Of a stretch of 64,000 nucleotides of DNA, positions 1-64,000 are shown piece after piece. The position numbers and the translations under genes were made by a program. Where the stretch lies: positions 43,156 through 107,155 of the forward strand of contig JBAQFJ010000001.1 of NCBI GenBank assembly GCA_049287205.1. Direction: 5' to 3'. Source of the DNA: Microgenomates group bacterium. GTDB lineage: Bacteria > Patescibacteriota > Microgenomatia > UBA10105 > UBA927. Within the stretch, counting starts at the first letter, position 1. Every line of letters begins with the position of its first letter. The notes beneath the pieces were generated by a model. The model saw only the letters and a list, made by a program, of their open reading frames with translations, had not been told where the DNA came from and made no database searches.

Positions 1-1002
1 AAGCACAGGGAACAGAAAAAATGTATACGTACTGATGAGCAAGATTGTTCCAAATTGTTCAATTGCTGTCCCTTTTTTTCTTGCAATGATGCCAATGAGT
101 GCAAATGGCACAATTGGACCAATGGAACGGAGGAGAAAAAAGAATGAGGTTATGGTCTGCCATTTTCCTTCTGTTGCGAGCGCCTGCACATATGGATCTC
201 TCACATATAAATAGAGAAGATATGCAAGACCTCCAGCGCCTCCAAGAAAACTTGCAATCATGGTTGATGTGCGGGTTTCTTTGCGGTGGAGTAGCGCAGT
301 GATAAAAAAGATACCGAGAAGGAGCACTCCTATCAGCGGTTGAATGAGGGTTAAACCAAATACTGAGACGAATGCGATACATATTTGTACCCATTTTGGC
401 CACGTTATTTTTTTATCAAAAAGCAGTGTGAGACTCAAAAAAAATAAAAGGCTCATGACCAGTCGATGTGGCATGCCTCCCAGACGGTGAAAAAGAAAAT
501 GTGGTGTGTTCCAAAGGTCAAATGGCCAGTATGCATCAGCAAGTCCTGCTGGCAGCTTGTTCATGAAGGATGTGGAAAATGCAAAAAACATCCATGCGAT
601 TGGTGCTAATTTTTTGTGTGGAAATAATCTGACGAGGAGTATATATGCGGAAACGAGAATGAAAAACGAAAGGAGAATACAACTTACATTGTAGACGGTG
701 CTCGGCATAACAGGCAGGATTTGTCCGATATGTCCAAGGAAGATGTTGGGAAAATAGAGGAGTGTTGACTTGGTTGTTTCTTCAGTAAATAGATTTGTAT
801 TGGTGAACGCTCCTTTGGATCCTTGCATGAACTGGGATGCATAAAACATGAAGTCCTCCCAATAATGCGTGGCACCGAGATAGACGAAATTTGCAGGAGT
901 GTTTTTTACCCCAATGAGATACATGATATTGGAAAGACAGGCAAGTATCGCACTGACAAGACACACAATGAGAAATGTCGGATTTTTTTGCTGTTTTGTC
1001 AT
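1..1002 (-). CDS. polytopic membrane protein, partial (3' end runs off window start); possible GT-C-type glycosyltransferase/unknown
   Basis: Hand translation of the minus strand from ATG at 1002..1000 gives 334 codons with no stop down to base 1 (MTKQQKNPTFLIVCLVSAILACLSNIMYLIGV...GPIVPFALIGIIARKK...). It has many hydrophobic segments. It is missing from the ORF track because it has no in-window stop. Confidence 0.55.
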   Translation of the reverse strand, partial: MTKQQKNPTFLIVCLVSAILACLSNIMYLIGVKNTPANFVYLGATHYWEDFMFYASQFMQGSKGAFTNTNLFTEETTKSTLLYFPNIFLGHIGQILPVMPSTVYNVSCILLSFFILVSAYILLVRLFPHKKLAPIAWMFFAFSTSFMNKLPAGLADAYWPFDLWNTPHFLFHRLGGMPHRLVMSLLFFLSLTLLFDKKITWPKWVQICIAFVSVFGLTLIQPLIGVLLLGIFFITALLHRKETRTSTMIASFLGGAGGLAYLLYLYVRDPYVQALATEGKWQTITSFFFLLRSIGPIVPFALIGIIARKKGTAIEQFGTILLISTYTFFLFPVL

Positions 1003-1067
1003 CACTATATATTGTAGCAGACAATATATAGGTGGTATTTTTTTCGTGGTATACTAACGCCATTGTT

Positions 1068-1748
1068 ATGATGCTTTCTTCATTATCAATCTGTATTCCT
1101 GCATATCGTGACGAACAGACGATTCGGCACATTGTTCTTCGAGCAAAAGAGACAGCCAAAAAATATGCGAAAAAATTTGAAATACTTGTGATTAATGATG
1201 CAAGTCCTGATGGTCTGACATCGGTTCTTGCAACACTTTCCTCACGTATTCCAGAGCTTCGGGTGATCACCCATCAAGTTAATCAGGGATATGGAAAAAC
1301 GATTAAGGAATTGTATTATGGAGGCCGATATGACTGGTTATTTACCCTTCCCGGTGACGGACAATTTGAGCCTTTGGAACTTGTGAAAATGCTTCCCTAT
1401 ACTACACGTTATGACATGGTCATCGGTTTAAGGAAACACCGGCATGATAGTGATAAACGAAAACAGCAATCTGCTTTCTATAATGCATTGCTCCGGTTGT
1501 TTTTTTCGCTTTCTACCCGCGACGTAAATTCCATTAGACTTATGCGGCGGAGGATGCTGAAAAACATACAATTAACGAGCAGTTCGGCGTTTGTGGATGC
1601 AGAACTTGCAATAGATGCATTGCAGCATGGGTATCGGATAGTGGAAGTACCGATTCGGCATGAAAAGCGAAAAACAACAGGGGCGAGCGGGGGAAAATTG
1701 TCTGTGATTTTGCCTGTTATTTGGGATATGCTTCGGTATAGAATATGA
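1068..1748 (+). CDS. family 2 glycosyltransferase (dolichol-phosphate sugar transferase-like)
   Basis: N-terminus LSICIPAYRDE, DASPDG and a DxD-like core typical of GT2. The first ATG is at 1068, and the track ORF 1032.. starts on GTG. Confidence 0.7.
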   Translation: MMLSSLSICIPAYRDEQTIRHIVLRAKETAKKYAKKFEILVINDASPDGLTSVLATLSSRIPELRVITHQVNQGYGKTIKELYYGGRYDWLFTLPGDGQFEPLELVKMLPYTTRYDMVIGLRKHRHDSDKRKQQSAFYNALLRLFFSLSTRDVNSIRLMRRRMLKNIQLTSSSAFVDAELAIDALQHGYRIVEVPIRHEKRKTTGASGGKLSVILPVIWDMLRYRI

Positions 1749-1749
1749 A

Positions 1750-2763
1750 GTGACGCATATGCGGAATCTTGCACGAGTTCAATGGGTTGATTGCCTGAAA
1801 GGCATAGCAATTATTTTTGTGCTTGTTGATCACGCCTCGTATTTAACAGGTAATGTTTTACAATTGAATGGGGCAATACATATATTTCAATTGACTTCAG
1901 TATCCATTTCGTGGTTTTTGTTGCTTTTTGGATATATATCTGTTATTTCGTTTGAAACAAATGAACCTTGGATAACACAAACCAAGCTTTTTTGGATAAA
2001 ACGATACAAATATCTATGGTATTACATTATTGCTTCCATTGTTGGCTATGTTTGGCTGTCTTGGGCTACTGTAGATTTTTTTGATTTTGTGCGTCGGTTG
2101 TTTTATTTTACTGTCGTTCCTCCCTATTATTATTTCTTTATTTTATTTCAAAGTATTTTTTTAGTTCCGTTTTTCATGTTGGTTTTTAAACGTATGACGT
2201 CACCGTATATGTGGATTGGTTTCGTGACATTGGTCTATGTAGGACTGTTGCCAATTTCTCAGTTACAGCAACAGTCTTCTTGGATAATGCCATGGAATCT
2301 TCTTTTTGGCGGGTTGCCACTTATTTTTGTTTTGATAGGGATGGGGGTACGTATGTTTGAACGCTTCATGACAGGAAAACGTATTTTTATCTGTGCGTTT
2401 TTGTGGGGTATGCTTTATATCAGTTTATTACGTCGGAACGGAACATTATTTGGTGAACAAATGACTCCCTTTTTTGTGCTATTTTCAACGTTATTATTTA
2501 TTATCGTTGCTGCATTTGTGAAACATATTATTCCTGTATGTAGTATGCGCGTCGTTTCCTTTATTGGAAGACGGTCATTAGGAATTTTTCTAGTTCATTG
2601 GATGGTCATGCAGTCAATTGTGACGTTGTTTCATACAACCGACTTTTGGTTGCAGTATACAATAGTGTTTTTAGGTAGTTTTTTTTGTACCTTGGGTATT
2701 GTGGAAGGTATAGAGCGTATATACAGATGGTTGCAGTCACTTTTTTTATTACACCGTGCGTGA
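1750..2763 (+). CDS. acyltransferase family 3-like integral membrane protein
   Basis: N-terminus RVQWVDCLKGIAIIFVLVDH is a hallmark of membrane acyltransferase_3. About 10 hydrophobic helices. The start is GTG 1750 or ATG 1759. Confidence 0.55.
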   Translation: MTHMRNLARVQWVDCLKGIAIIFVLVDHASYLTGNVLQLNGAIHIFQLTSVSISWFLLLFGYISVISFETNEPWITQTKLFWIKRYKYLWYYIIASIVGYVWLSWATVDFFDFVRRLFYFTVVPPYYYFFILFQSIFLVPFFMLVFKRMTSPYMWIGFVTLVYVGLLPISQLQQQSSWIMPWNLLFGGLPLIFVLIGMGVRMFERFMTGKRIFICAFLWGMLYISLLRRNGTLFGEQMTPFFVLFSTLLFIIVAAFVKHIIPVCSMRVVSFIGRRSLGIFLVHWMVMQSIVTLFHTTDFWLQYTIVFLGSFFCTLGIVEGIERIYRWLQSLFLLHRA

Positions 2764-2831
2764 AGCAGATAGAGCGGTTTTCTCTTGACCTTACGTAGGT
2801 TTTCCAGTATAACAACGTAAAGCAGATTATT

Positions 2832-3863
2832 ATGAAGCCGTTTTTTAGCATTATTATCCCGTATCATAATTCGAAAGATACGATTGCATCGTTACTAGCA
2901 TCCATTTATTTTTCCAAGAAACGCCCTCGTGTCGAAGTCATCATTGTTGATGATGCTTCAACCATTCTTTTAACAATAAAAGATTTGAAACCATCCTTTG
3001 TCCGTTCCCTGGCGGTTAAAATCATACGATTCAAAAAAAATAAAGGGCCGGCTATTGCAAGAAACAGGGGAGTGGAACAAGCCGGTGGCGAATATATCGT
3101 CTTTCTTGACGGCGATGTAAAACTCTTTCCTGATGCGCTTCATAATTTATGGAAACTGTATACCGATGACCCCGATATTCATGCGGTCACCGGTGTTTGG
3201 AGTAAAGAGCAGAAATCAACAGCATTCTTTCCGAATTTTAAGGCGCTTCGTGATTGGAGTTATTGGACGAATGAACGGGAGAGTGGACATTATTATTATT
3301 TGTTTTCGACCCGTATCGCTTCCATTAGGAAAGCAATATTTTTGCGGCTTGGCGGGTTTGATGAATCCTATGCAGGCCCGTTAATTGAAGATATCGCATT
3401 TACGTATAAAATCGCGACACGGTACGCCGTTATTTTTGCGTCAAATGTGCGCGTATATCATGAGTTTGAATCGTTTTTGCCGATAGCAAAGAAATATTTT
3501 TTGCGTGCCTATTATTGGACGCTTCTGTTTGAAGAGCGCCGAAAATTTGATCCGGTTGCAACAACGTGGAAAGAAGCGGTGACGGGAATAAGTGGAGCGG
3601 CACTTGCAGGGTTGAGTGTCCTTGCATGCGCAAGTTTGTTTTTGCCAATGGGAGCAGTACAAACAACCCTCTGGATAGGAGTAGCCGTGTTGTTTTTAGG
3701 ACACCTCTACCTCGTCCGAAAATTCCTGCGGTTTATCTATGCGGAAAAAGGACTGAAATTTACCGTCCAAAGTTATTTTATGGGTATTGTTTTATATTGT
3801 TTTATTACTGCAGGCGGCGTGTGGTCGCTCGTTCATCCTCCAAAAAATAAACAGATGCGGTAA
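2832..3863 (+). CDS. family 2 glycosyltransferase with C-terminal TM helices
   Basis: FSIIIPYHNS...VDDAS...FLDGDV motifs. Hydrophobic C-terminal third. Confidence 0.7.
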   Translation: MKPFFSIIIPYHNSKDTIASLLASIYFSKKRPRVEVIIVDDASTILLTIKDLKPSFVRSLAVKIIRFKKNKGPAIARNRGVEQAGGEYIVFLDGDVKLFPDALHNLWKLYTDDPDIHAVTGVWSKEQKSTAFFPNFKALRDWSYWTNERESGHYYYLFSTRIASIRKAIFLRLGGFDESYAGPLIEDIAFTYKIATRYAVIFASNVRVYHEFESFLPIAKKYFLRAYYWTLLFEERRKFDPVATTWKEAVTGISGAALAGLSVLACASLFLPMGAVQTTLWIGVAVLFLGHLYLVRKFLRFIYAEKGLKFTVQSYFMGIVLYCFITAGGVWSLVHPPKNKQMR

Positions 3864-3875
3864 GGAATGCCCATT

Positions 3876-5753
3876 TTAGGGAATAAGCGGTATTGAAGTT
3901 GGTGTTGTCTCCTGTGTTGGCGTTGGTGTTTGCTCTCCCGGTGTTTGGCTGTGCAGCGCAGTGATTTCTTCCTGCACGTTCATATATTCTGTGCCGTCTT
4001 TTGGAAGCAGTGTTTGCGTTTTTTCAAGTGCATCAAGCGCAAATTGTATCTCTCCTTTTGTTTTATATGCGTTTGCCAGATTGTAATAGGCGTTTGCATA
4101 GTTTGGTTTTAAGGTTGCTGCAGCTGTAAATTGCGAAATTGCTTGATCATAGTCTTTCGCATTCATATAGATGCCGCCAAAATCGATTCGTAAATTTGGA
4201 CTGATTGGATTGAGTGAGATTGCTTTTTGGTAGGCGGCAATTGTCCATGTATTTGCGTCACCCGCCACTCCAATAAGCGATTGATAGACTGTTGCTAAGT
4301 TCGTCCATGTGACATAGCTTGAAGGTGCAAGCGTTGTTGCAAGTTTTGCCTCACTTACTGCAAGGCTAAAGAGTGATGTCACCAGTGATTTGTCTTCATC
4401 AAGAAGGGTCACTTCGCCTGTTGTTTCATTTTTTGGTGCCGCTGCGAGTATACTTCCACCCATGACGAGTGCAAGTTGAGATAGCGACACATGATATCGT
4501 GTCATATACTGATTTTGTTTGATGGCGAGAATATGATCGGTATATGCTTTTGTGAGATTATTCTCTGTCTCAACAGCATGACCGGCAGCGGCATAGAATA
4601 CTTCCCCTTTGGTAAAGTGATAGAGTCCGACAAGTGAAACAATGGTAATTCCTGTAATGCAAACAGCGATACCTATTGCCATGGCCGTGTGTATGGGTTG
4701 CTTTGTTTCTTTTGTGGGTTCATGCGCAATGGCTACAAGCGCCATAAGTACAAGAAGTGGAATAGATGGGGGAAATAGTACGATGAATAGTGCGGCGGTA
4801 ATCCAGATGATTTTGCTTTCTATTTCTTTTGGTATCATGCGGATCCAACCGACAAGCATCATGATACTTGCTGCAAGACCAAGAAGCCCGAGCGTCGTTG
4901 CGATATGAAAAAGAAGTGTTGCACTGGTAGAAAATCCTGTATTCCAGAGTGCGGTTTGATTTATTGCCACCGGTCTGCCGGTTGCATATGCGGAAAGAAA
5001 ATTTTCTGCTCCAACACCAACGAGCGCGGTTTTTCCGGATTTTAATGCTTCAAGGAGTGTTGTCCAACCGATGGTAAGTGGCATGATGACGGTTGGGATC
5101 ATGGGAATAAATCGCCACAATGTAATGCAGAGTCCTGCAACCACAAATATGCCGCTGACGATGCCAAGTGCCGCAAGTTTTTCTTTATGATGGATAAAAC
5201 TCAACCGGATTTTTTGTATGACCAGCGGTATACCCAGTGTAAATACCAATACTGCTGAAATCGGTGTACCGGTTGGATTCCAAAGCGTGTTTTGTAAGAA
5301 CGACGCATTCGGGAACAAAATGCTGGTGATAGCGAATTGTTGATATATCGTGATCAGTCCGATACACCCTATCAAGACAATGCTCACCCAGACCATACGG
5401 TCTTTTTGTTCTTTGGAAAGCATTTTTGGTATGAGGAGAGTGATAATAAATAAGCAGGCATACGTAACAGCGCCCAGCGGGTGCACAAGCGCTTCCACTT
5501 TATTGGTTGATGCTGTAAGGATACTTATGATGGAAGCGATTGTCAGAGCGCCAAATCCAAGACTAAGGGGGGATATTGCCAGATGCACTTTTTTGGTTTG
5601 TATACACTGTATGCCATAGAGAATAAGTATATAAAGTGTCACGATACTCATCGCAACCCATCTTCCCGTGTCATAAAAGTCCTGAAAATACGGAAAAAAG
5701 AATACAAGAAGAAGAGGAAGCAGAAATGGTAGTAAACTCAATGCCATATACAA
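3876..5753 (-). CDS. O-antigen ligase (Wzy_C)-like polytopic membrane protein with C-terminal TPR repeats
   Basis: More than 10 predicted TM helices, followed by TPR-like repeats (AYQKAISLNP..., NAKDYDQAISQF..., KPNYANAYYNLANAYKTKGE) and a Thr/Pro-rich tail. Confidence 0.55.
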   Translation of the reverse strand: MYMALSLLPFLLPLLLVFFFPYFQDFYDTGRWVAMSIVTLYILILYGIQCIQTKKVHLAISPLSLGFGALTIASIISILTASTNKVEALVHPLGAVTYACLFIITLLIPKMLSKEQKDRMVWVSIVLIGCIGLITIYQQFAITSILFPNASFLQNTLWNPTGTPISAVLVFTLGIPLVIQKIRLSFIHHKEKLAALGIVSGIFVVAGLCITLWRFIPMIPTVIMPLTIGWTTLLEALKSGKTALVGVGAENFLSAYATGRPVAINQTALWNTGFSTSATLLFHIATTLGLLGLAASIMMLVGWIRMIPKEIESKIIWITAALFIVLFPPSIPLLVLMALVAIAHEPTKETKQPIHTAMAIGIAVCITGITIVSLVGLYHFTKGEVFYAAAGHAVETENNLTKAYTDHILAIKQNQYMTRYHVSLSQLALVMGGSILAAAPKNETTGEVTLLDEDKSLVTSLFSLAVSEAKLATTLAPSSYVTWTNLATVYQSLIGVAGDANTWTIAAYQKAISLNPISPNLRIDFGGIYMNAKDYDQAISQFTAAATLKPNYANAYYNLANAYKTKGEIQFALDALEKTQTLLPKDGTEYMNVQEEITALHSQTPGEQTPTPTQETTPTSIPLIP

Positions 5754-5815
5754 ATATCATACACTATTTTCTTTGCATTTTGGGGATGGATTTGCCATAC
5801 TACTTATGTGCCAGT

Positions 5816-6604
5816 ATGAATCAAAAAAAACTATTTCTTCATGGATTTTCACTCGTGGAACTGATGATCGTTGTGGTTCTTATTTCTCTTCTTGCACTAC
5901 TTGGATTGTTGGCTTTTCAACGGCAAACAATGCGCGGATATGATTCCAAGCGGAAAACAGATTTGGAAAAAATGAAAGTGTTGTTTGAGGATTATTATAA
6001 TGACCATGACTGTTATCCGCAGGTGGCAACGTGGAATGCGTATAACTGCATTGACGGCTCAGGCGGCGAGTTTTTTGCACCGTATCTGAACGGGCAGCAT
6101 ATTCCGTGTGATCCAGTTACCAATGAACGGTATCTGTATATTACGATTCCAGAAGATGAGGAGGCTGCTGTTTCTGCGTGCAGCGGATATAAGATGTTTG
6201 CAGCCCTAGGAAACACCAGTGATCCGGATATTCTCGGATCCGGTTGCGATCCTGATCCAAATAAAGGGTGCGGATACGAGCCGTATAAATATAATTATGG
6301 TATTTCTGTCGGTGGCACCGTCAGGAATGCCGCATTTGATTTTGCGGCGCCTACACCAACTCCAACGCCGGAATTTCCCATTGGCAATAATTTTTGCCTC
6401 GGTGATCCGAATCCTGAGCATGCCTGCAACACCAAAGAAGGACTGGTTGCACCGGCATATGACAATTTGCCGTGTGGCGATGTGCTCCGCGATACATTCG
6501 GCTGCGTGAGTTTCTATGACGGTTCATTATGTAGTTCTCTCTGTGCCAGTAATTTTTCAAAATATAAATGTCAGGCAACAACAACAGTGCAATGCGTGCA
6601 ATAA
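5816..6604 (+). CDS. type IV pilin / T2SS pseudopilin-like protein (prepilin N-terminus), Cys-rich
   Basis: KLFLHGFSLVELMIVVVLISLLA is a class III signal / N-methylation motif. GspG-like motif KRKTDLEKMKVLFEDYY..YP. TPTPTP linker and many Cys. The real start is ATG 5816; the track ORF 5636.. overlaps the upstream gene. Confidence 0.75.
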   Translation: MNQKKLFLHGFSLVELMIVVVLISLLALLGLLAFQRQTMRGYDSKRKTDLEKMKVLFEDYYNDHDCYPQVATWNAYNCIDGSGGEFFAPYLNGQHIPCDPVTNERYLYITIPEDEEAAVSACSGYKMFAALGNTSDPDILGSGCDPDPNKGCGYEPYKYNYGISVGGTVRNAAFDFAAPTPTPTPEFPIGNNFCLGDPNPEHACNTKEGLVAPAYDNLPCGDVLRDTFGCVSFYDGSLCSSLCASNFSKYKCQATTTVQCVQ

Positions 6605-6618
6605 TAAAGGAGAGATAT

Positions 6619-7146
6619 ATGAAAAAGAAGGGATTTACACTTGTTGAACTCATGGTGGTTATTGTCATCATGGGTATTTTGGTATCCATTGGTACATTTG
6701 CCTTTCAATCATCACAAAAAAAATCCCGCGATTCGAGGCGAAAATCAGATCTTGATCAAATTACAAAGGCTTTGGAAATGTATAACACAGATGTCGGGAG
6801 TTATCCTGCAGGTGGCACCGTTTCAACAACTGATGCAGGAAAAATCATCGGCTGCGGCGATACGACAAAGGTTGTGTGTAATTGGGGAGAAAGTTTTTAT
6901 AACACGACAAAAGCAACCTATATGGTGAAATTACCAAAAGATCCTACAGAAAGCCGTACGTATTATTATGAACGCGTCGGGAACGGGTATCGGCTGTACA
7001 CACGGCTTGAGAATTTGGAAGATACAACCATTCCAACAACAGGATCAAAAGAATACGGTGTGAATTGCGGAACGTTGTCTACAGTTGTGTATTGTAATTA
7101 TATGATTACGAGTTCAAACATTGTTGAACCAACACCAAAACCGTGA
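6619..7146 (+). CDS. type IV pilin / pseudopilin GspG-like
   Basis: RBS aaggagag, then MKKKGFTLVELMVVIVIMGILV and the GspG-like motif RRKSDLDQITKALEMYNTDVGSYP. Confidence 0.8.
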   Translation: MKKKGFTLVELMVVIVIMGILVSIGTFAFQSSQKKSRDSRRKSDLDQITKALEMYNTDVGSYPAGGTVSTTDAGKIIGCGDTTKVVCNWGESFYNTTKATYMVKLPKDPTESRTYYYERVGNGYRLYTRLENLEDTTIPTTGSKEYGVNCGTLSTVVYCNYMITSSNIVEPTPKP

Positions 7147-7187
7147 TTTTGATATAAAAGTATATATTACTATATGGAAGGATATAT

Positions 7188-7709
7188 ATGAAAAAGGGTT
7201 TTTCTCTTATTGAGCTTTTAGTTGTTATCGCAATAACAGCAGTTCTTACTGCTATTGCGCTGCCAAATTTTTTAAGCGCCCGTGAACGCGCCAGGGATGC
7301 GAAACGGAAGCAGGAAATGCATGAGATGAAGAATTCACTCAGGTTATATTACAACGATTATCAGACGTATCCGATCGCAGCTAGCGGAGGCATCGGTAAA
7401 TTGAATTATATTTCCGGATGCGGGGTGGACGCGGCGACGATGTGTCCGTGCACCTCTGCAACACAAAACGCGGATTTTGCGGTAGGCACTGCGTGTGAAA
7501 CCGTGTATATGAAACGATTTCCGAGTGAATTCGGATCGCGTATGTACTATTCGCAGTATGATTCGGGAAATGATTTTTGTCTGAAAGCCGCATTGGAAAA
7601 CGCAGCGGACCCAGATATTCTCACGTCAAGATGCCGGTGTCAAACTGCCTGTGGGATTGTAGATTGTACTACTGCTACCGGTACAGATTACTACGTGTGT
7701 GCAGACTGA
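7188..7709 (+). CDS. type IV pilin / pseudopilin GspG-like
   Basis: MKKGFSLIELLVVIAITAVLTAIALPNF and RARDAKRKQEMHEMKNSLRLYYNDYQTYP. C-terminal DPDIL..C motif shared with pilin 1. Confidence 0.8.
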   Translation: MKKGFSLIELLVVIAITAVLTAIALPNFLSARERARDAKRKQEMHEMKNSLRLYYNDYQTYPIAASGGIGKLNYISGCGVDAATMCPCTSATQNADFAVGTACETVYMKRFPSEFGSRMYYSQYDSGNDFCLKAALENAADPDILTSRCRCQTACGIVDCTTATGTDYYVCAD

Positions 7710-8120
7710 TTATTTTTTGTAGGTTGAGTAGCTTATCTTCATGGGGACGCTATCAGATGTTGTGAATCCGCATTTTTCATAAAAAGGAACGACACACTTT
7801 TCAGGATTAATCGGAATGTAGAGTGCACCCACTGCGCGAAGTTTTTCAATTATTTTATCAACTAATTGTCTTCCTATTCCTTGTTTTCGATAGTCTTTGC
7901 GTACTACCAGTTTTTGTATGTAACCTCGTCTGCCATCAAACGACCCAAATGCGGAACCGATGATTTCTCCGTTATCTTCCATAAGAAGGCTTAGATTTGG
8001 ATTTTTTTTCAAAAAGAGTTGGAATGGTTCATATGCATCTAATTCGTTAACAAAATAGTTATCTTTCCAAAAGGGAAGAAGACGCGCATGGTCCTCAATA
8101 GTCATTGTTCGAAATATCAT
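7710..8120 (-). CDS. GNAT family N-acetyltransferase
   Basis: Motif-A-like core KLVVRKDYRKQGIGRQLV. 136 aa. Confidence 0.65.
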   Translation of the reverse strand: MIFRTMTIEDHARLLPFWKDNYFVNELDAYEPFQLFLKKNPNLSLLMEDNGEIIGSAFGSFDGRRGYIQKLVVRKDYRKQGIGRQLVDKIIEKLRAVGALYIPINPEKCVVPFYEKCGFTTSDSVPMKISYSTYKK

Positions 8121-8135
8121 AATAGTTGTTGCAAA

Positions 8136-15461
<7,326 letters not shown>

Positions 15462-15467
15462 GAAATG

Positions 15468-16007
15468 CTACGAAATGTATTGTTTGTAATACCAAGAAAA
15501 GAATGTTTTTATGTCGTCTATATCCGTTGGTTTTGTGTTTTTCTTTTTTGCGTATGCATCAAGCGCCATGTCTAAGATATTTGCTTCATTTGGAGCGTCA
15601 GTACGAGGTATATTACGAACGAGCATCATTGGATTTTCTGTTATTTTTTGTTCTAAATTTGCAAATTGGAAAAACATGCGGAGAGCGGAAAGCCTTCTGT
15701 TAATGGTGGCAATTGGTGTTTGGGAAGTAATGAGGCTCCGTTTAAAGGTTTCAATAATTTCATTGGTAATGCGTGTTAATGGTTTTTCCGCATTTTCCCG
15801 AAGAGTAATACTGCCGTTTGTGATGCAAATGTTCAGCCATTTGAAAAAATTTCTTATATCAGCAAGATAATTTTTCCGCGTTACTTCTGAAGCGTTTTGC
15901 TTGATGAGGTAGGTAGAAAACTCATTATCGAGAAGAGCTTGATAATCAAAGACATTAGACAGGATTATACTTTGCATATATCTAGTTAATCTAATATTAA
16001 TAAGCAT
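15468..16007 (-). CDS. stand-alone tyrosine-recombinase core-binding (SAM-like N-terminal) domain protein; no catalytic domain
   Basis: TRKNYLADIRNFFKWL...ITNEIIETFKRSL...ATINRRLSALRMFFQFA resembles the XerC/D integrase N-terminal CB domain. No R-K-H-R-H-Y catalytic region. The TAG stop lies two codons upstream of, and in frame with, the giant gene's ATG. Confidence 0.5.
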   Translation of the reverse strand: MLINIRLTRYMQSIILSNVFDYQALLDNEFSTYLIKQNASEVTRKNYLADIRNFFKWLNICITNGSITLRENAEKPLTRITNEIIETFKRSLITSQTPIATINRRLSALRMFFQFANLEQKITENPMMLVRNIPRTDAPNEANILDMALDAYAKKKNTKPTDIDDIKTFFSWYYKQYIS

Positions 16008-16634
16008 GTCAAGAGGGAAATGAAGCAGATGAGTATGGGTTGGATATGGTTGAGAAAAACGTATGTTTTGCGATGTTAGCCTCCATTCCCGTATATTTCA
16101 CGAATTACCGCATATAAAATAGTAACCGTTGTATCAATCTGCGCAACAATATATATCAATAATTATTGATAGATACAGTTTGATTAAACAGTATTTTTTC
16201 ACTAAAAAGAAGAGTTGAAATTGTAAAAAAACCGCATAAATTTTGGCACGTTACAACGCTCCGCGTTACATCAATATCTTATAGTAGTGATAATTACTAT
16301 CCTTATAGTTTCTTATTGAGTTATGTAATGAAAAATAGTATTTTTTATTCATATTTGTATCCGTGAAATGGACTTTTGGTTGTATAGCAATGGAAGTAGA
16401 GAAGTGCTAAAAAAATATTGGTTTGTATTAACGCTCTGGCTGTTATCGACATGTGTGAAATGGTGATTGTATTTCTATATTTTCATTTTTTCTCATTTTT
16501 CTATGCTGTTTTGATATTTTTGTGGCGGCTTTCTTATCAGTTAGCTTCGAATTATGGAAGGTATATGAATATATTTTGCCTAAAATCTGATGTTATAGGG
16601 ATAACCGATAATATCAGGCATTCTTTGAATCTCT

Positions 16635-19292
16635 ATGCAAAACCTTATACATTCGTCTATAATAGAACACATGCAGGATACAGACGGCGCTCAAATTATT
16701 TCTGTAGGTGATACGCAACATTCTTCAGATTTTGAAGCTAATGCTTCTGTCTTTCGTGGTGTCGATAATCAAAAAATTGAGGTCAAATGGCAAACATTTT
16801 GGAAGGACAGTCAGCTCGATGTTGTTGATATCGAGGGAGCAAAGAAGCCGTTTTATAACCTTATGATGTTCCCATATCCTTCTGCTGAAGGGTTACATGT
16901 TGGGAATATGTATGCATTCACAGGCTCAGATATTTATGGCAGATTCATGCGTATGCAAGGCTACGACGTCTTTGAGCCGATTGGTTTGGATGGTTTTGGT
17001 ATTCACAGTGAAAACTACGCGCTCAAGGTAGGGAAGCATCCAAAAGAACATGCCGCTGATTCCGAAAAGAATTTTTATAATCAATTACATAAAATTGGCG
17101 CCATGTTTGATTGGACGCGGACTGTTGAAACGTACCATCCTGATTATTACCGCTGGACACAATGGGTGTTTGTTCAGATGTTTAAGCATGGACTTGCTTA
17201 TCGAAATACTGCATCAGTAAACTGGTGCAACAGTTGTAAAACGGTACTTTCTGATGAGCAAGTGTTGCAAAAAACCGTTGATAGCGTTTCTACGCAAGTT
17301 TGTGAAAGATGCGGGAATAAAGTTGAAAAAAAATCGTTAGAACAATGGTTTTTTAGAATTACCGCATATGCGGGAAAATTGTTGGATCATTTGCCTAGCC
17401 TCAATTGGTCAGAGAAAGTAAAGACCGCGCAAGAAGCGTGGATTGGAAAAAAAGATGGTATCACAATAACGTACCCATTGATTGATGGGGATGATAAGGA
17501 AATTGGAAGTGTCAATTGTTTTACCACAAGACCGGATACTAATTTTGGTGCGACATTTGTTGTGATGGCACCAGAGCATCAATATATATCGCATATACTT
17601 AAATATGTATCAAATGATATCAAAAAGTCTATTGAATTATATTGTGAAAATACAAAAAAGAAGTCAGAAGCAGATAGGATTACTGAAGGACGGATAAAAA
17701 CAGGGGTAAACACAGGACTATTTTGTCTCAATTCATTAAACGGCGCAAAAATTCCATTATATATAAGCGATTTTGTGTTATCCGGCTTTGGGACAGGGGT
17801 GGTTGTTGGAGTTCCCGCACATGATGTGCGTGATTTTGAGTTTGCCCAAGTATTTAACTTGCCTGTCATTCGTGTGGTGAAGGGAAAAGACGGAAAAGCA
17901 GATGCAATAACGAAGAAAGAAGATGTACAGGAAAAGGAAGGAACGATGATGCAGTCTCAATTCTTGGATGGGTTAGACATTCATGAGGCAACGAGCAAAA
18001 TTATGGATCATTTAGAGGAAAAAGGTTGGGGAAGCCGAACAACAACGTATCATTTGCGTGACTGGACGATTTCAAGACAGCGGTATTGGGGTGCGCCGAT
18101 CCCGATGATTTACTGTGAGTCATGTGCCACAAAAAAAGTGGGTGATCAGGAGTCTATGCCGGGGTGGTGGACAGTACCTGAAGACCAATTGCCTGTTGTC
18201 TTGCCTGATATAGAGGATTACAAGCCACGAGACGATGGGATAGGGCCGCTTGCCAAGCATAAAGAGTTTTTTGAAGTCAAATGTCCGCACTGCGGGGGTG
18301 ATGCGCGAAGAGAAACAGATGTCTGTGACACATTTCTTGATAGCTCTTGGTATTATTTGCGATATCCGAGTGTTGGAAGCGCAACAACTGACACTCTTCC
18401 ATTTGATCCTGAATTGACGAAAAAATGGCTTCCTGTTGCTATGTATACAGGAGGGGCAGAACATAGCGTCCTCCATCTTATGTATAGTCGGTTTGTGACC
18501 ATGGCACTTTATGATTTTGGTTTTCTCCCATTTGACGAGCCGTTTACTAATTTTTTTGCGCACGGACTTGTGATTAAAGATGGTGCGAAGATGAGTAAAA
18601 GCAAAGGGAACGTAGTTAATCCTGACACATACATTGAAAAATACGGTGCAGATGCCCTCCGAATGTACTTAATGTTCATGGGGCCATTTGCAGATGGGGG
18701 AGATTTTCGGGATACAGGTATGGAAGGTATGAATCGCTTTATCGGTCGTATTTGGCGCTTCATGAGTTCGAGTGCTAACATATCTCCGGAAGAATCTGAC
18801 GCGATAATTCACAGACAATTACAAATGGCTATCGCACGCGTAACAGATGATTTAGTGAAACGAAGATATAATACGGCAATTGCAGCGCTTATGGAATTCA
18901 TGAATGTTACAACCAGCGGTGAAAAAAAGATTTCAGCGAGTGATGCAAAAGATTTTGTTAAAATCCTCGCGCCATTTGCTCCACATGTTGCTGAAGAACT
19001 TTGGGTGCGGTTGACGACAGGTGGTGATGAAATTCCTGCAACGTATACAACAGTACATAAAGAATCTTGGCCAATGTATGACAAAAGTCTATTAATTGAT
19101 AGTTCGATACAGTTTGTTATACAAGTAAACGGAAAGATGCGGGAAACTATTACCGTTTCTCGGACAGATGGTGAAAATCAGGAAAAAATTGAAACTCTGG
19201 CAAGGGGAAGCGAAAAGATCCAAAAGTTTGTAACGACACCAATAAAGAAAGTCATTTTCATCAAAAATAAACTGATAAACTTTGTGGTGTAA
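16635..19292 (+). CDS. leuS: leucyl-tRNA synthetase
   Basis: PYPSAEGLHVGNMYAFTGSDIYGRFMRMQGYDVFEPIGLDGFGIHSEN and KMSKSKGN. Editing and anticodon-binding regions are present. The start is ambiguous between 16635 and 16671. Confidence 0.9.
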   Translation: MQNLIHSSIIEHMQDTDGAQIISVGDTQHSSDFEANASVFRGVDNQKIEVKWQTFWKDSQLDVVDIEGAKKPFYNLMMFPYPSAEGLHVGNMYAFTGSDIYGRFMRMQGYDVFEPIGLDGFGIHSENYALKVGKHPKEHAADSEKNFYNQLHKIGAMFDWTRTVETYHPDYYRWTQWVFVQMFKHGLAYRNTASVNWCNSCKTVLSDEQVLQKTVDSVSTQVCERCGNKVEKKSLEQWFFRITAYAGKLLDHLPSLNWSEKVKTAQEAWIGKKDGITITYPLIDGDDKEIGSVNCFTTRPDTNFGATFVVMAPEHQYISHILKYVSNDIKKSIELYCENTKKKSEADRITEGRIKTGVNTGLFCLNSLNGAKIPLYISDFVLSGFGTGVVVGVPAHDVRDFEFAQVFNLPVIRVVKGKDGKADAITKKEDVQEKEGTMMQSQFLDGLDIHEATSKIMDHLEEKGWGSRTTTYHLRDWTISRQRYWGAPIPMIYCESCATKKVGDQESMPGWWTVPEDQLPVVLPDIEDYKPRDDGIGPLAKHKEFFEVKCPHCGGDARRETDVCDTFLDSSWYYLRYPSVGSATTDTLPFDPELTKKWLPVAMYTGGAEHSVLHLMYSRFVTMALYDFGFLPFDEPFTNFFAHGLVIKDGAKMSKSKGNVVNPDTYIEKYGADALRMYLMFMGPFADGGDFRDTGMEGMNRFIGRIWRFMSSSANISPEESDAIIHRQLQMAIARVTDDLVKRRYNTAIAALMEFMNVTTSGEKKISASDAKDFVKILAPFAPHVAEELWVRLTTGGDEIPATYTTVHKESWPMYDKSLLIDSSIQFVIQVNGKMRETITVSRTDGENQEKIETLARGSEKIQKFVTTPIKKVIFIKNKLINFVV

Positions 19293-19350
19293 CTTCCTTT
19301 TTTTTAGAACTCTTGTGTCGTTTATCCATTTTGTGATCTAATTAAGAAAT

Positions 19351-19962
19351 ATGGGGGAGCAAACTGCCTTACCTCCATCGGAATCTCAACATTTTTTCCA
19401 CGTTTATCGTGTTCCTTTTATTTTCCTTATCGCAAGCACTGTCTGCATTGTTGCATCTGTGATACTTTTTACCAAAACGCTACAAACAAACGAACAAATC
19501 CAATTTAGCAGCGATAAATATGAAATTAGCTCATCAGAATCAGCTAAAATAGCTATCGACATACGGGGTGCTGTATTGCGCCCAGGAGTCTATTATGTGT
19601 CAAACGGCAGCAGAATAGCAGATGTCATCAGTTTAGCCGGCGGCGTAAGCGATGCCGTAGATATTGATCTCGCGGATAAAATATTGAACTATGCAAGTTA
19701 TGTGTCTGATGGGATGAAAATTTACGTTCCGAAGGAAGAAAATATGTTGTCAGGACAGTCTCAATCGTTGACTTCTGCGGAGGCTATTGTGAGTGTGAAT
19801 ACTGATTCTAGCACTCTACTTGAATCATTGCCAGGTATAGGGGAAATCACGGCAAAAAAGATTATTGACAATCGACCATATACAAGCCTTGAAGAGCTTG
19901 TGACAAAGCATGTTTTTAGCGCGTCATTACTTGAAAAACTAAGATCTCAACTGTCACTATAA
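19351..19962 (+). CDS. comEA: ComEA-like DNA-binding competence protein (TM anchor + SLBB + helix-hairpin-helix)
   Basis: N-terminal TM segment and C-terminal LPGIGEITAKKIIDNRPYTSLEELV HhH motif. Confidence 0.75.
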   Translation: MGEQTALPPSESQHFFHVYRVPFIFLIASTVCIVASVILFTKTLQTNEQIQFSSDKYEISSSESAKIAIDIRGAVLRPGVYYVSNGSRIADVISLAGGVSDAVDIDLADKILNYASYVSDGMKIYVPKEENMLSGQSQSLTSAEAIVSVNTDSSTLLESLPGIGEITAKKIIDNRPYTSLEELVTKHVFSASLLEKLRSQLSL

Positions 19963-19991
19963 TCGCTGTTTTTGCTTGTATAAATTTGTAA

Positions 19992-20837
19992 TTGTGCCCT
20001 ATGATTGATGTGAGCCTCGCCACCGCCTTTATTGCGCAAATTTTACCTGAACCGCATGCGGGGTTGCTTGCGGGTATTTTGTTTGGGGTTAAGTCAGTAA
20101 TCCCATATGAGTTGAAAAATGCATTGCAGACTACTGGAACGCTCCATATCACTGCTTTGTCCGGAATGAATATTACGATTTTAACGGGTATATTTTTTAG
20201 CACTTTTATTGTGTTTCTGCCACGGTTGTATGCAAGCATTCTTACGATCGGAGTGATAGGATTTTTTGTGTGGTTTGTTGGATATTCACCAAGTGTCGTT
20301 CGGGCCGCCATTATGGGCTGTATTACACTTTTGACAGCATTGACCGGCTATATTTCTATAGCACTATGTACATGGGGAATAACAGTCGTCGGTATGATTG
20401 TAGTACATCCTACGTGGGTAACGGATATTTCATTTCAACTTTCTGTACTTGCTTCATTAGGTATGATTTTGTTTAGTGCGAAGGGGGGTGCGGAGGGTGT
20501 GCAACGTATGCAGAGTGCGAAATGGCAATATATAGGGAAAAATGTCTATAGATGGATACAGAAAGAGCTTACTACAACGCTCTCCGCGCAAGTTTTTACG
20601 TTACCGCTTATTTTATTCACATTCGGCAGAATTTCATTGATCTCTCCGCTCACCAATCTCCTTATTGGGTGGACAATTCCCATTATTACGGTGCTCGGAT
20701 TGGCAGTATGTTTGTTTGGATTGTTTATACCTTCCGTATCATATATTCTTGGATGGGGCACATGGGTGTTTTTAGAGTTTGTAATTCGGATCGTACTATG
20801 GACAGGACATATACCATTTGCCAGTATTGGAAGATAA
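19992..20837 (+). CDS. comEC: ComEC/Rec2 competence channel, membrane (competence) domain only
   Basis: LLAGILFGVKSVIPYELKNALQTTGTLHITALSGMNITIL resembles the competence-domain signature. Polytopic. The ORF ends at 20837, and the ~300-bp gap that follows has no coding signal. Confidence 0.7.
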   Translation: MCPMIDVSLATAFIAQILPEPHAGLLAGILFGVKSVIPYELKNALQTTGTLHITALSGMNITILTGIFFSTFIVFLPRLYASILTIGVIGFFVWFVGYSPSVVRAAIMGCITLLTALTGYISIALCTWGITVVGMIVVHPTWVTDISFQLSVLASLGMILFSAKGGAEGVQRMQSAKWQYIGKNVYRWIQKELTTTLSAQVFTLPLILFTFGRISLISPLTNLLIGWTIPIITVLGLAVCLFGLFIPSVSYILGWGTWVFLEFVIRIVLWTGHIPFASIGR

Positions 20838-21134
20838 AATGCAATTATACGTATGTGTTTTTGTTAATAAAAAGTGTCTGTTTTTAGCCATAGCATGCAT
20901 ATGCGCCAGATAATTTGCGGGAATTAAATTGCGTCAGTACGGGATAATTACGTTATTACGTAAAACTTGTTATTATCGGATATGCCAACTATATCAAACT
21001 AATGCTGATCATGGCTACATGCATGCGGAAAAATAGACCGAAACATACTTAATATAAGTTACTATGTTATATGGTGTGCGGGAATTACATATTTCGATTG
21101 CAGTCTATTATGCGTCAATTAATGAATCTATTTC

Positions 21135-22043
21135 GTGAAATGTATGTTTAAATTAAAAACAGGATACTTCATCAGTGGTATTATTACAGGCTTAATATTA
21201 TTGTTTAATTTTTTCCAGCAATTACCGGATGGAAAATTGCATATCGTGTTTTGTAATGTCGGACAGGGGGATGCGACATACATTCAATTTCCCAGAGGAA
21301 AAGATATGTTGATTGATGGAGGACCCGGCGGGCAAACGCCAAAGGTTCTAGGATGCCTTGCAAAGCACATGTCAATGTTTGATAGAGAAATTGATGTTGT
21401 GGTACTTACACACCCGCAAGAAGACCATTTAGGAGGCTTGAATGAAATCGTAAAACGATATCAGGTACAGTATTTTGTGTACAGTGGAAGAACTGCAATG
21501 ACAGAAGGGTTTACAACCCTCATAAAACAGATCCGTGAAAAACAAATTCCTGTGCGTATTGCCGTGACAGGGGAAGACATAGTAATTGGAAAAACGCAAT
21601 TTTCTGTGCTTTTTCCACAACCATCATCGGTTGCTTACGCGGGGAAATCAACGGTGTTGGGTGCAACAGATGTCAATGAATCGTGCCTTGTTTTGCGCCT
21701 ATCGTACGGTTCTTTTGACGCTTTGTTTATGGGTGATGCGGATAGTCAGGTGGATCCGGAACTGGTCAAACAACCATTTCGAACACAAGGGAAGCTGGAA
21801 GTATTGAAAGTCCCGCATCACGGCTCTAAAACCGGCATGACAGAAGGGTTTTTTACTTGGATTGGACTCACGGATACTGCCATTATTTCTGTTGGGAAAA
21901 ATATGTACGGGCATCCCGCGCCGGAAACACTGCAACAACTGACAAAACGGAACATGCACGTGCAACGGACGGATCAGGAAGGGGATATAGAAATTATTAC
22001 GGATGGAAAGACATGGAGCGTTAAAACAGCAAAAACAAAGTAG
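21135..22043 (+). CDS. comEC: ComEC C-terminal metallo-beta-lactamase domain encoded as a separate ORF
   Basis: An N-terminal TM segment, then HIVFCNVGQGDATYIQFPRGKDMLIDGGPG...VLTHPQEDHLGGL...KVPHHGS, which is the MBL-fold ComEC nuclease domain. Confidence 0.75.
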   Translation: MKCMFKLKTGYFISGIITGLILLFNFFQQLPDGKLHIVFCNVGQGDATYIQFPRGKDMLIDGGPGGQTPKVLGCLAKHMSMFDREIDVVVLTHPQEDHLGGLNEIVKRYQVQYFVYSGRTAMTEGFTTLIKQIREKQIPVRIAVTGEDIVIGKTQFSVLFPQPSSVAYAGKSTVLGATDVNESCLVLRLSYGSFDALFMGDADSQVDPELVKQPFRTQGKLEVLKVPHHGSKTGMTEGFFTWIGLTDTAIISVGKNMYGHPAPETLQQLTKRNMHVQRTDQEGDIEIITDGKTWSVKTAKTK

Positions 22044-22069
22044 TGTGTTTGTTGTATATTTTTCCTCTC

Positions 22070-22099
22070 TTGACAAAAGATTTTATTTCGTAGTATAGT
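22070..22099 (+). promoter_or_regulatory. sigma70-like promoter TTGACA-18-TATAGT
   Basis: TTGACA at 22070-22075, an 18-nt spacer, and TATAGT at 22094-22099. Confidence 0.5.
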
Positions 22100-22109
22100 A
22101 TTTACTTCA

Positions 22110-22331
22110 AAAGTAAATATGTGTATGGCGTTGATGAGGAAAGGTTTTTTAACCCTCGAGCCTCGGAGCCGGAAATCGAAGAAATTTTACTCTCTGTAAA
22201 AAAGTAGATTTCAAAAATGAGTGAAATGCAGTATGCATTTCTAAATGAAGGTGGCACCACGGCCTATTATGACCGTCCTTTTGTACTTCCATCCCTCCTT
22301 AGGGGTGGAGATACAAGCGGACGGTTTTTTT
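22110..22331 (+). promoter_or_regulatory. candidate T-box riboswitch leader (tRNA-sensing antiterminator) upstream of argH-argG-argS
   Basis: AATGAAGGTGGCACCACGG (22244-22262) matches the T-box consensus AATTAGGGTGGTACCGCGG at about 15 of 19 positions. ACGG (22258-22261) can pair with CCGT (22271-22274), the 5' arm of the terminator hairpin (ccgtcc...ggacgg, 22271-22324) that is followed by a 7-T run. AGTAG and GCGTTGA boxes lie upstream. Confidence 0.45.
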
Positions 22332-22542
22332 GTGGATTCGTAGTTATTTCGAGTCATCGAGAAATATATGAAATTTTATTGTTCTGACGATCTACACTTT
22401 TTATTTGGTATATCTGCCAGTGCTTCGTTTGTGCTCCGACGATCCTTCCGACCACGTTTGACGTGGCGACGCGCGTAAGCGCTACAAACTTCGTTTTTTT
22501 ATCCATCGTTTTTTCGTATCAATTTTTTAGCAAAGGAGGAAT

Positions 22543-24072
22543 ATGCAATCAAACATAGCAGTAAAAAATACACTTTGGGGCTCTGCATTCAGCAAACAGC
22601 CTAGTGCTGGCGTGCTTGCATTCACTGCAGGACGGGATGTTGTCGGTGTGCCGCCAGCTGACAGCGCACTCGTGCCATATGACACAACAGTAAACATGGC
22701 GCACTGCGTCATGCTCGCAAAACAGGGAATCATTCCTGTTGCAACTGCCGCAAAAATCGTGACTGAACTGGGTGCGTTACAAAAGCTTGTTACAGCGGGC
22801 AAATTTATTCTAGATCCGGCAAAAGAGGATGTGCATACAAACATAGAGTCTTGGCTTACTAAGCAGTTGGGAATGGAAATTGCCGGACAGCTCCATACCG
22901 CCAGATCAAGAAATGATCAGGTTGCGACTGATATGGCGTTGTATCTGAAAGATCAGACGATAGCGTTTGTTCAGGAAATAACTGCGCTTATATCTGTCCT
23001 TTTGGTCTTGGCAAAACACCATCAAACCACGATTATTCCCGGTTTTACGCATCATCAGCATGCCATGGTGACAACGCTCGGGCATATATGTTTAGGTTTT
23101 GCATCGATGATTTTGCATGATGCGAAAAAAGTTACGCAATGGATGGAGCTTCATGATGTAAGTCCGTTGGGGAGCATCGTGTCGTACGGCACGTCGCATC
23201 CTATTGATTCGGCCTACATTGCGGCGCTGTTGGGGTTTGCTAAATCAAATATAAATTCGCTTGACATGGTCATGAATCGTTGGGAAGCGGAAGCGGATCT
23301 TGCATATGCGCTTTCCAGTCTGATGAATCATTGTTCCTCGATTGCGGAAACACTCATTCTTTGGGCAACACCGGAGTTTGGGATGATTTCTCTGGCAGAT
23401 CAGTATTCAACAGGCAGTTCCATTATGCCGCAAAAGAAAAATCCTGATCCTTTGGAGGTGATAAAAGCAAAAACAAGCGTTGTGCACGGGTGTCTTTCGA
23501 GTTTGCTTGGTATTGGAAAAGCAAATTTCATCGGATATAACCGTGACACGCAATGGACGAAATATCTCATCATGGATGTCATCCATGAATGTGCGTTTGT
23601 TCCGTCAGTACTTGCCGGCGTGTTGCAAACATTGATTGTTCATACAGAAAGTATGGCAGGGTGGTGCACAAAAAATTTCATCGGTGCAACGACTGTCATG
23701 GAACAACTAACAGCAACCTATCATGTGCCGATGCGTCAGGCGAAGATTGCTGTGGAAAAAGCCGTACTGTATTCAAAAAAGAACGACACGATTCAAACAA
23801 TCGCACTGCATAAGGCCTTGAAAGAATTGCATATTGCCGTTTCGGTGACAAAAGAGGAAATAAGCGCGTGGCAAGATCCAAAAACGAGTATCTCGCTGAC
23901 GAAATCAGCAGGCGGTCCGGGAAAACAAGCAATGAAGCAGGCATTCGTTGATCTGGCGCGGGAAGTCGCGGTTATTCAGTCGTGGCTCGCGATTCAGAAA
24001 AAAAATAAAAAACACGCGCAAGATCTGCTTGAGAAAGCAGTACAAACGTTCGTAAAGAAAGGGAATATATGA
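22543..24072 (+). CDS. argH: argininosuccinate lyase
   Basis: RBS aaaggagg. TARSRNDQVATD and GSSIMPQKKNPD signatures. Confidence 0.9.
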   Translation: MQSNIAVKNTLWGSAFSKQPSAGVLAFTAGRDVVGVPPADSALVPYDTTVNMAHCVMLAKQGIIPVATAAKIVTELGALQKLVTAGKFILDPAKEDVHTNIESWLTKQLGMEIAGQLHTARSRNDQVATDMALYLKDQTIAFVQEITALISVLLVLAKHHQTTIIPGFTHHQHAMVTTLGHICLGFASMILHDAKKVTQWMELHDVSPLGSIVSYGTSHPIDSAYIAALLGFAKSNINSLDMVMNRWEAEADLAYALSSLMNHCSSIAETLILWATPEFGMISLADQYSTGSSIMPQKKNPDPLEVIKAKTSVVHGCLSSLLGIGKANFIGYNRDTQWTKYLIMDVIHECAFVPSVLAGVLQTLIVHTESMAGWCTKNFIGATTVMEQLTATYHVPMRQAKIAVEKAVLYSKKNDTIQTIALHKALKELHIAVSVTKEEISAWQDPKTSISLTKSAGGPGKQAMKQAFVDLAREVAVIQSWLAIQKKNKKHAQDLLEKAVQTFVKKGNI

Positions 24073-25340
24073 AACAAACAACAACATACATGAAAGTTGC
24101 TTCTCATGAAGCAAAAGAAGGCCATATCAAAAAAGTGATTTTACTCTACTCAGGAGGGCTGGATACCAGTGTGATTTTGAAATGGATCAAAGATACGTAT
24201 CATGCTGAGGTGATTACCCTTACCATGGATTTAGGGCAGCAGGGAGATGATCTGGTGGCGATTCAGAAAAAAGCGTTGCTGCTTGGGGCAAAAAAGGCAA
24301 TTGTTATGGATGTGAAAGATGAGTTTGCAAAAGAATATATTGCTTTGGGAATTCAGGCAAATGCCAGTTATCAGGGCGAGTATCATTTATCAACGCCCAT
24401 TGGCCGTGCGCTTATCGCGAAAAAAGCAGTGGAAATTGCAAAAATGTATGGCGCTGATGCGATAGCCCACGGATGCACAGGAAAAGGAAATGATCAGGTG
24501 CGTTTGGAAGGGTATATGGTGACCTTAAATCCGGATATTAAAATTATCGCGCCTGTGCGTGAATGGAATATGGATAGAAATGAAGAAATACTCTATGCCA
24601 AGAAACACGGGATTCCAGTTCCAACTAGTATTGATTTTCCGTACAGCGTGGACGACAACATGTGGGGGATGACGTGGGAAGGCGGAGAAATTGAGGACCC
24701 AAAATATATTCCACTCGTGGAAAAGTTTTTGACGACGTACACACTTGCTAAAAACGCGCCGGATAAAGAAGAATTCATAACGATAACTTTTAAAAAAGGC
24801 ATCCCTGTTGCTGTAAACGGTAAAGCAATGAAGCTATCATCGCTCATTTTGGCATTAAACAACATTGCCGGCGCGCATGGTGTTGGTGTCGTGCATCTTG
24901 TGGAAGATCGTTTGGTTGGGCTGAAAGACAGAGGAGTGTATGAGCTTCCTGCAGGGCACGTGATTATTTCTGCACATAAGGCGCTCGAGCAATATGTTTC
25001 CACAAGAGAGCTCAATGAGCTGAAAAATCAGTTGGATATCAAATGGGCGTATCTTTGCTATGGTGCAAAATGGTTTGATCCGACGATGGACGCACTCAAT
25101 AGCTTTAATACAACTGTGAATCAAAAGGTGAATGGCGTTGTGACAGTCAAATTGTATAAGGGTACTGCGACCGTAGTTGCCATGACGTCGCCGTACGCGA
25201 TGCATCATGCGTCATTTGGAACCAAGAGCGGATACAGCTATAACGTCAATGCGAGCGCGGGGTTCATTGAAGTCTACACATTGCAGATGAAGTTGTCTAA
25301 ACAGGTAGAGAAGCAAGCACAACACATGCATAAAAAATGA
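24069..25340 (+). CDS. argG: argininosuccinate synthase
   Basis: VILLYSGGLDTSVILKWI PP-loop and AHGCTGKGNDQVR. Overlaps argH by 4 nt. Confidence 0.9.
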   Translation: MKQTTTYMKVASHEAKEGHIKKVILLYSGGLDTSVILKWIKDTYHAEVITLTMDLGQQGDDLVAIQKKALLLGAKKAIVMDVKDEFAKEYIALGIQANASYQGEYHLSTPIGRALIAKKAVEIAKMYGADAIAHGCTGKGNDQVRLEGYMVTLNPDIKIIAPVREWNMDRNEEILYAKKHGIPVPTSIDFPYSVDDNMWGMTWEGGEIEDPKYIPLVEKFLTTYTLAKNAPDKEEFITITFKKGIPVAVNGKAMKLSSLILALNNIAGAHGVGVVHLVEDRLVGLKDRGVYELPAGHVIISAHKALEQYVSTRELNELKNQLDIKWAYLCYGAKWFDPTMDALNSFNTTVNQKVNGVVTVKLYKGTATVVAMTSPYAMHHASFGTKSGYSYNVNASAGFIEVYTLQMKLSKQVEKQAQHMHKK

Positions 25341-25349
25341 ATTTCTGCT

Positions 25350-27233
25350 ATGATGCAAACAATGAAACAACAACTTACTGAACTTTTTACTTCTGTGCTT
25401 GCTTCCATGGATGTTTCAGGTGTTGTCCCCCAAGTCTCTCGACCGGAACATGCAGGTCATGGCGATTACACAACGAACATTGCGATGATTGTTGCCAAGG
25501 AAAAAAAGCAGAATCCTATAACTATTGCCAATGAGCTAAAGAAAGCAATTGATACTCAGTTAGCTACAACGAAGCATTCAAAGGGGGATCAGAATAACAC
25601 CAAAGATAGTCAAACTATGTCAGATTTTGGTGATGAGAAACAGGAAGAAAATATATTACAGGCTATAGCAAAAATTGAGGTCGCACCGCCGGGGTTTATT
25701 AACGTCTTTTTATCCGAGGCTAGTCTTAGCACTCATGTGATGAGACTGCCAAAATCAGAGAAAAGCGCCAGAATAAGCCAAAAATCAACAGGGAAGAAGA
25801 TCATGGTGGAATATGCGCATCCAAATACGCACAAAGCCTTCCATATCGGGCATCTTCGCAATATTACGACCGGAGAATGCATGGCGCGGCTTCTTGAAGC
25901 GGTTGGAAACAAGGTTATTCGGGCAAACTATCAAGGAGATGTGGGGCTTCATATAGGAAAATGTTTATATGGTATTTTGCATATTCCCAACGGGATTTTA
26001 CAACTTGATTCGCTCACAAACATAAATGGCAAAGTTGATTTTTTGGCCTATGCCTATGTCTACGGAGCGAATGCGTATGAAAAAGGCGGCGAGGCAAAAC
26101 TCGAAGTGGAGCGTATTAATAAACAAATTTACGCAAAAGACCCGACGATCTATCCGTTGTATGAAAAGACTCGGCAATGGAGTCTGGATTATTTTGCCAC
26201 CATCTATAAACGGGTGGGAACGAAGTTCGACCATTATTATTTTGAATCCGAGACCTATGAAAACGGGAAACAACTTGTTCTTGATGGGGTAAAACAAGGA
26301 ATTTTCAAAGAAGACAAGGGCGCAATTATTTTTGAGGGAGAAAAATACGGACTGCATAACCGCGTGTTTATCACGGGCGAAGGAAATCCGACCTATGAGG
26401 CAAAAGACATGGGTCTTGCCAAACTGCAGTTTGCAGATTACAAACCATCAGAGGTCATCCATTGTGTCGGCTCGGAACAAATCGGGTACTTCCAAGTCAT
26501 TATAGAGGCTCTTAGCCATCTTCTTCCGGAAACAACCGGCAAAGAAAAACATTTGGTGTATGGCTGGGTGAGGCTAAAAGAAGGCAAAATGTCGAGTCGT
26601 ACAGGACAGGTAGTACTAGGAGAAACGCTTCTTGACAATGTAAAGTCAGAAATTCAGAACATACTATCTCATAATGATACAAAGTACTCAGAAAGAGATC
26701 AAACTAATATATCTGAAGCCTGTGCCATTGCCGCGGTAAAGTATAGTTTCTTAAAAGTTGGGACAACGCAGGATGTGGCGTTTGACATGAAAGAGTCAGT
26801 AAATATCCATGGTGACTCGGGTCCATATCTTCTATACACATTTGCCCGTTGTCAGTCCGTGCTTCGCAAAGCATCTATTCAGCTTACCAAAGAAGTGATT
26901 AAGAAAATGAAACCGGAAGAACGGGAAGTCGCACGATTGTTGTTGTATTTTCCTGAGGTAATACAAGAAGCAGCAGATACGTTTGCTCCCAACATGATTT
27001 GTACGTATTTATTTACCCTCGCACAGGCATTTAATGTGTTCTATGCGAATTGTCCGATTCTCGTCTCTGACACGGAGATGTCAAAGGCGGAGATGATCAT
27101 TGCTGAAAAAGAGGGAACAAAACTGCCATCAAACAACATTTCCTCCTTCCGTATTATGCTTACGGAAGCAACGGCAAATACACTCGGTCTTGGACTTCAC
27201 ATTTTGGGAATTCCAACGATAGAAAAGATGTAA
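25350..27233 (+). CDS. argS: arginyl-tRNA synthetase
   Basis: AHPNTHKAFHIGHLRN (HIGH), KMSSRTGQ, and a DALR-like anticodon-binding C-terminus. Confidence 0.85.
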   Translation: MMQTMKQQLTELFTSVLASMDVSGVVPQVSRPEHAGHGDYTTNIAMIVAKEKKQNPITIANELKKAIDTQLATTKHSKGDQNNTKDSQTMSDFGDEKQEENILQAIAKIEVAPPGFINVFLSEASLSTHVMRLPKSEKSARISQKSTGKKIMVEYAHPNTHKAFHIGHLRNITTGECMARLLEAVGNKVIRANYQGDVGLHIGKCLYGILHIPNGILQLDSLTNINGKVDFLAYAYVYGANAYEKGGEAKLEVERINKQIYAKDPTIYPLYEKTRQWSLDYFATIYKRVGTKFDHYYFESETYENGKQLVLDGVKQGIFKEDKGAIIFEGEKYGLHNRVFITGEGNPTYEAKDMGLAKLQFADYKPSEVIHCVGSEQIGYFQVIIEALSHLLPETTGKEKHLVYGWVRLKEGKMSSRTGQVVLGETLLDNVKSEIQNILSHNDTKYSERDQTNISEACAIAAVKYSFLKVGTTQDVAFDMKESVNIHGDSGPYLLYTFARCQSVLRKASIQLTKEVIKKMKPEEREVARLLLYFPEVIQEAADTFAPNMICTYLFTLAQAFNVFYANCPILVSDTEMSKAEMIIAEKEGTKLPSNNISSFRIMLTEATANTLGLGLHILGIPTIEKM

Positions 27234-27244
27234 TATTGGTGTAT

Positions 27245-28324
27245 ATGGGAGAAATAGTTTTATTTGGTGTAGGAGAGCCTTTACAGAGGCATACGCCTAT
27301 TCGGATGCTTCATACATTGTTTCTTGATGCTTCAAATACTATGCAAGAAAGAACTGTTCCTGTACACAATCGTCCACGTATTCACTTCGAAGACCGTACT
27401 CTTCCAACAGAAAACATGGTTGAACATCTGGACTACACTGTTGTTCGACCTGAAAATGTGTCTGATCCTGTTGAGGTTGCCCTCATCGGCGGACTGCATG
27501 CGAATGAATCGGAAGCGCCAGAAATTGCTTCGGTGCTGTTTGCTAAAAAATCGTTTCCCCGAATAGAGGCATGGAATGTGAACGTGGCCGCAGGAATGCT
27601 CGGAACACGGGGATGGGTGCAACCTGTTGCTGACAAAGAAATTGTACCGGTTCGGGATCGGATTCGCATGAATAATACGAAGGAAGTGAAGCGGGGAGGG
27701 AAGGTTGGAAGAAAAATGGATATAAATCGGCAATTTCCGATTCCTGAAGATGCGAAATCATGGGATGATGTTTATGATGCGTTGTCATATCCCGAAGCGA
27801 AGCTACTCCTTACTATGGTAAAAGATAATCCAGATCTTAAATATTTATTTGCATTTCATGAAGATTTAGAATTTGGTCATAATGACCAAGTGGCTTCAGT
27901 AACAGAATCATTAGCGAGAGATGGTATGTATTTTTATGACACACCGCCTGATGCACGAACAGATGCGGATAAACAGATGATTGACGGGTTAAAAACTAAT
28001 CTGGCGACAGCGCTTACTGATGTAGGATTTTCTTTGTTTCATGGAGTGGATGATCCAACCGATCCTGCACTTGGGTATGTTGCGGATCACGGGTATATTT
28101 ATCAGCCAAATGTTGATGAAAAAGGAGTGAGGAAGCTGGATGGAACGTTTGAATCAGCAATTGTGGAACTTGGAAGACTCGGTCTTACAGATATTGATCG
28201 TGCGTTTTCGTTTGAGGTACCGGGAGGATTGGTGCTGGAACGAAAAAAACAGATGATGGAAATTATTACGAATACGTTTATTCTGCCGTTTCTTGCACAT
28301 AAAGGAATTACACCATCGAAATAG
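27245..28324 (+). CDS. M14 zinc carboxypeptidase / succinylglutamate-desuccinylase-aspartoacylase-like protein
   Basis: VALIGGLHANESEAPEI, KMDINRQFP (DLNR-like) and AFHEDLE motifs. Confidence 0.45.
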   Translation: MGEIVLFGVGEPLQRHTPIRMLHTLFLDASNTMQERTVPVHNRPRIHFEDRTLPTENMVEHLDYTVVRPENVSDPVEVALIGGLHANESEAPEIASVLFAKKSFPRIEAWNVNVAAGMLGTRGWVQPVADKEIVPVRDRIRMNNTKEVKRGGKVGRKMDINRQFPIPEDAKSWDDVYDALSYPEAKLLLTMVKDNPDLKYLFAFHEDLEFGHNDQVASVTESLARDGMYFYDTPPDARTDADKQMIDGLKTNLATALTDVGFSLFHGVDDPTDPALGYVADHGYIYQPNVDEKGVRKLDGTFESAIVELGRLGLTDIDRAFSFEVPGGLVLERKKQMMEIITNTFILPFLAHKGITPSK

Positions 28325-28757
28325 CTTTGACTTTCTTCCCCTAACACTGGTATACTAGCTATTCTTTCGGATGGAAATAGCTTCTCAATGCGCTGTTTTT
28401 TATATCTGTAGGAAAATTTGCTCTTTGGTACGTGTCGTCTGGTACTAGCATACTTTTGGTTGTGAGAAGGAAAGAAGAGGAGACTGTGGATACAAGCAAA
28501 AATGATCAGAAACAAGGTACGGACGGGAAGAAAGAAACCGGTTCGGTTTCGGGAAAAGCCTCAGCTGAGCAACAAGAAAAAAAGCTGTCAGAGGCTCATT
28601 TTGACCCATTTACGCATACACCCTATGTGTATGCCCAATATTTCTAATATTGGATAGTTTAAAAAAAGAGCACCATCAGCAAACGCCTGAAATCTTATAT
28701 GAGTACCGATATATATCGGATGTATGAGTAAGTAGGGCGTTGTTTTTTTGGTCTTTT

Positions 28758-28943
28758 TTGACTTTTCATAAGCAGAGCATATAATCAGCTTATATTTGTT
28801 GTCCCTGCCGGCACTTTGCGCCGGTTTTTTTTGGAGCAACACATAGTATTTTTGCTCTTTGACATATCGTGTGAATACAAGAGTATTTCTTATTGATAGG
28901 CAACGATATAGCCCTTTTTGGGGTTATATGTTTTGCCTATCAA
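28758..28943 (+). promoter_or_regulatory. leader module copy 1: consensus promoter, hairpin+T-run, conserved 15-mer, long-range stem
   Basis: TTGACT(28758)-16-TATAAT(28780-28785). Hairpin ccggc/gccgg at 28808-28824 with a T8 run. CTTTGACATATCGTG at 28857-28871. 12-bp stem attgataGGCAA / TTGCCtatcaat at 28892-28903 / 28932-28943. Confidence 0.5.
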
Positions 28944-28970
28944 TTGAGTTCAAATGTAGAAAGGTGCAAA

Positions 28971-29489
28971 ATGAAAGCACTAAAAGTGGTTGGCCTAGTC
29001 ATTGTTGCAAAAAAAGAGGGAGGAAAAGAAGAATTTTTTCAGATTGTCAGTGTGAGCACACGTGAAGACTGGTGTGCATTAATGGTGAAGTGGAAAAACA
29101 ATGCTTGGGGGAAAGATACGTGTGCTATTGTGGATCGTGATGATATGGTCTGGATAGATTGTAAAGGAATATCAAAGCCGTATGATGTTCGGGTGTTTAC
29201 GGAAGACGACAGATGGAATCGACATCTTCCAGAATCGTTCTATGAGTTCTCGGTTCTTCCTGTAAATCCATGTTTTCTCACAGAAAGAATGACTGAAATG
29301 CTTCGCATGATCAATCGTGAATTAGAGAATCTTATCATTGCATATCCGCGCATTCAGTCGGATCTCCCGTCTAAGGATATAAAGGATCTGCATACTTTTT
29401 GTTTAAACTATGCGAGTAATTTAGACCTTATTAAACAACAGATTGCATCCTTAGAGGGTCTATCTACCATACAAGAAACGGAGTCATAA
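28971..29489 (+). CDS. hypothetical protein (172 aa)
   Basis: RBS aaaggtg, then MKALKVVGLVIVAKK... The track ORF 28893.. extends into the leader stem. Confidence 0.55.
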   Translation: MKALKVVGLVIVAKKEGGKEEFFQIVSVSTREDWCALMVKWKNNAWGKDTCAIVDRDDMVWIDCKGISKPYDVRVFTEDDRWNRHLPESFYEFSVLPVNPCFLTERMTEMLRMINRELENLIIAYPRIQSDLPSKDIKDLHTFCLNYASNLDLIKQQIASLEGLSTIQETES

Positions 29490-29869
29490 TGAAACAAATG
29501 TTAGAAAAAGGTGTTATGGTGGCGATTACACAGCCAGTGCACAGCTATCCAAAAGGAACTGTTGGGCACGTCACCGGTAGTCAACAAGGTGTTTGGGACG
29601 TGGAGATTGGAAATACATCAATTCCTGTGTTCGAGCAGTTTCTGAAACGCATTTCACTGAGTATGCGAGATGCACGGCCAGGTACTATTTGCGTTCTCTT
29701 GAAAGATGAAACCTGGGCCCGTTCTGGGACAATCGTTACCGTTAGGGAACAATTGGGGAATCACGTTACAGTAGCAAAACGCGGTTCGTTACCATGGTGG
29801 GACATATTACCAATACAGTTGCGGAAAGCAACAGTTAAAGAGATGTTTCGCTACTTATTCACGCGATGA
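29489..29869 (+). CDS. hypothetical protein (126 aa), translationally coupled (TAATG) to upstream gene
   Basis: 1-nt stop/start overlap. No recognisable family. Confidence 0.55.
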   Translation: MKQMLEKGVMVAITQPVHSYPKGTVGHVTGSQQGVWDVEIGNTSIPVFEQFLKRISLSMRDARPGTICVLLKDETWARSGTIVTVREQLGNHVTVAKRGSLPWWDILPIQLRKATVKEMFRYLFTR

Positions 29870-30096
29870 ACAAAAGAGAAAGCACACCCAAACTTTGGTT
29901 ATCTATGAGCTGAGGTCTCATACAAAGTTGTTCGTTAGGGGTGTGTTTTTTTTGGTGTTGACAGAGTGTAGGGGATTCTGGTTAAATAGAAAAAAGCGCT
30001 CGAAAAACAAGCTTTTTCAGGCGCGTTTTTGTTTTTTCTCAAGTAACGAACGATCGCAACATCCTTGGAGACGTTCACCAAACGGAAAAACAACCT

Positions 30097-30876
30097 ATGA
30101 CCAGTCCAGAATCATCACCAGCAGGACGAATGTTTATCCCAATGGGAGGAGATAATTCCTGCGGTAAAAGTGCACTTGCCAGAGAATTAAGTTTGTATTT
30201 TCGGAGTCCGGAAGATGGTCATGATCCAATTCCTACCTATGTTGTTCATGCGGGAGATTTTTTTCGCCACATGGCAAGTATTCCTGAAGGATTTCCCCTT
30301 GATACACCGGAACAAATTCGTAATTCCGCTGCAATTGCGCTAGAACACATGCAGTGCAAGGTCAATCCAGAGACAGGCGAAATGTTTCTTAGCAATGGTG
30401 TTGATCTGTTTAAACAAAATGTGGCAAATGGTCATGGTGGCTCGAAACTCGGGAGCAATCCCCATCTTGCCGAATTTGTCGGTGATGTGATTTTTGGTTT
30501 GTTTGAACAATGGTTACCGAAAAACGAGAAAGGAATAGGACTCGTTGAAGGGAGAGAAGATTGGGGAATTGATGGACTGGCGCTTCGCATAAACGCCCGG
30601 ACTGGTGTTCGTCGTGAATTTTTTCGTCAGGAGCGGGAAGAAGCAGTGCATTGGAGCATTGAAAAAGTAAATGAGACGATCTTTGCGCGTGATGCGCTTG
30701 ATGCACCTATTTTAGCGCCACTGAAGGCCAGAGAAACCAACATTGTTACAGTTACCCGAGTAGATAACACCGAACACGCTACACGGCAACTGGCGAGGCA
30801 GATTAGCGGTATTATTTTTGATTATCGTGAAGGAAAAATTCCTGCAAATTTTGGTGTTATTCCTATCAGCGGATAA
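30097..30876 (+). CDS. P-loop NTPase, divergent cytidylate-kinase-like
   Basis: Walker A GGDNSCGKS. C-terminal ARDALDAPILAPLKA resembles Cmk RDxxDxxRxxAPLKxA. Confidence 0.4.
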   Translation: MTSPESSPAGRMFIPMGGDNSCGKSALARELSLYFRSPEDGHDPIPTYVVHAGDFFRHMASIPEGFPLDTPEQIRNSAAIALEHMQCKVNPETGEMFLSNGVDLFKQNVANGHGGSKLGSNPHLAEFVGDVIFGLFEQWLPKNEKGIGLVEGREDWGIDGLALRINARTGVRREFFRQEREEAVHWSIEKVNETIFARDALDAPILAPLKARETNIVTVTRVDNTEHATRQLARQISGIIFDYREGKIPANFGVIPISG

Positions 30877-30895
30877 TTTTCTCTTAATTTCACGA

Positions 30896-30933
30896 GGTTC
30901 AGACCCTGTCAGGGTCCTGTCAGGGTCTGAACC
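30896..30933 (+). terminator. hairpin with perfect 13-bp stem (ggttcagaccctg ... cagggtctgaacc)
   Basis: Perfect inverted repeat 20 nt after the stop codon at 30876. A T-rich tract follows 9 nt later. Confidence 0.5.
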
Positions 30934-30948
30934 TGAGGCTACGAATTT

Positions 30949-31119
30949 TTGACTTTTTCTTCCCTGGGCATATAATACCCACTAGTACAATTTGTCTCTG
31001 CCTTTCGCTTGCGAAAGGTTTTTTGTGGCAATCAAGTATTTTTTCGTTCTTTGACATATCGTGTGAAAAAAATGTGGGCAAGGTGGTGTCGTCAATATAT
31101 TGACGGTTTATTTTGCCCA
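30949..31119 (+). promoter_or_regulatory. leader module copy 2
   Basis: TTGACT(30949)-16-TATAAT(30971-30976). Hairpin cctttcgc/gcgaaagg at 31001-31018 with a T6 run. CTTTGACATATCGTG at 31049-31063. Stem tgGGCAA / TTGCCca at 31075-31081 / 31113-31119, enclosing the perfect 16-nt palindrome cgtcaatatattgacg (31090-31105). Confidence 0.5.
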
Positions 31120-31166
31120 TATATGGGTTAGTTGTTTTTATTTGAGATTCGGGGAAAAGGAGCAGT

Positions 31167-31445
31167 ATGGAAGATGCAGTGTTTGATCAGATAGGTACGT
31201 TGTTGGATTTGGTTTCTGGCAAAGCGGGGTGTGATGAAGATGGAGTGGATAGAGTGGAACAGGTGATTTTGCTTTTGAAGAACAATCCACCAACAGCTGA
31301 TCAGATGGTATCCATTCAGGAACAGTTTTGTACGACAATACGTCGTATTGATCCGATAAAAGCAAAGGATACACATCGGGAGCTTACAGTTGCAATAGAA
31401 AATGTGTTGCCGACATTCCGTGCGCAGAGTAACCAATCGTTATGA
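31167..31445 (+). CDS. hypothetical protein (92 aa)
   Basis: RBS aaaggagc. No recognisable family. Confidence 0.5.
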   Translation: MEDAVFDQIGTLLDLVSGKAGCDEDGVDRVEQVILLLKNNPPTADQMVSIQEQFCTTIRRIDPIKAKDTHRELTVAIENVLPTFRAQSNQSL

Positions 31446-31465
31446 ATTTATAAAACGGAGGAAGA

Positions 31466-32011
31466 ATGAAAACGATACAAACTATCCAAGCAGTCCATCC
31501 ACTGCAAACAATGGTGGATGTGTCGAAACTTGTGCAACAGACGACGGATTTGTTTTTGTTGTCTTGTTATCTGAATGAAATTTTAGAGTTGATTTCCGAT
31601 GTTAAAAAGTTTAGGAAACAGCATGCTGGGTTGCCGGTTTTTCCGCTGTTTACCAATATTATCGATCCTGAGACGTTGGTGTTGTTTAAACGTAGTGTTG
31701 AGGATCGGAAACAATGGATTTTTATGAATAAAACAGACGATTCTGGAAGAACATTTACATCGGAAGAAGCAAAACAAATTCATCTTCTGTGTACGGAAAT
31801 TATCGAAAAGATTGATAGTCTTTTGGGTACATTTTTTATCTTACGCAATGCGTGTAACGGATATTTTGCAGGCCAACTGGTTCGATTGAAGTATTATACA
31901 GGACAAATTGCTTCCGTTACTCCCATGTTCCCGCATCAGGATGCGTGGGGATTTTCTTTGAATAAAGATTTGCTTCAACCATATGAAGATAGCCTAAAAA
32001 AGATGAATTGA
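31466..32011 (+). CDS. hypothetical protein (181 aa), paralog of next gene
   Basis: RBS acggagga. TTDLFLLSCYLNEILELISD matches TKDLFLLAAMVRAVLDILND in the next ORF. Confidence 0.6.
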   Translation: MKTIQTIQAVHPLQTMVDVSKLVQQTTDLFLLSCYLNEILELISDVKKFRKQHAGLPVFPLFTNIIDPETLVLFKRSVEDRKQWIFMNKTDDSGRTFTSEEAKQIHLLCTEIIEKIDSLLGTFFILRNACNGYFAGQLVRLKYYTGQIASVTPMFPHQDAWGFSLNKDLLQPYEDSLKKMN

Positions 32012-32059
32012 AAGAAGTATTGCGGAGACTTTATATTTCAGAGAAGAAGGAGTGATACG

Positions 32060-32659
32060 ATGAAAACACGTGCATCAATTGTTGATGCTGCTCTGCAGCA
32101 AATCAGTGAATCAAATCAATTATATTGGCGATCGTTTTGTGCCACATTGCGTCGTACGAAAGATCTTTTTTTACTTGCCGCAATGGTACGAGCAGTGTTG
32201 GATATACTCAATGACCCGGATATGTATCGCGACTTACACTGGGGTCAATTGCCATTAACCAATCATGAGGTCGATGCTGATGCATTACGTGCATTTCGTG
32301 CGTGCATACTGTCGCGTCAGCGGTGGTTGCTGCGGCAGTATTATCAGAATGTGGAAAAAGGCGTATATGTAACCCTTTTTAAGGATGTACACCCTGTGTA
32401 TCAGGCCTGTCAGCGAACGATCGATTTCATCAGTCTTCGTCTTGACCATTGGGAATTGCGTCACCGGTTTGTCGGCAAACAATACACATTAATCGGTCCG
32501 CATAATGGGCATGGCGACAATACACTCGTAGTCTGTGTTGACGTATTGAGCGAGCATGCATTGGCCGTGCGTCCAGTCATCAAGACGGGGAATGACAGCA
32601 GTTTTCATGTCGATCTTGCATGTCTGAAACCATTGGATGATGAATCTCTCTCTACTTAG
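32060..32659 (+). CDS. hypothetical protein (199 aa), paralog of previous gene
   Basis: RBS gaaggag. Shared N-terminal motif with the 31466 ORF. Confidence 0.6.
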   Translation: MKTRASIVDAALQQISESNQLYWRSFCATLRRTKDLFLLAAMVRAVLDILNDPDMYRDLHWGQLPLTNHEVDADALRAFRACILSRQRWLLRQYYQNVEKGVYVTLFKDVHPVYQACQRTIDFISLRLDHWELRHRFVGKQYTLIGPHNGHGDNTLVVCVDVLSEHALAVRPVIKTGNDSSFHVDLACLKPLDDESLST

Positions 32660-32719
32660 AGTCTCTAGTTTTTGGATACCCTTAGACAATGACGTCTAAA
32701 TCACACGATATTCTATCTA

Positions 32720-32779
32720 ACACCTATACAAGTTTTGAGCCAAGGAGGTCTCAAATATATTGTATAGGTGTTTTGTTTT
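32720..32779 (+). terminator. intrinsic terminator (10-bp stem cacctataca/tgtataggtg, 30-nt loop, T-run)
   Basis: Perfect inverted repeat at 32720-32729 / 32761-32770, followed by ttttgtttt. Confidence 0.5.
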
Positions 32780-32877
32780 GTGGATTCGTAGCTCTTTTCG
32801 AGGCTTCGAGAAAAAGCGTACGAGACACGACACCCGAAGGGTGTGTGATTTCCACCTCATTTTGAGGCTAGCCTCGC

Positions 32878-33059
32878 TTGACTTTTCCATCAGAATATCC
32901 TATAATATTAGCTCTCAGAGCTCTCGATACTCGGCGTTAGCGCTTGGTTTTTTGGGGCTTTGAGAAATATAGCTCTTTGACATATCGTGCAAATTTCTTA
33001 TTCATTGTAGGCAGCCCTATATCACGCTTTTGAAGCTGATATTTATTCTGTCTACAATG
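32878..33059 (+). promoter_or_regulatory. leader module copy 3
   Basis: TTGACT(32878)-17-TATAAT(32901-32906). Weaker hairpin and a T6 run near 32930-32956. CTTTGACATATCGTG at 32975-32989. Stem cattgtag / ctacaatg at 33003-33010 / 33052-33059, which abuts the RBS gaggag. Confidence 0.5.
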
Positions 33060-33069
33060 AGGAGAAGAC

Positions 33070-33339
33070 ATGGAAACAGGAATGGAACGTAGAATTACCA
33101 GTCGTCATGATTTGGAAAAAACCATGGTGGTTATCAAACACACTCGTGGTAAAAGCCAAAAAGTTGTTCTGGCAACCGATCCGTATGAAAAAATACCAGG
33201 AGAATGGTATATCAATATCGCACCTGTGGATAATCCACAAGAAGAAAATATTAAAACACTCAGTCTTTTGGTATACGGTGTCGCAGATGTGCAGCCAAAC
33301 ACTCTATACTGGCTTGAATTTGTCGGTACGGTAGCTTAA
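33070..33339 (+). CDS. hypothetical protein (89 aa)
   Basis: RBS gaggag. No recognisable family. Confidence 0.5.
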   Translation: METGMERRITSRHDLEKTMVVIKHTRGKSQKVVLATDPYEKIPGEWYINIAPVDNPQEENIKTLSLLVYGVADVQPNTLYWLEFVGTVA

Positions 33340-33353
33340 ATAGGAGAAATGGA

Positions 33354-33812
33354 ATGCGAAAACATACTGTTGTACTGTTTGTTGATGGAAATTCTATTGG
33401 TGTTGTCACCAAGAACTTGTTTTTTCGAAGGAAAAAGCGGGTTCGGTTTTCCTTCCGTAACATTGTTACATTTATGGATATTCCCACTGTGTTACTTCGT
33501 CCTGCAACAGAAGATGAGATTGTCTCGTACCTTGCGGTGCTTTTTCCGCGGGATCCCGGACAGTCGATTTTTTTGGCGGCAAAGAATCAGGTGACACTGT
33601 CACTGATTGCATTGTTGCAAGAGCGCGGCATGGAAAAACATGTGCTCAACGCCATTGATAAAGTGGCTTTGTCGGTACATGCAGGAGAAGTGGCAAGGTC
33701 GACAGTGGAAGTGTTTTATGCAGCGTTCAATCTGACATCTGGTATTGATACTGGAGGTGCATTGTCTGCCGCAATCGGTGTTCAACAACAAATTTCCATC
33801 TGCGGGTGGTAG
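33354..33812 (+). CDS. hypothetical protein (152 aa)
   Basis: RBS aggaga. No recognisable family. Confidence 0.5.
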   Translation: MRKHTVVLFVDGNSIGVVTKNLFFRRKKRVRFSFRNIVTFMDIPTVLLRPATEDEIVSYLAVLFPRDPGQSIFLAAKNQVTLSLIALLQERGMEKHVLNAIDKVALSVHAGEVARSTVEVFYAAFNLTSGIDTGGALSAAIGVQQQISICGW

Positions 33813-33818
33813 AGAAGA

Positions 33819-34154
33819 TTGGAGAAAAAAATGGCAAAGACACCAAGCATTCTACATCCAAACGATCAGCATAGCTTAACAGCAAAGCAGCACCCGTTCT
33901 ACCCGTTTCCTGAATCTGAAAAGGGACCGGTTGATCCAAACAAATACACCCATATTTTTTCGGGTGCGATGAAGCGAGACGAAGTGATTGCATTGCTCAA
34001 AAATATTCAGGTACTCCATAACGAACCTGTCCGATTCTGTGTGGATCAAAGCTTGTGGATTTCGATCAAGGCGCAGGTACAGGCATTGTTGGAGATCTGG
34101 AAAGCCGATGCGGAAGTTATCGAAGTAGTCAATGCAACGTTGCTTCTGTTTTAG
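33819..34154 (+). CDS. hypothetical protein (111 aa)
   Basis: Follows the upstream gene closely. No recognisable family. Confidence 0.45.
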   Translation: MEKKMAKTPSILHPNDQHSLTAKQHPFYPFPESEKGPVDPNKYTHIFSGAMKRDEVIALLKNIQVLHNEPVRFCVDQSLWISIKAQVQALLEIWKADAEVIEVVNATLLLF

Positions 34155-34191
34155 TAGTATACATAGTTCATATGAAAGGATCGAGAGTGCT

Positions 34192-34557
34192 GTGAAGACT
34201 TACTCTGTCGCTGATGTTGAATTGTTGATTCACCGATTATCAGCCAGCAATCATGCGACGACTGATACAGGCATCTTAAATAAACTCAAACAAGCGTTTC
34301 AACAAGATCCGCCATTGGTGTTGCCGAACTATCAAAAACAAAAACTCGCAACGCTTTTGTTTGCGCTTTTGGGATCACCATCCCATAGTGGATATGTAGC
34401 CAAATATCGACTTGCAGCCGTTGAACTTTTGGGTTTCATTGGAGACAAAAGTGTTCGCAATGTTCTTGCTGAACGACTGAAAGTGGAATGGTTTGATTCC
34501 ATTACTAATATATTACGGACGGCAATTGAAGCAATTGATCAACGATTGAAGAAATAG
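34192..34557 (+). CDS. HEAT (PBS-lyase-like) repeat protein
   Basis: RLAAVELLGFIGDKSVRNVLAERLK matches a HEAT_PBS-type repeat. The probable start is GTG 34192, since the track ORF 34132.. overlaps the upstream gene. Confidence 0.45.
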   Translation: MKTYSVADVELLIHRLSASNHATTDTGILNKLKQAFQQDPPLVLPNYQKQKLATLLFALLGSPSHSGYVAKYRLAAVELLGFIGDKSVRNVLAERLKVEWFDSITNILRTAIEAIDQRLKK

Positions 34558-34796
34558 TATCCCTTGTTTTTTGCACGAAATGTATAACCACACCATCCCA
34601 ATTGAAGGGATTGTATATATGTGACGAGTATTCGTCGTGTGTGTATAATTCTGGGGATGGTGTTTTTTTATAGGGTTTCTATTTATTTTTTCATGGCTTA
34701 TACTTATTCTACTTTGAGAAGTATGTAATTATTGACGAAGATTATATTTTTAGCAATCAATGATGTTAAGTGCTAATGCATAGAAAATAGCTTGCT

Positions 34797-36287
34797 ATGA
34801 CAACAAAAAGGGTGTTTTTATTCTTAAGCATTCTTGTCAGTTTGTTATATCTTCCGTTTTTAGGGAATGCGTTTGTATCCGATGATATCCCAGGGATTGT
34901 ACAGCAGGTTCCGACGTGGAATTTCTTAACTTCCTTTGAATGGACACAGTTTATTCATATCAGCACATTTTTGCAGCACTGTACGTATCTGCTTTTTGGT
35001 TTAGCGCCGTGGGCGTTTCGACTGGTAAACATTTTGTTTCATATTGGCGCTGTGTGGCTTATGTACCTGATAGGGAAGCGAATGGAGAGGCCAACAGGTG
35101 CGTTTGTGGCGGCGTTGGTGTTTGCCGTACATCCGCTCGTCACCGAATCTGTGACGTGGATATCAGGGGGCGCGTATGCCGAGTACACATTTTGGTTTCT
35201 TCTTTCCTTTTGGTGCTATTTGCAAGGCAAAAAACGATATTGGTTCGCTGTATTCTTTTTTATATTGAGTGTGTGTACGTCAGAGAAGGCGTTGTCACTG
35301 TCACTTTTGTTTCTTGTGTATGAATGGTTTTATGGAAATTTGAAGAAAAACTGGGGTAGTTTGATATCATTATTAATAGTAAATGCTAGTTTGATAGTAT
35401 TCTACGGACTGCAAATTGGAACGCGGACACAACAGCTTACTGCCTCTTCGTATCAGTCACTTTCTGGGTATATGAATCCGTTTGTGCAGATTCCTGTTGC
35501 AATAAGTTCGTATTTGCAGTTGTTCGTATTTCCTGTGGGGTTGACGCTGTATCATTCTGAACTTCAGTTTCCGTGGTGGAATTTTGCGATTCGTGCGGTC
35601 GTTGTTTCTTTGTTCTTGGGCATAACGGTGTATGCGCTTTTGAAGCGAAAACCAATTGGATTTTGGTTATGCTGGTTTGTGATTGGACTGTTACCAACCC
35701 TGACACCACTCAAGATTGGGTGGGTAGTTGCGGAGCGGTATGTGTATTTTTCACTCATCGGGGTATGTATGGTCGCTGGTATTTGGTTTGATATGGTACT
35801 ACATAGAAAGAAGTTGTTTGTATATAGTCTTTGTGTTGGAATATTGCTACTTCTTGGATATTGCACACAAACTGTATACAGGAATAGTCAGTGGCGGACG
35901 GAAGACACACTTTGGATTGCTACAGCGGTCACTTCACCGTCTCATCCGCCGACATGGAACAATATGGGGGATGTATATGCGCGGGCAGGGAATCCGGAGA
36001 AAGCAGCGGAAATGTTTCAGCGGGCAATCAATCTTAATCCACAGTATGCGGATGCGTATCACAACTTGGGACACACGTACTTGCGGATGGGGAAGTTTGC
36101 AGAGGCAAAACAACAATATAAACAGGCGATTCGCTTCAATCCGTATCTTTGGCAGTCATATCGGGATCTCGCGGTGATTTTTTACGAAGAACATGACATT
36201 GAGGCTGCGAAGGCAGCGTTATCAAAAGCGTTGCAGCTTGCGCCAAACGATGAAACGCTTTTAAAATTGCAGAAAATTTTTCGGTGA
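34797..36287 (+). CDS. polytopic membrane protein with C-terminal TPR repeats (GT-C/PMT-like architecture)
   Basis: About 10 TM helices, then TPR repeats (NNMGDVYARAGNPEKAAEMFQRAINLNPQYADAYHNLGHTYLRMGKFAEA...). Confidence 0.55.
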   Translation: MTTKRVFLFLSILVSLLYLPFLGNAFVSDDIPGIVQQVPTWNFLTSFEWTQFIHISTFLQHCTYLLFGLAPWAFRLVNILFHIGAVWLMYLIGKRMERPTGAFVAALVFAVHPLVTESVTWISGGAYAEYTFWFLLSFWCYLQGKKRYWFAVFFFILSVCTSEKALSLSLLFLVYEWFYGNLKKNWGSLISLLIVNASLIVFYGLQIGTRTQQLTASSYQSLSGYMNPFVQIPVAISSYLQLFVFPVGLTLYHSELQFPWWNFAIRAVVVSLFLGITVYALLKRKPIGFWLCWFVIGLLPTLTPLKIGWVVAERYVYFSLIGVCMVAGIWFDMVLHRKKLFVYSLCVGILLLLGYCTQTVYRNSQWRTEDTLWIATAVTSPSHPPTWNNMGDVYARAGNPEKAAEMFQRAINLNPQYADAYHNLGHTYLRMGKFAEAKQQYKQAIRFNPYLWQSYRDLAVIFYEEHDIEAAKAALSKALQLAPNDETLLKLQKIFR

Positions 36288-36556
36288 GATCGTGTTTTTT
36301 TGTGCAGGAACGTTGCACGAGAAATACTATAATTTCTTGTTGTTAAGCTCCAATTTCTTGATATTTTCCTATAAACGGATTAGGATACGGCCTACATATT
36401 GCAATGTTGCATATTTTGCTTGCATCGATTGCATTTTCATGGATTTGTAAGTGTTTCGTTTGGTGAAGAGTAAAGGAGAGAAGGGAGAAGAGTTTCGCTC
36501 TTTACCATACGTGTTGGATATATCGTTCAATTTCATATCGAAAGGATACGGGAAAA

Positions 36557-37030
36557 ATGAAAACGTTCTGGAATGAAATGGTTGAGACGTGGAAAGTGAT
36601 GTGGAAAGCGATCGTAAAGAGTTGGTATACAAAGGAGCCGCTGTTTGGGTTGCCGAGGAAAGTTTGCATGATCTATGTGGCCGTGCTGGGGTTTGGCATC
36701 GTGCATATGATTGCCAATGTGCTCATTTTTGCCGACACCCCGCTTCATCGGTTGGAGAATGAGTTTTTTGGACACATGTCTATTGTGTTGATTCTGTTGG
36801 TAGTGTATCCGATCATCCGAGAAAACAAACCGCCGACGCAAACAAAACATTGGCTCATTCTAGGTATCAGCATTGTCTGTTTGCTTGTTGGTGTGGGCAC
36901 GAGACTAGTGAATGCATGGTTTGACGCGAAGGTTATTATGCCATGGCTGGCGCTGTTTCTCATCCCCGGCGAAGCATTCTTTGTACTGTGGATTTATGGG
37001 GTGAAACCTAGCCGTAACAAAAAGTCGTAG
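36557..37030 (+). CDS. small membrane protein (4 TM)
   Basis: Hydrophobic 157-aa ORF. Confidence 0.45.
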   Translation: MKTFWNEMVETWKVMWKAIVKSWYTKEPLFGLPRKVCMIYVAVLGFGIVHMIANVLIFADTPLHRLENEFFGHMSIVLILLVVYPIIRENKPPTQTKHWLILGISIVCLLVGVGTRLVNAWFDAKVIMPWLALFLIPGEAFFVLWIYGVKPSRNKKS

Positions 37031-37068
37031 ATGCGTCTGTCATATTCATTGGAATCAAGGGAGAAAAA

Positions 37069-37356
37069 ATGAAAAACCAATGGCAGGTATTTAAAACTTT
37101 TCTTTATCAGGAACGGGACTATGTTAAAATCCGTTTTCGCATAATCTGTATCGTCGGTGCAATCAGCTTTATTTATTTTTTCCTGTTGAAGATGCCGCGT
37201 TCTCCGATCATCTCCGGTCTGCTTCTGATAAGTTTGATCGTTCCTCTCTGGGGTATTGCGGAAGGATTTTTCTTCTATCGTAAACGTGCCCGACAGCGTG
37301 AACAATTCAGGGAAACACTGAAGCGGGATAATCCGGAATTGTTTGAGAAACAATGA
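37069..37356 (+). CDS. small membrane protein (2 TM)
   Basis: RBS gggagaaaaa. Two hydrophobic helices. Confidence 0.45.
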   Translation: MKNQWQVFKTFLYQERDYVKIRFRIICIVGAISFIYFFLLKMPRSPIISGLLLISLIVPLWGIAEGFFFYRKRARQREQFRETLKRDNPELFEKQ

Positions 37357-37500
37357 AAAAGAACACGCTGTTTATCCAACATGTTTATGTGTTAGCCCCA
37401 CCAGGTGGTATTGACGTGTTGGCGTCGTACTTTTTTGACTTGGTGGGGATTTTTTTGGGGAATAAACCTTTGTCCTTCGTTTCTTGGTATAATCGAACCT

Positions 37501-39378
37501 ATGGATCAGAAGCATATCAGGAATTTTGCCATCATCGCCCATATCGACCATGGGAAGTCCACACTTGCAGATCGTTTACTAGAAATGACGAAGACGGTTG
37601 CCATGCGGGATATGCAGGCGCAGCTTCTTGACAGTAATCCGATTGAACGGGAACGGGGTATTACCATCAAACTTGCTCCTGTGAGAATGCATTATAAATA
37701 TAAGAATGAAGAATATATTTTAAATCTCATTGACACCCCTGGGCATGTGGACTTTGGGTATGAAGTATCACGCTCTATGGCAGCCTGTGAAGGCGCATTG
37801 TTGGTCGTTGACGCAACGCAGGGTGTACAGGCACAAACCTTAGCGAATCTCCATCAGGCGCGTGCAAGCAAGCTCACGATTATTCCACTGATCAATAAAA
37901 TTGATATGCCAATGGCACGTATCGAAGAAACCAAACAAGAACTTCGTGATTTAGGTTTTGTGGATGAGGAAATGATAGAAATTTCTGCAAAGACCGGTGT
38001 GAATGTCGATAAAGTTTTGGAAGCAATCGTGACACGGATACCGCAGCCATCAGGGAAAGAAGACGCGCCGCTTCGTGCACTGATCTTTTCTTCTCAGTAT
38101 GATACGCATAAAGGCGTCGTTGTTTTTGTTCGAGTAATTGATGGTTCGATACATTACGATACAGATATACATATTCATTTTCTTGCATCAAAATCCACTG
38201 TGACACCAATCGGTGTTGGTATTTTTCATCCGCAAATGCAGGAGACAAAAAGTCTTGTGGCAGGAGAAGTTGGCTATATCGCAACGGGTTTGAAGGATGT
38301 GCGTATGGCAAAAGTAGGAGACACGGTGACCATTGTTCCTGATGAAGATCATATTCCTTATGTTGAGCTATTATCCGGATACAAAGAACCGAAATCTATG
38401 GTGTTCGTGGGGTTATACCCGATTGAATCCAATGAATTCCAACATGCAAGAGAGGCGATGGAGAAATTGCAGCTTTCAGACAGTGCGTTTACCTTCAGGC
38501 CGATTTCATCTTTAGCACTTGGGAACGGATTTCACTGTGGGTTTTTGGGATTGTTGCACGCGGAAATTGTGCAGGAGCGGATTCAACGGGAATTTGGATT
38601 GTCACTTTTGGCAACGAGTCCGTCTGTTGAATATTTGCTTGCTCTCAAAAGTGGTTCATCTTTGTCAAAACTCGGGTTCACTGCATCTTCAATCATTCAC
38701 GATGAGGAAATGGAAAAATCAGGAAGTACTGTTGTATCGATCCAATCAGCTACAGCGTATCCGGATCCTACTGTTGTGGAATCTGTCCGTGAGCCGATTA
38801 TGCAGGTTGCTGTGTATTGTCCGAAACGATTTGTCGGAGCGGTTATGCAGCTCTCGGAAGAGAAGCGGGGAGAATACATCGATCTTGTGTATCACGGAGA
38901 ACAGGCGGAATTTACGTATCTTATTCCACTGTCCGAGATGATTGTGGATTTTTTTGACCGGTTAAAGAGTGTGACCGAAGGGTATGCGTCGCTTGACTAT
39001 GAATTTTTTGCATACAGCCCGGTGGAAGTTTCAAAAGTTGATATACTCGTTAATCGCGAACGGGTGGATGCACTCGCATTTTTAATTGTCAGGGATCAGG
39101 CACACAGGCGGGGAAAAGAGATCGTTGAACGATTAGTGAAGGTGTTGCCGCGGCAGCAATTTAGTATCCCTGTGCAGGCTGCCATTGGCGGCGAAGTGAT
39201 TGCGAGAGATGACATCAAAGCATTCAGAAAAGATGTCATTCAAAAATTATATGGCGGAGACAGAACTAGAAAAGACAAATTGCTTGATAAACAGAAAAAA
39301 GGGAAAGCGAAAATGAAACTGATCGGTCGGGTGGAAATTCCGCAAACCGCATTTTTTGACGTCCTTCGGAACAAATAA
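37501..39378 (+). CDS. lepA: elongation factor 4 (LepA)
   Basis: MDQKHIRNFAIIAHIDHGKSTLADRLL G-domain, DTPGHVDF, and a LepA C-terminal domain. The ATG at 37501 lies 7 nt after TGGTATAAT. The track start 37405 is an upstream extension. Confidence 0.9.
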   Translation: MDQKHIRNFAIIAHIDHGKSTLADRLLEMTKTVAMRDMQAQLLDSNPIERERGITIKLAPVRMHYKYKNEEYILNLIDTPGHVDFGYEVSRSMAACEGALLVVDATQGVQAQTLANLHQARASKLTIIPLINKIDMPMARIEETKQELRDLGFVDEEMIEISAKTGVNVDKVLEAIVTRIPQPSGKEDAPLRALIFSSQYDTHKGVVVFVRVIDGSIHYDTDIHIHFLASKSTVTPIGVGIFHPQMQETKSLVAGEVGYIATGLKDVRMAKVGDTVTIVPDEDHIPYVELLSGYKEPKSMVFVGLYPIESNEFQHAREAMEKLQLSDSAFTFRPISSLALGNGFHCGFLGLLHAEIVQERIQREFGLSLLATSPSVEYLLALKSGSSLSKLGFTASSIIHDEEMEKSGSTVVSIQSATAYPDPTVVESVREPIMQVAVYCPKRFVGAVMQLSEEKRGEYIDLVYHGEQAEFTYLIPLSEMIVDFFDRLKSVTEGYASLDYEFFAYSPVEVSKVDILVNRERVDALAFLIVRDQAHRRGKEIVERLVKVLPRQQFSIPVQAAIGGEVIARDDIKAFRKDVIQKLYGGDRTRKDKLLDKQKKGKAKMKLIGRVEIPQTAFFDVLRNK

Positions 39379-39635
39379 TGTTGTGTGACTTCTTTTTTTG
39401 TGTTTTTTTCCATAACGATTGAACATTAAATAAATTGTGTGATATTTTTAGTTCTATTGTGTGACATTTTGTATTGTTCCAGTTGGCTAAACCTACGAAT
39501 AGAAACAGCAATCTATTTTTATGAATTTTTGAGAATGTTTGTAGATACGAATCAGCTTTGAAACATATTTTGGTATATTTTGAAGCTAAATCGAGGCTTG
39601 CATTTGTCTCATGTCTATTATTATTATAGTTATAG

Positions 39636-39683
39636 ATTAGTAAAGTTTGGTAAAGTTCTTTGTAAAAATTAGTAAAAATTTGG
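39636..39683 (+). promoter_or_regulatory. pair of direct repeats ATTAGTAAA(G/AA)TTTGG upstream of the HTH-Cache gene
   Basis: Repeats at 39636-39650 and 39668-39683 (starts 32 nt apart), 50-100 nt upstream of ATG 39736. Confidence 0.3.
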
Positions 39684-39735
39684 AAAGTTAAGTACTGACA
39701 AAGGGGTTTGGGCAGTACGGACCTGACCAGTCTCT

Positions 39736-41630
39736 ATGCCCAAAACCTATTCCGTAAAAGAAGCAGCCGCAATCCTCGGCTTTTCCACAAACACCATCTA
39801 TTCTTTCCTGAACGCGAAGAAACTGAAAGGACTTCGTATCGGCAAAGGGAAGTTTCGGATTCCGCAAAGTGAAATCGACCGGATGACCGGCGCGTCAGCG
39901 TCTGATACTTCAATATCTGAACTACCGGTGATTATTGAGCATCCGCATCGAAATGAAGAAAAATCCCTCGTCTTTCAGGAAACCATTCCGTATCTGCAGC
40001 ATTTGTCGTTGACTGATTGGTTTATTGGTATGGGATCTATCATTTTCGGATTGTCTATGTTTATTTATACCGCATCCATCGAGTTGTTTATTACCACACA
40101 ACTGATGGGGTGGTATTGGGTGCTTCGGGTATTATTTATTTTGTTTGGCGTCGGATTTTTGACGGCGAAGATTTCTGTTCGGGTTCCACCGATTTGGGTA
40201 ACTGTGTATCAGTGTTTGTTAATCGGATCATTTGGGTGGTTTATTGTGATTTCTCATTTAGCACATGACACGCAGGGGACAGTTGTCGGGTTTTTTATCT
40301 GTTTAATCATGCTTGCACACCTCTTTTTCAAACCCGCCTATCACACACTGATTGCGCTCACGGTACTGGAAGCAGTGGTGGTCAATACGATACTCTTTGT
40401 GTTTGCACCGGAGTATCTTGCACTTATCAACGCATCTTTTGGTATAACCGTCCGTTCGGGAATATGGGGACAACTTGCCACGTTAATTGTGCCGTTCGTT
40501 ATGTATCTTTTATTAGTTGTTTCTCACCGATTTTTCCTTCGGTTTTATTATTTTCTTATCATCCTTGGGTCTGTAGCATGCCATATCACCGCGTATTTTT
40601 GCGGCGTGCATCTTTTTTGGCGGCAGGGGCTTGAGTTTTTGTTTACCGGTATCATGTTATTTATCTACGCGATGCGGCAGACGGACGCGATGAAAGCATA
40701 CAAAAAAACATGGGTGACAGGAACAGTTTTAGGGCTTATATTTGCATGTTTTCTCGCTATTGTTTTGGCACTCAGGGTATTTGAACTGACAATGTTTGAT
40801 CATGCAAACAAGGAATTGCAGGTAAAAGCGGAAAACGGCAAGACATATTTGGAAACGGTATTCGGATATGCAAAAAAAAGCTTTGATGTATCTGCTCGGG
40901 AAGAAGGCCTCAGGCAGGCGCTTGAAACGAAAGATAGAAAAACATTAACTGAATCGGCAAAAAACATTTATGAACAATTTCCGCATATGTATCGGATTGT
41001 CATATTGGACAAGGATGGAACTGAACTGGCTAATTATCCTGAAGACGCTGCGTTGATCGGGAAAAACTATGCATACAGGGAGTATTTTCAGGATGCACTG
41101 ATTCAAGAAGGTACGGTATTTTCCGGAGCGGTTCAAACATCAGGTACTGTGAAAAGATATACCATCATTATGGCAAGTCCCATTGTCGAACATGGCACTA
41201 TTTATGGTGCGATTGCCGGATCATTTGATATGGATGAGTTGGGACGGAACCTCCAATCATTTGCAGCAGATGAAGAAGGAGAATATTTTGGGGTATTGGA
41301 TCGTGATGGTGTGCGCATCATCAATCCGGATATAACAACGATCGGATCAGCAATAACTTCTGCAGAGCTTGATAAATTCAAGAACATTCCATATTGGAAG
41401 GAAAATCTTGATACACGGATTAATCCACATGGGGTTCTTGTACATGCAACATATCGCTCGGTGGACTTCGCGAATGTATATATATCCGCAGTCCAGCCGT
41501 ATAAGGAAAATCTTCAGGCGAATTTGATCGCGTTGTGTATCACTTTGGTTATCAGTGCGTATGGGTACATTGCTACGCTCATCGCTTGGTATGTCTGCTA
41601 TAGAAAAAGTAAAAAACATGGAACTGGGTA

Positions 41631-41631
<1 letters not shown>
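39736..41631 (+). CDS. membrane-bound one-component regulator: N-terminal HTH (Xis/MerR-like) + multi-TM region + extracytoplasmic Cache-like sensor domain + C-terminal TM
   Basis: [44 protein letters not shown] is an HTH_17-type motif. About 8 TM helices. A ~250-aa domain resembles a Cache fold ([16 protein letters not shown]...YFQDA...VFSG...YTIIMASPI...[12 protein letters not shown]) and is followed by a final TM helix. Its TAA stop overlaps the ATG of the next gene. Confidence 0.55.
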
Positions 41632-45869
<4,238 letters not shown>

Positions 45870-45875
45870 TTCCTA

Positions 45876-47548
45876 TGGCAGAAAAATACAGTATTTCATC
45901 GATGGGCAATAGCATTGTGTGTGTAGCGCGTGTTATTCGTACAAATCCACGTCGTGTGATCATCGCGGCGCTTTGCTGTTTTGTCATCGCTTCATTTTTT
46001 GTGTTTCGTGGAAAATATATGATGACTGTCTGGGGTTTCTTACATACAGATTTTGTTGTTGCAGAAAATGGTGCATCGTACAGGACAAATGAAGAACCGC
46101 ATTTTACCGCACATATCGGTAGTGCATCAGATAAAAGTGTGACAAAAACAGCAATGACTGTCGAAGGGAAACAGTTTTCTTTGACGTATGTCCCGAATCT
46201 TGCTACAGAAAGTGCGAATTTTGCAACACATTCAGCTGTAACTGCAACGGATTCCGCTGAATCAACGTATTCACTGTTTGCTCAACTTGATGCGATGAAT
46301 AAACAGATTATTTCTACAGTCGGAAAAACGGAACAGGTGTTTGACGGTCCTAGAGAAGTGATTTCACACGAAGGATTATTTCAGGGAAGTGTTATTTATA
46401 GTATTGATGCACATAAGTTTATTGAAGAATGGACAATACAACAATTATTGCAGCAACAGATCACATTTCGTACAGAAAGCCCTGACTATATCTGTGCCAT
46501 CTTGCCTGATCAAACATGGGAGTACCGGAATGGAGCAAAACCAATGATAAAAATTACCACGACAGTCACTGTTGATGGCGTTGTGACAACACTCCCAACG
46601 GTTTCTGAGAAAAAAATCGAAGCGGGAAACAGTGCTGAAGTGCAGCTTATTGTTCCAATTGCGGCGTATGGAAAACACACAGTGTTTACTCGGGTGTATG
46701 AGCGCGTCGATGGAAAAACATTGTCGCCGACAGAATTATTGCAAGCGGCAGTGGGCGAGAAGCTTGCGACGCAAAGTGCGCTCTTGTCATTTCCTGTCCA
46801 TTCTATGACGATGTTTGGCGGAGAAGTTGTTCTTATCAATGGTGATGATCATACTGCGGGCGTGCTTTCTCCAAATGGGTTGTATACGGCATTGCCGTTA
46901 ACGCTCGATACTGTCGCCTGCGGAGAGCAAACATGTTACGGATCCGACGCTTCAGAATATGTTGTGTTTTCACCACATATGACGGTACTCCAAGGACAAG
47001 AAACAGAACCGGTTTCCCGTATTCCTGTTGGTGACGGACCCATCGGAGGAATTGCTGTTGTAGATAATACCGTATACCGCACCGCAGCGACGAGTCCAGT
47101 TGGAGGGATATATACAATTACAAACTTTGAAAAAGATGAACAAAAAATATATTCAGGATATTCAAATGCAAACGAAATAGCAGTCCATTCCAAATTAAAA
47201 AATATTGCGTTTATCGCCGACGGACAACTACAGACAGGGGAACTTGAGGGTGATGTGCATCCTGTGCAACTGCCTTCACCTATCCTATCAATTTCGTTTG
47301 GAACTGATGGATATTTGTATGGCATTATGTCGTATGAGAAACGACAACAGGATATGATTGTTCGAATTTCTTTGGCGACGAACTCTCTTGAAATTCTGAA
47401 CAATGTTTCGGGGCAATTTTCTTCGCTTGTTGCGAGCGAGCACGCACTCATTATTTCTATGAACATTGCTGATGGGTCGTGGGCGATTGTGCCGATTCCT
47501 TTTAGCGATATGCGCTGGCACACCTATGCGGAAGGAGTAACACAATGA
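45876..47548 (+). CDS. signal-anchored extracytoplasmic protein (557 aa), unknown function
   Basis: N-terminal TM helix (VIIAALCCFVIASFFVF). The first ATG is at 45876, 4 nt after the giant gene's stop. Confidence 0.55.
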
Positions 47549-50500
47549 AACTATTCCGTAGCTTTCGATCAGTTGCAGTCATACTGTGTTTACTGATGGT
47601 TTTATATGGTCCAAGTAGCGTTTGGTTAGCGCTTCGCATACCGGAACCAGTCAAAACAATTATTTCAGATGCGGCGCCGAAAGAAGTACATGCGGAAAGC
47701 GGGTTTATCCCTTCATCAATTGCGATTACCCAAGGTAAAGAATTGACAGATATGAATTATGCGGCAGTTTCCAATGGAACGATTAGTGCCGGTGCCGGCG
47801 CACACTGGAGAATATTGTCAACGACAAGTGGTATTGACGCAACAATGACATTTGAAGATGTGGAACTGCACAGTGCAAACGTGATGTATATCAATTACGA
47901 TGGATCGGTTTCGAGTGCATCACTCACGTATCAGATACAACTGTGGGACGAAACTGATCAGGTATGGAGAAGTGTTTTACCACATGGAACAAATTTAGCA
48001 AACGTTGCAGAATCTGCCGCGGGACTTGTTACACAGGTGACGGCAGCGGTCAATAATGGATATCAGTTTCCGATTTACGACGGTTATTTTTCTAACGGTT
48101 CCAATACGCCGGTACCAACACCCCTTGCTCATTTTGTCAACGCATCCAAGCAAGTAAAAATCCGATTTTTATCCAGTGTCTCAACAGCCAATTATGAGAT
48201 GCGTGTTGATTATCTTGGCATTGAACCGACGATTGATACCATGCGGTATGCAAGCAGTCTTGCGTTTGGATCAAACGGCGGATCTATTTCAGGAGCAGGA
48301 GAATACAATGATACGACGACTGATGATGCTTCAGGAGTCATCATCACCGCGGGATCTTCTGGGATTGATGCACAGTTTTCATTTACGAACCTTGCGACTC
48401 CGTATGTAGGTGCAAATACCATTCTTGTGGAATTTTCTGGAAACAAGGATGCAAGTTTGACGAATTATTATGTGTATATAAAAGATTACACTGCAACATG
48501 GGACGTCTTAAATGCAACAGCGCTCACCAATACCGCTGACGGAAAATATGAGTTTGCAACGGATGCAACACAGCTAGCAAATTATCTTTCAGGAAACACT
48601 GCAGTAATTCGTATCTATTCATCAGACAGTTCAGGAACCGCAACAGTAGATCATCTGCGTATTACCATCGGATCGACAACGACCAGTACTGGCATATATA
48701 ACGGAACGATTTCCCGTGGAGGGACAGCAACAGGAACGCCTGCAAACACAACAACGTTGGATACCACAACAACCGCGGCAAGTTGGACCATTCCTACGAC
48801 AACAGCTGATACCAGAACGACGACAGAATATTTTGGTGACTGTGGTACTGCAACAAATTCTTGTACTGCGTCCAATATAGTGATGCCGGTGACAGTCCCA
48901 GACAATCAACTGGTGACAGGCGTGCATATGGCGTGGCGGTATTTAACATCGGTTGCGACGGTTGATTTGGAATTTGGCATTCGGAGTAAAAAAATGGGGA
49001 ATGTCCCTATGTCCACTGCTGCGGCGGATGAAATAGCATTGATGACGATGTATCGCACTGCCGCATATCCGATGCAGCCGCAGATTGGCACTGATCCTTT
49101 AACTACAGTACCTGTATATCAGCCACATGAATATGTCGATACCGTGAACAATGCAATTACGGTGTATGCGAGGACAGCTGCAACAACTGTTGCCACAGCA
49201 CAAACTATGGCGTGGGATTTTGCGTTTGTTTCTATCAAGACGATTGATGTCGGGCAGTCGATTACTGCTGCGTGGACGCCAACGGCCGGATCTTTGACGT
49301 ATGGGACAACGACGACGTCTAATTTTCGGTTTACCAATGCTGACGACAACGGATATTGGGTTGTCACAAGGAACGGAACGAGTGGTACTGACGCAACATT
49401 GTCATTTACTGGAATAACAATACCTACAAACGCAAATAAGTTGGTTGTAACGACAAAATTATTGTGGTCGGTTGTTTCTACTGCGTATGAGTTATATCTG
49501 TATGATTTTAATAGCAGCAGTTGGCGGGAAATTACACCACATAGCACAAATTTTGTTGCCTATACGACAGCAAGTACGGAACAAATAGTGCAAATGGAAA
49601 TATATGACGGCTATTTTTCTGATGGTTCCAATACACCAATACCAACGCCTCTTTCTTATTTTGCTCCAAGCGGAGAAGCGAGGATTCGTGTTGTATCTAC
49701 ATCAACGACTTCTAACTTGAGCTTCGATTACGCATCGCTTGAGTTTGTGAAAGATCCTGTTTATTTTCCGGCAAGCGTGAGTCAAACCGGTACAGTGACT
49801 GCAGGAACGGAATATAACGATTTGACGACGGATGATGCGACATCCAATTATGTGTTGACGTATTCCGGTGGATTGCAGGCAAATTTCACCTTCAAAAATG
49901 TATTGACACCGCCCGCAGGATCAAATGCCCTGTACGTGGTGTATTCAGGCTATCGGACGACGATCACAAATTATTCTGTGAAAATCAGAAATTATGGAGG
50001 AGGCAGTTGTACTGCCGGATATGAAGCATTAAACGCCACTGTGCTGACAAATACGGCAGATGCAACGTATTATTTCCTGTATGCCATTTCCGACTGGAAT
50101 TGTTATATAAGTAGCGGTCAGATGGAAATTCAGGTGGCAACAACTGGAGCAAGTGGAATCATCAATGTCGATTTTTTAAAGATTGCACTCGGGAGTGTAA
50201 ATACAACAAGTAATACGTCAAGTATTGATATGGGTGCAGTATATAAAAATGATGTGACGAAAATCCGTACGATGGATACAAGCGCTACGTTTAATGGATT
50301 ATTAAACGGCTGGCGGGTAAAGACCGTGCCAAATACGATGAGTAATCGTCAGTATGATGGCCCCACAACCGTTTCGGGGCGGGTGGAAATGCCCCTCACG
50401 ATGCCGAGCAATTCTTATCCGGTTTCCCTTATCTATATGTATGCGGGAACACCGTATACGACGCTTGTTACTGTCATGCCAACGTTTAAGGACGCAAAAA

Positions 50501-50799
50501 ATTATTATGCTGATGCTATGACATACAAGGCAACTATCGCCGCAAATACCGCTGCTGGTTTGCCGCGTGCAGTTGATACCATTACGAATGCAATTGCGAC
50601 GTATACAGTGAGAGAAGGATGGTATGGGACAAATGTGACTACTACTACCGCAGTGACAGCAATGCCGAATGTTCCGGATGCGCTCAATACTGTAGATAAT
50701 ACGGTGGAATTTCGGTATAGGACCAGTGCATCGACAGGATTCTTAAGCACGATTTTTGATCTTGACGGCGTATTTGTTGCTCTCAGGTATGTTGACTGA
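47545..50799 (+). CDS. large secreted repeat protein (1084 aa), paralog A
   Basis: Signal peptide. Internally duplicated modules with motifs YDGSVS..TYQIQLWD..WR..PHG, YDGYFSNGSNTP.PTPL, ANYEMRVDYLGIEP and EYNDTTTDDA. ATGA overlap with the upstream gene. Confidence 0.75.
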   Translation: MKLFRSFRSVAVILCLLMVLYGPSSVWLALRIPEPVKTIISDAAPKEVHAESGFIPSSIAITQGKELTDMNYAAVSNGTISAGAGAHWRILSTTSGIDATMTFEDVELHSANVMYINYDGSVSSASLTYQIQLWDETDQVWRSVLPHGTNLANVAESAAGLVTQVTAAVNNGYQFPIYDGYFSNGSNTPVPTPLAHFVNASKQVKIRFLSSVSTANYEMRVDYLGIEPTIDTMRYASSLAFGSNGGSISGAGEYNDTTTDDASGVIITAGSSGIDAQFSFTNLATPYVGANTILVEFSGNKDASLTNYYVYIKDYTATWDVLNATALTNTADGKYEFATDATQLANYLSGNTAVIRIYSSDSSGTATVDHLRITIGSTTTSTGIYNGTISRGGTATGTPANTTTLDTTTTAASWTIPTTTADTRTTTEYFGDCGTATNSCTASNIVMPVTVPDNQLVTGVHMAWRYLTSVATVDLEFGIRSKKMGNVPMSTAAADEIALMTMYRTAAYPMQPQIGTDPLTTVPVYQPHEYVDTVNNAITVYARTAATTVATAQTMAWDFAFVSIKTIDVGQSITAAWTPTAGSLTYGTTTTSNFRFTNADDNGYWVVTRNGTSGTDATLSFTGITIPTNANKLVVTTKLLWSVVSTAYELYLYDFNSSSWREITPHSTNFVAYTTASTEQIVQMEIYDGYFSDGSNTPIPTPLSYFAPSGEARIRVVSTSTTSNLSFDYASLEFVKDPVYFPASVSQTGTVTAGTEYNDLTTDDATSNYVLTYSGGLQANFTFKNVLTPPAGSNALYVVYSGYRTTITNYSVKIRNYGGGSCTAGYEALNATVLTNTADATYYFLYAISDWNCYISSGQMEIQVATTGASGIINVDFLKIALGSVNTTSNTSSIDMGAVYKNDVTKIRTMDTSATFNGLLNGWRVKTVPNTMSNRQYDGPTTVSGRVEMPLTMPSNSYPVSLIYMYAGTPYTTLVTVMPTFKDAKNYYADAMTYKATIAANTAAGLPRAVDTITNAIATYTVREGWYGTNVTTTTAVTAMPNVPDALNTVDNTVEFRYRTSASTGFLSTIFDLDGVFVALRYVD

Positions 50800-50820
50800 T
50801 ATGTACAATAAAACACACAT

Positions 50821-53800
50821 CATGAAAAAGAAATTGGTTACCATTATTACGTTAAGTGCGTTTGTTTTACAGATGCTTGGTATCCCACGCGCATTTCTTA
50901 TAGAAAGATATCCGAATATAGCAGAAAAATATCCCGAAACAAGTCTAGAAGAAGTGTCTGCTGATTATCAATATACGTCAGTCAGTCAATCTGTTGATAA
51001 AGGGGGAGAGGTGGTGGGAAATTATCTTTCCACCCGTATTGCTGACAACGATTATATGCGTATTATGGGAACGGCGACGGGTGTTGAGGTGACGTATACG
51101 ATTGATAATGTCAGGTTATGGAATGCGAATCGACTGATTGTCATGTATGACGGGTCAGTGTCCAACGCGGCAATGACATATCAGGTGCAGATTCGGGATG
51201 TGGCAAATGGAACGTGGCGAAATATTGTCCCGCATGAAGCAAACTATGCCAATACTGCGGATGCGGGAGCAGGACTAATTCTTGCTCCAGCAACAACAGG
51301 GGCTACTGCAGGAGGCTATATTGAAATTTATGACGGATATTTTTCCAACGGCTCCAATACGCCGATTTCAACTCCGTTATCTAATTTTGTTAACAATACT
51401 AATCAGGTGCAGATTCGCATGTATTCAGCCGCCTCATCAGCAAATTATGAGATGCGTGTTGATTACATCGGCGTACAAGCAACCTATTCACCTATGTATT
51501 ATGTGTCGGGAAGAGTAAATAACGATGGAGGAACAATCACAAATGAATACAATGACACAACGCATGATGACGCCATGACCAACATGTCAGTTGTTGCAAA
51601 TGCCAATGGAATTGATGTGGAGATGTTGTTTAACGGTGTTTCTGTTCCATATACAAGTGCTAATACGTATCTTGTGGAATTTTCAGGACTTAGGACCACA
51701 ATTACTAACTACAGTTTGTACCTTCGGGATTTTGCAAATAATCAATGGGATTTGTTAAACGCAACCCCTTTGACGGCAACAACTGATGATACGTATTATT
51801 TTGCGCTTGTTCCGTCATCGCTTTCCCAGAATATGTCCGATTATATTCAAAATGGTCAAATGAAAATAAATATTACCTCCGCGCAAACAAGCGGCTCTGT
51901 AACTGTTGATTATCTTCGTATCACTATCGGTTCAACAGCGACAAATGTGGTGCCCTACGCAGGGACGATTACAAGAGGATCGACAAATACAAATTCTGTT
52001 CTTTCGACGCGGACTGTGGATACCTCACAGGCTTTAAACGGATGGATTATCAGTGCGTCAAACAGCGATGCGCGGACAACAACGGAATTGTACGGGGATT
52101 GCGCAACAGCAACGAGTTATTGTGCTTCAGCGAATACTTCTTTGCCCGTGACTGTTCCTGATGCATCTGTTGTGCAGAGTGTGATTACTGCGTATCGGTT
52201 TAATACTTCAAGTGCGACGTTAGACACGACATGGACGGTGAGAAATTATGCGGGTGCATACACAGATATTATGGTTGCTCCTGTTACGCAAAGTGATGTG
52301 GCGACCAACATCATGTATATACAGGAACTCAGCAATCCGATGCGTCCGCAGATTGGGGAAGGGCCGCTTACGGCAATTCCGACATTCACGCCGAATTTGT
52401 ATGTCGATGACATAACAGACAATGCTGTGAATATTCGGTTTCGTACGTCTGTAGCAGAAGCTGTTGCAAGTTCTGTGACATGGGATTTTGCTTTTGCAAC
52501 GATTAAATCAATTACCCCACAAAACAAAGTAATGTACAAGTTTACCCCGACTGGCGGATCGTTTACATATGGAACAAACAATGCGTCCAACTGGCGGTTT
52601 GCTATTGGTGACGATGCACAGCCATGGAATACCGATCCAAATGCGACTTCAGGAACAGATGCTGTGTTGTCTTTTTCTGGGGTTTCAATCCCAACTGGCG
52701 CTAATAAGATGATTGTGACGTCAAAACACCGGTTTGATGTTTCCAATACCTATAAGATGTATATCTATGATTATGTGACGTCGGGTTGGCGGGATTTAGT
52801 GCCGCATGGGAGTAATTTTACCGGCGATGCAACCGTTGCAAACTGGGATTATGCGCAATTTGAGATTTTTGATGGGTTTTTCAGTAACGGATCAAACGTG
52901 AAGGTGAGTACACCTTTGACAAATTTTATTTCTTCAGGTGCTATGCAAATTCGGATAGTGAACACCAGTACGACCGCGGATTTGGATTGGGATTTTGCGC
53001 AGATTCAGTTTGTGACAGATCCAGGGTATCATCCTTCATCACTTGCAGTGACGGCTCCAGCGACACTCACTGCCAATGAATACAATGATTTGTATACAGA
53101 TGACAATACGTCAAATGTAACAGTGACACCTTCAGGGAATGCTGCAGAAGTGTTATTGACGTTTTCCAATATTGTTAAACCGCCTGAAGGGTTCAATGCG
53201 ATCCTATTGGAGACAAGTGCGTTTAAGACGACTGCGGGAAGTTATGATGTGAGCGTGAAGAATGTGAAAACAAATACATTTGAACCGATTGTCTCCGGTG
53301 TGACAAGAACTGCAGACGCAACGGATTATTTCTTATTTTCCGTCGGGGATTGGGATAATTATATTGATAGTGCGACCAATACGATCATACTTCGGTACTA
53401 TACGAGTGTAAATAATAATGTGTTAAATTTGGATCTCGTGCAGATAACCCTTGGTACTATTCCCAGTAGTTCTACTAATATGACTTCTTATGCAGGTGCT
53501 GTGATGAATGGCACTGTTGCCGCTGCTTCCAACATGAATACGTATGCAAATACAGATGAACTACAGCCGGATCAGTATGTGACGGTGACGACATATAATC
53601 CGACAACCGGTATGCATGCGATGAATGGCATGGGAGAAAAGGAACTAGAATTTGTGTTTCCATTTCATATGGAACCAAACACAGTACCAGCCGGTATTAT
53701 CTATATGTTTCGGGGACAAAACGGGAACGCTACGCAGGCAATTGCACCGTCTATCCAAGAGGTTGGCGGACATTTCCGGCCGATGCTAACTGCACAAAAT

Positions 53801-54121
53801 TTTCTGTATTCCATGACGACACTCGCTGCACTTCCAGGGCCTACTGACACTCCATCAACGATTAACGTTACTGCACAGACATTTCGTCAAGGATGGTACG
53901 TTGATCAATTGGAAGACCTTTGGGTAAGCAAAAACAATAAGATAATCTTCAGGTTTTATACTGCCGTTGGTCTAGCATCCGTTATTGATACTAAGTTGAT
54001 TTTAGATTCTGTGTTTTTCTCGTATCGCTGGGTGAATACAAAAACAACGAGCGATCCTGCATCACAGATGCGGCACGGGAAATGGTGGTTTGGGGGATTT
54101 CCATGGAAATTTGGGTATTAA
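50821..54121 (+). CDS. large secreted repeat protein (1100 aa), paralog B
   Basis: Signal peptide MKKKLVTIITLSAFVLQMLG. Same motif set as paralog A (YDGSVSNAAMTYQVQIRD, YDGYFSNGSNTPISTPL, ANYEMRVDYIGVQA). Confidence 0.75.
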
Positions 54122-54151
54122 CCTTTTGTATAGGTTGTGTATAATAGGCAC

Positions 54152-55135
54152 ATGAAGCAGACGTGGATTATCGCAGTGCTTTTTTTTATGGTTGGCGGGA
54201 GTATCGGGTATGGTGCAAGATGGTTTTTGTATCGTCCGCCTGTCAAACAAAATGGTATCAAGGCAGTACGACAATCGGGATATACATTGACCAATCCGCT
54301 TCTTGAATGCGAAGTCGGTGATCAGGAATCATTTGGTGAAATACGATTGTTTCGGAGTAAACTTCAATCAGCGGTAGATAAAATTATTTCTTCAAAAAAA
54401 GCTGATCATATTTCTGTTTATTTTCGTGACCTGAATAACGGTCCATGGATGGGAATTAATGAAAAAGAGGTATTTTCTCCGAGCAGTTTGCTTAAGGTGC
54501 CACTCATGATGTCTGTGTATCAGTTAGCAGAAAAGAATCCAAAAATTCTTGACGAACAGGTATTGTATAACGGAACAGAGGATAAAGACGCGACACAGAA
54601 TGTTAGACCATCCATTGAACTTGAGCCAAAAATTGAATATTCTTATGAACAATTGGTAGAACGGATGATCATGTATTCTGACAATAATGCGGCAAAATTA
54701 CTGTCACAGGAGGTGAAGGAGGCCGCATTTTTCCGGCCATACGATGAGTTAGGGCTGGACGCGCCAGTGTTGCAGCGCGGGGAATATTATCTGAAAGTGA
54801 AAGATTATGCGACTTTTTTTCGTGTGTTATTTAACTCTTCGTATCTGACGCGGGAATACTCTGAAAAAGCACTGGGACTACTCCTTAAAAGTGAATTTAA
54901 GGATGGATTAGTGGCGGGTGTGCCGTCAGGAACGCTCGTTGCACACAAGTTTGGTGAACGGATCTGGGAGGATACAAAAGAGCATCAGATGCACGATTGC
55001 GGCATTGTGTATTTTCCCAATAATCCGTATCTTTTGTGTGTGATGACGCGGGGGAATGATTTTTCCTCATTAAGTAGTGTTATCCGTGATATTTCAAAAC
55101 TGGTGTACGATGAAATAGCGGCGCAACGGAAATAA
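54152..55135 (+). CDS. class A beta-lactamase-like serine hydrolase (membrane-anchored)
   Basis: N-terminal TM helix. S-x-x-K candidate (SSLLK), SDN loop (YSDNNAA) and a KTG-like KFG. Confidence 0.5.
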   Translation: MKQTWIIAVLFFMVGGSIGYGARWFLYRPPVKQNGIKAVRQSGYTLTNPLLECEVGDQESFGEIRLFRSKLQSAVDKIISSKKADHISVYFRDLNNGPWMGINEKEVFSPSSLLKVPLMMSVYQLAEKNPKILDEQVLYNGTEDKDATQNVRPSIELEPKIEYSYEQLVERMIMYSDNNAAKLLSQEVKEAAFFRPYDELGLDAPVLQRGEYYLKVKDYATFFRVLFNSSYLTREYSEKALGLLLKSEFKDGLVAGVPSGTLVAHKFGERIWEDTKEHQMHDCGIVYFPNNPYLLCVMTRGNDFSSLSSVIRDISKLVYDEIAAQRK

Positions 55136-55182
55136 CGGTACACATTTGCGTTTCTGTTGTTGGGGCAGTATATTCTAGGCAT

Positions 55183-55893
55183 ATGGCAGTAAAAAAACAA
55201 CTCATTGTTCCGCTTATCGCAGGTGTTCTTGCTGTGATTGCGTTTGTGCCTGCGCTTTATTTTTATCGTGAGTATACGAATACCAAAAAAACGTTGGAGA
55301 CAACGAAATCGGAAATGGCAAAGACAGGTAATGCGTTTATCACCGATCTCCGTGCTGTTATGCTCCTTCCTGATGAAGAACCGACCATTGCAACGGTTGA
55401 TGATGTCGAGAAAGTGAAGATGAACGCCTTTTTTACGAATGCAGAAACAGGGGATAAGGTGGTGATTTTCAAATCTATGAAAAAGGCGATTCTGTATCGT
55501 CCGAGTATCAAAAAAATTATTGATATGGCGCCGGTGAATGTTGCCTCTGCGCCTTCAAAAACAGTGTCTGAATCAGTGACGCCAACACCAAAGTCTGTTG
55601 TCGGGTCGCCATATACGTTTATTTTATATAACGGAACAACGAAAGTCGGATTAACAAAAGGGTACACGACTATTGTTGAGGAGAAAATCGTGGGGGCAAC
55701 TGTTGTTGATACAGACAATGCGGTAAAGAAAGACTATCAGACATCGATGCTTAGTGATATAAAAGGGACAAAGGGGGACGATGCCACTGCAATTGCAAAA
55801 ATCTTAGGGTTGACCGTCAGTCCACTTCCTGCAGGAGAAACTGCGTCACAAAGCGCTGATTTTCTTATCATTCTTGGCGCCGACCAGAAGTAA
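55183..55893 (+). CDS. LytR_C (LytR/CpsA/Psr C-terminal) domain membrane protein
   Basis: N-terminal TM helix. C-terminal ILYNGTTKVGLTKGYTT...GATVVDTDNA...ILG. Confidence 0.45.
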   Translation: MAVKKQLIVPLIAGVLAVIAFVPALYFYREYTNTKKTLETTKSEMAKTGNAFITDLRAVMLLPDEEPTIATVDDVEKVKMNAFFTNAETGDKVVIFKSMKKAILYRPSIKKIIDMAPVNVASAPSKTVSESVTPTPKSVVGSPYTFILYNGTTKVGLTKGYTTIVEEKIVGATVVDTDNAVKKDYQTSMLSDIKGTKGDDATAIAKILGLTVSPLPAGETASQSADFLIILGADQK

Positions 55894-55894
55894 T

Positions 55895-56488
55895 TTATGA
55901 CGGCATGTCGTCGTAGAGCCAGTGACGGATAAGAGAAAGAGACATCGTGGCAAAGCTGAAATCCCAATGAACACCGTAGATATCACTCCCACCAATAACA
56001 TCTTTTGTGAGATGAAAGTGTCCCATGCGTACGCTGATTTGGTGCTTTCCTACAAGCGCGATAATTGCATTGATTGTCGTACGCGGATGCATGAGATTTG
56101 TTGGTCTGGCGTTTTGGTAAATTGAATCAAGATAGCTTCGAAAAAACGGAATTTCCATCCAATTTGCTGTTTCCACATTCGGAATTTTTTTGTTTCCATT
56201 CCGGTGGTGATAGTCATAAGAATATAAAGCCGCGCGCTTCATTTCGGGTGTAGCTTCTGCCCAGAATAACTGTTCTATAGGAAGGAGTTGTGCAACAAAC
56301 GGGTCGATGATTGATTGGTTGGCAAGAAGCTCATTAAGCATTCGTATAGGTATCGGTTTGTCTTCTTCACGAATGGTTGGTTTTTGGAGTAGTTTTTCTG
56401 AATAGGTGAAACGCTGATAGGATTGACGACCGTTAGTATAGAGCAAGTAAAAGCGTTCAGTAATGGGTGTGGGGGAATTTATTAACAT
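55895..56488 (-). CDS. hypothetical protein (197 aa)
   Basis: Long ORF with no recognisable family. Overlaps the next gene by 7 nt. Confidence 0.45.
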   Translation of the reverse strand: MLINSPTPITERFYLLYTNGRQSYQRFTYSEKLLQKPTIREEDKPIPIRMLNELLANQSIIDPFVAQLLPIEQLFWAEATPEMKRAALYSYDYHHRNGNKKIPNVETANWMEIPFFRSYLDSIYQNARPTNLMHPRTTINAIIALVGKHQISVRMGHFHLTKDVIGGSDIYGVHWDFSFATMSLSLIRHWLYDDMPS

Positions 56489-57192
56489 GAGCGATATGTA
56501 GTATGCGGTTTTTTAAAAAGAAATAACAGCAGGGAAAAAAGAATAAATCCTACAATATTTATTCCGAGAATAATGCCGAGATTTTGCACGGAAGCGAATA
56601 AAATTGATTGCACAGTATCTGTGATCGATAGTGGTAAAACGATTCGAATTCCTGCGATATACCCTGCTACCAAAAGAATGCCCATCGTGAGAAAAACTGG
56701 GATCACTCCCACCATATCTTCTTTTGATGTGAACATGGTATTGGTAACCGTCAGAATGAGATAAAAAATAATTCCGATAGTCAATTGCATGTTTACCACA
56801 AGCCAAAATCCCGCGATTGCCTGAGTAAACCACCAGGAAAGCGCTGTGAGGACGATGATGCCATTGGTAAACGGTGCAATGCCGATTGCAGTTCTTCTGA
56901 ACGGATCTGAATGTGCGATTGCCACACTGCCGCTTTGAATATTATCTTCTTCGATTGATTCCGGAACGAGTGTGAGTTTTCCTGTATGCACGCCCAAAAT
57001 CTCCGCAGTAAATAAATGGGAAAGTTCATGGAGAACTGTGCCGGGAAAAAGGACGATAGTCATGATAGTCACTGCAATTGTTCGTGAACGTACAATACGA
57101 AGCAGCACGAGAAACACCAGTTGTATATACCGTTTAGAAACGAATGATAAGAGGAGCAGTTCAGCGATAATGCCAATGCCATACCACCACAT
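56482..57192 (-). CDS. polytopic membrane zinc metalloprotease-like protein (HExxH)
   Basis: VLHELSHLFTAEILG lies next to a TM helix. 6-7 TM helices. Confidence 0.45.
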   Translation of the reverse strand: MWWYGIGIIAELLLLSFVSKRYIQLVFLVLLRIVRSRTIAVTIMTIVLFPGTVLHELSHLFTAEILGVHTGKLTLVPESIEEDNIQSGSVAIAHSDPFRRTAIGIAPFTNGIIVLTALSWWFTQAIAGFWLVVNMQLTIGIIFYLILTVTNTMFTSKEDMVGVIPVFLTMGILLVAGYIAGIRIVLPLSITDTVQSILFASVQNLGIILGINIVGFILFSLLLFLFKKPHTTYRSC

Positions 57193-57214
57193 AGTGGTAG
57201 TATATCATTCTTAT

Positions 57215-57787
57215 TTACTGCCGGATGAGGAATGTTCTTGCAACGGGAGATGCTACATTTCCTGCAAGATCCCGGATCTGTACGGAAAATGTGTGTTTGC
57301 CATTTCCAAGATTTTGGAAACAGTAGGAGAATGTTTCCATCCATACACTCCATTGATTCGTATCGAGTTTACTCCTCGTTTGTAGCCGTTGCCACGGGGT
57401 CATATTGTCAGATACCCAAAGAGGGAAACAAACGCTGTTTCCTGTGATTGTAGCGCCTTCAGCGGTATTTCCTTGAATGGTCACTGTGGGTGGGTTGAGA
57501 TCGCCAGCCATGCTTGCCGGTATATCACTGGTAAAAAATGGAGTTGGGGTAGGCGTTGCGCTTGCGAGTGCCAGATTTTTTTCAAAATCCTCCGTAAAAC
57601 TTGCACTCATGGTGGCAATTTCTATTTCAGAAAGTTGTTTTTGCTCTTCTTGCCACAGTATTTCTTGTGTCGGGTTTGTTGTTGTTTGCTGTTCTTTCAA
57701 GAACGAAGGGATGATGATTGCTGACCAAAGTCCGAGGGAGAGGAGAAGAAGGGTGATACTTATTATTCTGACTGTTTTGTTTGTCAT
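57215..57787 (-). CDS. signal-anchored secreted protein (191 aa)
   Basis: MTNKTVRIISITLLLLSLGLWSAII. The start at 57787 sits inside the longer track ORF. Confidence 0.45.
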   Translation of the reverse strand: MTNKTVRIISITLLLLSLGLWSAIIIPSFLKEQQTTTNPTQEILWQEEQKQLSEIEIATMSASFTEDFEKNLALASATPTPTPFFTSDIPASMAGDLNPPTVTIQGNTAEGATITGNSVCFPLWVSDNMTPWQRLQTRSKLDTNQWSVWMETFSYCFQNLGNGKHTFSVQIRDLAGNVASPVARTFLIRQ

Positions 57788-57830
57788 AGGTATAGTATAG
57801 CGTTCAATATACACCTTTTCGATAAGGAAT

Positions 57831-59066
57831 TTACGTAAAGAACAACGGTGCAGTATAGGAGGTTTTAAACGTACAAAATTGTTGTGTAAGCTGATAAAAA
57901 GATGCGCTGATTGTTTTCCAGTCAAAATGTTTTACCACATCATTTCGTCCTGTTTTTGCCATCGCTTTGCTTTTTTTGATTTGAGACAACGCAGATTGTA
58001 TTGCAGTAATTAGCGCCGCAGTGCTTTTTTGTTTAATAAGATAGCCATTTTTACCGTGAGATATCACTTCTTTTGTTCCTGCATTATTTGTTGCAATGAC
58101 AAGACAATTGGATGCGAGCGCTTCAAGAATGACATTTGGAAATCCTTCATTATGATGGGATGGATGAACAAAGATGTCAGTAGCCTGCAGGAGCTGTTTC
58201 ATTTCTTTGTAGTTTAATCCTCCAACAATATGGACGCGTTTACGGTCAGCAAGTGCTTCTACTCGGGTTTGCACCTCGACATCTAACGGTCCGCTTCCTG
58301 CAATGATAACGTGCACAGATGGTGGGAGATGTCCGATTTTTTCCAGCGCATCGAGGAAATAGGTGATTCCTTTAGACCAGATGATGCGGCTGGCGAATGT
58401 GACGATCGTCGCATTCTTTGGAAGTTTTTGTGTCAGATGTGGGATGCTGTGTGTCTTTTTTGGATGAAAATAGTGTGTGTCAACACCTCCATACGACACA
58501 GTTACCGGTTTTTTTATCTTGAGCGTTTCCTTCAGAAATACTTTGGCTGCCGTGTTCGTAGTAGTAATCATGTCGTAGCGTTCAATAGACCATTTCGCAA
58601 TCGTCATATCGACGAATTTTGCGATCCCTGTCACATATTTGTTCGGGTGAACCGGATGACTGGCCACCTGTTCTGTGAATATACTTTTTGCACCGATGAG
58701 TTTGGCATAGATCCATGTCCACCACGTGGCATCAAAAAATCTGATGTGAGTATGGACAAATGCGATATGTTTTTTTGCAAGTTGTAACAATATACCCCAC
58801 AGCGCGAATATATTCGGCAGTGCGAATTGTCCTTTGATGAGCTCAATGCAGGGAATGCGATAAATGGTGAGTCCTCGGTAAACTTCTTTAGCGAGTACGT
58901 GTTCCGTATTGTACGCAATGACGTCTACGTGCATATGTGGATATTGTGTGATGACATGTGCATACAATTCCTCAATATATCGTTGTGATCCGCCAATCGT
59001 TGGTAAGAAATACGGTGATATGACGAGTACATTCACTGGGCTTTGATAGGTTCGTTTATTTTGCAT
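57831..59066 (-). CDS. family 4 glycosyltransferase
   Basis: VLVISPYFLPTIGGSQRY at the N-terminus. C-terminal EX7E-type motif HNEGFPNVILEALASNCLVIAT. The likely start is at 59066. Confidence 0.7.
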   Translation of the reverse strand: MQNKRTYQSPVNVLVISPYFLPTIGGSQRYIEELYAHVITQYPHMHVDVIAYNTEHVLAKEVYRGLTIYRIPCIELIKGQFALPNIFALWGILLQLAKKHIAFVHTHIRFFDATWWTWIYAKLIGAKSIFTEQVASHPVHPNKYVTGIAKFVDMTIAKWSIERYDMITTTNTAAKVFLKETLKIKKPVTVSYGGVDTHYFHPKKTHSIPHLTQKLPKNATIVTFASRIIWSKGITYFLDALEKIGHLPPSVHVIIAGSGPLDVEVQTRVEALADRKRVHIVGGLNYKEMKQLLQATDIFVHPSHHNEGFPNVILEALASNCLVIATNNAGTKEVISHGKNGYLIKQKSTAALITAIQSALSQIKKSKAMAKTGRNDVVKHFDWKTISASFYQLTQQFCTFKTSYTAPLFFT

Positions 59067-59805
59067 ACGCCCCCTTTGTTTGTGTTGAAGGCAACATCGT
59101 CCGTACGATTCCCCATAGTTGGTGTATGCGTTTGCTAACAATATACAAGGCGTGCTGCATGCCGGTTTTCCATATTTGTTGTTTGCTCGGTTCTTTTGCG
59201 CGCAAGAAATGGTCGATGTGATATTCGTCAAACGTAACACGTGGATGTGTGAGGGCATTCAGTTTAATTTCCGGTGAAAAATTCCAGTCACCACTTGTTA
59301 CTGCAAGTTCTTTTAGTGTTTCCCGTTTTGCAATCCACATGCCGGACAAGATGTCTCGGATAGGGTAGCCGTACAAGATAAACACAAGCGTATTTAACAG
59401 AAAAATGCCGAATTGTCGGGTTTTGGAAATAGCTTTTGTATTCATGAGCGGAAGACGATTACACGACATAAATTGTGTGTGTGACCGTTCCATAGAGCGG
59501 ATGATTGTTCCGATTTTATCCATCGGGTAGGTATCATCGCCATCCATCGCGACGATGTAGTCACCTGTTGCTTTGGTAATTCCTGTTTGATGGGCAAATC
59601 CGTAGCCGATTCCTTCAATTGCCCGCTTTTCGGATATAACCCGAGCGCCTGCTTTTCTTGCGATGCGAGCAGTGTCATCCGTTGAATTGTTGTCCACGAT
59701 AAGAATTTCATCAACGTATTTTGGGACACGGGAGATGAAGTCAGCGATAATACCGGATTCATTTCTGCAGGGAACAACAAGAGTGATTGTTTTTTTGTGT
59801 ATCAT
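59056..59805 (-). CDS. family 2 glycosyltransferase (polyprenol-phosphate sugar synthase-like)
   Basis: LVVPCRNESGII...VDNNSTDDT...AMDGDDTYP. Confidence 0.75.
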   Translation of the reverse strand: MIHKKTITLVVPCRNESGIIADFISRVPKYVDEILIVDNNSTDDTARIARKAGARVISEKRAIEGIGYGFAHQTGITKATGDYIVAMDGDDTYPMDKIGTIIRSMERSHTQFMSCNRLPLMNTKAISKTRQFGIFLLNTLVFILYGYPIRDILSGMWIAKRETLKELAVTSGDWNFSPEIKLNALTHPRVTFDEYHIDHFLRAKEPSKQQIWKTGMQHALYIVSKRIHQLWGIVRTMLPSTQTKGAYAK

Positions 59806-59811
59806 ACGTGT

Positions 59812-61449
59812 TTATTTGGTTATGGCGAATATGATCGCCGTATCGTTTTGAAATACTGGCTGTATGCCAATTTTTTCTGTTATTGTCTGTATGTCCGTCC
59901 TGTGTGCAAGCGTAAATATACGCGGTCTCCAGATATTAAAATAAAATGCCTGTTGTTCTTCTTTTGTCGCGCTTGTCCATTCCAGATATCTGGCGCTCAC
60001 AACAAAGAGATAGGTTTTTATCGGTGTTGTTATCACCGGATCTTTTAACGCAGCAATCGTTGTTGTAAATGTGTCGTTGGTTTCTTGCGCTTGAAGTTGG
60101 GCGATCACCATACGGTTTTCCGGTTTCATGTACGCGCCGCCAAAGCTATTCACTCCACTTAATGCTTCATAGATATAGCTCGTTGCAGGATCAGAAACGA
60201 TGACTGTTGTCTTTGTGTCATAGACGTGTTTGATAAACGTGATTGCTTCAAGTTCACCACTTGCAACATGGGATGCGACCCCTTGCACAAAGAGCGGTGT
60301 TTGCCATGTGGCAATGTTTGTTTTGAGTATCCAAAATTGTGTTGCAGACAGGGCAATGAGTGCGACAAATATCAGTTTTTTGTTATGAAGGAGCGTTACA
60401 AGCTCTTGTACGCCAAAAGCAATGACAAGAATGAACATATAGCGGAATAACACGTAGAATTTCATGCTATAGGCGAGGGGAGACAAGATAACAGCAAGTA
60501 GCGTTAAAAACAGCGTGATAATAACCGTGACTTTTGGTGTTACTTTTGTTTTTGCAATTCCTAACAGGCCAAGCGGAATGAATAGAACAGGCAGTATCCC
60601 ATACCATCCTTGCATGTCTGAGAATGTTTTTCCAACAGTTTGCATGTAATGTGCTGCTTCTCCAAAGTTGAGCGTTTCCATAGGAATGATGAGGCCCGCC
60701 AATTGTAATAGCGCATAGACGGTAATGGGAAAGAGTAGTGTAATAGCGCTCATGAACTGATGTGATGTGCGTTTTTCGGCGTTATGTAACACAAGATATA
60801 AGATATATACGAGTATGCCGGCAGCACCGATAATCATATGTGTTGCCATGAGGGCAATGGAAAATATTCCGAATATCCATGGAAGCATTTTTTTATTTGC
60901 CTGGATTAGGGCGATGAATCCGAATACCCAGATGAGTGCTGCCATGGTTTGCGGCAGAACAAAATACGGGGTAAACACAATGGATGATTCAAAATATAAT
61001 GCAGATACTACACCTGCGATGAGTGCAGTTGTGGTATTTTTTGAAATAGTGCGAACAAGGCCATACGCGGCAAGGCTCGTAAGGAATGTCATATATAGTT
61101 CTGATGCCCACCAGAATCCCAAAACATTAGGATGGAACAGATATTGCGGGATCATGAGGATGTAGTGAAACAATGTGGTATATCCGGTAAATCCGAATGT
61201 ATCTGAAAGCTGCGATGGAAACAACGCGTGGTGTCCACTAAGTATAGCATTGATTACTGTCTGGTGTTCCCAGATATCCCAGTTGAGCGGTGAAGGATAC
61301 GGACTGTGTTGTTTCCAAGCAATAAAGCTAATAAGTGAAACAGCGGCCAAAATAATTGTTGTTGTTGATTTTGGTTTGCCAACTACAACCCACCCGAGGA
61401 TAAGGGGAATGATAAAAAGAACAAGTGCTGATAAAAGTGCTGTTATCAT
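59812..61449 (-). CDS. large polytopic membrane protein, possible GT-C fold glycosyltransferase
   Basis: 545 aa with at least 12 hydrophobic helices. It lies adjacent to the GT2 and GT4 genes. Confidence 0.45.
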   Translation of the reverse strand: MITALLSALVLFIIPLILGWVVVGKPKSTTTIILAAVSLISFIAWKQHSPYPSPLNWDIWEHQTVINAILSGHHALFPSQLSDTFGFTGYTTLFHYILMIPQYLFHPNVLGFWWASELYMTFLTSLAAYGLVRTISKNTTTALIAGVVSALYFESSIVFTPYFVLPQTMAALIWVFGFIALIQANKKMLPWIFGIFSIALMATHMIIGAAGILVYILYLVLHNAEKRTSHQFMSAITLLFPITVYALLQLAGLIIPMETLNFGEAAHYMQTVGKTFSDMQGWYGILPVLFIPLGLLGIAKTKVTPKVTVIITLFLTLLAVILSPLAYSMKFYVLFRYMFILVIAFGVQELVTLLHNKKLIFVALIALSATQFWILKTNIATWQTPLFVQGVASHVASGELEAITFIKHVYDTKTTVIVSDPATSYIYEALSGVNSFGGAYMKPENRMVIAQLQAQETNDTFTTTIAALKDPVITTPIKTYLFVVSARYLEWTSATKEEQQAFYFNIWRPRIFTLAHRTDIQTITEKIGIQPVFQNDTAIIFAITK

Positions 61450-61452
61450 ACG

Positions 61453-62031
61453 TTATTTTTTTAGTGTCGGTATTTCGGTGTACGCGTGTATAATTATCTG
61501 GGTAACGTGAACAGGAACAGTGATTGTTTTTTGTTCAAGATTTAACGTAGCTGTATTAATTCCCGTTATTTGTATCGTAAGCATCCCAGGGATATGTGGG
61601 TTTATCAGATAGAAAGATGAGGGAATAGTTATAGCTGTTCGGTCAGGATTCTGTGTTTTTTTCAGAGAAATACCTGATTGTGTTTCTACTGTTCTAGTCT
61701 CACTTTCTTTTGATTCTGTATACAAATTTCCTTCAGCATCAAAGATGATGTCATCGCGGCTGAAGCCAATGGTTGTTTGTGTTTTTTGTGTACGGATAAA
61801 GCGAACAGATGCCCCTTGTATAGTGGAGTAGGTGAATCCGTTGATCTGCAATGAATTATGCAGTCCATCTTGAAACAAGGCTGTTCCCCACGAGTTGTTT
61901 GCAAGATTGAAATAGCCAACTGCGTATGTCGGTTGTTTCCATGCGAGCATACCGCTTACCAAGCAAACGGCAAGTACAGCACAAAGAATCAAAACTCCTC
62001 GAACTGATATGGTCATTCGTGTTTGTTTCAT
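61453..62031 (-). CDS. signal-anchored extracytoplasmic protein
   Basis: MKQTRMTISVRGVLILCAVLAVCLVSG. Confidence 0.4.
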   Translation of the reverse strand: MKQTRMTISVRGVLILCAVLAVCLVSGMLAWKQPTYAVGYFNLANNSWGTALFQDGLHNSLQINGFTYSTIQGASVRFIRTQKTQTTIGFSRDDIIFDAEGNLYTESKESETRTVETQSGISLKKTQNPDRTAITIPSSFYLINPHIPGMLTIQITGINTATLNLEQKTITVPVHVTQIIIHAYTEIPTLKK

Positions 62032-62379
62032 ATATAAATATTGTGTTGTTGTTTTCAATCGACTTTTTAGAAAATCAATTGGAAACAACAGGCATACAGG
62101 GAATTTTTTTGAGCTTTTGGCTCGCAAAAATGGTATGTAAGTTGTTTGACTGTGTTAAGGTCGGGGTCGTCATCTGTAAAAATGAACATTGTCTGTTCTT
62201 CGAGTATGAGCCTTGTCTGTATTGGTTTTAAAGTCTCTAATCCGGTATTACCCAGAAGAAACAACCACAGATAGGAAATCATTCGATAGGTCTTAGTGAC
62301 CTGGAACTTAAATGTTATTTTGCAGCGTTACGGCGGCTCCCGACCCTTACGAGTCAGCGCGCGAAACATTGTTTATGCC

Positions 62380-63042
62380 CTAGTATTGCGGCAGAACATT
62401 GTTCCGAATCTCCCCGAGCGGCATTGCCATATAACCATTGTCGAGTTTGAATTCGATAATGATAGCAGTGCTGTCTTTGGGGAAATTTACACCTTCAGGT
62501 CCAGTGGTGAGTGGAATCCAATCGGTTGACACACCATCGCGGGTTACGCGGTAGCTGCCATTGGTTCCACTTGGCCAGAATGCCAGACCAGTACTAAGTG
62601 TATCTGAAGTAGCATACCCGATGTCATCAGGTTTGACTTCAAATTTCACTGTTCCAGTGCCGGTCATTCGCAGTTCCCAACAGTGTGGTACTTGTGCATC
62701 AACACCAGTGCTCATTTCGAGCTTGAACTGGTTGCTCCATGCACAATTGTCGCGGTTACCTGCTGTGACAATCCGTTGCCATCCATCGTCTAATGTGTCG
62801 ACGCGAATCGCAAGGAAGTCTCCACCAGCAATACTCGGCTCAAATGTTGCAGTGGGCACGAGTGCTTCGGTTGCTGCTGGCTCAAGCGTGGGCGTAGCCG
62901 AAGGTACAACTAGTTCGGTCGGCGCCAGAGTGAGTGTCGCAGTTGCTTCAGTTGCAGTGGGGGCTGTATTAGCCGCAATTCCGCTGCATGCCGTCAAAGA
63001 CAGCAGTACAAATACAAGTACAACAAACAGTAGTTTTTTCAC
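62380..63042 (-). CDS. lipoprotein with Thr/Ala/Pro-rich linker
   Basis: Signal plus lipobox LSLTAC. Confidence 0.55.
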   Translation of the reverse strand: MKKLLFVVLVFVLLSLTACSGIAANTAPTATEATATLTLAPTELVVPSATPTLEPAATEALVPTATFEPSIAGGDFLAIRVDTLDDGWQRIVTAGNRDNCAWSNQFKLEMSTGVDAQVPHCWELRMTGTGTVKFEVKPDDIGYATSDTLSTGLAFWPSGTNGSYRVTRDGVSTDWIPLTTGPEGVNFPKDSTAIIIEFKLDNGYMAMPLGEIRNNVLPQY

Positions 63043-63057
63043 TTCATTTCTCCTTGG

Positions 63058-63486
63058 TTAGTATTTTCGGAAGAAATATACAAATACACCGATGATAGCG
63101 TCGCCGATAAAAGCGATGCCAAGTATGGTGTATACGACCGGGGTTCCAGTCAAGACGATCGAGAGCATGAGAGCTGCAATGTTCCACATCACACTCATTA
63201 CTACTCCTGAACCGACGAAATACGCGGTTCGATTGATTGCTCCGCCCAAATGGAATCCCTTCCAAAAAAAGTAAAACCCGGACGCCAAAATGCTGACGCT
63301 AAGAAACACGATGATTGTAATAGCGTTTGCATGTTGGATTCTTGCAGGCAGATCACTTGCAGTGTTTCCAAACGCAAGGATTGCCCCATACACGTTCATA
63401 GCCGCGATAGTGAGGGCGATAAACCCTACTAGGAGAAAAATGAAATTTTTTCTCGCTTCTGCTTGCTGTTCAGGTGTGCGTGCCAT
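63058..63486 (-). CDS. small 4-TM membrane protein
   Basis: 142 aa, with four hydrophobic helices. Confidence 0.45.
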   Translation of the reverse strand: MARTPEQQAEARKNFIFLLVGFIALTIAAMNVYGAILAFGNTASDLPARIQHANAITIIVFLSVSILASGFYFFWKGFHLGGAINRTAYFVGSGVVMSVMWNIAALMLSIVLTGTPVVYTILGIAFIGDAIIGVFVYFFRKY

Positions 63487-63559
63487 TTTTTAATCCTCCA
63501 AATTGAAATTGAATCGTTTAGTTTTTTGGTACATCTTTTTTGATACATCCGTAGCTTTT

Positions 63560-63918
63560 TCAAGCCTTTTAAAAAACAAACTGGTTTCGGATAGACCCAG
63601 GAAGCACTGGATAAATGAGCCGTTTCGTGACCGCCTGCCTTCAGTCACGCTGTACTACTATTACCCAGCACTTCCCGGATCTAACCGTCGTTTCTATCTG
63701 GAAGAATTTTTCCCTGTATGCCTTGTTAAAGAGCAATGTTTGTTTTGCATCTGTGTCACGCATATGTGATACAGGTACGGACAAACAATTCCTGACTTTG
63801 TGAGTCAGGAACAGATAGTGAAGTCCTCACTACCTGTTTCTGACCACACCCTACGGGTGTCGTCACTCGTACACTGTTTTTCGATGACTCAAAACAGTTA
63901 CGAATTGACAAAAATAAA
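63560..63918 (+). ncRNA. candidate structured RNA / orphan transcript of unknown class
   Basis: No credible ORF. Several perfect hairpins (cctgact-ttgtg-agtcagg at 63789-63807, ctgtttt...aaaacag near 63879-63907, a UACG-type loop). It ends at an intrinsic terminator. No tmRNA or RNase P signature was recognised. Confidence 0.2.
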
Positions 63919-63946
63919 CCGGCTATTACGCCGGTTCTTTTTTAAA
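63919..63946 (+). terminator. intrinsic terminator (accggc-tattac-gccggt + T-run)
   Basis: GC hairpin followed by tcttttttaaaa. Confidence 0.5.
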
Positions 63947-64000
63947 ACACTTGTTTGCTAGTACCGGCAGGAATAGCGAACAGTATGTAAAATTATGTTT

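Follow-up and report, generated by a model that had tools for sequence, protein, structure and literature searches.

A minimal T-box-type leader, probably sensing tRNA-Arg, upstream of argH-argG-argS in a Microgenomates-group bacterium

The leader preceding the argH-argG-argS operon in a 64-kb stretch of DNA (64,000 nucleotides, referred to below as the window) of an ultra-small Microgenomates-group CPR bacterium is probably a T-box that would sense tRNA-Arg and control the operon by transcription attenuation. This reading was built from the elements seen in the sequence, from the way they are conserved and covary, from pairings that exclude each other and from the genes of the operon. A preliminary description of this DNA had proposed such an antiterminator/terminator switch responding to tRNA-Arg, and comparative analysis supports the proposal; the switch was also called canonical, which proved inaccurate, as we are dealing with a minimal, non-canonical form devoid of the distal part of Stem I and of Stem IIA/B.

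Results

The operon and the promoter of the leader

The genes downstream of the leader, and its promoter, are as follows.

22070-22099, + strand: sigma-70-type promoter, TTGACA (22070-22075), 18-nt spacer, TATAGT (22094-22099)
22532-27233, + strand: operon argH-argG-argS, putatively regulated by the leader (Pfam domains, ArgH homologues)
22532-39, + strand: Shine-Dalgarno (SD) sequence AAAGGAGG of argH
22543-24072, + strand: argH (Pfam Lyase_1; homologues annotated as argininosuccinate lyase)
24069-25340, + strand: argG (Pfam Arginosuc_synth and the C-terminal domain of the same)
25350-27233, + strand: argS (Pfam tRNA-synt_1d, DALR_1 and Arg_tRNA_synt_N)

The operon serves the conversion of citrulline to arginine and also provides arginyl-tRNA synthetase. 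At every locus compared, argH, argG and argS all lie downstream of the leader. It had been considered earlier that the leader might serve only a short upstream transcript; we found no indication of this, since the order leader-argH is kept in nine loci, among which L087 has its argH start immediately behind the U-run of the terminator. No further T-box was detected elsewhere in the 64-kb window, including the leuS region, nor, in locus L210, near ileS or another synthetase gene.

The promoter, correctly located in the preliminary description, matches the consensus at 11 of 12 positions in a promoter scan, and it is the sole promoter-like site on the + strand in 21900-22700 under a 9/12 criterion. 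TTGACA and a TAnnnT -10 element stand in the same place in all eight homologous leaders, and transcription is expected to start at about 22105-22107. Under the same 9/12 criterion, no + strand promoter-like site was found in 22332-22542, between the terminator and argH. A second promoter suggested there (ctgacg...TGGTATATC) was therefore rejected: its scan score is too low, and its -10 element is not kept in the closest relative, L081.

Elements of the leader and their conservation

The following elements were assigned to the leader.

22127-22170, + strand: ultrashort Stem I (Rfam alignment, covariation)
22127-29 with 22168-70, + strand: helix P1a of Stem I, GGC/GCC
22166-67, + strand: GA, the 3' side of the Stem I K-turn, whose 5' side is GUU-GA
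22135-39 with 22161-65, + strand: helix P1b of Stem I, UGAGG/CCUCG
22143-54, + strand: 12-nt distal hairpin within the specifier loop, preceded by AAA and followed by CUCGAG
22157-22159, + strand: specifier codon CGA (Arg) with purine G at 22160, directly 5' of the 3' strand of P1b
22172-22212, + strand: Stem II, basal helix GAAAUC/GAUUUC, distal helix UUUUAC/GUAAAA
22178-84 opposite 22202-06, + strand: S-turn-type internal loop of Stem II, GAAGAAA opposite AAGUA
22213-22222, + strand: A/U linker AAAAAU, then conserved purines GAG(U) ahead of Stem III
22223-22241, + strand: Stem III hairpin, GAAAUGCA, loop GUA, UGCAUUUC (Rfam alignment to Stem III)
22248-22279, + strand: T-box sequence and antiterminator
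22249-51 with 22277-79, + strand: antiterminator helix A1, AGG/CCU
22252-58, + strand: 7-nt antiterminator bulge UGGCACC
22259-62 with 22273-76, + strand: antiterminator helix A2, ACGG/CCGU
22271-22326, + strand: two-tier intrinsic terminator hairpin with conserved apex CCCUCCUUAGGGG, followed by U7 at 22325-22331

The leader exceeds chance expectation both in its match to the Rfam T-box model RF00230 (E = 1.5e-9 for a search of 801 nt and 1.2e-7 when the entire 64-kb window is searched) and in its folding, the 231-nt leader having z = -4.2 against shuffles. The Rfam alignment spans the full length of the model with internal deletions. Its score, 48.7 bits, is below the gathering score of 93, an outcome which the preliminary description had named as evidence against a T-box. 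We ascribe it to the deletion of the distal Stem I and IIA/B regions rather than to lack of homology. Related loci score 42.8-56.4 bits or give no match at all, and the gathering score was reached by no leader, either in the window or in nine related loci to which that threshold was applied, so that threshold-based pipelines would not report leaders of this class.

Eight more full-length leaders were found upstream of argH in related CPR loci, whose ArgH proteins are 55-68% identical. All nine share one design: the promoter, a very short Stem I made up of a K-turn and UCGAG with no platform for the tRNA elbow, Stem II with the S-turn, GAG followed by Stem III, the UGGC bulge and the terminator. 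In an alignment of eight leaders, 91.3% of cells are paired and 27 of the 36 modelled pairs bear compensatory changes; none of 500 shuffles attained this, and slid controls were 39-51% paired. A covariance model made from four leaders recovered the other five at 71-114 bits, while it gave at most 32.5 bits on 80 T-box-pattern loci, mostly canonical T-boxes, which served as a negative control. These control loci came from a metagenome scan for the DNA pattern GGTGGNAMCAC...GTCCYTTTG, in which canonical Firmicute T-boxes were dominant and no further CPR leaders appeared. A scan of a genome collection by ArgH alignment relied on universal ArgH motifs; the matches listed came from unrelated bacteria except for one relevant locus (L048).

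Stem I and the specifier codon

The preliminary description had made its case dependent on a Stem I that carries both a K-turn and a specifier loop. Such a Stem I is found, and it covaries: P1a and P1b are 97.5-100% paired in the eight-leader alignment, with double changes in six of eight pairs, and the GCGTTGA box pointed out earlier (22128-22134) is the GA motif of the K-turn. The rest of Stem I is strongly reduced. Neither the AG bulge nor the distal-loop platform of interdigitated T-loops, on which the tRNA elbow docks, is present in the leader, where 18 nt replace 73 distal Stem I positions of the RF00230 model. In L048, L086 and L087 the distal hairpin is missing altogether, and in three relatives the specifier stands in a terminal loop of 5-7 nt.

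Several codons overlap in the hexamer CUCGAG, and the specifier might accordingly be UCG (Ser), CUC (Leu) or GAG (Glu) instead of CGA. In the nine close leaders the codon does not vary (UCGAG is invariant in the eight that were aligned and occurs also in L214), so that the assignment is based on the register, on the genes of the operon and on two lineages that are more distant. According to the rule used in TBDB, the codon directly precedes the last nucleotide of the loop, itself a purine (PMC7778990), and this yields CGA. Read in this register, the leader of L210 has CGC and that of L212 has CGA, and each precedes an arg operon, whereas the -1 register gives UCG, UCG and ACG across the three lineages, with no amino acid in common; the remaining registers, too, differ in amino acid from lineage to lineage. 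As argH, argG and argS follow the leader throughout, a codon for an amino acid other than arginine is scarcely credible, and tRNA-Arg is the likely ligand. No tRNA genes occur in the 64-kb window or in the Microgenomates-type loci. The WWE3 locus L212 has the bulge sequence UGGU and a tRNA-Arg (anticodon CCU) with discriminator A, which fits the expected covariation between the bulge and the discriminator.

Stem II, Stem III and the missing pseudoknot

In Stem II, the helices flanking the S-turn show double changes in all 11 pairs of the eight-leader alignment, and the AGTAG box noticed earlier (22203-22207) corresponds to the AGUA of the S-turn. Between UCGAG and GAAGAAA there are 22 nt in seven of the eight loci, against 21 nt in L211. 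Stem II is separated from GAG by only 6-9 A/U-rich nucleotides in every leader, at the place normally occupied by the 21-nt IIA/B pseudoknot; this pseudoknot with its F-box is absent from all the leaders, the region being deleted in the Rfam alignment. The GAG 5' of Stem III is invariant in the aligned leaders, and GAGUG before the hairpin together with UAAAUGA after it fits the purine motif RRRxG ... AA. Both this motif around Stem III and the GAA/AGUA S-turn of Stem II are known T-box features (PMC7583486). Stem III itself has double changes in six of eight pairs (eight-leader alignment) and carries a large apical insertion in other lineages.

The loss of both the elbow platform and the pseudoknot counts against tRNA sensing. 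The platform is generally required in transcriptional T-boxes, and deletion of the IIA/B pseudoknot caused a binding loss of about 1,200-fold in an ileS T-box (PMC7583486). One could therefore regard the leader as a decayed relic which no longer binds tRNA and whose only role is in partial, constitutive termination or in the stability of the RNA; the low Rfam score, and the reported importance of both missing modules for tRNA binding in the T-boxes studied (PMC7583486), would agree with this. Such decay is nevertheless very unlikely in view of the pattern of conservation. With ArgH identity down to 55-68%, UCGAG, the S-turn loop, GAG and the UGGCACC bulge (which has an A variant in L086 only) have remained nearly unchanged while the helices compensate, and the distance between specifier and Stem II stays at 21-22 nt. 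Moreover, actinobacterial ileS T-boxes function without an elbow platform (PMC7583486). In the T-box of the CPR leader, Stem II may make up for the missing platform and pseudoknot.

The antiterminator/terminator switch

The T-box core AATGAAGGTGGCACCACGG is found exactly where it had been reported, at 22244-22262, and its part AAGGUGGCACCACGG (22248-62) agrees with the consensus AGGGUGGNACCGCG at 11 of 13 specified positions. Through its UGGC, the bulge would pair with the GCCA 3' end of the tRNA. The antiterminator pairing ACGG/CCGT proposed in the preliminary description exists, although its coordinates were 1-2 nt off, with ACGG at 22259-22262 and CCGT at 22273-22276. In the eight-leader alignment A1 is 100% and A2 81% paired, both being largely invariant. 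As claimed, ccgtcc (22273-22278) also pairs with ggacgg (22319-22324) in a long terminator hairpin followed by seven T residues at 22325-22331. The strand 22273-79 thus belongs both to the 3' arm of the antiterminator and to the 5' arm of the terminator, and the two pairings are mutually exclusive. In the window, the antiterminator alone folds at -6.6 kcal/mol and the terminator hairpin at -35.3 kcal/mol; among the nine leaders the terminators range from -30.6 to -35.3 kcal/mol, each followed by U6-7, and the antiterminators from -6 to -22 kcal/mol. The RNAalifold consensus of the nine terminators comprises 22 pairs, six of them with compensatory changes.

Termination is the step that appears to be regulated. 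A genuine T-box acting on translation or RNA stability, as in the actinobacterial class, is improbable. It would be in line with the ultrashort Stem I, a form so far tied to translational control (PMC7583486), and with L087 and L088, in which the argH ATG comes right after the U-run and the 3' strand of the terminator includes an SD-like AAGGGGA, so that the helix would sequester the ribosome-binding site as well. In the window, however, the switch helix ends 200 nt before the SD of argH (22532-39) and does not pair with that sequence. A strong hairpin followed by U6-7, the signature of an intrinsic terminator, is present in nine of nine leaders, and hairpin-plus-U terminators are enriched in this region of the genome (28 against 14.8 +/- 4.3 in shuffles).

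The spacer between the terminator and argH

The gap of about 210 nt described before measures 211 nt and contains the following elements.

22332-22542, + strand: spacer of 211 nt from the terminator to the argH ATG (22543)
22337-22372, + strand: region with the spacer hairpin, inner stem 22347-52 with 22357-62
22368-22478, + strand: short open reading frame (ORF) of 36 codons, six of them for Arg, including four in-frame CGA, ending in ...VLRRSFRPRLTWRRA*

A conserved spacer at this position counts against the T-box reading. The block 22418-22503 is close to its counterpart in L081, save for a 21-nt insertion in the window. It is conceivable, if rather doubtful, that arginine is sensed in two stages, first by the T-box and then by a translated Arg-rich leader peptide (22368-22478) on whose CGA codons ribosomes would stall; such a mechanism adds to the T-box and does not replace it. 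The ORF is kept in L081 as well as in the window: the ATG is the same, the 21-nt indel is in frame, and both versions end in LRR..RRA*. All four CGA triplets of the conserved block are in frame, while in the long ORFs of the window Arg accounts for 2.9% of codons and CGA for 14% of Arg codons. As an RNA fold the block is not special (z = -0.8 in the window, -0.35 in L081), and open frames rich in Arg are seen again in the spacers of L082, L211, L213 and L214. On the other hand, the Shine-Dalgarno sequence of the ORF is weak, and there is no convincing coupled terminator or SD-sequestering structure, the U-run beginning 11 nt past the nearest hairpin. The frames of L048 and L086 have one Arg codon each, those of L213 and L214 lack a start codon, and the spacer is very short or missing in L087 and L209. 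The residues between the start and the LRR motif are not conserved, and CG-rich hairpins can give CGN codons in one frame by chance. We likewise consider it rather unlikely that the leader forms a two-checkpoint sensor of tRNA-Arg charging, in which a minimal T-box, with neither elbow docking nor a pseudoknot, would capture the tRNA solely by a specifier loop resembling an anticodon loop and by Stem II with its S-turn, and would be followed by a second control in the spacer, exerted by the peptide or a conserved long hairpin ahead of argH expression.

Other candidates in the spacer were discarded. A second intrinsic terminator at 22427-22500 was rejected because no hairpin abuts a U-run and the fold is no better than in shuffles. 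A peptide starting from AUG or UUG right after the terminator in L082, L048, L086 and L211 conserves neither frame nor Arg content, and the spacer block is no repeat or mobile element, being present in a single copy in the window and, beyond that, in L081 alone. For the spacer hairpin, a consensus structure from five lineages gave no pairs, the alignment being poor; a clear consensus was seen only for the pair L082 and L048, leaders of this type having a 75-nt hairpin.

Discussion

The mechanism that we propose for the leader, as predicted from its sequence, would operate as follows. Transcription would begin at the conserved promoter (22070-22099), after which the short Stem I would fold and its K-turn would bring the S-turn of Stem II beside the specifier loop displaying CGA and the adjacent purine. 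The anticodon of tRNA-Arg, predicted to be UCG or possibly ICG, would pair with CGA. If the tRNA is uncharged, pairing of its GCCA end with UGGC in the 7-nt bulge would stabilise the weak antiterminator, thereby blocking the -35 kcal/mol terminator, and the polymerase would read through the 211-nt spacer into argH. With charged tRNA, the terminator would form and transcription would end at the U-run 22325-22331.

In the literature searched, no paper joined a T-box with CPR, Patescibacteria or Microgenomates. The ultrashort Stem I itself has already been described, for translational T-boxes of Actinobacteria. According to reviews, transcriptional T-boxes need a long Stem I platform for fast capture of tRNA, and Stem II acts jointly with IIA/B; a conserved and covarying terminator-type T-box which has neither the platform nor the pseudoknot would be a natural counter-example to this generalisation. 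Among known decoding modules tied to termination, that of the CPR leader would be the smallest, of interest for structural biology and for the engineering of tRNA sensors. It may further indicate that even with a genome contig of some 1 Mb a bacterium ties citrulline-to-arginine salvage and ArgRS to a putative sensing of tRNA charging.

Compared with known systems, the CPR leader has the same order of elements as canonical class I T-boxes (RF00230; tyrS of B. subtilis, the argS/arginine T-boxes of Firmicutes). Common to both are the K-turn, the codon followed by a purine, Stem II with GAA/AGUA, the purines before Stem III and the 7-nt UGGN ACC bulge, as well as the competition of an antiterminator with an intrinsic terminator and U-run, and the location upstream of an aminoacyl-tRNA synthetase gene and matching biosynthesis genes. 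The differences are that Stem I of the CPR leader is at most 44 nt long, the AG bulge and the distal-loop platform being absent, that a linker of 6-9 nt stands in place of the IIA/B pseudoknot and F-box, that the T-box reads ACCACG instead of ACCGCG, and that the terminator is long and two-tier with a conserved apex.

A closer likeness in Stem I is offered by the translational class II ileS T-boxes with ultrashort Stem I, of M. tuberculosis and N. farcinica (Sherwood et al. 2015, as presented in PMC7583486). As far as that account describes them, they too have a truncated Stem I without the elbow platform, and a K-turn and a Stem II with an S-turn beside the specifier; in both groups these presumably provide the missing binding energy. 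By the same account, the actinobacterial leaders keep the 21-nt IIA/B pseudoknot, which the CPR leader lacks, and sequester the SD sequence, whereas in the CPR leader a strong terminator ending in U7 stands 211 nt ahead of the start codon; an SD-sequestering platform was seen only in leaders of the L087/L088 type, with the SD-like AAGGGGA in the helix. The specificity described there is for Ile and ileS in Actinobacteria, as opposed to Arg and argH-argG-argS in CPR/Patescibacteria. The glyQS T-box, finally, is likewise a natural transcriptional T-box with reduced modules and no IIA/B pseudoknot, but its reduction is the reverse of that in the CPR leader: glyQS lacks Stem II but retains a long Stem I that bears the elbow platform.

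Leader structure and Rfam match

The leader at 22070-22331, located 5' of argH-argG-argS, is probably a minimal T-box of the terminator type, predicted from its sequence to respond to tRNA-Arg. The sequence bears out the preliminary description for its promoter, its T-box core (22244-22262), the terminator with its seven-T run and the two competing pairings; the ACGG/CCGT pairing exists, 1-2 nt away from where it had been placed, its correct positions being 22259-22262 and 22273-22276. The following elements were delineated.

Elements of the leader in the window
22127-22170, Stem I: GGC / GUU-GA / UGAGG / AAA / 12-nt hairpin / CUCGAG / CCUCG / GA / GCC
22172-22212, Stem II, with an internal loop of the S-turn type
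22213-22222, linker AAAAAU, then purines GAGU
22223-22241, Stem III, a simple hairpin
22249-22279, antiterminator, with the UGGCACC bulge
22271-22326, terminator, then U7 at 22325-22331

At gathering thresholds, Rfam gave no match anywhere in the 64-kb window. In E-value mode, RF00230, the Rfam T-box model, matched 22122-22283 over its full length with 48.7 bits (E = 1.5e-9 on 801 nt, 1.2e-7 for the whole window). In this alignment 18 nt stand in place of 73 distal Stem I model positions and the IIA/B region is missing, which accounts for the low score, while the K-turn, Stem III, T-box and antiterminator are aligned with high posterior probability. The T-box assignment was essentially right: the element would work as a T-box and has most of the defining features, the three that it lacks being a score at the Rfam gathering threshold, the elbow platform and the IIA/B pseudoknot. 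Since the terminator (-35.3 kcal/mol) is far more stable than the antiterminator (-6.6 kcal/mol), the default state should be off, as in known T-boxes. Intrinsic termination is plausibly used, as this genome region contains 28 hairpin-plus-U terminators against 14.8 +/- 4.3 in shuffles.

Host and gene neighbourhood

The host is a CPR bacterium. ArgH of the window shares 100% identity with a protein from a 1,020,031-bp contig, annotated 'MAG: argininosuccinate lyase [Microgenomates group bacterium]', and its nearest relatives come from Gottesmanbacteria and other Patescibacteria. The local gene order is as follows.

Genes around the leader
16635-19292, leuS
between leuS and comEC, comEA
19992-20837 and 21135-22043, comEC as two ORFs ('Competence' / metallo-beta-lactamase), followed by the leader
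22543-24072, argH, 3' of the leader
24069-25340, argG
25350-27233, argS

The comEC halves lie about 300 nt apart, and the same split occurs in six related CPR loci (L081, L082, L085, L086, L087 and L211), which indicates that the arrangement is conserved rather than due to a frameshift in the assembly. A minus-strand ORF of 2,441 aa occupies 8136-15461 and encloses a GC peak at 10001-14000 (53-63% in the island versus about 42% in the background); giant ORFs (2,966-3,278 aa) are found at the equivalent position 5' of leuS in L086, L087 and L211. Over the 64 kb, 30 of the 32 two-kb windows have a positive GC skew, typically +0.09 to +0.19; this recalls the strand disparity described in other Microgenomates genomes (PMC7143001, on a different, 801-kb genome). 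Further along, at 28758-28832 and again at 30949-31025, a near-consensus promoter (TTGACT, 16-nt spacer, TATAAT) has a GC-rich hairpin and a T-run no more than about 25 nt downstream; such sites would give very short transcripts, or represent further attenuator-type leaders. Between them, the region 29933-30038 matches the 'rnk_pseudo' leader below threshold (40.6 bits versus 55).

Conservation of the leader among CPR relatives

Loci gathered by their encoded ArgH homologues provided eight more full-length leaders, all from Microgenomates-type genomes and located 5' of argH (L081, L082, L048, L085, L086, L087, L211 and L214; ArgH 55-68% identical to that of the window) and two partial ones (L209, L213). 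Common to every full-length leader are the TTGACA promoter (truncated at the contig end in L214) and, in Stem I, P1a, the K-turn and P1b. Each also has an invariant UCGAG placed 21-22 nt from the GAAGAAA of Stem II with AAGUA opposite this loop, a linker of 6-9 nt followed by GAG and Stem III, the AGGGUGGCACCAC motif (with CAAC instead in L086), and a long terminator with a U6-7 run. Stem III is simple only in the window and L081; in L082 (e.g. 2715-2770), L048, L085, L086, L087, L211 and L214 it bears a large apical insertion that includes, in this order, a small hairpin whose CAAGGC loop is conserved, a U-run and a second hairpin.

R1, a covariance model made from four of the leaders, recovered the other five at 71-114 bits and matched nothing else in the window, while 80 loci from a T-box pattern scan, mostly canonical T-box leaders, scored at most 32.5 bits. 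When eight leaders were aligned on its basis, 91.3% of cells were paired and 27 of 36 pairs had compensatory changes; none of 500 shuffles reached the observed pairing, and slid partners gave 39-51%. Compensatory changes were also present in 6 of the 22 consensus pairs of the terminator. None of these CPR leaders reached the Rfam gathering score, and L087 escaped detection by Rfam even at E <= 0.05.

Probable identity of the sensed tRNA

By the usual rule, the specifier codon immediately precedes the last nucleotide of the loop, a purine (TBDB, PMC7778990); applied to the window, this rule yields CGA (Arg) with G after it. This codon is identical in all nine close leaders, and in L048, L086 and L087 it lies in an anticodon-loop-like terminal loop of 5-7 nt. 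In two distant CPR arg leaders, L210 (gene order argG-argH-argS; 7-nt terminal loop GUCGCGA; 56.4 bits) and L212 (WWE3; GAA-CGA-G; 42.8 bits), the same register reads CGC and CGA, respectively; in the neighbouring register the readings are UCG, UCG and ACG, codons that do not specify one amino acid. The UGGC bulge predicts a tRNA with a G discriminator. In L212, which has UGGU as its bulge, a tRNA-Arg with anticodon CCU is encoded nearby and carries an A discriminator; a search for tRNA genes in the 64-kb window found none.

This sub-threshold T-box of L212 (2921-3253) precedes genes for an arginine-deiminase/DDAH-family protein and an M20 peptidase, both 5' of argH-argG-argS. It would place an arginine T-box before an enzyme generally seen as catabolic, which may here serve as a citrulline supplier.

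The spacer between the terminator and argH

The spacer (22332-22542) is not neutral sequence but holds conserved elements. A second promoter, previously considered possible there, was not borne out: the spacer has no + strand promoter-like site, and the proposed -10 is not kept in L081, where the matching bases keep hairpin potential instead. Directly after the T-box terminator, a hairpin within 22337-22372 has a conserved apex, GAGUCAUCGA, common to the window, L213 (about 30-72) and L214 (about 337-372), and its outer stem (UAUUUC/GAAAUA, CUUUCC/GGAAAAG and CUCUUU/AAAGAG in the three loci) is compensatory by inspection.

Further on, the block 22418-22503 is close to L081 except for a 21-nt insertion in the window, and its fold is not thermodynamically special (z = -0.8). 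It is enclosed by a short ORF (22368-22478) which may encode an Arg-codon leader peptide: 6 of its 36 codons specify Arg, four being in-frame CGA, the T-box specifier codon. In the long ORFs of the window, Arg accounts for only 2.9% of codons, and only 14% of Arg codons are CGA. Moreover, L081 keeps the ORF (2850-2939), which starts there at the same ATG and differs by a 21-nt indel that preserves the frame; it ends before the stop codon in VLRRSFRPRLTWRRA in the window and VLRRFRRA in L081 (pattern ...VLRR(x)RRA). Against a leader peptide, the ORF has a weak Shine-Dalgarno sequence, it shows no evident coupling to an alternative structure, and no comparable ORF is present in other lineages; it may be a by-product of RNA motifs.

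In these other lineages, a hairpin directly after the U-run is followed by a long hairpin that extends from AAUCCC to GGGAUUUGUGG and spans 75 nt in L082 and L048 (L082, 2901-2975; L048, 2894-2968; L211, 9779-9870; -36 to -45 kcal/mol). Between L082 and L048 it has 26 consensus pairs, 8 of them compensatory, with no one-sided changes; a slightly longer stretch in L048 gives a fold z of -3.6. The T-box terminator has a similar 3' end (GGGGAUUUUUUGAUGG). Stable 5' hairpins that remain once a leader has been processed stabilise read-through mRNAs in some T-box systems of Firmicutes, and by analogy this is another possible role for the spacer structures. The Gottesmanbacteria locus L087/L088 (9943-10003) has no spacer: the argH ATG directly follows the terminator U-run and an SD-like AAGGGGA lies within the terminator 3' strand, an arrangement in which the switch helix could gate translation as well as transcription. 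L085 has, between the T-box terminator and argH, an ORF of 216 aa without a Pfam match (7276-7926), the end of which overlaps the argH start.

Comparison with known T-box classes

Among the papers searched, none was found to link T-boxes with CPR groups, which is not proof that no such paper exists. Transcriptional T-boxes generally need a long Stem I whose platform of interdigitated T-loops docks onto the tRNA elbow, whereas intermediate and ultrashort Stem I, both devoid of the platform, are features of most translational T-boxes, found mostly in Actinobacteria (PMC7583486). The CPR leaders have an ultrashort Stem I, yet end in a strong intrinsic terminator. In the T-boxes described in the same work, a 21-nt IIA/B pseudoknot comes after the S-turn Stem II, and deleting the pseudoknot cost about 1,200-fold in tRNA binding (PMC7583486); the CPR leaders keep the S-turn Stem II but have no room for the pseudoknot. 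Ultrashort Stem I, S-turn Stem II, absence of the pseudoknot and an intrinsic terminator have not, in the literature searched, been seen together, and the element, missed at the curated threshold of Rfam, is best described as a probable minimal tRNA-Arg T-box of the terminator type, so far specific to CPR arg operons.

Follow-up and report, generated by a model that had tools for sequence, protein, structure and literature searches.

A leader module that precedes small operons of orphan genes in the 64-kb window (the whole stretch of DNA analysed here) carries an invariant motif whose first 11 nucleotides match boxA, the RNA signal through which Nus transcription factors are brought to rRNA operons and to the nut sites of phage lambda, and we consider it reasonably probable that these modules act as rrn/nut-type Nus-factor leaders driving the operons behind them. 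The module occurs three times in the window, with five elements in identical order: a sigma-70 promoter close to consensus, a hairpin that begins with the predicted 5' end of the transcript and contains an inner GC hairpin followed by a U-run, an 18-mer, a hairpin of 21-38 bp, and the ribosome binding site (RBS). The first-pass annotation had left a choice between an attenuator or processive-antitermination leader, a small RNA (sRNA) plus a second promoter, and a new class of cis-regulatory RNA. Of these, processive antitermination is best supported, since the invariant 15-mer singled out at that stage is a boxA element. A new RNA class is not supported, as the core signal is already known. 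The composite as a whole has no Rfam entry, yet it can be recognised as a variation on an established control system.

On this explanation, each module would be a self-contained expression cassette around an rrn/nut-type Nus-factor signal. Transcription from the promoter would yield an RNA that folds over its first ~55 nt into one covarying hairpin, in the position that boxB holds in rrn leaders, followed by a U-rich linker and then the invariant, predicted single-stranded GYUCUUUGACAUAUCGUG. Its first 11 nt would serve as boxA, the NusB-NusE(S10) site, and AUAUCGUG after boxA as the NusA binding place, judging from position in rrn and nut RNAs. The bound leader would be tethered to elongating polymerase with NusA, NusG, and SuhB, so that the small operon would most likely be transcribed processively and in a Rho-resistant manner. 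The long hairpin between boxA and the RBS (H2), most likely an RNase III-type stem, would upon cleavage release the coding portion of the RNA from the tethered leader, with parallels in the lambda nutL-N leader and in the stem beside the rrn leader boxA. The inner hairpin and U-run may stop some transcripts at about +40 and would not be a defining part of the module.

Anatomy of the leaders and the genes downstream

The promoters read TTGACT-16-TATAAT in copies 1 (28758..28785) and 2 (30949..30976) and TTGACT-17-TATAAT in copy 3 (32878..32906), in agreement with the near-consensus promoters and 16-17-nt spacers first proposed. The pattern TTGAC-N16-19-TATAAT occurs at exactly three sites in the window (28758, 30949, and 32878), all on the + strand, compared with 0.18 sites expected from shuffles, and none of 100 shuffles reached three. 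The 18-mer starts 65-69 nt 3' of the consensus -10 in the window copies, the promoter and transcription start being predictions, and 60-79 nt 3' of the -10 in 21 other family copies without inserts. Start codons at 28971, 31167, and 33070 lie 100, 104, and 81 nt past the end of the 15-mer in copies 1, 2, and 3, respectively, within the 80-105 nt given by the first-pass annotation. A covariance model run over the window with filters off returned these three copies only, and the scan for further copies suggested at that stage found 22 more among metagenome contigs and in a related MAG that bears the label Gammaproteobacteria, giving 25 in all; the common order of elements described for the three copies thereby holds and is also found outside the window. 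Rfam gave nothing in the window at the gathering score, and at E<=10 the leaders had chance-level matches only, including rseX at 31.6 bits via the terminator.

Copy 1 precedes operon A (28971..29869, +), with two orphan genes of 172 and 126 aa that have no family match; copy 2 precedes operon C (31167..32659, +), with three orphan genes of 92, 181, and 199 aa; and copy 3 precedes operon D (33070..34557, +), with four orphan genes of 89, 152, 111, and 141 aa. Paralogy of the downstream cassettes was rejected, since all-against-all BLASTP of the cassette proteins related the last two proteins of operon C (C2 and C3), which are weak paralogues, and no other pair. The island proteins had no match in Pfam or NCBIfam, and a set of 5.8 billion proteins contained just four clusters homologous to one of the orphan genes. 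A phage origin was likewise set aside, as megablast of the region against phage records was empty and PHROGs gave 0 matches for 10 island proteins. Because the controlled genes are orphans, the biological pay-off of the system hinges on learning the function of the island.

The conserved 18-mer as a probable boxA element

As initially described, exact copies of the 15-mer CTTTGACATATCGTG lie at 28857, 31049, and 32975, and the conserved block extends to an 18-mer, GYTCTTTGACATATCGTG. This block comprises boxA GCTCTTTGACA in copies 1 (28854-28871, +) and 3 (32972-32989, +), or GTTCTTTGACA in copy 2 (31046-31063, +), together with TATCGTG as 3' extension. Minimum-free-energy folds, including that of copy 1, leave the block unpaired, and it lies on the sense strand downstream of the predicted promoter.

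Judged by its sequence, the first 11 nt of the 18-mer is a boxA element, which would bind NusB-NusE. The window copies match 10 of the 11 positions of the gammaproteobacterial boxA consensus GYTCTTTAANA (PMC5725501), which may differ from the rrn boxA of this organism; by our own calculation, ~4e-4 matches at this level would be expected for an arbitrary 18-mer in any register. One family copy (L025:2722-2827), reading GCTCTTTAACATATCGTG, matches at 11/11. Variation across the family falls at boxA positions 8 and 9, with positions 1-7 almost fixed. The departure from the E. coli-derived consensus is a G at position 8 or, in five family copies, a C at position 9; in these five, positions 8-10 read ACC or AAC, and the TTGACA of the motif becomes TTTACC or TTTAAC while the rest is kept. 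Variants of the form GCTCTTTGACAT stand on published boxA lists, which include G8 elements upstream of CRISPR arrays (CGCTCTTTGACATCGTGAAA in Methylobacterium and AGCTCTTTGAAAATATGGGA in Thioalkalivibrio), and TCTTTGA occurs 36 times and TCTTTAA 42 times in the supplementary boxA files (PMC7665894 suppl. 4).

The motif also occurs in stable-RNA operons. The exact 18-mer lies ~95 nt upstream of the 23S rRNA gene in L032, from another organism, just 3' of a hairpin, and again between same-strand tRNA genes in L036; both organisms may be unrelated to the present lineage. A covariance model built on the leaders (R1) gives the L032 23S leader 26.9 bits, and tblastx and blastn of L032 against this lineage found no similarity outside the motif. 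Nus-factor genes and an rRNA operon of this organism, whose genome is incomplete, were found neither in the window nor in the related DNA examined.

NusA binds the spacer adjoining boxA, in which AUA/AUU is critical (PMC2724277), and the extension 3' of boxA in these leaders, AUAUCGUG, occupies the place equivalent to the spacer beside boxA in rrn and nut RNAs. In 24/25 copies, the seven added nucleotides, ATATCGTG, are conserved just as strictly as boxA itself. A separate leader with the same layout on the minus strand (63593..63787) precedes an ORF starting at 63486 and runs from a hairpin through an unpaired, perfect boxA, TGCTCTTTAACAA (63723-63735), to a long helix of ~23 bp. Since this one canonical boxA in the window lacks the ATATCGTG extension, the extension could serve another factor.

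The two flanking hairpins

The hairpin at the transcript 5' end spans 28793..28845 in copy 1, where an outer stem (P1) surrounds an inner one (P2), 30984..31040 in copy 2, and 32913..32965 in copy 3, all on the + strand, and has z-scores of -2 to -5 in 16/16 copies tested. Covariation was counted on an alignment fitted to the covariance model; a non-structural alignment (MAFFT with RNAalifold) had not recovered the structure of the 5' domain. Over 25 copies, 84.3% of cells pair compared with 57% in shuffles, and 14/16 pairs changed on both sides, with none of 500 shuffles reaching the observed values; the compensating changes noted early on in the small hairpin stems are thus real. Frequent G-U pairs point to sense-strand RNA.

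The inner hairpin is terminator-like in copy 1 (28807-28825, dG -9.9, followed by U8; 28807-28832 with the U-run) and similar in copy 2 (31000-31019, dG -9.5, then U6; 31000-31024 with the U-run). In copy 3 (32929-32948) it is weak, with a dG of -5.3 before U6, and was not flagged by a terminator scan, so that, of the three copies to which a GC hairpin and 6-8-T run were ascribed, only copies 1 and 2 have it in strong form. With a strong terminator-like hairpin defined as dG <= -8 and 5-8 U within 8 nt after the stem, the 25 family copies divide into 12 strong, 8 weak (including copy 3), and 5 absent, and the U-run is missing in 5/25. As roughly half of the copies have it in strong form and five lack it altogether, this hairpin is an optional attenuator at most. 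The 15-20 nt preceding it pair with bases after the U-run and enclose it; because it is simply nested in a larger covarying stem, there is no alternative antiterminator fold. No ligand- or protein-sensing domain was found upstream of the hairpin, nor any Rfam riboswitch or leader match. The attenuator option raised at the outset may hold for the promoter-proximal hairpin with its U-run but has against it both the 12/25 count and the missing antiterminator fold. As read from the family sequences, a UYGYG/AUCGCG motif related to the extension recurs in the inner hairpin loop.

H2, the long stem described earlier before the first gene, is present in all three window copies on the + strand: 25 bp and dG -29.9 in copy 1 (28889..28948), where it forms a candidate RNase III-type site, 22 bp and dG -25.1 in copy 2 (31072..31122), and 28 bp and dG -29.7 in copy 3 (32995..33066), where its 3' arm abuts the Shine-Dalgarno GAGGAG. 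It was found in 24/24 copies with downstream DNA, at 21-38 bp and dG -23 to -35, with a mean z of -5.2, and covariation is seen at six positions of the stem, around C-G and A-U pairs that do not vary. The near-continuous double helix of ~20 bp or more taken as the RNase III criterion is present in all 24 copies, and H2 is probably an RNase III-type processing site. An integron attC-like identity for H2 was rejected, given that core sites are absent and each cassette has its own promoter.

Direction of effect, rival readings, and known relatives

Resemblance to rrn antitermination leaders (boxB, boxA, and boxC; NusB/NusE/NusA/NusG/SuhB) extends to the order of a hairpin and a single-stranded boxA near a strong promoter, the boxA core GYUCUUU, an A/U-containing segment 3' of boxA at the NusA place, a nearby long helix of the kind cut by RNase III, and the identical 18-mer before the L032 23S rRNA gene. 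In rrn leaders, too, boxA adjoins an RNase III stem (PMC4807359). The modules differ in driving short protein-coding operons rather than rRNA, in having a G at boxA position 8 or a C at position 9, in a long helix that is a local hairpin rather than leader-spacer pairing, and in the intrinsic-terminator-like hairpin that many copies carry upstream of boxA. Since rrn-type complexes resist Rho-dependent terminators and not intrinsic ones (PMC2724277), and since this hairpin lies upstream of boxA, the Nus-factor explanation leaves the terminator-like hairpin unexplained.

The lambda pL-nutL-N leader similarly runs from a strong promoter through a boxA Nus site and a large RNase III-sensitive structure to the RBS of the first gene, a precedent (Wilson 2002) that we take as summarised in a paper citing it. 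In contrast to lambda nut, the leaders have no boxB with a conserved loop 3' of boxA, the hairpin after boxA being 50-100 nt with unrelated loops; no N-like arginine-rich protein or phage genes accompany them (PHROGs search empty); and a hairpin precedes boxA, as in rrn leaders. The boxA elements reported outside rRNA operons in Proteobacteria (Baniulyte et al. 2017; Stringer et al. 2020) likewise lie in 5' leaders, may occur several times per genome, and include GCTCTTTGACAT variants. However, those were sought <=50 nt from a start codon or in CRISPR leaders, as opposed to the 81-104 nt seen here, and were not described within a conserved multi-element leader, whereas the present family has two flanking covarying hairpins and seven invariant extra nucleotides and is repeated in one orphan-gene island.

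The direction of the effect could also be negative, an alternative that we consider unlikely yet worth weighing. In a suhB-like manner, the Nus complex would keep the leader on the polymerase and block the first RBS, and Rho would terminate transcription; an abundance of free Nus factors would then lower island expression, and H2 cleavage would relieve the block. In the two protein-coding cases tested by experiment to date, suhB and CKO_00699, boxA repressed expression, and repression is retained when boxA and the Shine-Dalgarno sequence stand as much as 100 nt apart (PMC5725501), compared with the distance of 81-104 nt here. The lambda nutL-N leader, as the citing paper presents it, follows a like logic, with RNase III modulating repression. 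Against this stand the hairpin-boxA order, which mirrors rrn leaders and the L032 23S leader, and the near-consensus promoters of modules that head multi-gene operons.

A more elaborate form of the Nus-factor explanation, which we hold to be rather doubtful, is a portable "rRNA-operon mimic" that ties the orphan-gene island to ribosome synthesis, with two added control points that rrn leaders lack: the nested promoter-proximal terminator and a lineage-specific factor. This factor may read AUAUCGUG, the inner-loop UYGYG motif, and the fixed C-G/A-U pairs at the base of H2.

It is improbable that a lineage-specific regulator that binds RNA or DNA, or a trans-acting RNA, instead targets the 18-mer, which would then resemble boxA incidentally or only in part. 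The invariance of ATATCGTG, its absence from the canonical boxA at 63723-63735, and the related loop motif are consistent with such a site. The boxA match of 10-11/11, the confinement of variation to boxA positions 8 and 9, and the presence of the identical 18-mer in other organisms' rRNA and tRNA operons argue against it, and no candidate regulator gene conserved beside the leaders was found.

Very unlikely, in our estimation, is the combination of a second promoter with an attenuator or sRNA, in which the strong promoter would make a terminated RNA of ~45 nt only and the TTGACA of the 15-mer would be the -35 of the mRNA promoter. Copies 1 and 2 do carry a canonical hairpin and U-run (dG about -10, U6-U8), and TTGACA is a perfect -35 hexamer. 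As read from the sequences, however, no consistent -10-like hexamer follows 16-18 nt downstream, and TTGACA does not mark a second promoter, since it is lost in the five family copies in which the motif is otherwise intact. Because the stem that joins the transcript 5' end with bases past the U-run covaries, the read-through RNA is the selected product; the U-run is also missing in 5/25 copies, with the hairpin weak in 8 more. Inspection by eye of the aligned copies revealed no conserved partner element by which the 15-mer could be a second, sigma-54, sigma-28, ECF sigma, or antisense promoter. A perfectly conserved leader 15-mer bearing TTGACA can be boxA and not a promoter, a caution for annotation.

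Least credible of all is an ops-like element recruiting an RfaH-type NusG paralogue via the non-template DNA strand, a reading prompted by the CGTG end of the motif and in keeping with its 5' UTR position. The last 12 nt, TGACATATCGTG, share only 7/12 positions with ops, GGCGGTAGCGTG, and fit the pause pattern G(-10)/Y(-1)/G(+1), but the conserved block runs 6 nt further 5', exactly across the boxA core. The idea was dropped after the boxA match, with no Rfam JUMPstart match even at E<=10 and no homologue of RfaH or NusG either in the window, which comes from an incomplete genome, or in the related loci.

If the rrn/nut-type explanation is correct, boxA/Nus-factor control would serve as a repeated modular leader of protein-coding operons in an uncultured lineage taken as gammaproteobacterial, and the short list of non-rRNA boxA targets would be extended. 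The 25 natural variants, which differ at boxA positions 8 and 9, in the flanking hairpins, and in the upstream terminator, constitute a ready-made mutational series.

The leader family

The element shared by the three repeated leaders of the window, which start at 28758, 30949 and 32878 on the forward strand, appears from its sequence to be a composite boxA leader heading operons without assigned function and known so far from a single rare lineage. The observation made in the first-pass annotation is correct. The promoters that it described, TTGAC-N16-19-TATAAT at the start of each leader, occur three times in 64 kb against 0.18 expected from shuffles, and the exact 15-mer that it recorded lies at 28857, 31049 and 32975 and belongs to a longer 18-mer, GYTCTTTGACATATCGTG. 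The proposed long stem corresponds to a long hairpin after each 18-mer, and the first genes begin at about the distance stated, with start codons 100, 104 and 81 nt past the 15-mer in copies 1, 2 and 3. The terminator-like hairpin with its U-run is likewise present, being textbook in copies 1 (dG -9.9, U8) and 2 (dG -9.5, U6) and weak in copy 3 (dG -5.3).

A search for further copies, for which the first-pass annotation had proposed a covariance model, extended the family beyond the window. Scans for the exact 18-mer found three copies inside 8 kb of L012, a MAG contig labelled uncultured Gammaproteobacteria, and more on ten metagenome contigs; a mismatch-tolerant scan found six additional copies. 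The covariance model, R1, was built from six leader copies and gave 25 family members in the DNA searched (the window and related contigs), and with its filters off it recovered no window copies beyond the three already known. Element order is identical in 25/25 copies. A near-consensus promoter is recognisable in all but one, which has TATAAT after a TGACT -35-like sequence. Since the downstream genes vary among copies, what the copies share is the leader module itself, not a portion of a duplicated gene. In addition, exact spacing between the terminator-like hairpin and boxA (the first 11 nt of the 18-mer) is not essential, because in two copies small repeats add 45-65 nt there.

The window has two copies, at 32829-32845 (+) and 63845-63861 (-), of a small hairpin repeat made up of GACACCCGNAGGGTGTG and its flanks, and at another locus a family leader contains an inserted version of about 65 nt (L047:3960-4030). 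The leaders L017:8585-8717 and L025:2722-2827 each contain an insertion of a separate 22-nt palindrome, ATCCTGAGCGAAGTCGAAGGAT. At 28327-28434 of the window, a candidate degenerate relative combines a TTGACT-18-TATACT promoter, its -10 preceded by TG, with a hairpin where the transcript would start, and its GCTCTTTGGTACGTG lies 12 nt upstream of the GTG of a 71-aa ORF; R1 gives this candidate just 12.3 bits (E 0.8).

Two structured domains flanking a motif predicted to be unpaired

The 5' domain, comprising the first ~55 nt from about 7 nt past the -10, is predicted to fold as one hairpin in every copy, with an outer stem in which the extreme 5' end pairs with the bases right after the U-run and encloses a small GC hairpin. 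Sixteen copies were scored for folding, and every one had a z-score between -2 and -5. The RNA covariation suspected in the first-pass annotation was upheld in the 25-copy alignment, where 14/16 pairs of the 5' hairpin changed on both sides and the observed values were reached in 0/500 shuffles. Pairing occupied 84.3% of cells in this model-guided alignment versus 57% in shuffles and 38-48% in slid controls, figures that are biased toward structure by the fitting of the alignment to the model. The 5' stem is nevertheless secure, because the effect size is large and the per-sequence folds are independent. In leader classes A and B, a -10-like hexamer (TAGTAT, TATATT or TACAAT), a possible sigma-dependent pause element or tandem promoter, lies within the outer stem, in the first ~10 transcribed bases.

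The second domain is a predicted hairpin of 21-38 bp (dG -23 to -35; mean z-score -5.2) that begins 0-22 nt past the 18-mer in 24/24 copies with downstream DNA. When the copies are lined up on an invariant C-G/A-U step, six positions of the basal stem are G-C in some copies and A-U or U-A in others, and G-U pairs occur as intermediates. G-U pairing, seen in both domains, argues for sense-strand RNA rather than DNA, and the 18-mer between the domains is unpaired in predicted folds.

The invariant motif as a putative boxA

The first 11 nt of the 18-mer, GYTCTTTGACA, match the gammaproteobacterial boxA consensus GYTCTTTAANA (PMC5725501) at 10/11 positions; by our own calculation, the chance that an arbitrary 18-mer matches this well in at least one register is ~4e-4. 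Variation in the family falls at positions 8 and 9, while positions 3-7 and the 3' ATATCGTG are fixed. One copy, GCTCTTTAACA, matches the consensus perfectly, and four have a YCTCTTTACCA-type motif. A published list of boxA elements that precede CRISPR arrays (PMC7665894 supplement 4) already contains G8 variants, among them CGCTCTTTGACATCGTGAAA of Methylobacterium nodulans, and the boxA preceding the Myxococcus xanthus 16S rRNA gene (rrnA) is GCTCTTTGAAA. Among unrelated matches to the exact 18-mer, the one in L032 immediately follows a hairpin and precedes a 23S rRNA gene by ~95 nt (R1 score of this leader, 26.9 bits), and the one in L036 is flanked by tRNA genes on the same strand. NusA is reported to bind the segment adjoining boxA, with AUA/AUU critical (PMC2724277); the extension that follows boxA in the 18-mer starts AUAU, and AUAUCGUG is a candidate NusA KH-domain target in the leader RNA.

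On the best-supported reading, each module would recruit a Nus-factor complex via boxA, as rrn leaders do. The hairpin-then-boxA order matches that of rrn (boxB, boxA, boxC) and differs from that of lambda nut. The polymerase would carry the leader RNA and resist Rho. The long hairpin, which lies ahead of the RBS and after boxA, has RNase III substrate size, and a cut in it would detach the coding RNA from the leader held on the polymerase. RNase III acts on similarly placed structures, namely, the 16S stem next to boxA in rrn leaders (PMC4807359) and the nutL-N leader (as reported by Wilson et al. 2002). BoxA may either promote or repress expression here; in experiments on two protein-coding targets boxA repressed both, and a gap of 100 nt before the Shine-Dalgarno sequence did not abolish the repression.

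The 7-nt extension of the 18-mer may alternatively be the site of a regulator unrelated to Nus factors. A lambda-type nut site was rejected, as the leaders lack a conserved boxB loop and the small genes beside them matched no phage family. An ops/RfaH site fails on sequence, with no JUMPstart match and no RfaH or NusG homologue in the window and related loci. A second promoter at the 15-mer was discarded, since its TTGACA is not conserved in the family and no -10 element follows.

The Nus-factor model leaves the terminator-like hairpin unexplained. This hairpin, placed upstream of boxA, is strong in 12, weak in 8 and absent in 5 of the 25 copies and is not defining for the family. Rrn-type complexes leave intrinsic terminators unsuppressed, and no competing antiterminator fold exists in the leader. 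Some of the transcription started at a very strong promoter may be lost at this hairpin.

Genomic setting and a second boxA leader

The window is bacterial chromosome, with leuS, comEA/comEC, argH, argG, argS, lepA, and genes for a TPR protein and a collagen-repeat protein, and its DNA is also present in three Logan assemblies. No tRNA or rRNA genes were found in the window, nor did any part of it match Rfam at gathering score. The leader modules sit in a 6-kb interval with argS on one side and the TPR gene on the other, which holds ten small plus-strand genes without a match in Pfam, PHROG or NCBIfam. Mutual resemblance among the ten is confined to C2 and C3 of operon C, and gene B has homologues in only four clusters among 5.8 billion proteins. 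The gene B leader (29958-30096) has a promoter of its own, TTGACA-18-TTAAAT, and a hairpin plus T-run (29996-30038) in which changes relative to L012 and L047 are compensatory. The ~70 nt of 5' UTR downstream of this hairpin are near-invariant across three genomes, with no clear Shine-Dalgarno sequence, and the leader scores 40.6 bits against the Rfam model of the Pseudomonas rnk leader, below the gathering score of 55.

A separate leader on the minus strand (63593-63787) carries a perfect E. coli-type boxA, TGCTCTTTAACAA, at 63723-63735, with a hairpin before it and, after it, a near-perfect ~23 bp helix and then an operon; the folding z-score of the leader is -6.97. The first ORF of the operon (63486-63058, 142 aa) has no match in Pfam, and a consensus promoter for this leader was not found within the window. 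Because the modules share this layout, the organism seems to use the series hairpin, boxA, long helix repeatedly in its leaders.

Elsewhere in the window, a 1412-aa protein (41631-45869, +) contains collagen triple-helix repeats, and in a 2441-aa ORF (8136-15461, -) G+C climbs to 0.63 versus a genome value of ~0.42.

What the first reader, a model, noticed from the sequence alone, without database searches (positions are those of the whole stretch)
39736..41633. One-component membrane regulator with an N-terminal Xis/MerR-type HTH, multiple TM helices and an extracytoplasmic Cache-like domain, translationally coupled to the collagen-like gene
The architecture is HTH DNA-binding domain ([44 protein letters not shown]), about 8 TM helices, a ~250-aa periplasmic Cache-like domain and a final TM helix. 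It resembles ToxR/CadC-like membrane-tethered transcription factors but uses a different DNA-binding fold and a small-molecule-sensing Cache module.

Its stop overlaps the start of the 1412-aa collagen-like gene (TAATG), implying stoichiometric co-expression.
Basis: partly seen in the sequence, partly recalled or inferred. Interest (0 to 1): 0.6.

Follow-up and report, generated by a model that had tools for sequence, protein, structure and literature searches.

The report
Membrane-bound sensor-regulator paired with collagen fibre
A membrane protein of tiny uncultured "Microgenomates" bacteria carries a DNA-binding head inside the cell and a sensor domain outside. It always sits beside a gene for a long collagen-like surface fibre and a conserved array of DNA repeats, so it probably switches that fibre on or off in response to an outside signal.

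Summary
ORF 39736-41631 (631 aa) scores above Pfam thresholds for HTH_17 (res 5-49) and dCache_1 (res 356-578). An AlphaFold model (pLDDT 83) shows a winged HTH, a disordered linker, nine TM helices, a double-PDC Cache and a tenth TM. Charge bias over 139 relatives places the HTH inside and the Cache outside. The stop overlaps the collagen-gene start (TAATG).

New here:
- The family has at least 214 clusters at 50% identity, in Microgenomates MAGs and not in viral contigs.
- In about 50 species-level loci the next gene encodes a TM-anchored protein with a family-specific N-domain, usually followed by collagen repeats.
- All 57 distinct upstream regions carry the oriented motif aaACTTGTAAAaac, mostly 2-5 copies spaced 10/22/32 bp.
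- The window has one such cluster, at 39634-39689 (0.2 expected by chance).
- Where the two genes are separated, a reversed array usually lies between them.

Best reading: a transmembrane transcription regulator whose Xis/BldC-like HTH binds phased direct repeats and controls its own gene and the fibre gene. This is a new variant of a known kind. DNA binding, the ligand and the sign of regulation are inferred. The translational coupling is specific to this clade.

The parts
39598..39627 (+). Promoter-like block: TTGCAT (39598-39603), 18-nt spacer, TATTAT (39622-39627)
   Evidence: The block is conserved in the six close orthologous loci. It occupies the same position as TTGACA-N17/18-CATAGTAGATATAG in other clades (CTTGACA occurs in 20/57 and CATAGTA in 19/57 upstream regions). 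The consensus scanner did not call it, because TTGCAT matches only 3/6 of TTGACA. This is an inferred feature, not a shown one.
39634..39689 (+). Array of direct repeats of the motif aaACTTGTAAAaac (here TAGTAAAG, TGGTAAAG, TTGTAAAA, TAGTAAAA, TGGAAAG). The invariant G sits at 39640, 39650, 39662, 39672 and 39682 (spacing 10, 12, 10, 10). Predicted operator of the HTH_17 domain.
   Evidence: The PWM finds four sites at 39634, 39656, 39666 and 39676; the fifth (39646) falls below threshold here but passes in L001 and L007. This is the only cluster in 64 kb on either strand, against 0.2 expected in shuffles. The same oriented motif occurs upstream of the gene in 57/57 non-identical loci, with spacings peaking at 10, 22 and 32 bp.
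39703..39715 (+). Conserved leader element GGGGTTTGGGCAG, complementary to the first codons ATGCCCAAAACC. Role unknown.
   Evidence: It is conserved in the close orthologues and in several Gottesmanbacteria-type loci, and it co-occurs with a CCCAAAAC start of the coding sequence. The alignment fold gave no covariation support and the single-sequence fold is not better than shuffles (z -0.87).
39736..41631 (+). Gene for the 631-aa HTH_17 / 9-TM / dCache_1 / TM protein (stop included)
39745..39888 (+). Cytoplasmic winged helix-turn-helix (res 4-51), excisionase/MerR-like (HTH_17)
   Evidence: Pfam and NCBIfam score above cut-off. The model shows beta-alpha-alpha-beta-beta-alpha. The closest solved relative is mycobacteriophage Pukovnik Xis gp37 (4J2N, E=7.7e-5). 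23 positions are at least 85% conserved over 139 relatives.
39889..40008 (+). Low-complexity, poorly conserved linker (res 52-91)
   Evidence: pLDDT is below 50 for res 54-83. Length and sequence vary in the alignment.
40009..40785 (+). Nine-helix transmembrane bundle (res 92-350) of unknown fold family
   Evidence: Helices are defined by the models (TM-only model pLDDT 85, pTM 0.82). No Pfam family hits any of 13 members. No PDB fold match (best E=0.94). The conserved residues are mainly Gly, Trp, Phe and Pro, with Asp94 and Asp178 the only conserved acidic ones.
40786..41517 (+). Extracytoplasmic double-PDC (dCache_1) domain (res 351-594). Its stalk helix is continuous with TM9.
41518..41628 (+). 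TM10 (res 595-621) and a 10-residue basic tail (RKSKKHGTG). No cytoplasmic output domain follows.
41629..41633 (+). TAATG stop/start overlap with the fibre gene
   Evidence: The same overlap or a 4-nt overlap occurs in L001, L003, L007 and L008, and L009 has a 5-nt gap.
41631..45869 (+). Partner gene, 1412 aa:
- N-terminal TM anchor (res 26-45, nt 41706-41765)
- family-specific N-domain (res about 60-330, nt 41808-42620)
- collagen G-X-Y region (res 333-1024, nt 42627-44702; 229 triplets)
- C-terminal domain (res 1025-1412, nt 44703-45866)
   Evidence: Pfam Collagen E=4e-100. The N-domain profile hits the gene next to the regulator in nearly all loci. The N- and C-terminal domains have no PDB or PHROG relatives of note.

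Best explanation
This is a membrane-integral one-component ('transmembrane') transcription regulator of Microgenomates (CPR) bacteria.

**Anatomy.** Its N-terminal winged HTH of the excisionase/MerR-like type is cytoplasmic. A roughly 40-residue flexible linker ties it to a nine-helix membrane bundle. A dCache domain projects outside the cell between TM9 and TM10.

**Proposed DNA binding (inferred).** Several HTH domains bind head-to-tail, on one face of the DNA, to the phased direct repeats aaACTTGTAAAaac. These lie just downstream of the promoter-like block of its own gene. In clades where the fibre gene is separate, a reversed array lies in front of that gene too.

**Proposed regulation (inferred).** The protein would control its own synthesis and that of the adjacent membrane-anchored collagen-like fibre of about 200 nm, a likely adhesin or tether. 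Arrays placed from about +1 onward suggest repression that the signal relieves, but the sign is not known.

**Signal transmission (inferred).** No output domain follows the Cache, and the HTH hangs on a disordered linker. The signal is therefore more likely passed by a change in oligomeric state or clustering of the membrane protein, which would set how many HTHs can polymerise on the array. A piston-type allosteric relay is less likely.

**Shown:** domain identity, fold, topology bias, gene-pair conservation, and the motif's conservation, orientation and phasing.
For: **Domains and fold.** HTH_17 and dCache_1 score above Pfam cut-offs, and TIGR01764 does too. The model has pLDDT 83. Foldseek's top hits are all dCache ligand-binding domains.

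**Topology.** Predicted inner loops carry 11.5 K+R and predicted outer loops 3.1, over 139 relatives.

**HTH constraint.** The HTH is by far the most conserved part, with 23 positions at least 85% identical over 139 clusters at 50% identity.

**The motif.**
- The 7-mer ACTTGTA occurs in 43/57 upstream regions against 0.87% of 8120 background windows. Its reverse complement occurs in 0/57.
- Every one of the 57 regions has at least one PWM site, and 48 have two to five.
- Spacings are 10 bp (55 cases), 22 bp (20), 32 bp (7) and 12 bp (6).
- The window holds one cluster in 64 kb, exactly here, with 0.2 expected.
- In 25 of 44 loci with a spacer between the two genes, two or more reversed sites lie in the spacer. 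Only one locus has a forward site there.
- Reversed arrays and 10-11 bp phasing point to recognition of DNA rather than RNA.

**Precedent.** wHTH-only Xis/MerR-like proteins bind variable numbers of direct repeats head-to-tail (BldC, PMC5859096). The nearest solved relative of this HTH is a phage Xis.

**Gene pair.** The pair is conserved in both directions.

**Class.** Membrane-tethered regulators are an established class. Its census separately lists HTH_17 (151 proteins) and dCache_1 (936 proteins) (PMC10269533).
Against: - No experiment or direct computation shows that this HTH binds the repeats.
- The PWM was trained on the same regions, although the k-mer test and the spacing are independent of it.
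- In 36 loci of other clades a divergently transcribed 317-aa protein with a C-terminal HTH_DeoR-like domain is adjacent and could be the binder. It is absent from the window and from the loci of its clade.
- Promoter positions are inferred from consensus-like hexamers only. The scanner did not call the one in the window.
- Some arrays lie between convergent genes, where a simple operator role is unclear.
- The ligand is unknown and the Cache score is only just above Pfam's cut-off.
- How a signal would cross nine helices and a disordered linker is unexplained.
Confidence: 0.6

Rival explanations
1. The protein is mainly a structural or assembly partner of the fibre. The nine-helix bundle and the Cache-like domain would form a membrane platform that docks, exports or anchors the fibre's membrane-proximal N-domain. 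The HTH would only tether the locus to the membrane, so that the giant membrane protein is made and inserted on the spot (transertion), or would provide simple autoregulation.
For: The pair is obligate in both directions. The genes are translationally coupled in the window's clade. Both proteins have membrane-proximal extracytoplasmic domains. Y434 and P435 of the Cache are nearly invariant (138 and 139 of 139) although they are not part of the usual ligand motif. A transertion precedent exists for a membrane-bound regulator (PMC9977878, title and abstract seen).
Against: The TM bundle has no conserved polar or catalytic residues and no relative among transporters or secretion components. Coupling is lost in most clades, where a terminator-like hairpin separates the genes. 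The Cache retains the R-x-Y-F and D positions typical of ligand-binding dCache domains in about 75% of members.
Confidence: 0.15
2. The ACTTGTAAA arrays are bound by a different protein, and the HTH_17 domain has other targets or another role. One candidate binder is the divergently encoded 317-aa HTH_DeoR-like protein of Gottesmanbacteria-type loci.
For: The 317-aa gene lies next to the regulator in 36 loci, and arrays often flank it. Nothing here links the HTH_17 to the motif except co-occurrence.
Against: The arrays are present in all 57 loci. That includes the window's clade and the Collier- and Roizmanbacteria loci, where no homologue of the 317-aa protein is found in the sequence held. 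The HTH_17 is nearly invariant across the same set in which the motif is invariant. Variable numbers of phased direct repeats are the binding mode known for this kind of wHTH (PMC5859096).
Confidence: 0.12
3. The HTH_17 acts as a recombination directionality or architectural factor. The forward and reversed arrays that flank the gene in many clades would then mark an invertible or excisable segment (phase variation of the fibre).
For: HTH_17 is the excisionase family, and the closest solved relative is a phage Xis. Arrays in inverted orientation bracket the gene in 25 loci.
Against: No recombinase lies in or next to the module in the window or in the loci examined. All loci show the same gene orientation relative to the partner, so no inverted state has been assembled. 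There are no relatives in viral contigs. The locus is syntenic with lepA and a PMT_2/TPR gene in several genomes. The window's clade has no second array.
Confidence: 0.03
4. Same regulator, different relay: the signal triggers cleavage in the disordered linker, releasing a soluble 6-kDa HTH that then acts like a free BldC/Xis-type protein.
For: The roughly 40-residue linker is disordered and poorly conserved. Short HTH-only relatives with the same signature exist as separate genes in Woese- and Amesbacteria loci (L064, L066). Regulated proteolysis of membrane-bound regulators is well known (review PMC7593790, listed).
Against: No protease gene is conserved in the neighbourhood. The linker has no conserved cleavage motif apart from Pro70, and the TM bundle has no protease-like residues.
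Confidence: 0.08

Closest known systems
Transmembrane transcription regulators (TTRs) as surveyed by Demey, Gumerov, Xing, Zhulin & DiRita 2023 (PMC10269533). Examples: ToxR, TcpP, CadC, VtrA; dCache_1-HTH_18 proteins.
   Same: One polypeptide joins a cytoplasmic DNA-binding domain to the membrane and to an extracytoplasmic sensor. The census lists HTH_17 in 151 TTRs and dCache_1 in 936 TTRs.
   Different: - ToxR and CadC use an OmpR-type winged helix and a single TM.
- The dCache TTRs seen in the census have the order TM-dCache-TM-HTH_18, with the HTH after the sensor.
- Here the HTH_17 is N-terminal, is separated from the Cache by nine helices of an undescribed bundle, and nothing follows the last TM.
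- I could not check whether the census contains the HTH_17 + dCache_1 combination. It was built on reference genomes, and the words CPR/Patescibacteria do not occur in its text.
BldC of Streptomyces and phage/ICE excisionases (Xis, RdfS): small winged-HTH proteins
   Same: They share the winged-HTH type, and the nearest solved relative is Pukovnik Xis 4J2N. Their known binding mode is head-to-tail oligomers on variable numbers of direct repeats (PMC5859096). That matches the 1-5 oriented repeats at about 10-11 bp phasing found here.
   Different: Those proteins are small, soluble and lack sensors. Here the domain is fused to a polytopic membrane sensor. BldC itself was not among the PDB sequence matches at E<=10. 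The repeat sequence differs: BldC's is AATTxxxx(C) (PMC5859096).
ArnR/ArnR1 of Sulfolobus acidocaldarius (PMC6396743)
   Same: Membrane-bound HTH regulators that control genes for cell-surface filaments (title and abstract).
   Different: They are archaeal, have a different HTH and domain order with C-terminal TMs, and lack a Cache domain. The analogy is by function only and was not compared by sequence here.
dCache_1 chemoreceptor and sensor-kinase ligand-binding domains (PctA/B/C, Mlp24/37, DctB, KinD)
   Same: Same double-PDC fold. A local motif NYAYREYF resembles DctB NDYAFRDYF.
   Different: There is no HAMP, kinase or MCP output after the second TM. The position aligned to the amino-group-binding Asp of the amino-acid sensors is Ser.
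Bacterial collagen-like surface proteins (Scl1/Scl2, Lcl, BclA), for the partner gene
   Same: Long G-X-Y, Thr-rich triple-helix region between non-collagen end domains. NCBIfam Scl2/SclB scores 326 bits through the repeats.
   Different: The anchor is an N-terminal TM helix, not LPXTG. The N-domain is family-specific and has no known relatives. The gene is always paired with the regulator.

Membership tests
Transmembrane transcription regulators (operational class of PMC10269533) | A recognised DNA-binding domain | tested here: met
   HTH_17 38.1 bits (cut-off 27); TIGR01764 33.3 bits (cut-off 28.8)
Transmembrane transcription regulators (operational class of PMC10269533) | At least one transmembrane region in the same protein | tested here: met
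   Ten hydrophobic helices in the hydropathy profile and the models
Transmembrane transcription regulators (operational class of PMC10269533) | Actually regulates transcription from the membrane | not testable with these tools
   Only indirect support: a conserved operator-like array
ToxR/CadC-like receptors | N-terminal OmpR/PhoB-type winged helix (Trans_reg_C) | tested here: not met
   No Trans_reg_C hit at E<=1; the HTH is HTH_17
ToxR/CadC-like receptors | Single transmembrane helix followed by a periplasmic C-terminal sensor | tested here: not met
   Nine helices before the sensor and one after it
dCache_1 (PF02743) | Profile score at or above Pfam's gathering score | tested here: met
   48.6 bits against 45, covering 227 of 240 profile positions. 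All full-length homologues carry it.
dCache_1 (PF02743) | Double PDC fold on a long stalk helix, flanked by two TM helices, outside the cell | tested here: met
   Model, Foldseek TM-score up to 0.78 on the target, charge bias
dCache_1AA amino-acid sensors (PctA type) | Conserved carboxyl-binding Arg/Trp and amino-binding Tyr/Asp positions (residue identities recalled from memory of the PctA literature) | tested here: inconclusive
   HMMER alignment to PctC puts R448 and Y450 at the Arg and Trp positions but Ser496 at the Asp position. D498 lies two residues further on. No structural superposition was possible.
Excisionase / recombination directionality factors (HTH_17, TIGR01764) | Winged-HTH domain of the family | tested here: met
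Excisionase / recombination directionality factors (HTH_17, TIGR01764) | Works with a neighbouring integrase on a mobile element | tested here: not met
   No integrase in the module. The location is syntenic and chromosomal. No viral relatives.
BldC family | Small (about 70 aa) protein consisting only of the wHTH | tested here: not met
   631-aa membrane protein; BldC chains were not matched in the PDB at E<=10
BldC family | Head-to-tail binding to variable numbers of direct repeats | not testable with these tools
   Consistent cis-evidence only: 1-5 oriented repeats at 10/22/32 bp spacing
Bacterial collagen-like proteins (partner gene) | Long uninterrupted G-X-Y repeats | tested here: met
   Longest run 209 triplets, 229 in all; Pfam Collagen E=4e-100
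Bacterial collagen-like proteins (partner gene) | LPXTG or exosporium-type anchoring, as in Scl and BclA | tested here: not met
   The translation shows an N-terminal hydrophobic helix and no C-terminal LPXTG

The most novel reading that the evidence does not exclude
The protein would be a membrane-embedded, filament-forming Xis/BldC-type DNA binder that pins its own locus to the membrane. Its outside domain would read the state of the collagen fibre itself, for example the docked N-domain or tension on host contact, rather than a free small molecule. Attachment of this episymbiont-type cell would then feed back directly on fibre production and on co-transcriptional insertion of the fibre. The forward and reversed arrays that bracket the gene would form a membrane-held DNA loop.
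Probability: 0.12. Interest if true: 0.85.

Novelty: new variant of a known kind. Interest (0 to 1): 0.6.

Why it matters
CPR/Patescibacteria have very small genomes, few recognisable regulators and no cultured Microgenomates. How they sense hosts and control their surface is largely unknown.

This module is a compact circuit that can be tested:
- a sensor exposed outside the cell
- a 50-residue DNA-binding head with a predicted 10-bp repeat operator
- a target gene for a surface fibre of about 200 nm that is a plausible attachment organelle

All parts can be synthesised and tested without cultivating the organism.

It also adds an unusual layout to the membrane-bound regulators: the HTH comes first, then nine helices of an undescribed bundle, then a Cache with no downstream output. 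It also suggests that the BldC/Xis mode of head-to-tail binding has been harnessed by a membrane receptor.

Tried and rejected
**Searches that fell short**
- The word-indexed homologue search found only 17 relatives, and the profile re-search found nothing new. This understated the family. The exhaustive profile search found 214 at E<=1e-30.
- The TM bundle alone against the PDB by Foldseek gave nothing (best E=0.94). Pfam on 13 TM-only sequences gave nothing.

**Hypotheses dropped**
- The TM-plus-external domain as an enzyme (GT-C glycosyltransferase for the Thr-rich collagen, O-antigen-ligase-like, or an intramembrane protease). The conserved TM-region residues are Gly, Trp, Phe and Pro plus two Asp, with no His, Ser or Glu. 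The external domain is clearly a dCache.
- Phage or prophage origin. There are no relatives in IMG/VR, PHROGs hits cover only the HTH, and the position is chromosomal and syntenic.
- The repeats acting in the RNA leader. This is unlikely because reversed arrays occur in front of the partner gene and the spacing follows the DNA helical repeat. Rfam finds nothing in the window.
- A hairpin between GGGTTTGGG and the start codon. The leader fold has z -0.87 and there are no compensatory changes in 13 sequences.

**Other negatives**
- The second collagen-like gene of the window (8139-15461, minus strand) is not part of the system. It lacks the partner N-domain and has no array.
- L052 looked like an exception without a partner. 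Read by eye, its downstream DNA encodes a TM anchor plus a divergent N-domain-like sequence that the profile missed.
Full report
**1. The observation**

The ORF 39736..41631 (+) is present as described, at 631 aa. Its TAA stop (41629-41631) shares a base with the ATG of the 1412-aa ORF 41631..45869.

Pfam places HTH_17 at residues 5-49 (38.1 bits, cut-off 27) and dCache_1 at residues 356-578 (48.6 bits, cut-off 45). The downstream ORF is full of collagen repeats (E=4e-100). NCBIfam's excisionase-domain model is also passed.

An identical protein is deposited as 'MAG: DNA-binding protein [Microgenomates group bacterium]' on a 1,020,031-bp contig. Full-length relatives of 43-86% identity exist. 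This is a real gene in a CPR (Patescibacteria) genome.

**2. Anatomy**

An AlphaFold2 model built on 17 relatives has mean pLDDT 83.4 and pTM 0.70. It shows:
- a beta-alpha-alpha-beta-beta-alpha winged HTH (res 4-51)
- a disordered stretch (res 54-83)
- TM helices at 92-107, 121-146, 153-175, 179-198, 202-223, 243-266, 268-291, 295-314 and 325 to about 350
- a long stalk helix continuing from the ninth TM into a double-PDC domain (res 392-588)
- a tenth TM (res 595-627) followed by only about ten basic residues

Foldseek against the PDB returns dCache ligand-binding domains exclusively at the top (PctA, PctC, Mlp24/37, DctB, MkcA; E about 1e-9; TM-score on the target up to 0.78).

The positive-inside rule was applied to 139 full-length relatives. 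Loops predicted to be cytoplasmic carry 11.5 K+R, and predicted external loops carry 3.1. So the HTH is inside, the Cache outside and the C-terminus inside.

The nine-helix bundle was modelled alone (pLDDT 85, pTM 0.82). It has no fold match in the PDB (best E=0.94) and no Pfam family. Its conserved residues are mainly Gly, Trp, Phe and Pro plus two Asp. I therefore dropped the idea that it is an enzyme.

**3. Size and range of the family**

The word-indexed search gave 17 proteins. An exhaustive profile search with the HTH+TM part gave 214 representatives (50% clusters) at E<=1e-30. Nearly all are 600-690 aa and match from residue 1 across the whole profile. The architecture is fixed, and the bundle was not seen in other contexts among the best 150.

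In one-genome-per-species contigs, 59 loci were found. Their titles name Gottesman-, Collier-, Roizman-, Woese- and Amesbacteria, 'Microgenomates group' and 'Patescibacteria group'. NCBI taxonomy places Gottesmanbacteria in the Microgenomates group. Many co-assembly MAGs carry the title 'uncultured Gammaproteobacteria/Pseudomonadales'. I take these to be placeholder names, because their loci are of the same type. No relative was found in IMG/VR viral contigs.

**4. The gene pair**

In eight loci fetched through exact-protein look-ups, the next gene on the same strand has the same layout. This includes two loci whose regulator is only 21-26% identical to the query. The next gene encodes:
- an N-terminal TM anchor
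- a conserved domain of about 270 aa (motif S-F-x-G-P-x-x-x-T-V-x-R-x-D-G-S-F-x-Y-A ... F-Y-T-K-S-G-K-K-E)
- then G-X-Y repeats

A profile of that N-domain hits the ORF just downstream of the regulator in all but one of the roughly 50 species-level loci that have a complete regulator gene and downstream sequence. G-X-Y runs reach 344 triplets. The one miss (L052) encodes a divergent version by eye.

In the reverse direction, the N-domain profile in metagenome contigs gave 9 loci (5 distinct). All have the regulator directly upstream.

In the window the collagen region is 229 triplets. At the textbook rise of about 0.29 nm per residue, that is about 200 nm. The N- and C-terminal domains have no solved or phage relatives.

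The TAATG overlap or a 4-nt overlap is found in the window, L001, L003, L007 and L008, and L009 has a 5-nt gap. Most other clades have 100-250 nt between the genes, usually with a GC hairpin plus T-run after the regulator stop. Translational coupling, and any inference of fixed stoichiometry, is therefore clade-specific.

**5. A conserved cis-element**

Upstream regions of the close orthologues align well. They show a promoter-like block followed by repeats of GTAAA-type words. I tested this across 57 non-identical loci.
- The 7-mer ACTTGTA is in 43 of 57 upstream 150-mers, against 0.87% of 8120 background windows from the same loci.
- Its reverse complement is in none of the 57.
- An iterated weight matrix gives the consensus aaACTTGTAAAaac with an invariant G.
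- Every region has at least one site, and 48 have two to five, all in the gene's orientation.
- Distances between neighbouring sites are 10 bp (55 cases), 22 bp (20), 32 bp (7) and 12 bp (6). These are close to multiples of the helical repeat.

In the window the sites lie at 39634-39689, with G at 39640, 39650, 39662, 39672 and 39682. This is the only cluster on either strand in 64 kb. Shuffles give 0.2 clusters, and single sites are at chance level (37 against 36).

Over the 698 kb of L-numbered loci held at that point (the 64-kb window was scanned separately) there are 110 clusters. Fifty-three lie directly upstream of the regulator gene or of an HTH-only relative. Most of the rest lie within 3 kb of the regulator gene.

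In 25 of the 44 loci with a spacer, two or more sites lie between the regulator stop and the partner start, always reversed. Only one locus has a forward site there (example L017).

Further arrays lie beside glycosyltransferase genes (GT5, GT4) and beside a divergently transcribed 317-aa protein with a C-terminal HTH_DeoR-like domain in Gottesmanbacteria-type loci.

**6. Interpretation**

The HTH is the most constrained part of the protein, with 23 positions at least 85% identical over 139 clusters. The motif is constant over the same set. The nearest solved relative of the HTH is a phage Xis (4J2N, E=7.7e-5). Xis/MerR-like wHTH-only proteins such as BldC bind variable numbers of direct repeats head-to-tail on one face of the DNA (PMC5859096).

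Oriented repeats, variable in number and phased at 10-11 bp, are what such a domain would be expected to bind. The reversed arrays and the phasing argue for recognition of DNA rather than of the transcript.

I therefore read the protein as a transmembrane transcription regulator that controls its own gene and the fibre gene. The arrays begin a few bases after the -10-like hexamer, which suggests repression. Promoters were not mapped, and the scanner did not call the window's hexamers.

The Cache has no downstream output domain, and the HTH hangs on a disordered linker. I consider signal-dependent clustering or oligomerisation the most likely relay, with linker proteolysis as an alternative. 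This step is inference only.

The ligand is unknown. R448, Y450, F451, S463 and D498 are kept in about 75% of members, and the local motif resembles that of the dicarboxylate sensor DctB. The position aligned to the amino-binding Asp of amino-acid sensors is Ser.

**7. Rivals**

- *A mainly structural role as platform for the fibre.* The obligate pairing fits this. It has no support from the bundle's sequence.
- *Another binder for the arrays.* The 317-aa HTH_DeoR-like protein is absent from the window and from the loci of its clade, the Collier- and Roizmanbacteria, yet all of these have arrays. It could still be encoded elsewhere in those genomes.
- *An excisionase-type role in DNA inversion.* This is unlikely. 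No recombinase is nearby, gene orientation is constant in all assemblies and the location is syntenic.

**8. Comparison and novelty**

Membrane-bound one-component regulators are a known and widespread class. One census counted 50,302 of them, with HTH_17 in 151 and dCache_1 in 936, the latter seen as dCache_1 followed by HTH_18 (PMC10269533).

This protein meets the operational definition of that class. It is not a ToxR/CadC member, because the HTH type and the TM number differ.

The new points are:
- the layout (HTH_17, an undescribed nine-helix bundle, a dCache, and no C-terminal output)
- the restriction to Microgenomates
- the invariable pairing with a TM-anchored collagen-like fibre that has its own N-domain
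- the predicted operator of phased direct repeats

I found no paper on any of these. I rate it a new variant of a known kind, of moderate to good interest, because it gives a testable sensory circuit for surface-fibre control in uncultured CPR bacteria.

Noticed in passing
window 8139-15461 (-) and 15468-16007 (-): A second, larger collagen-like gene (2441 aa; Pfam Collagen E=3e-180) accounts for the 53-63% GC island at 10-14 kb. It lacks the partner N-domain and has no repeat array. The ORF just upstream of it on the minus strand is a 179-aa fragment with only the N-terminal SAM-like domain of a phage-type integrase.
   Followed up: partly
window 39703-39715 and 39736-39747; the same positions in L001, L003, L007-L009, L018, L020, L023, L025, L026, L036, L053: The leader element GGGGTTTGGGCAG is complementary to the first codons ATGCCCAAAACC. 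Loci whose protein starts MPKT (CCCAAAAC) mostly carry it, while loci starting MAAT (GCTGCCAC) have GAGGCT before the ATG instead. The alignment fold showed no compensatory changes and a weak energy, so a start-codon-masking hairpin is not supported. The reason for the conservation is unexplained.
   Followed up: partly
window 39381-39470: Three copies of (A)TTGTGTGA(C/T) lie just after the lepA stop, at about 39381, 39436 and 39458. They are not conserved in the closest locus L008. Their meaning is unknown.
   Followed up: no
L012-L061 (36 loci), e.g. L017 3771-4724 (-): In Gottesmanbacteria-type loci a 317-aa protein with a C-terminal HTH_DeoR-like domain is transcribed divergently from the regulator, and GT5 (starch-synthase-like) and GT4 glycosyltransferase genes lie beyond it. 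Extra motif arrays sit between these genes, sometimes between convergent gene ends.
   Followed up: partly
L003 18392-18434 (-): A four-site reversed array lies upstream of a 234-aa protein of unknown function (L003 18563-19267). A similarly sized gene at the matching position in the window (55183-55893, 236 aa; homology not tested) has no array in front of it.
   Followed up: no
window 1377: A single very strong match to the repeat motif (score 14.3, the best in the window) lies inside ORF 1032-1748, with no neighbouring copies. It is probably chance.
   Followed up: no
window 34797-36287, 37405-39378; L001, L003, L007, L009 (both genes); L008 (lepA only): A multi-TM protein with C-terminal TPR repeats and lepA lie upstream of the module in the window and the named loci. 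The L003 orthologue of the TPR protein hits PMT_2, a GT-C-type protein mannosyltransferase family. This is a syntenic chromosomal setting. The mannosyltransferase-like gene could glycosylate the Thr-rich fibre (speculation).
   Followed up: no
window 45875-54121 and 54137-55135: The fibre gene is followed on the same strand by three large ORFs (about 557, 1084 and 1121 aa) with no Pfam or PHROG hits, and then by a class-A beta-lactamase-like or DD-peptidase-like gene. L008 has the first two of these large ORFs in the same order and then reaches its contig end. L003 has an M23-peptidase protein instead. This is probably one surface-protein operon.
   Followed up: partly
L011-L069 record titles: About 23 MAGs that carry the module are titled 'uncultured Gammaproteobacteria' or 'uncultured Pseudomonadales' (binchicken and other co-assemblies). 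Their loci are of the Microgenomates type, so the titles look like placeholder or wrong taxonomy.
   Followed up: no
L064, L066, L063: Woese- and Amesbacteria loci hold short HTH-only proteins (80-86 aa) with the same HTH signature. One (L066) lies next to a large protein that weakly matches the partner N-domain. L063 has a very divergent full-length regulator and a partner without collagen repeats. These may be split or ancestral forms of the module.
   Followed up: no
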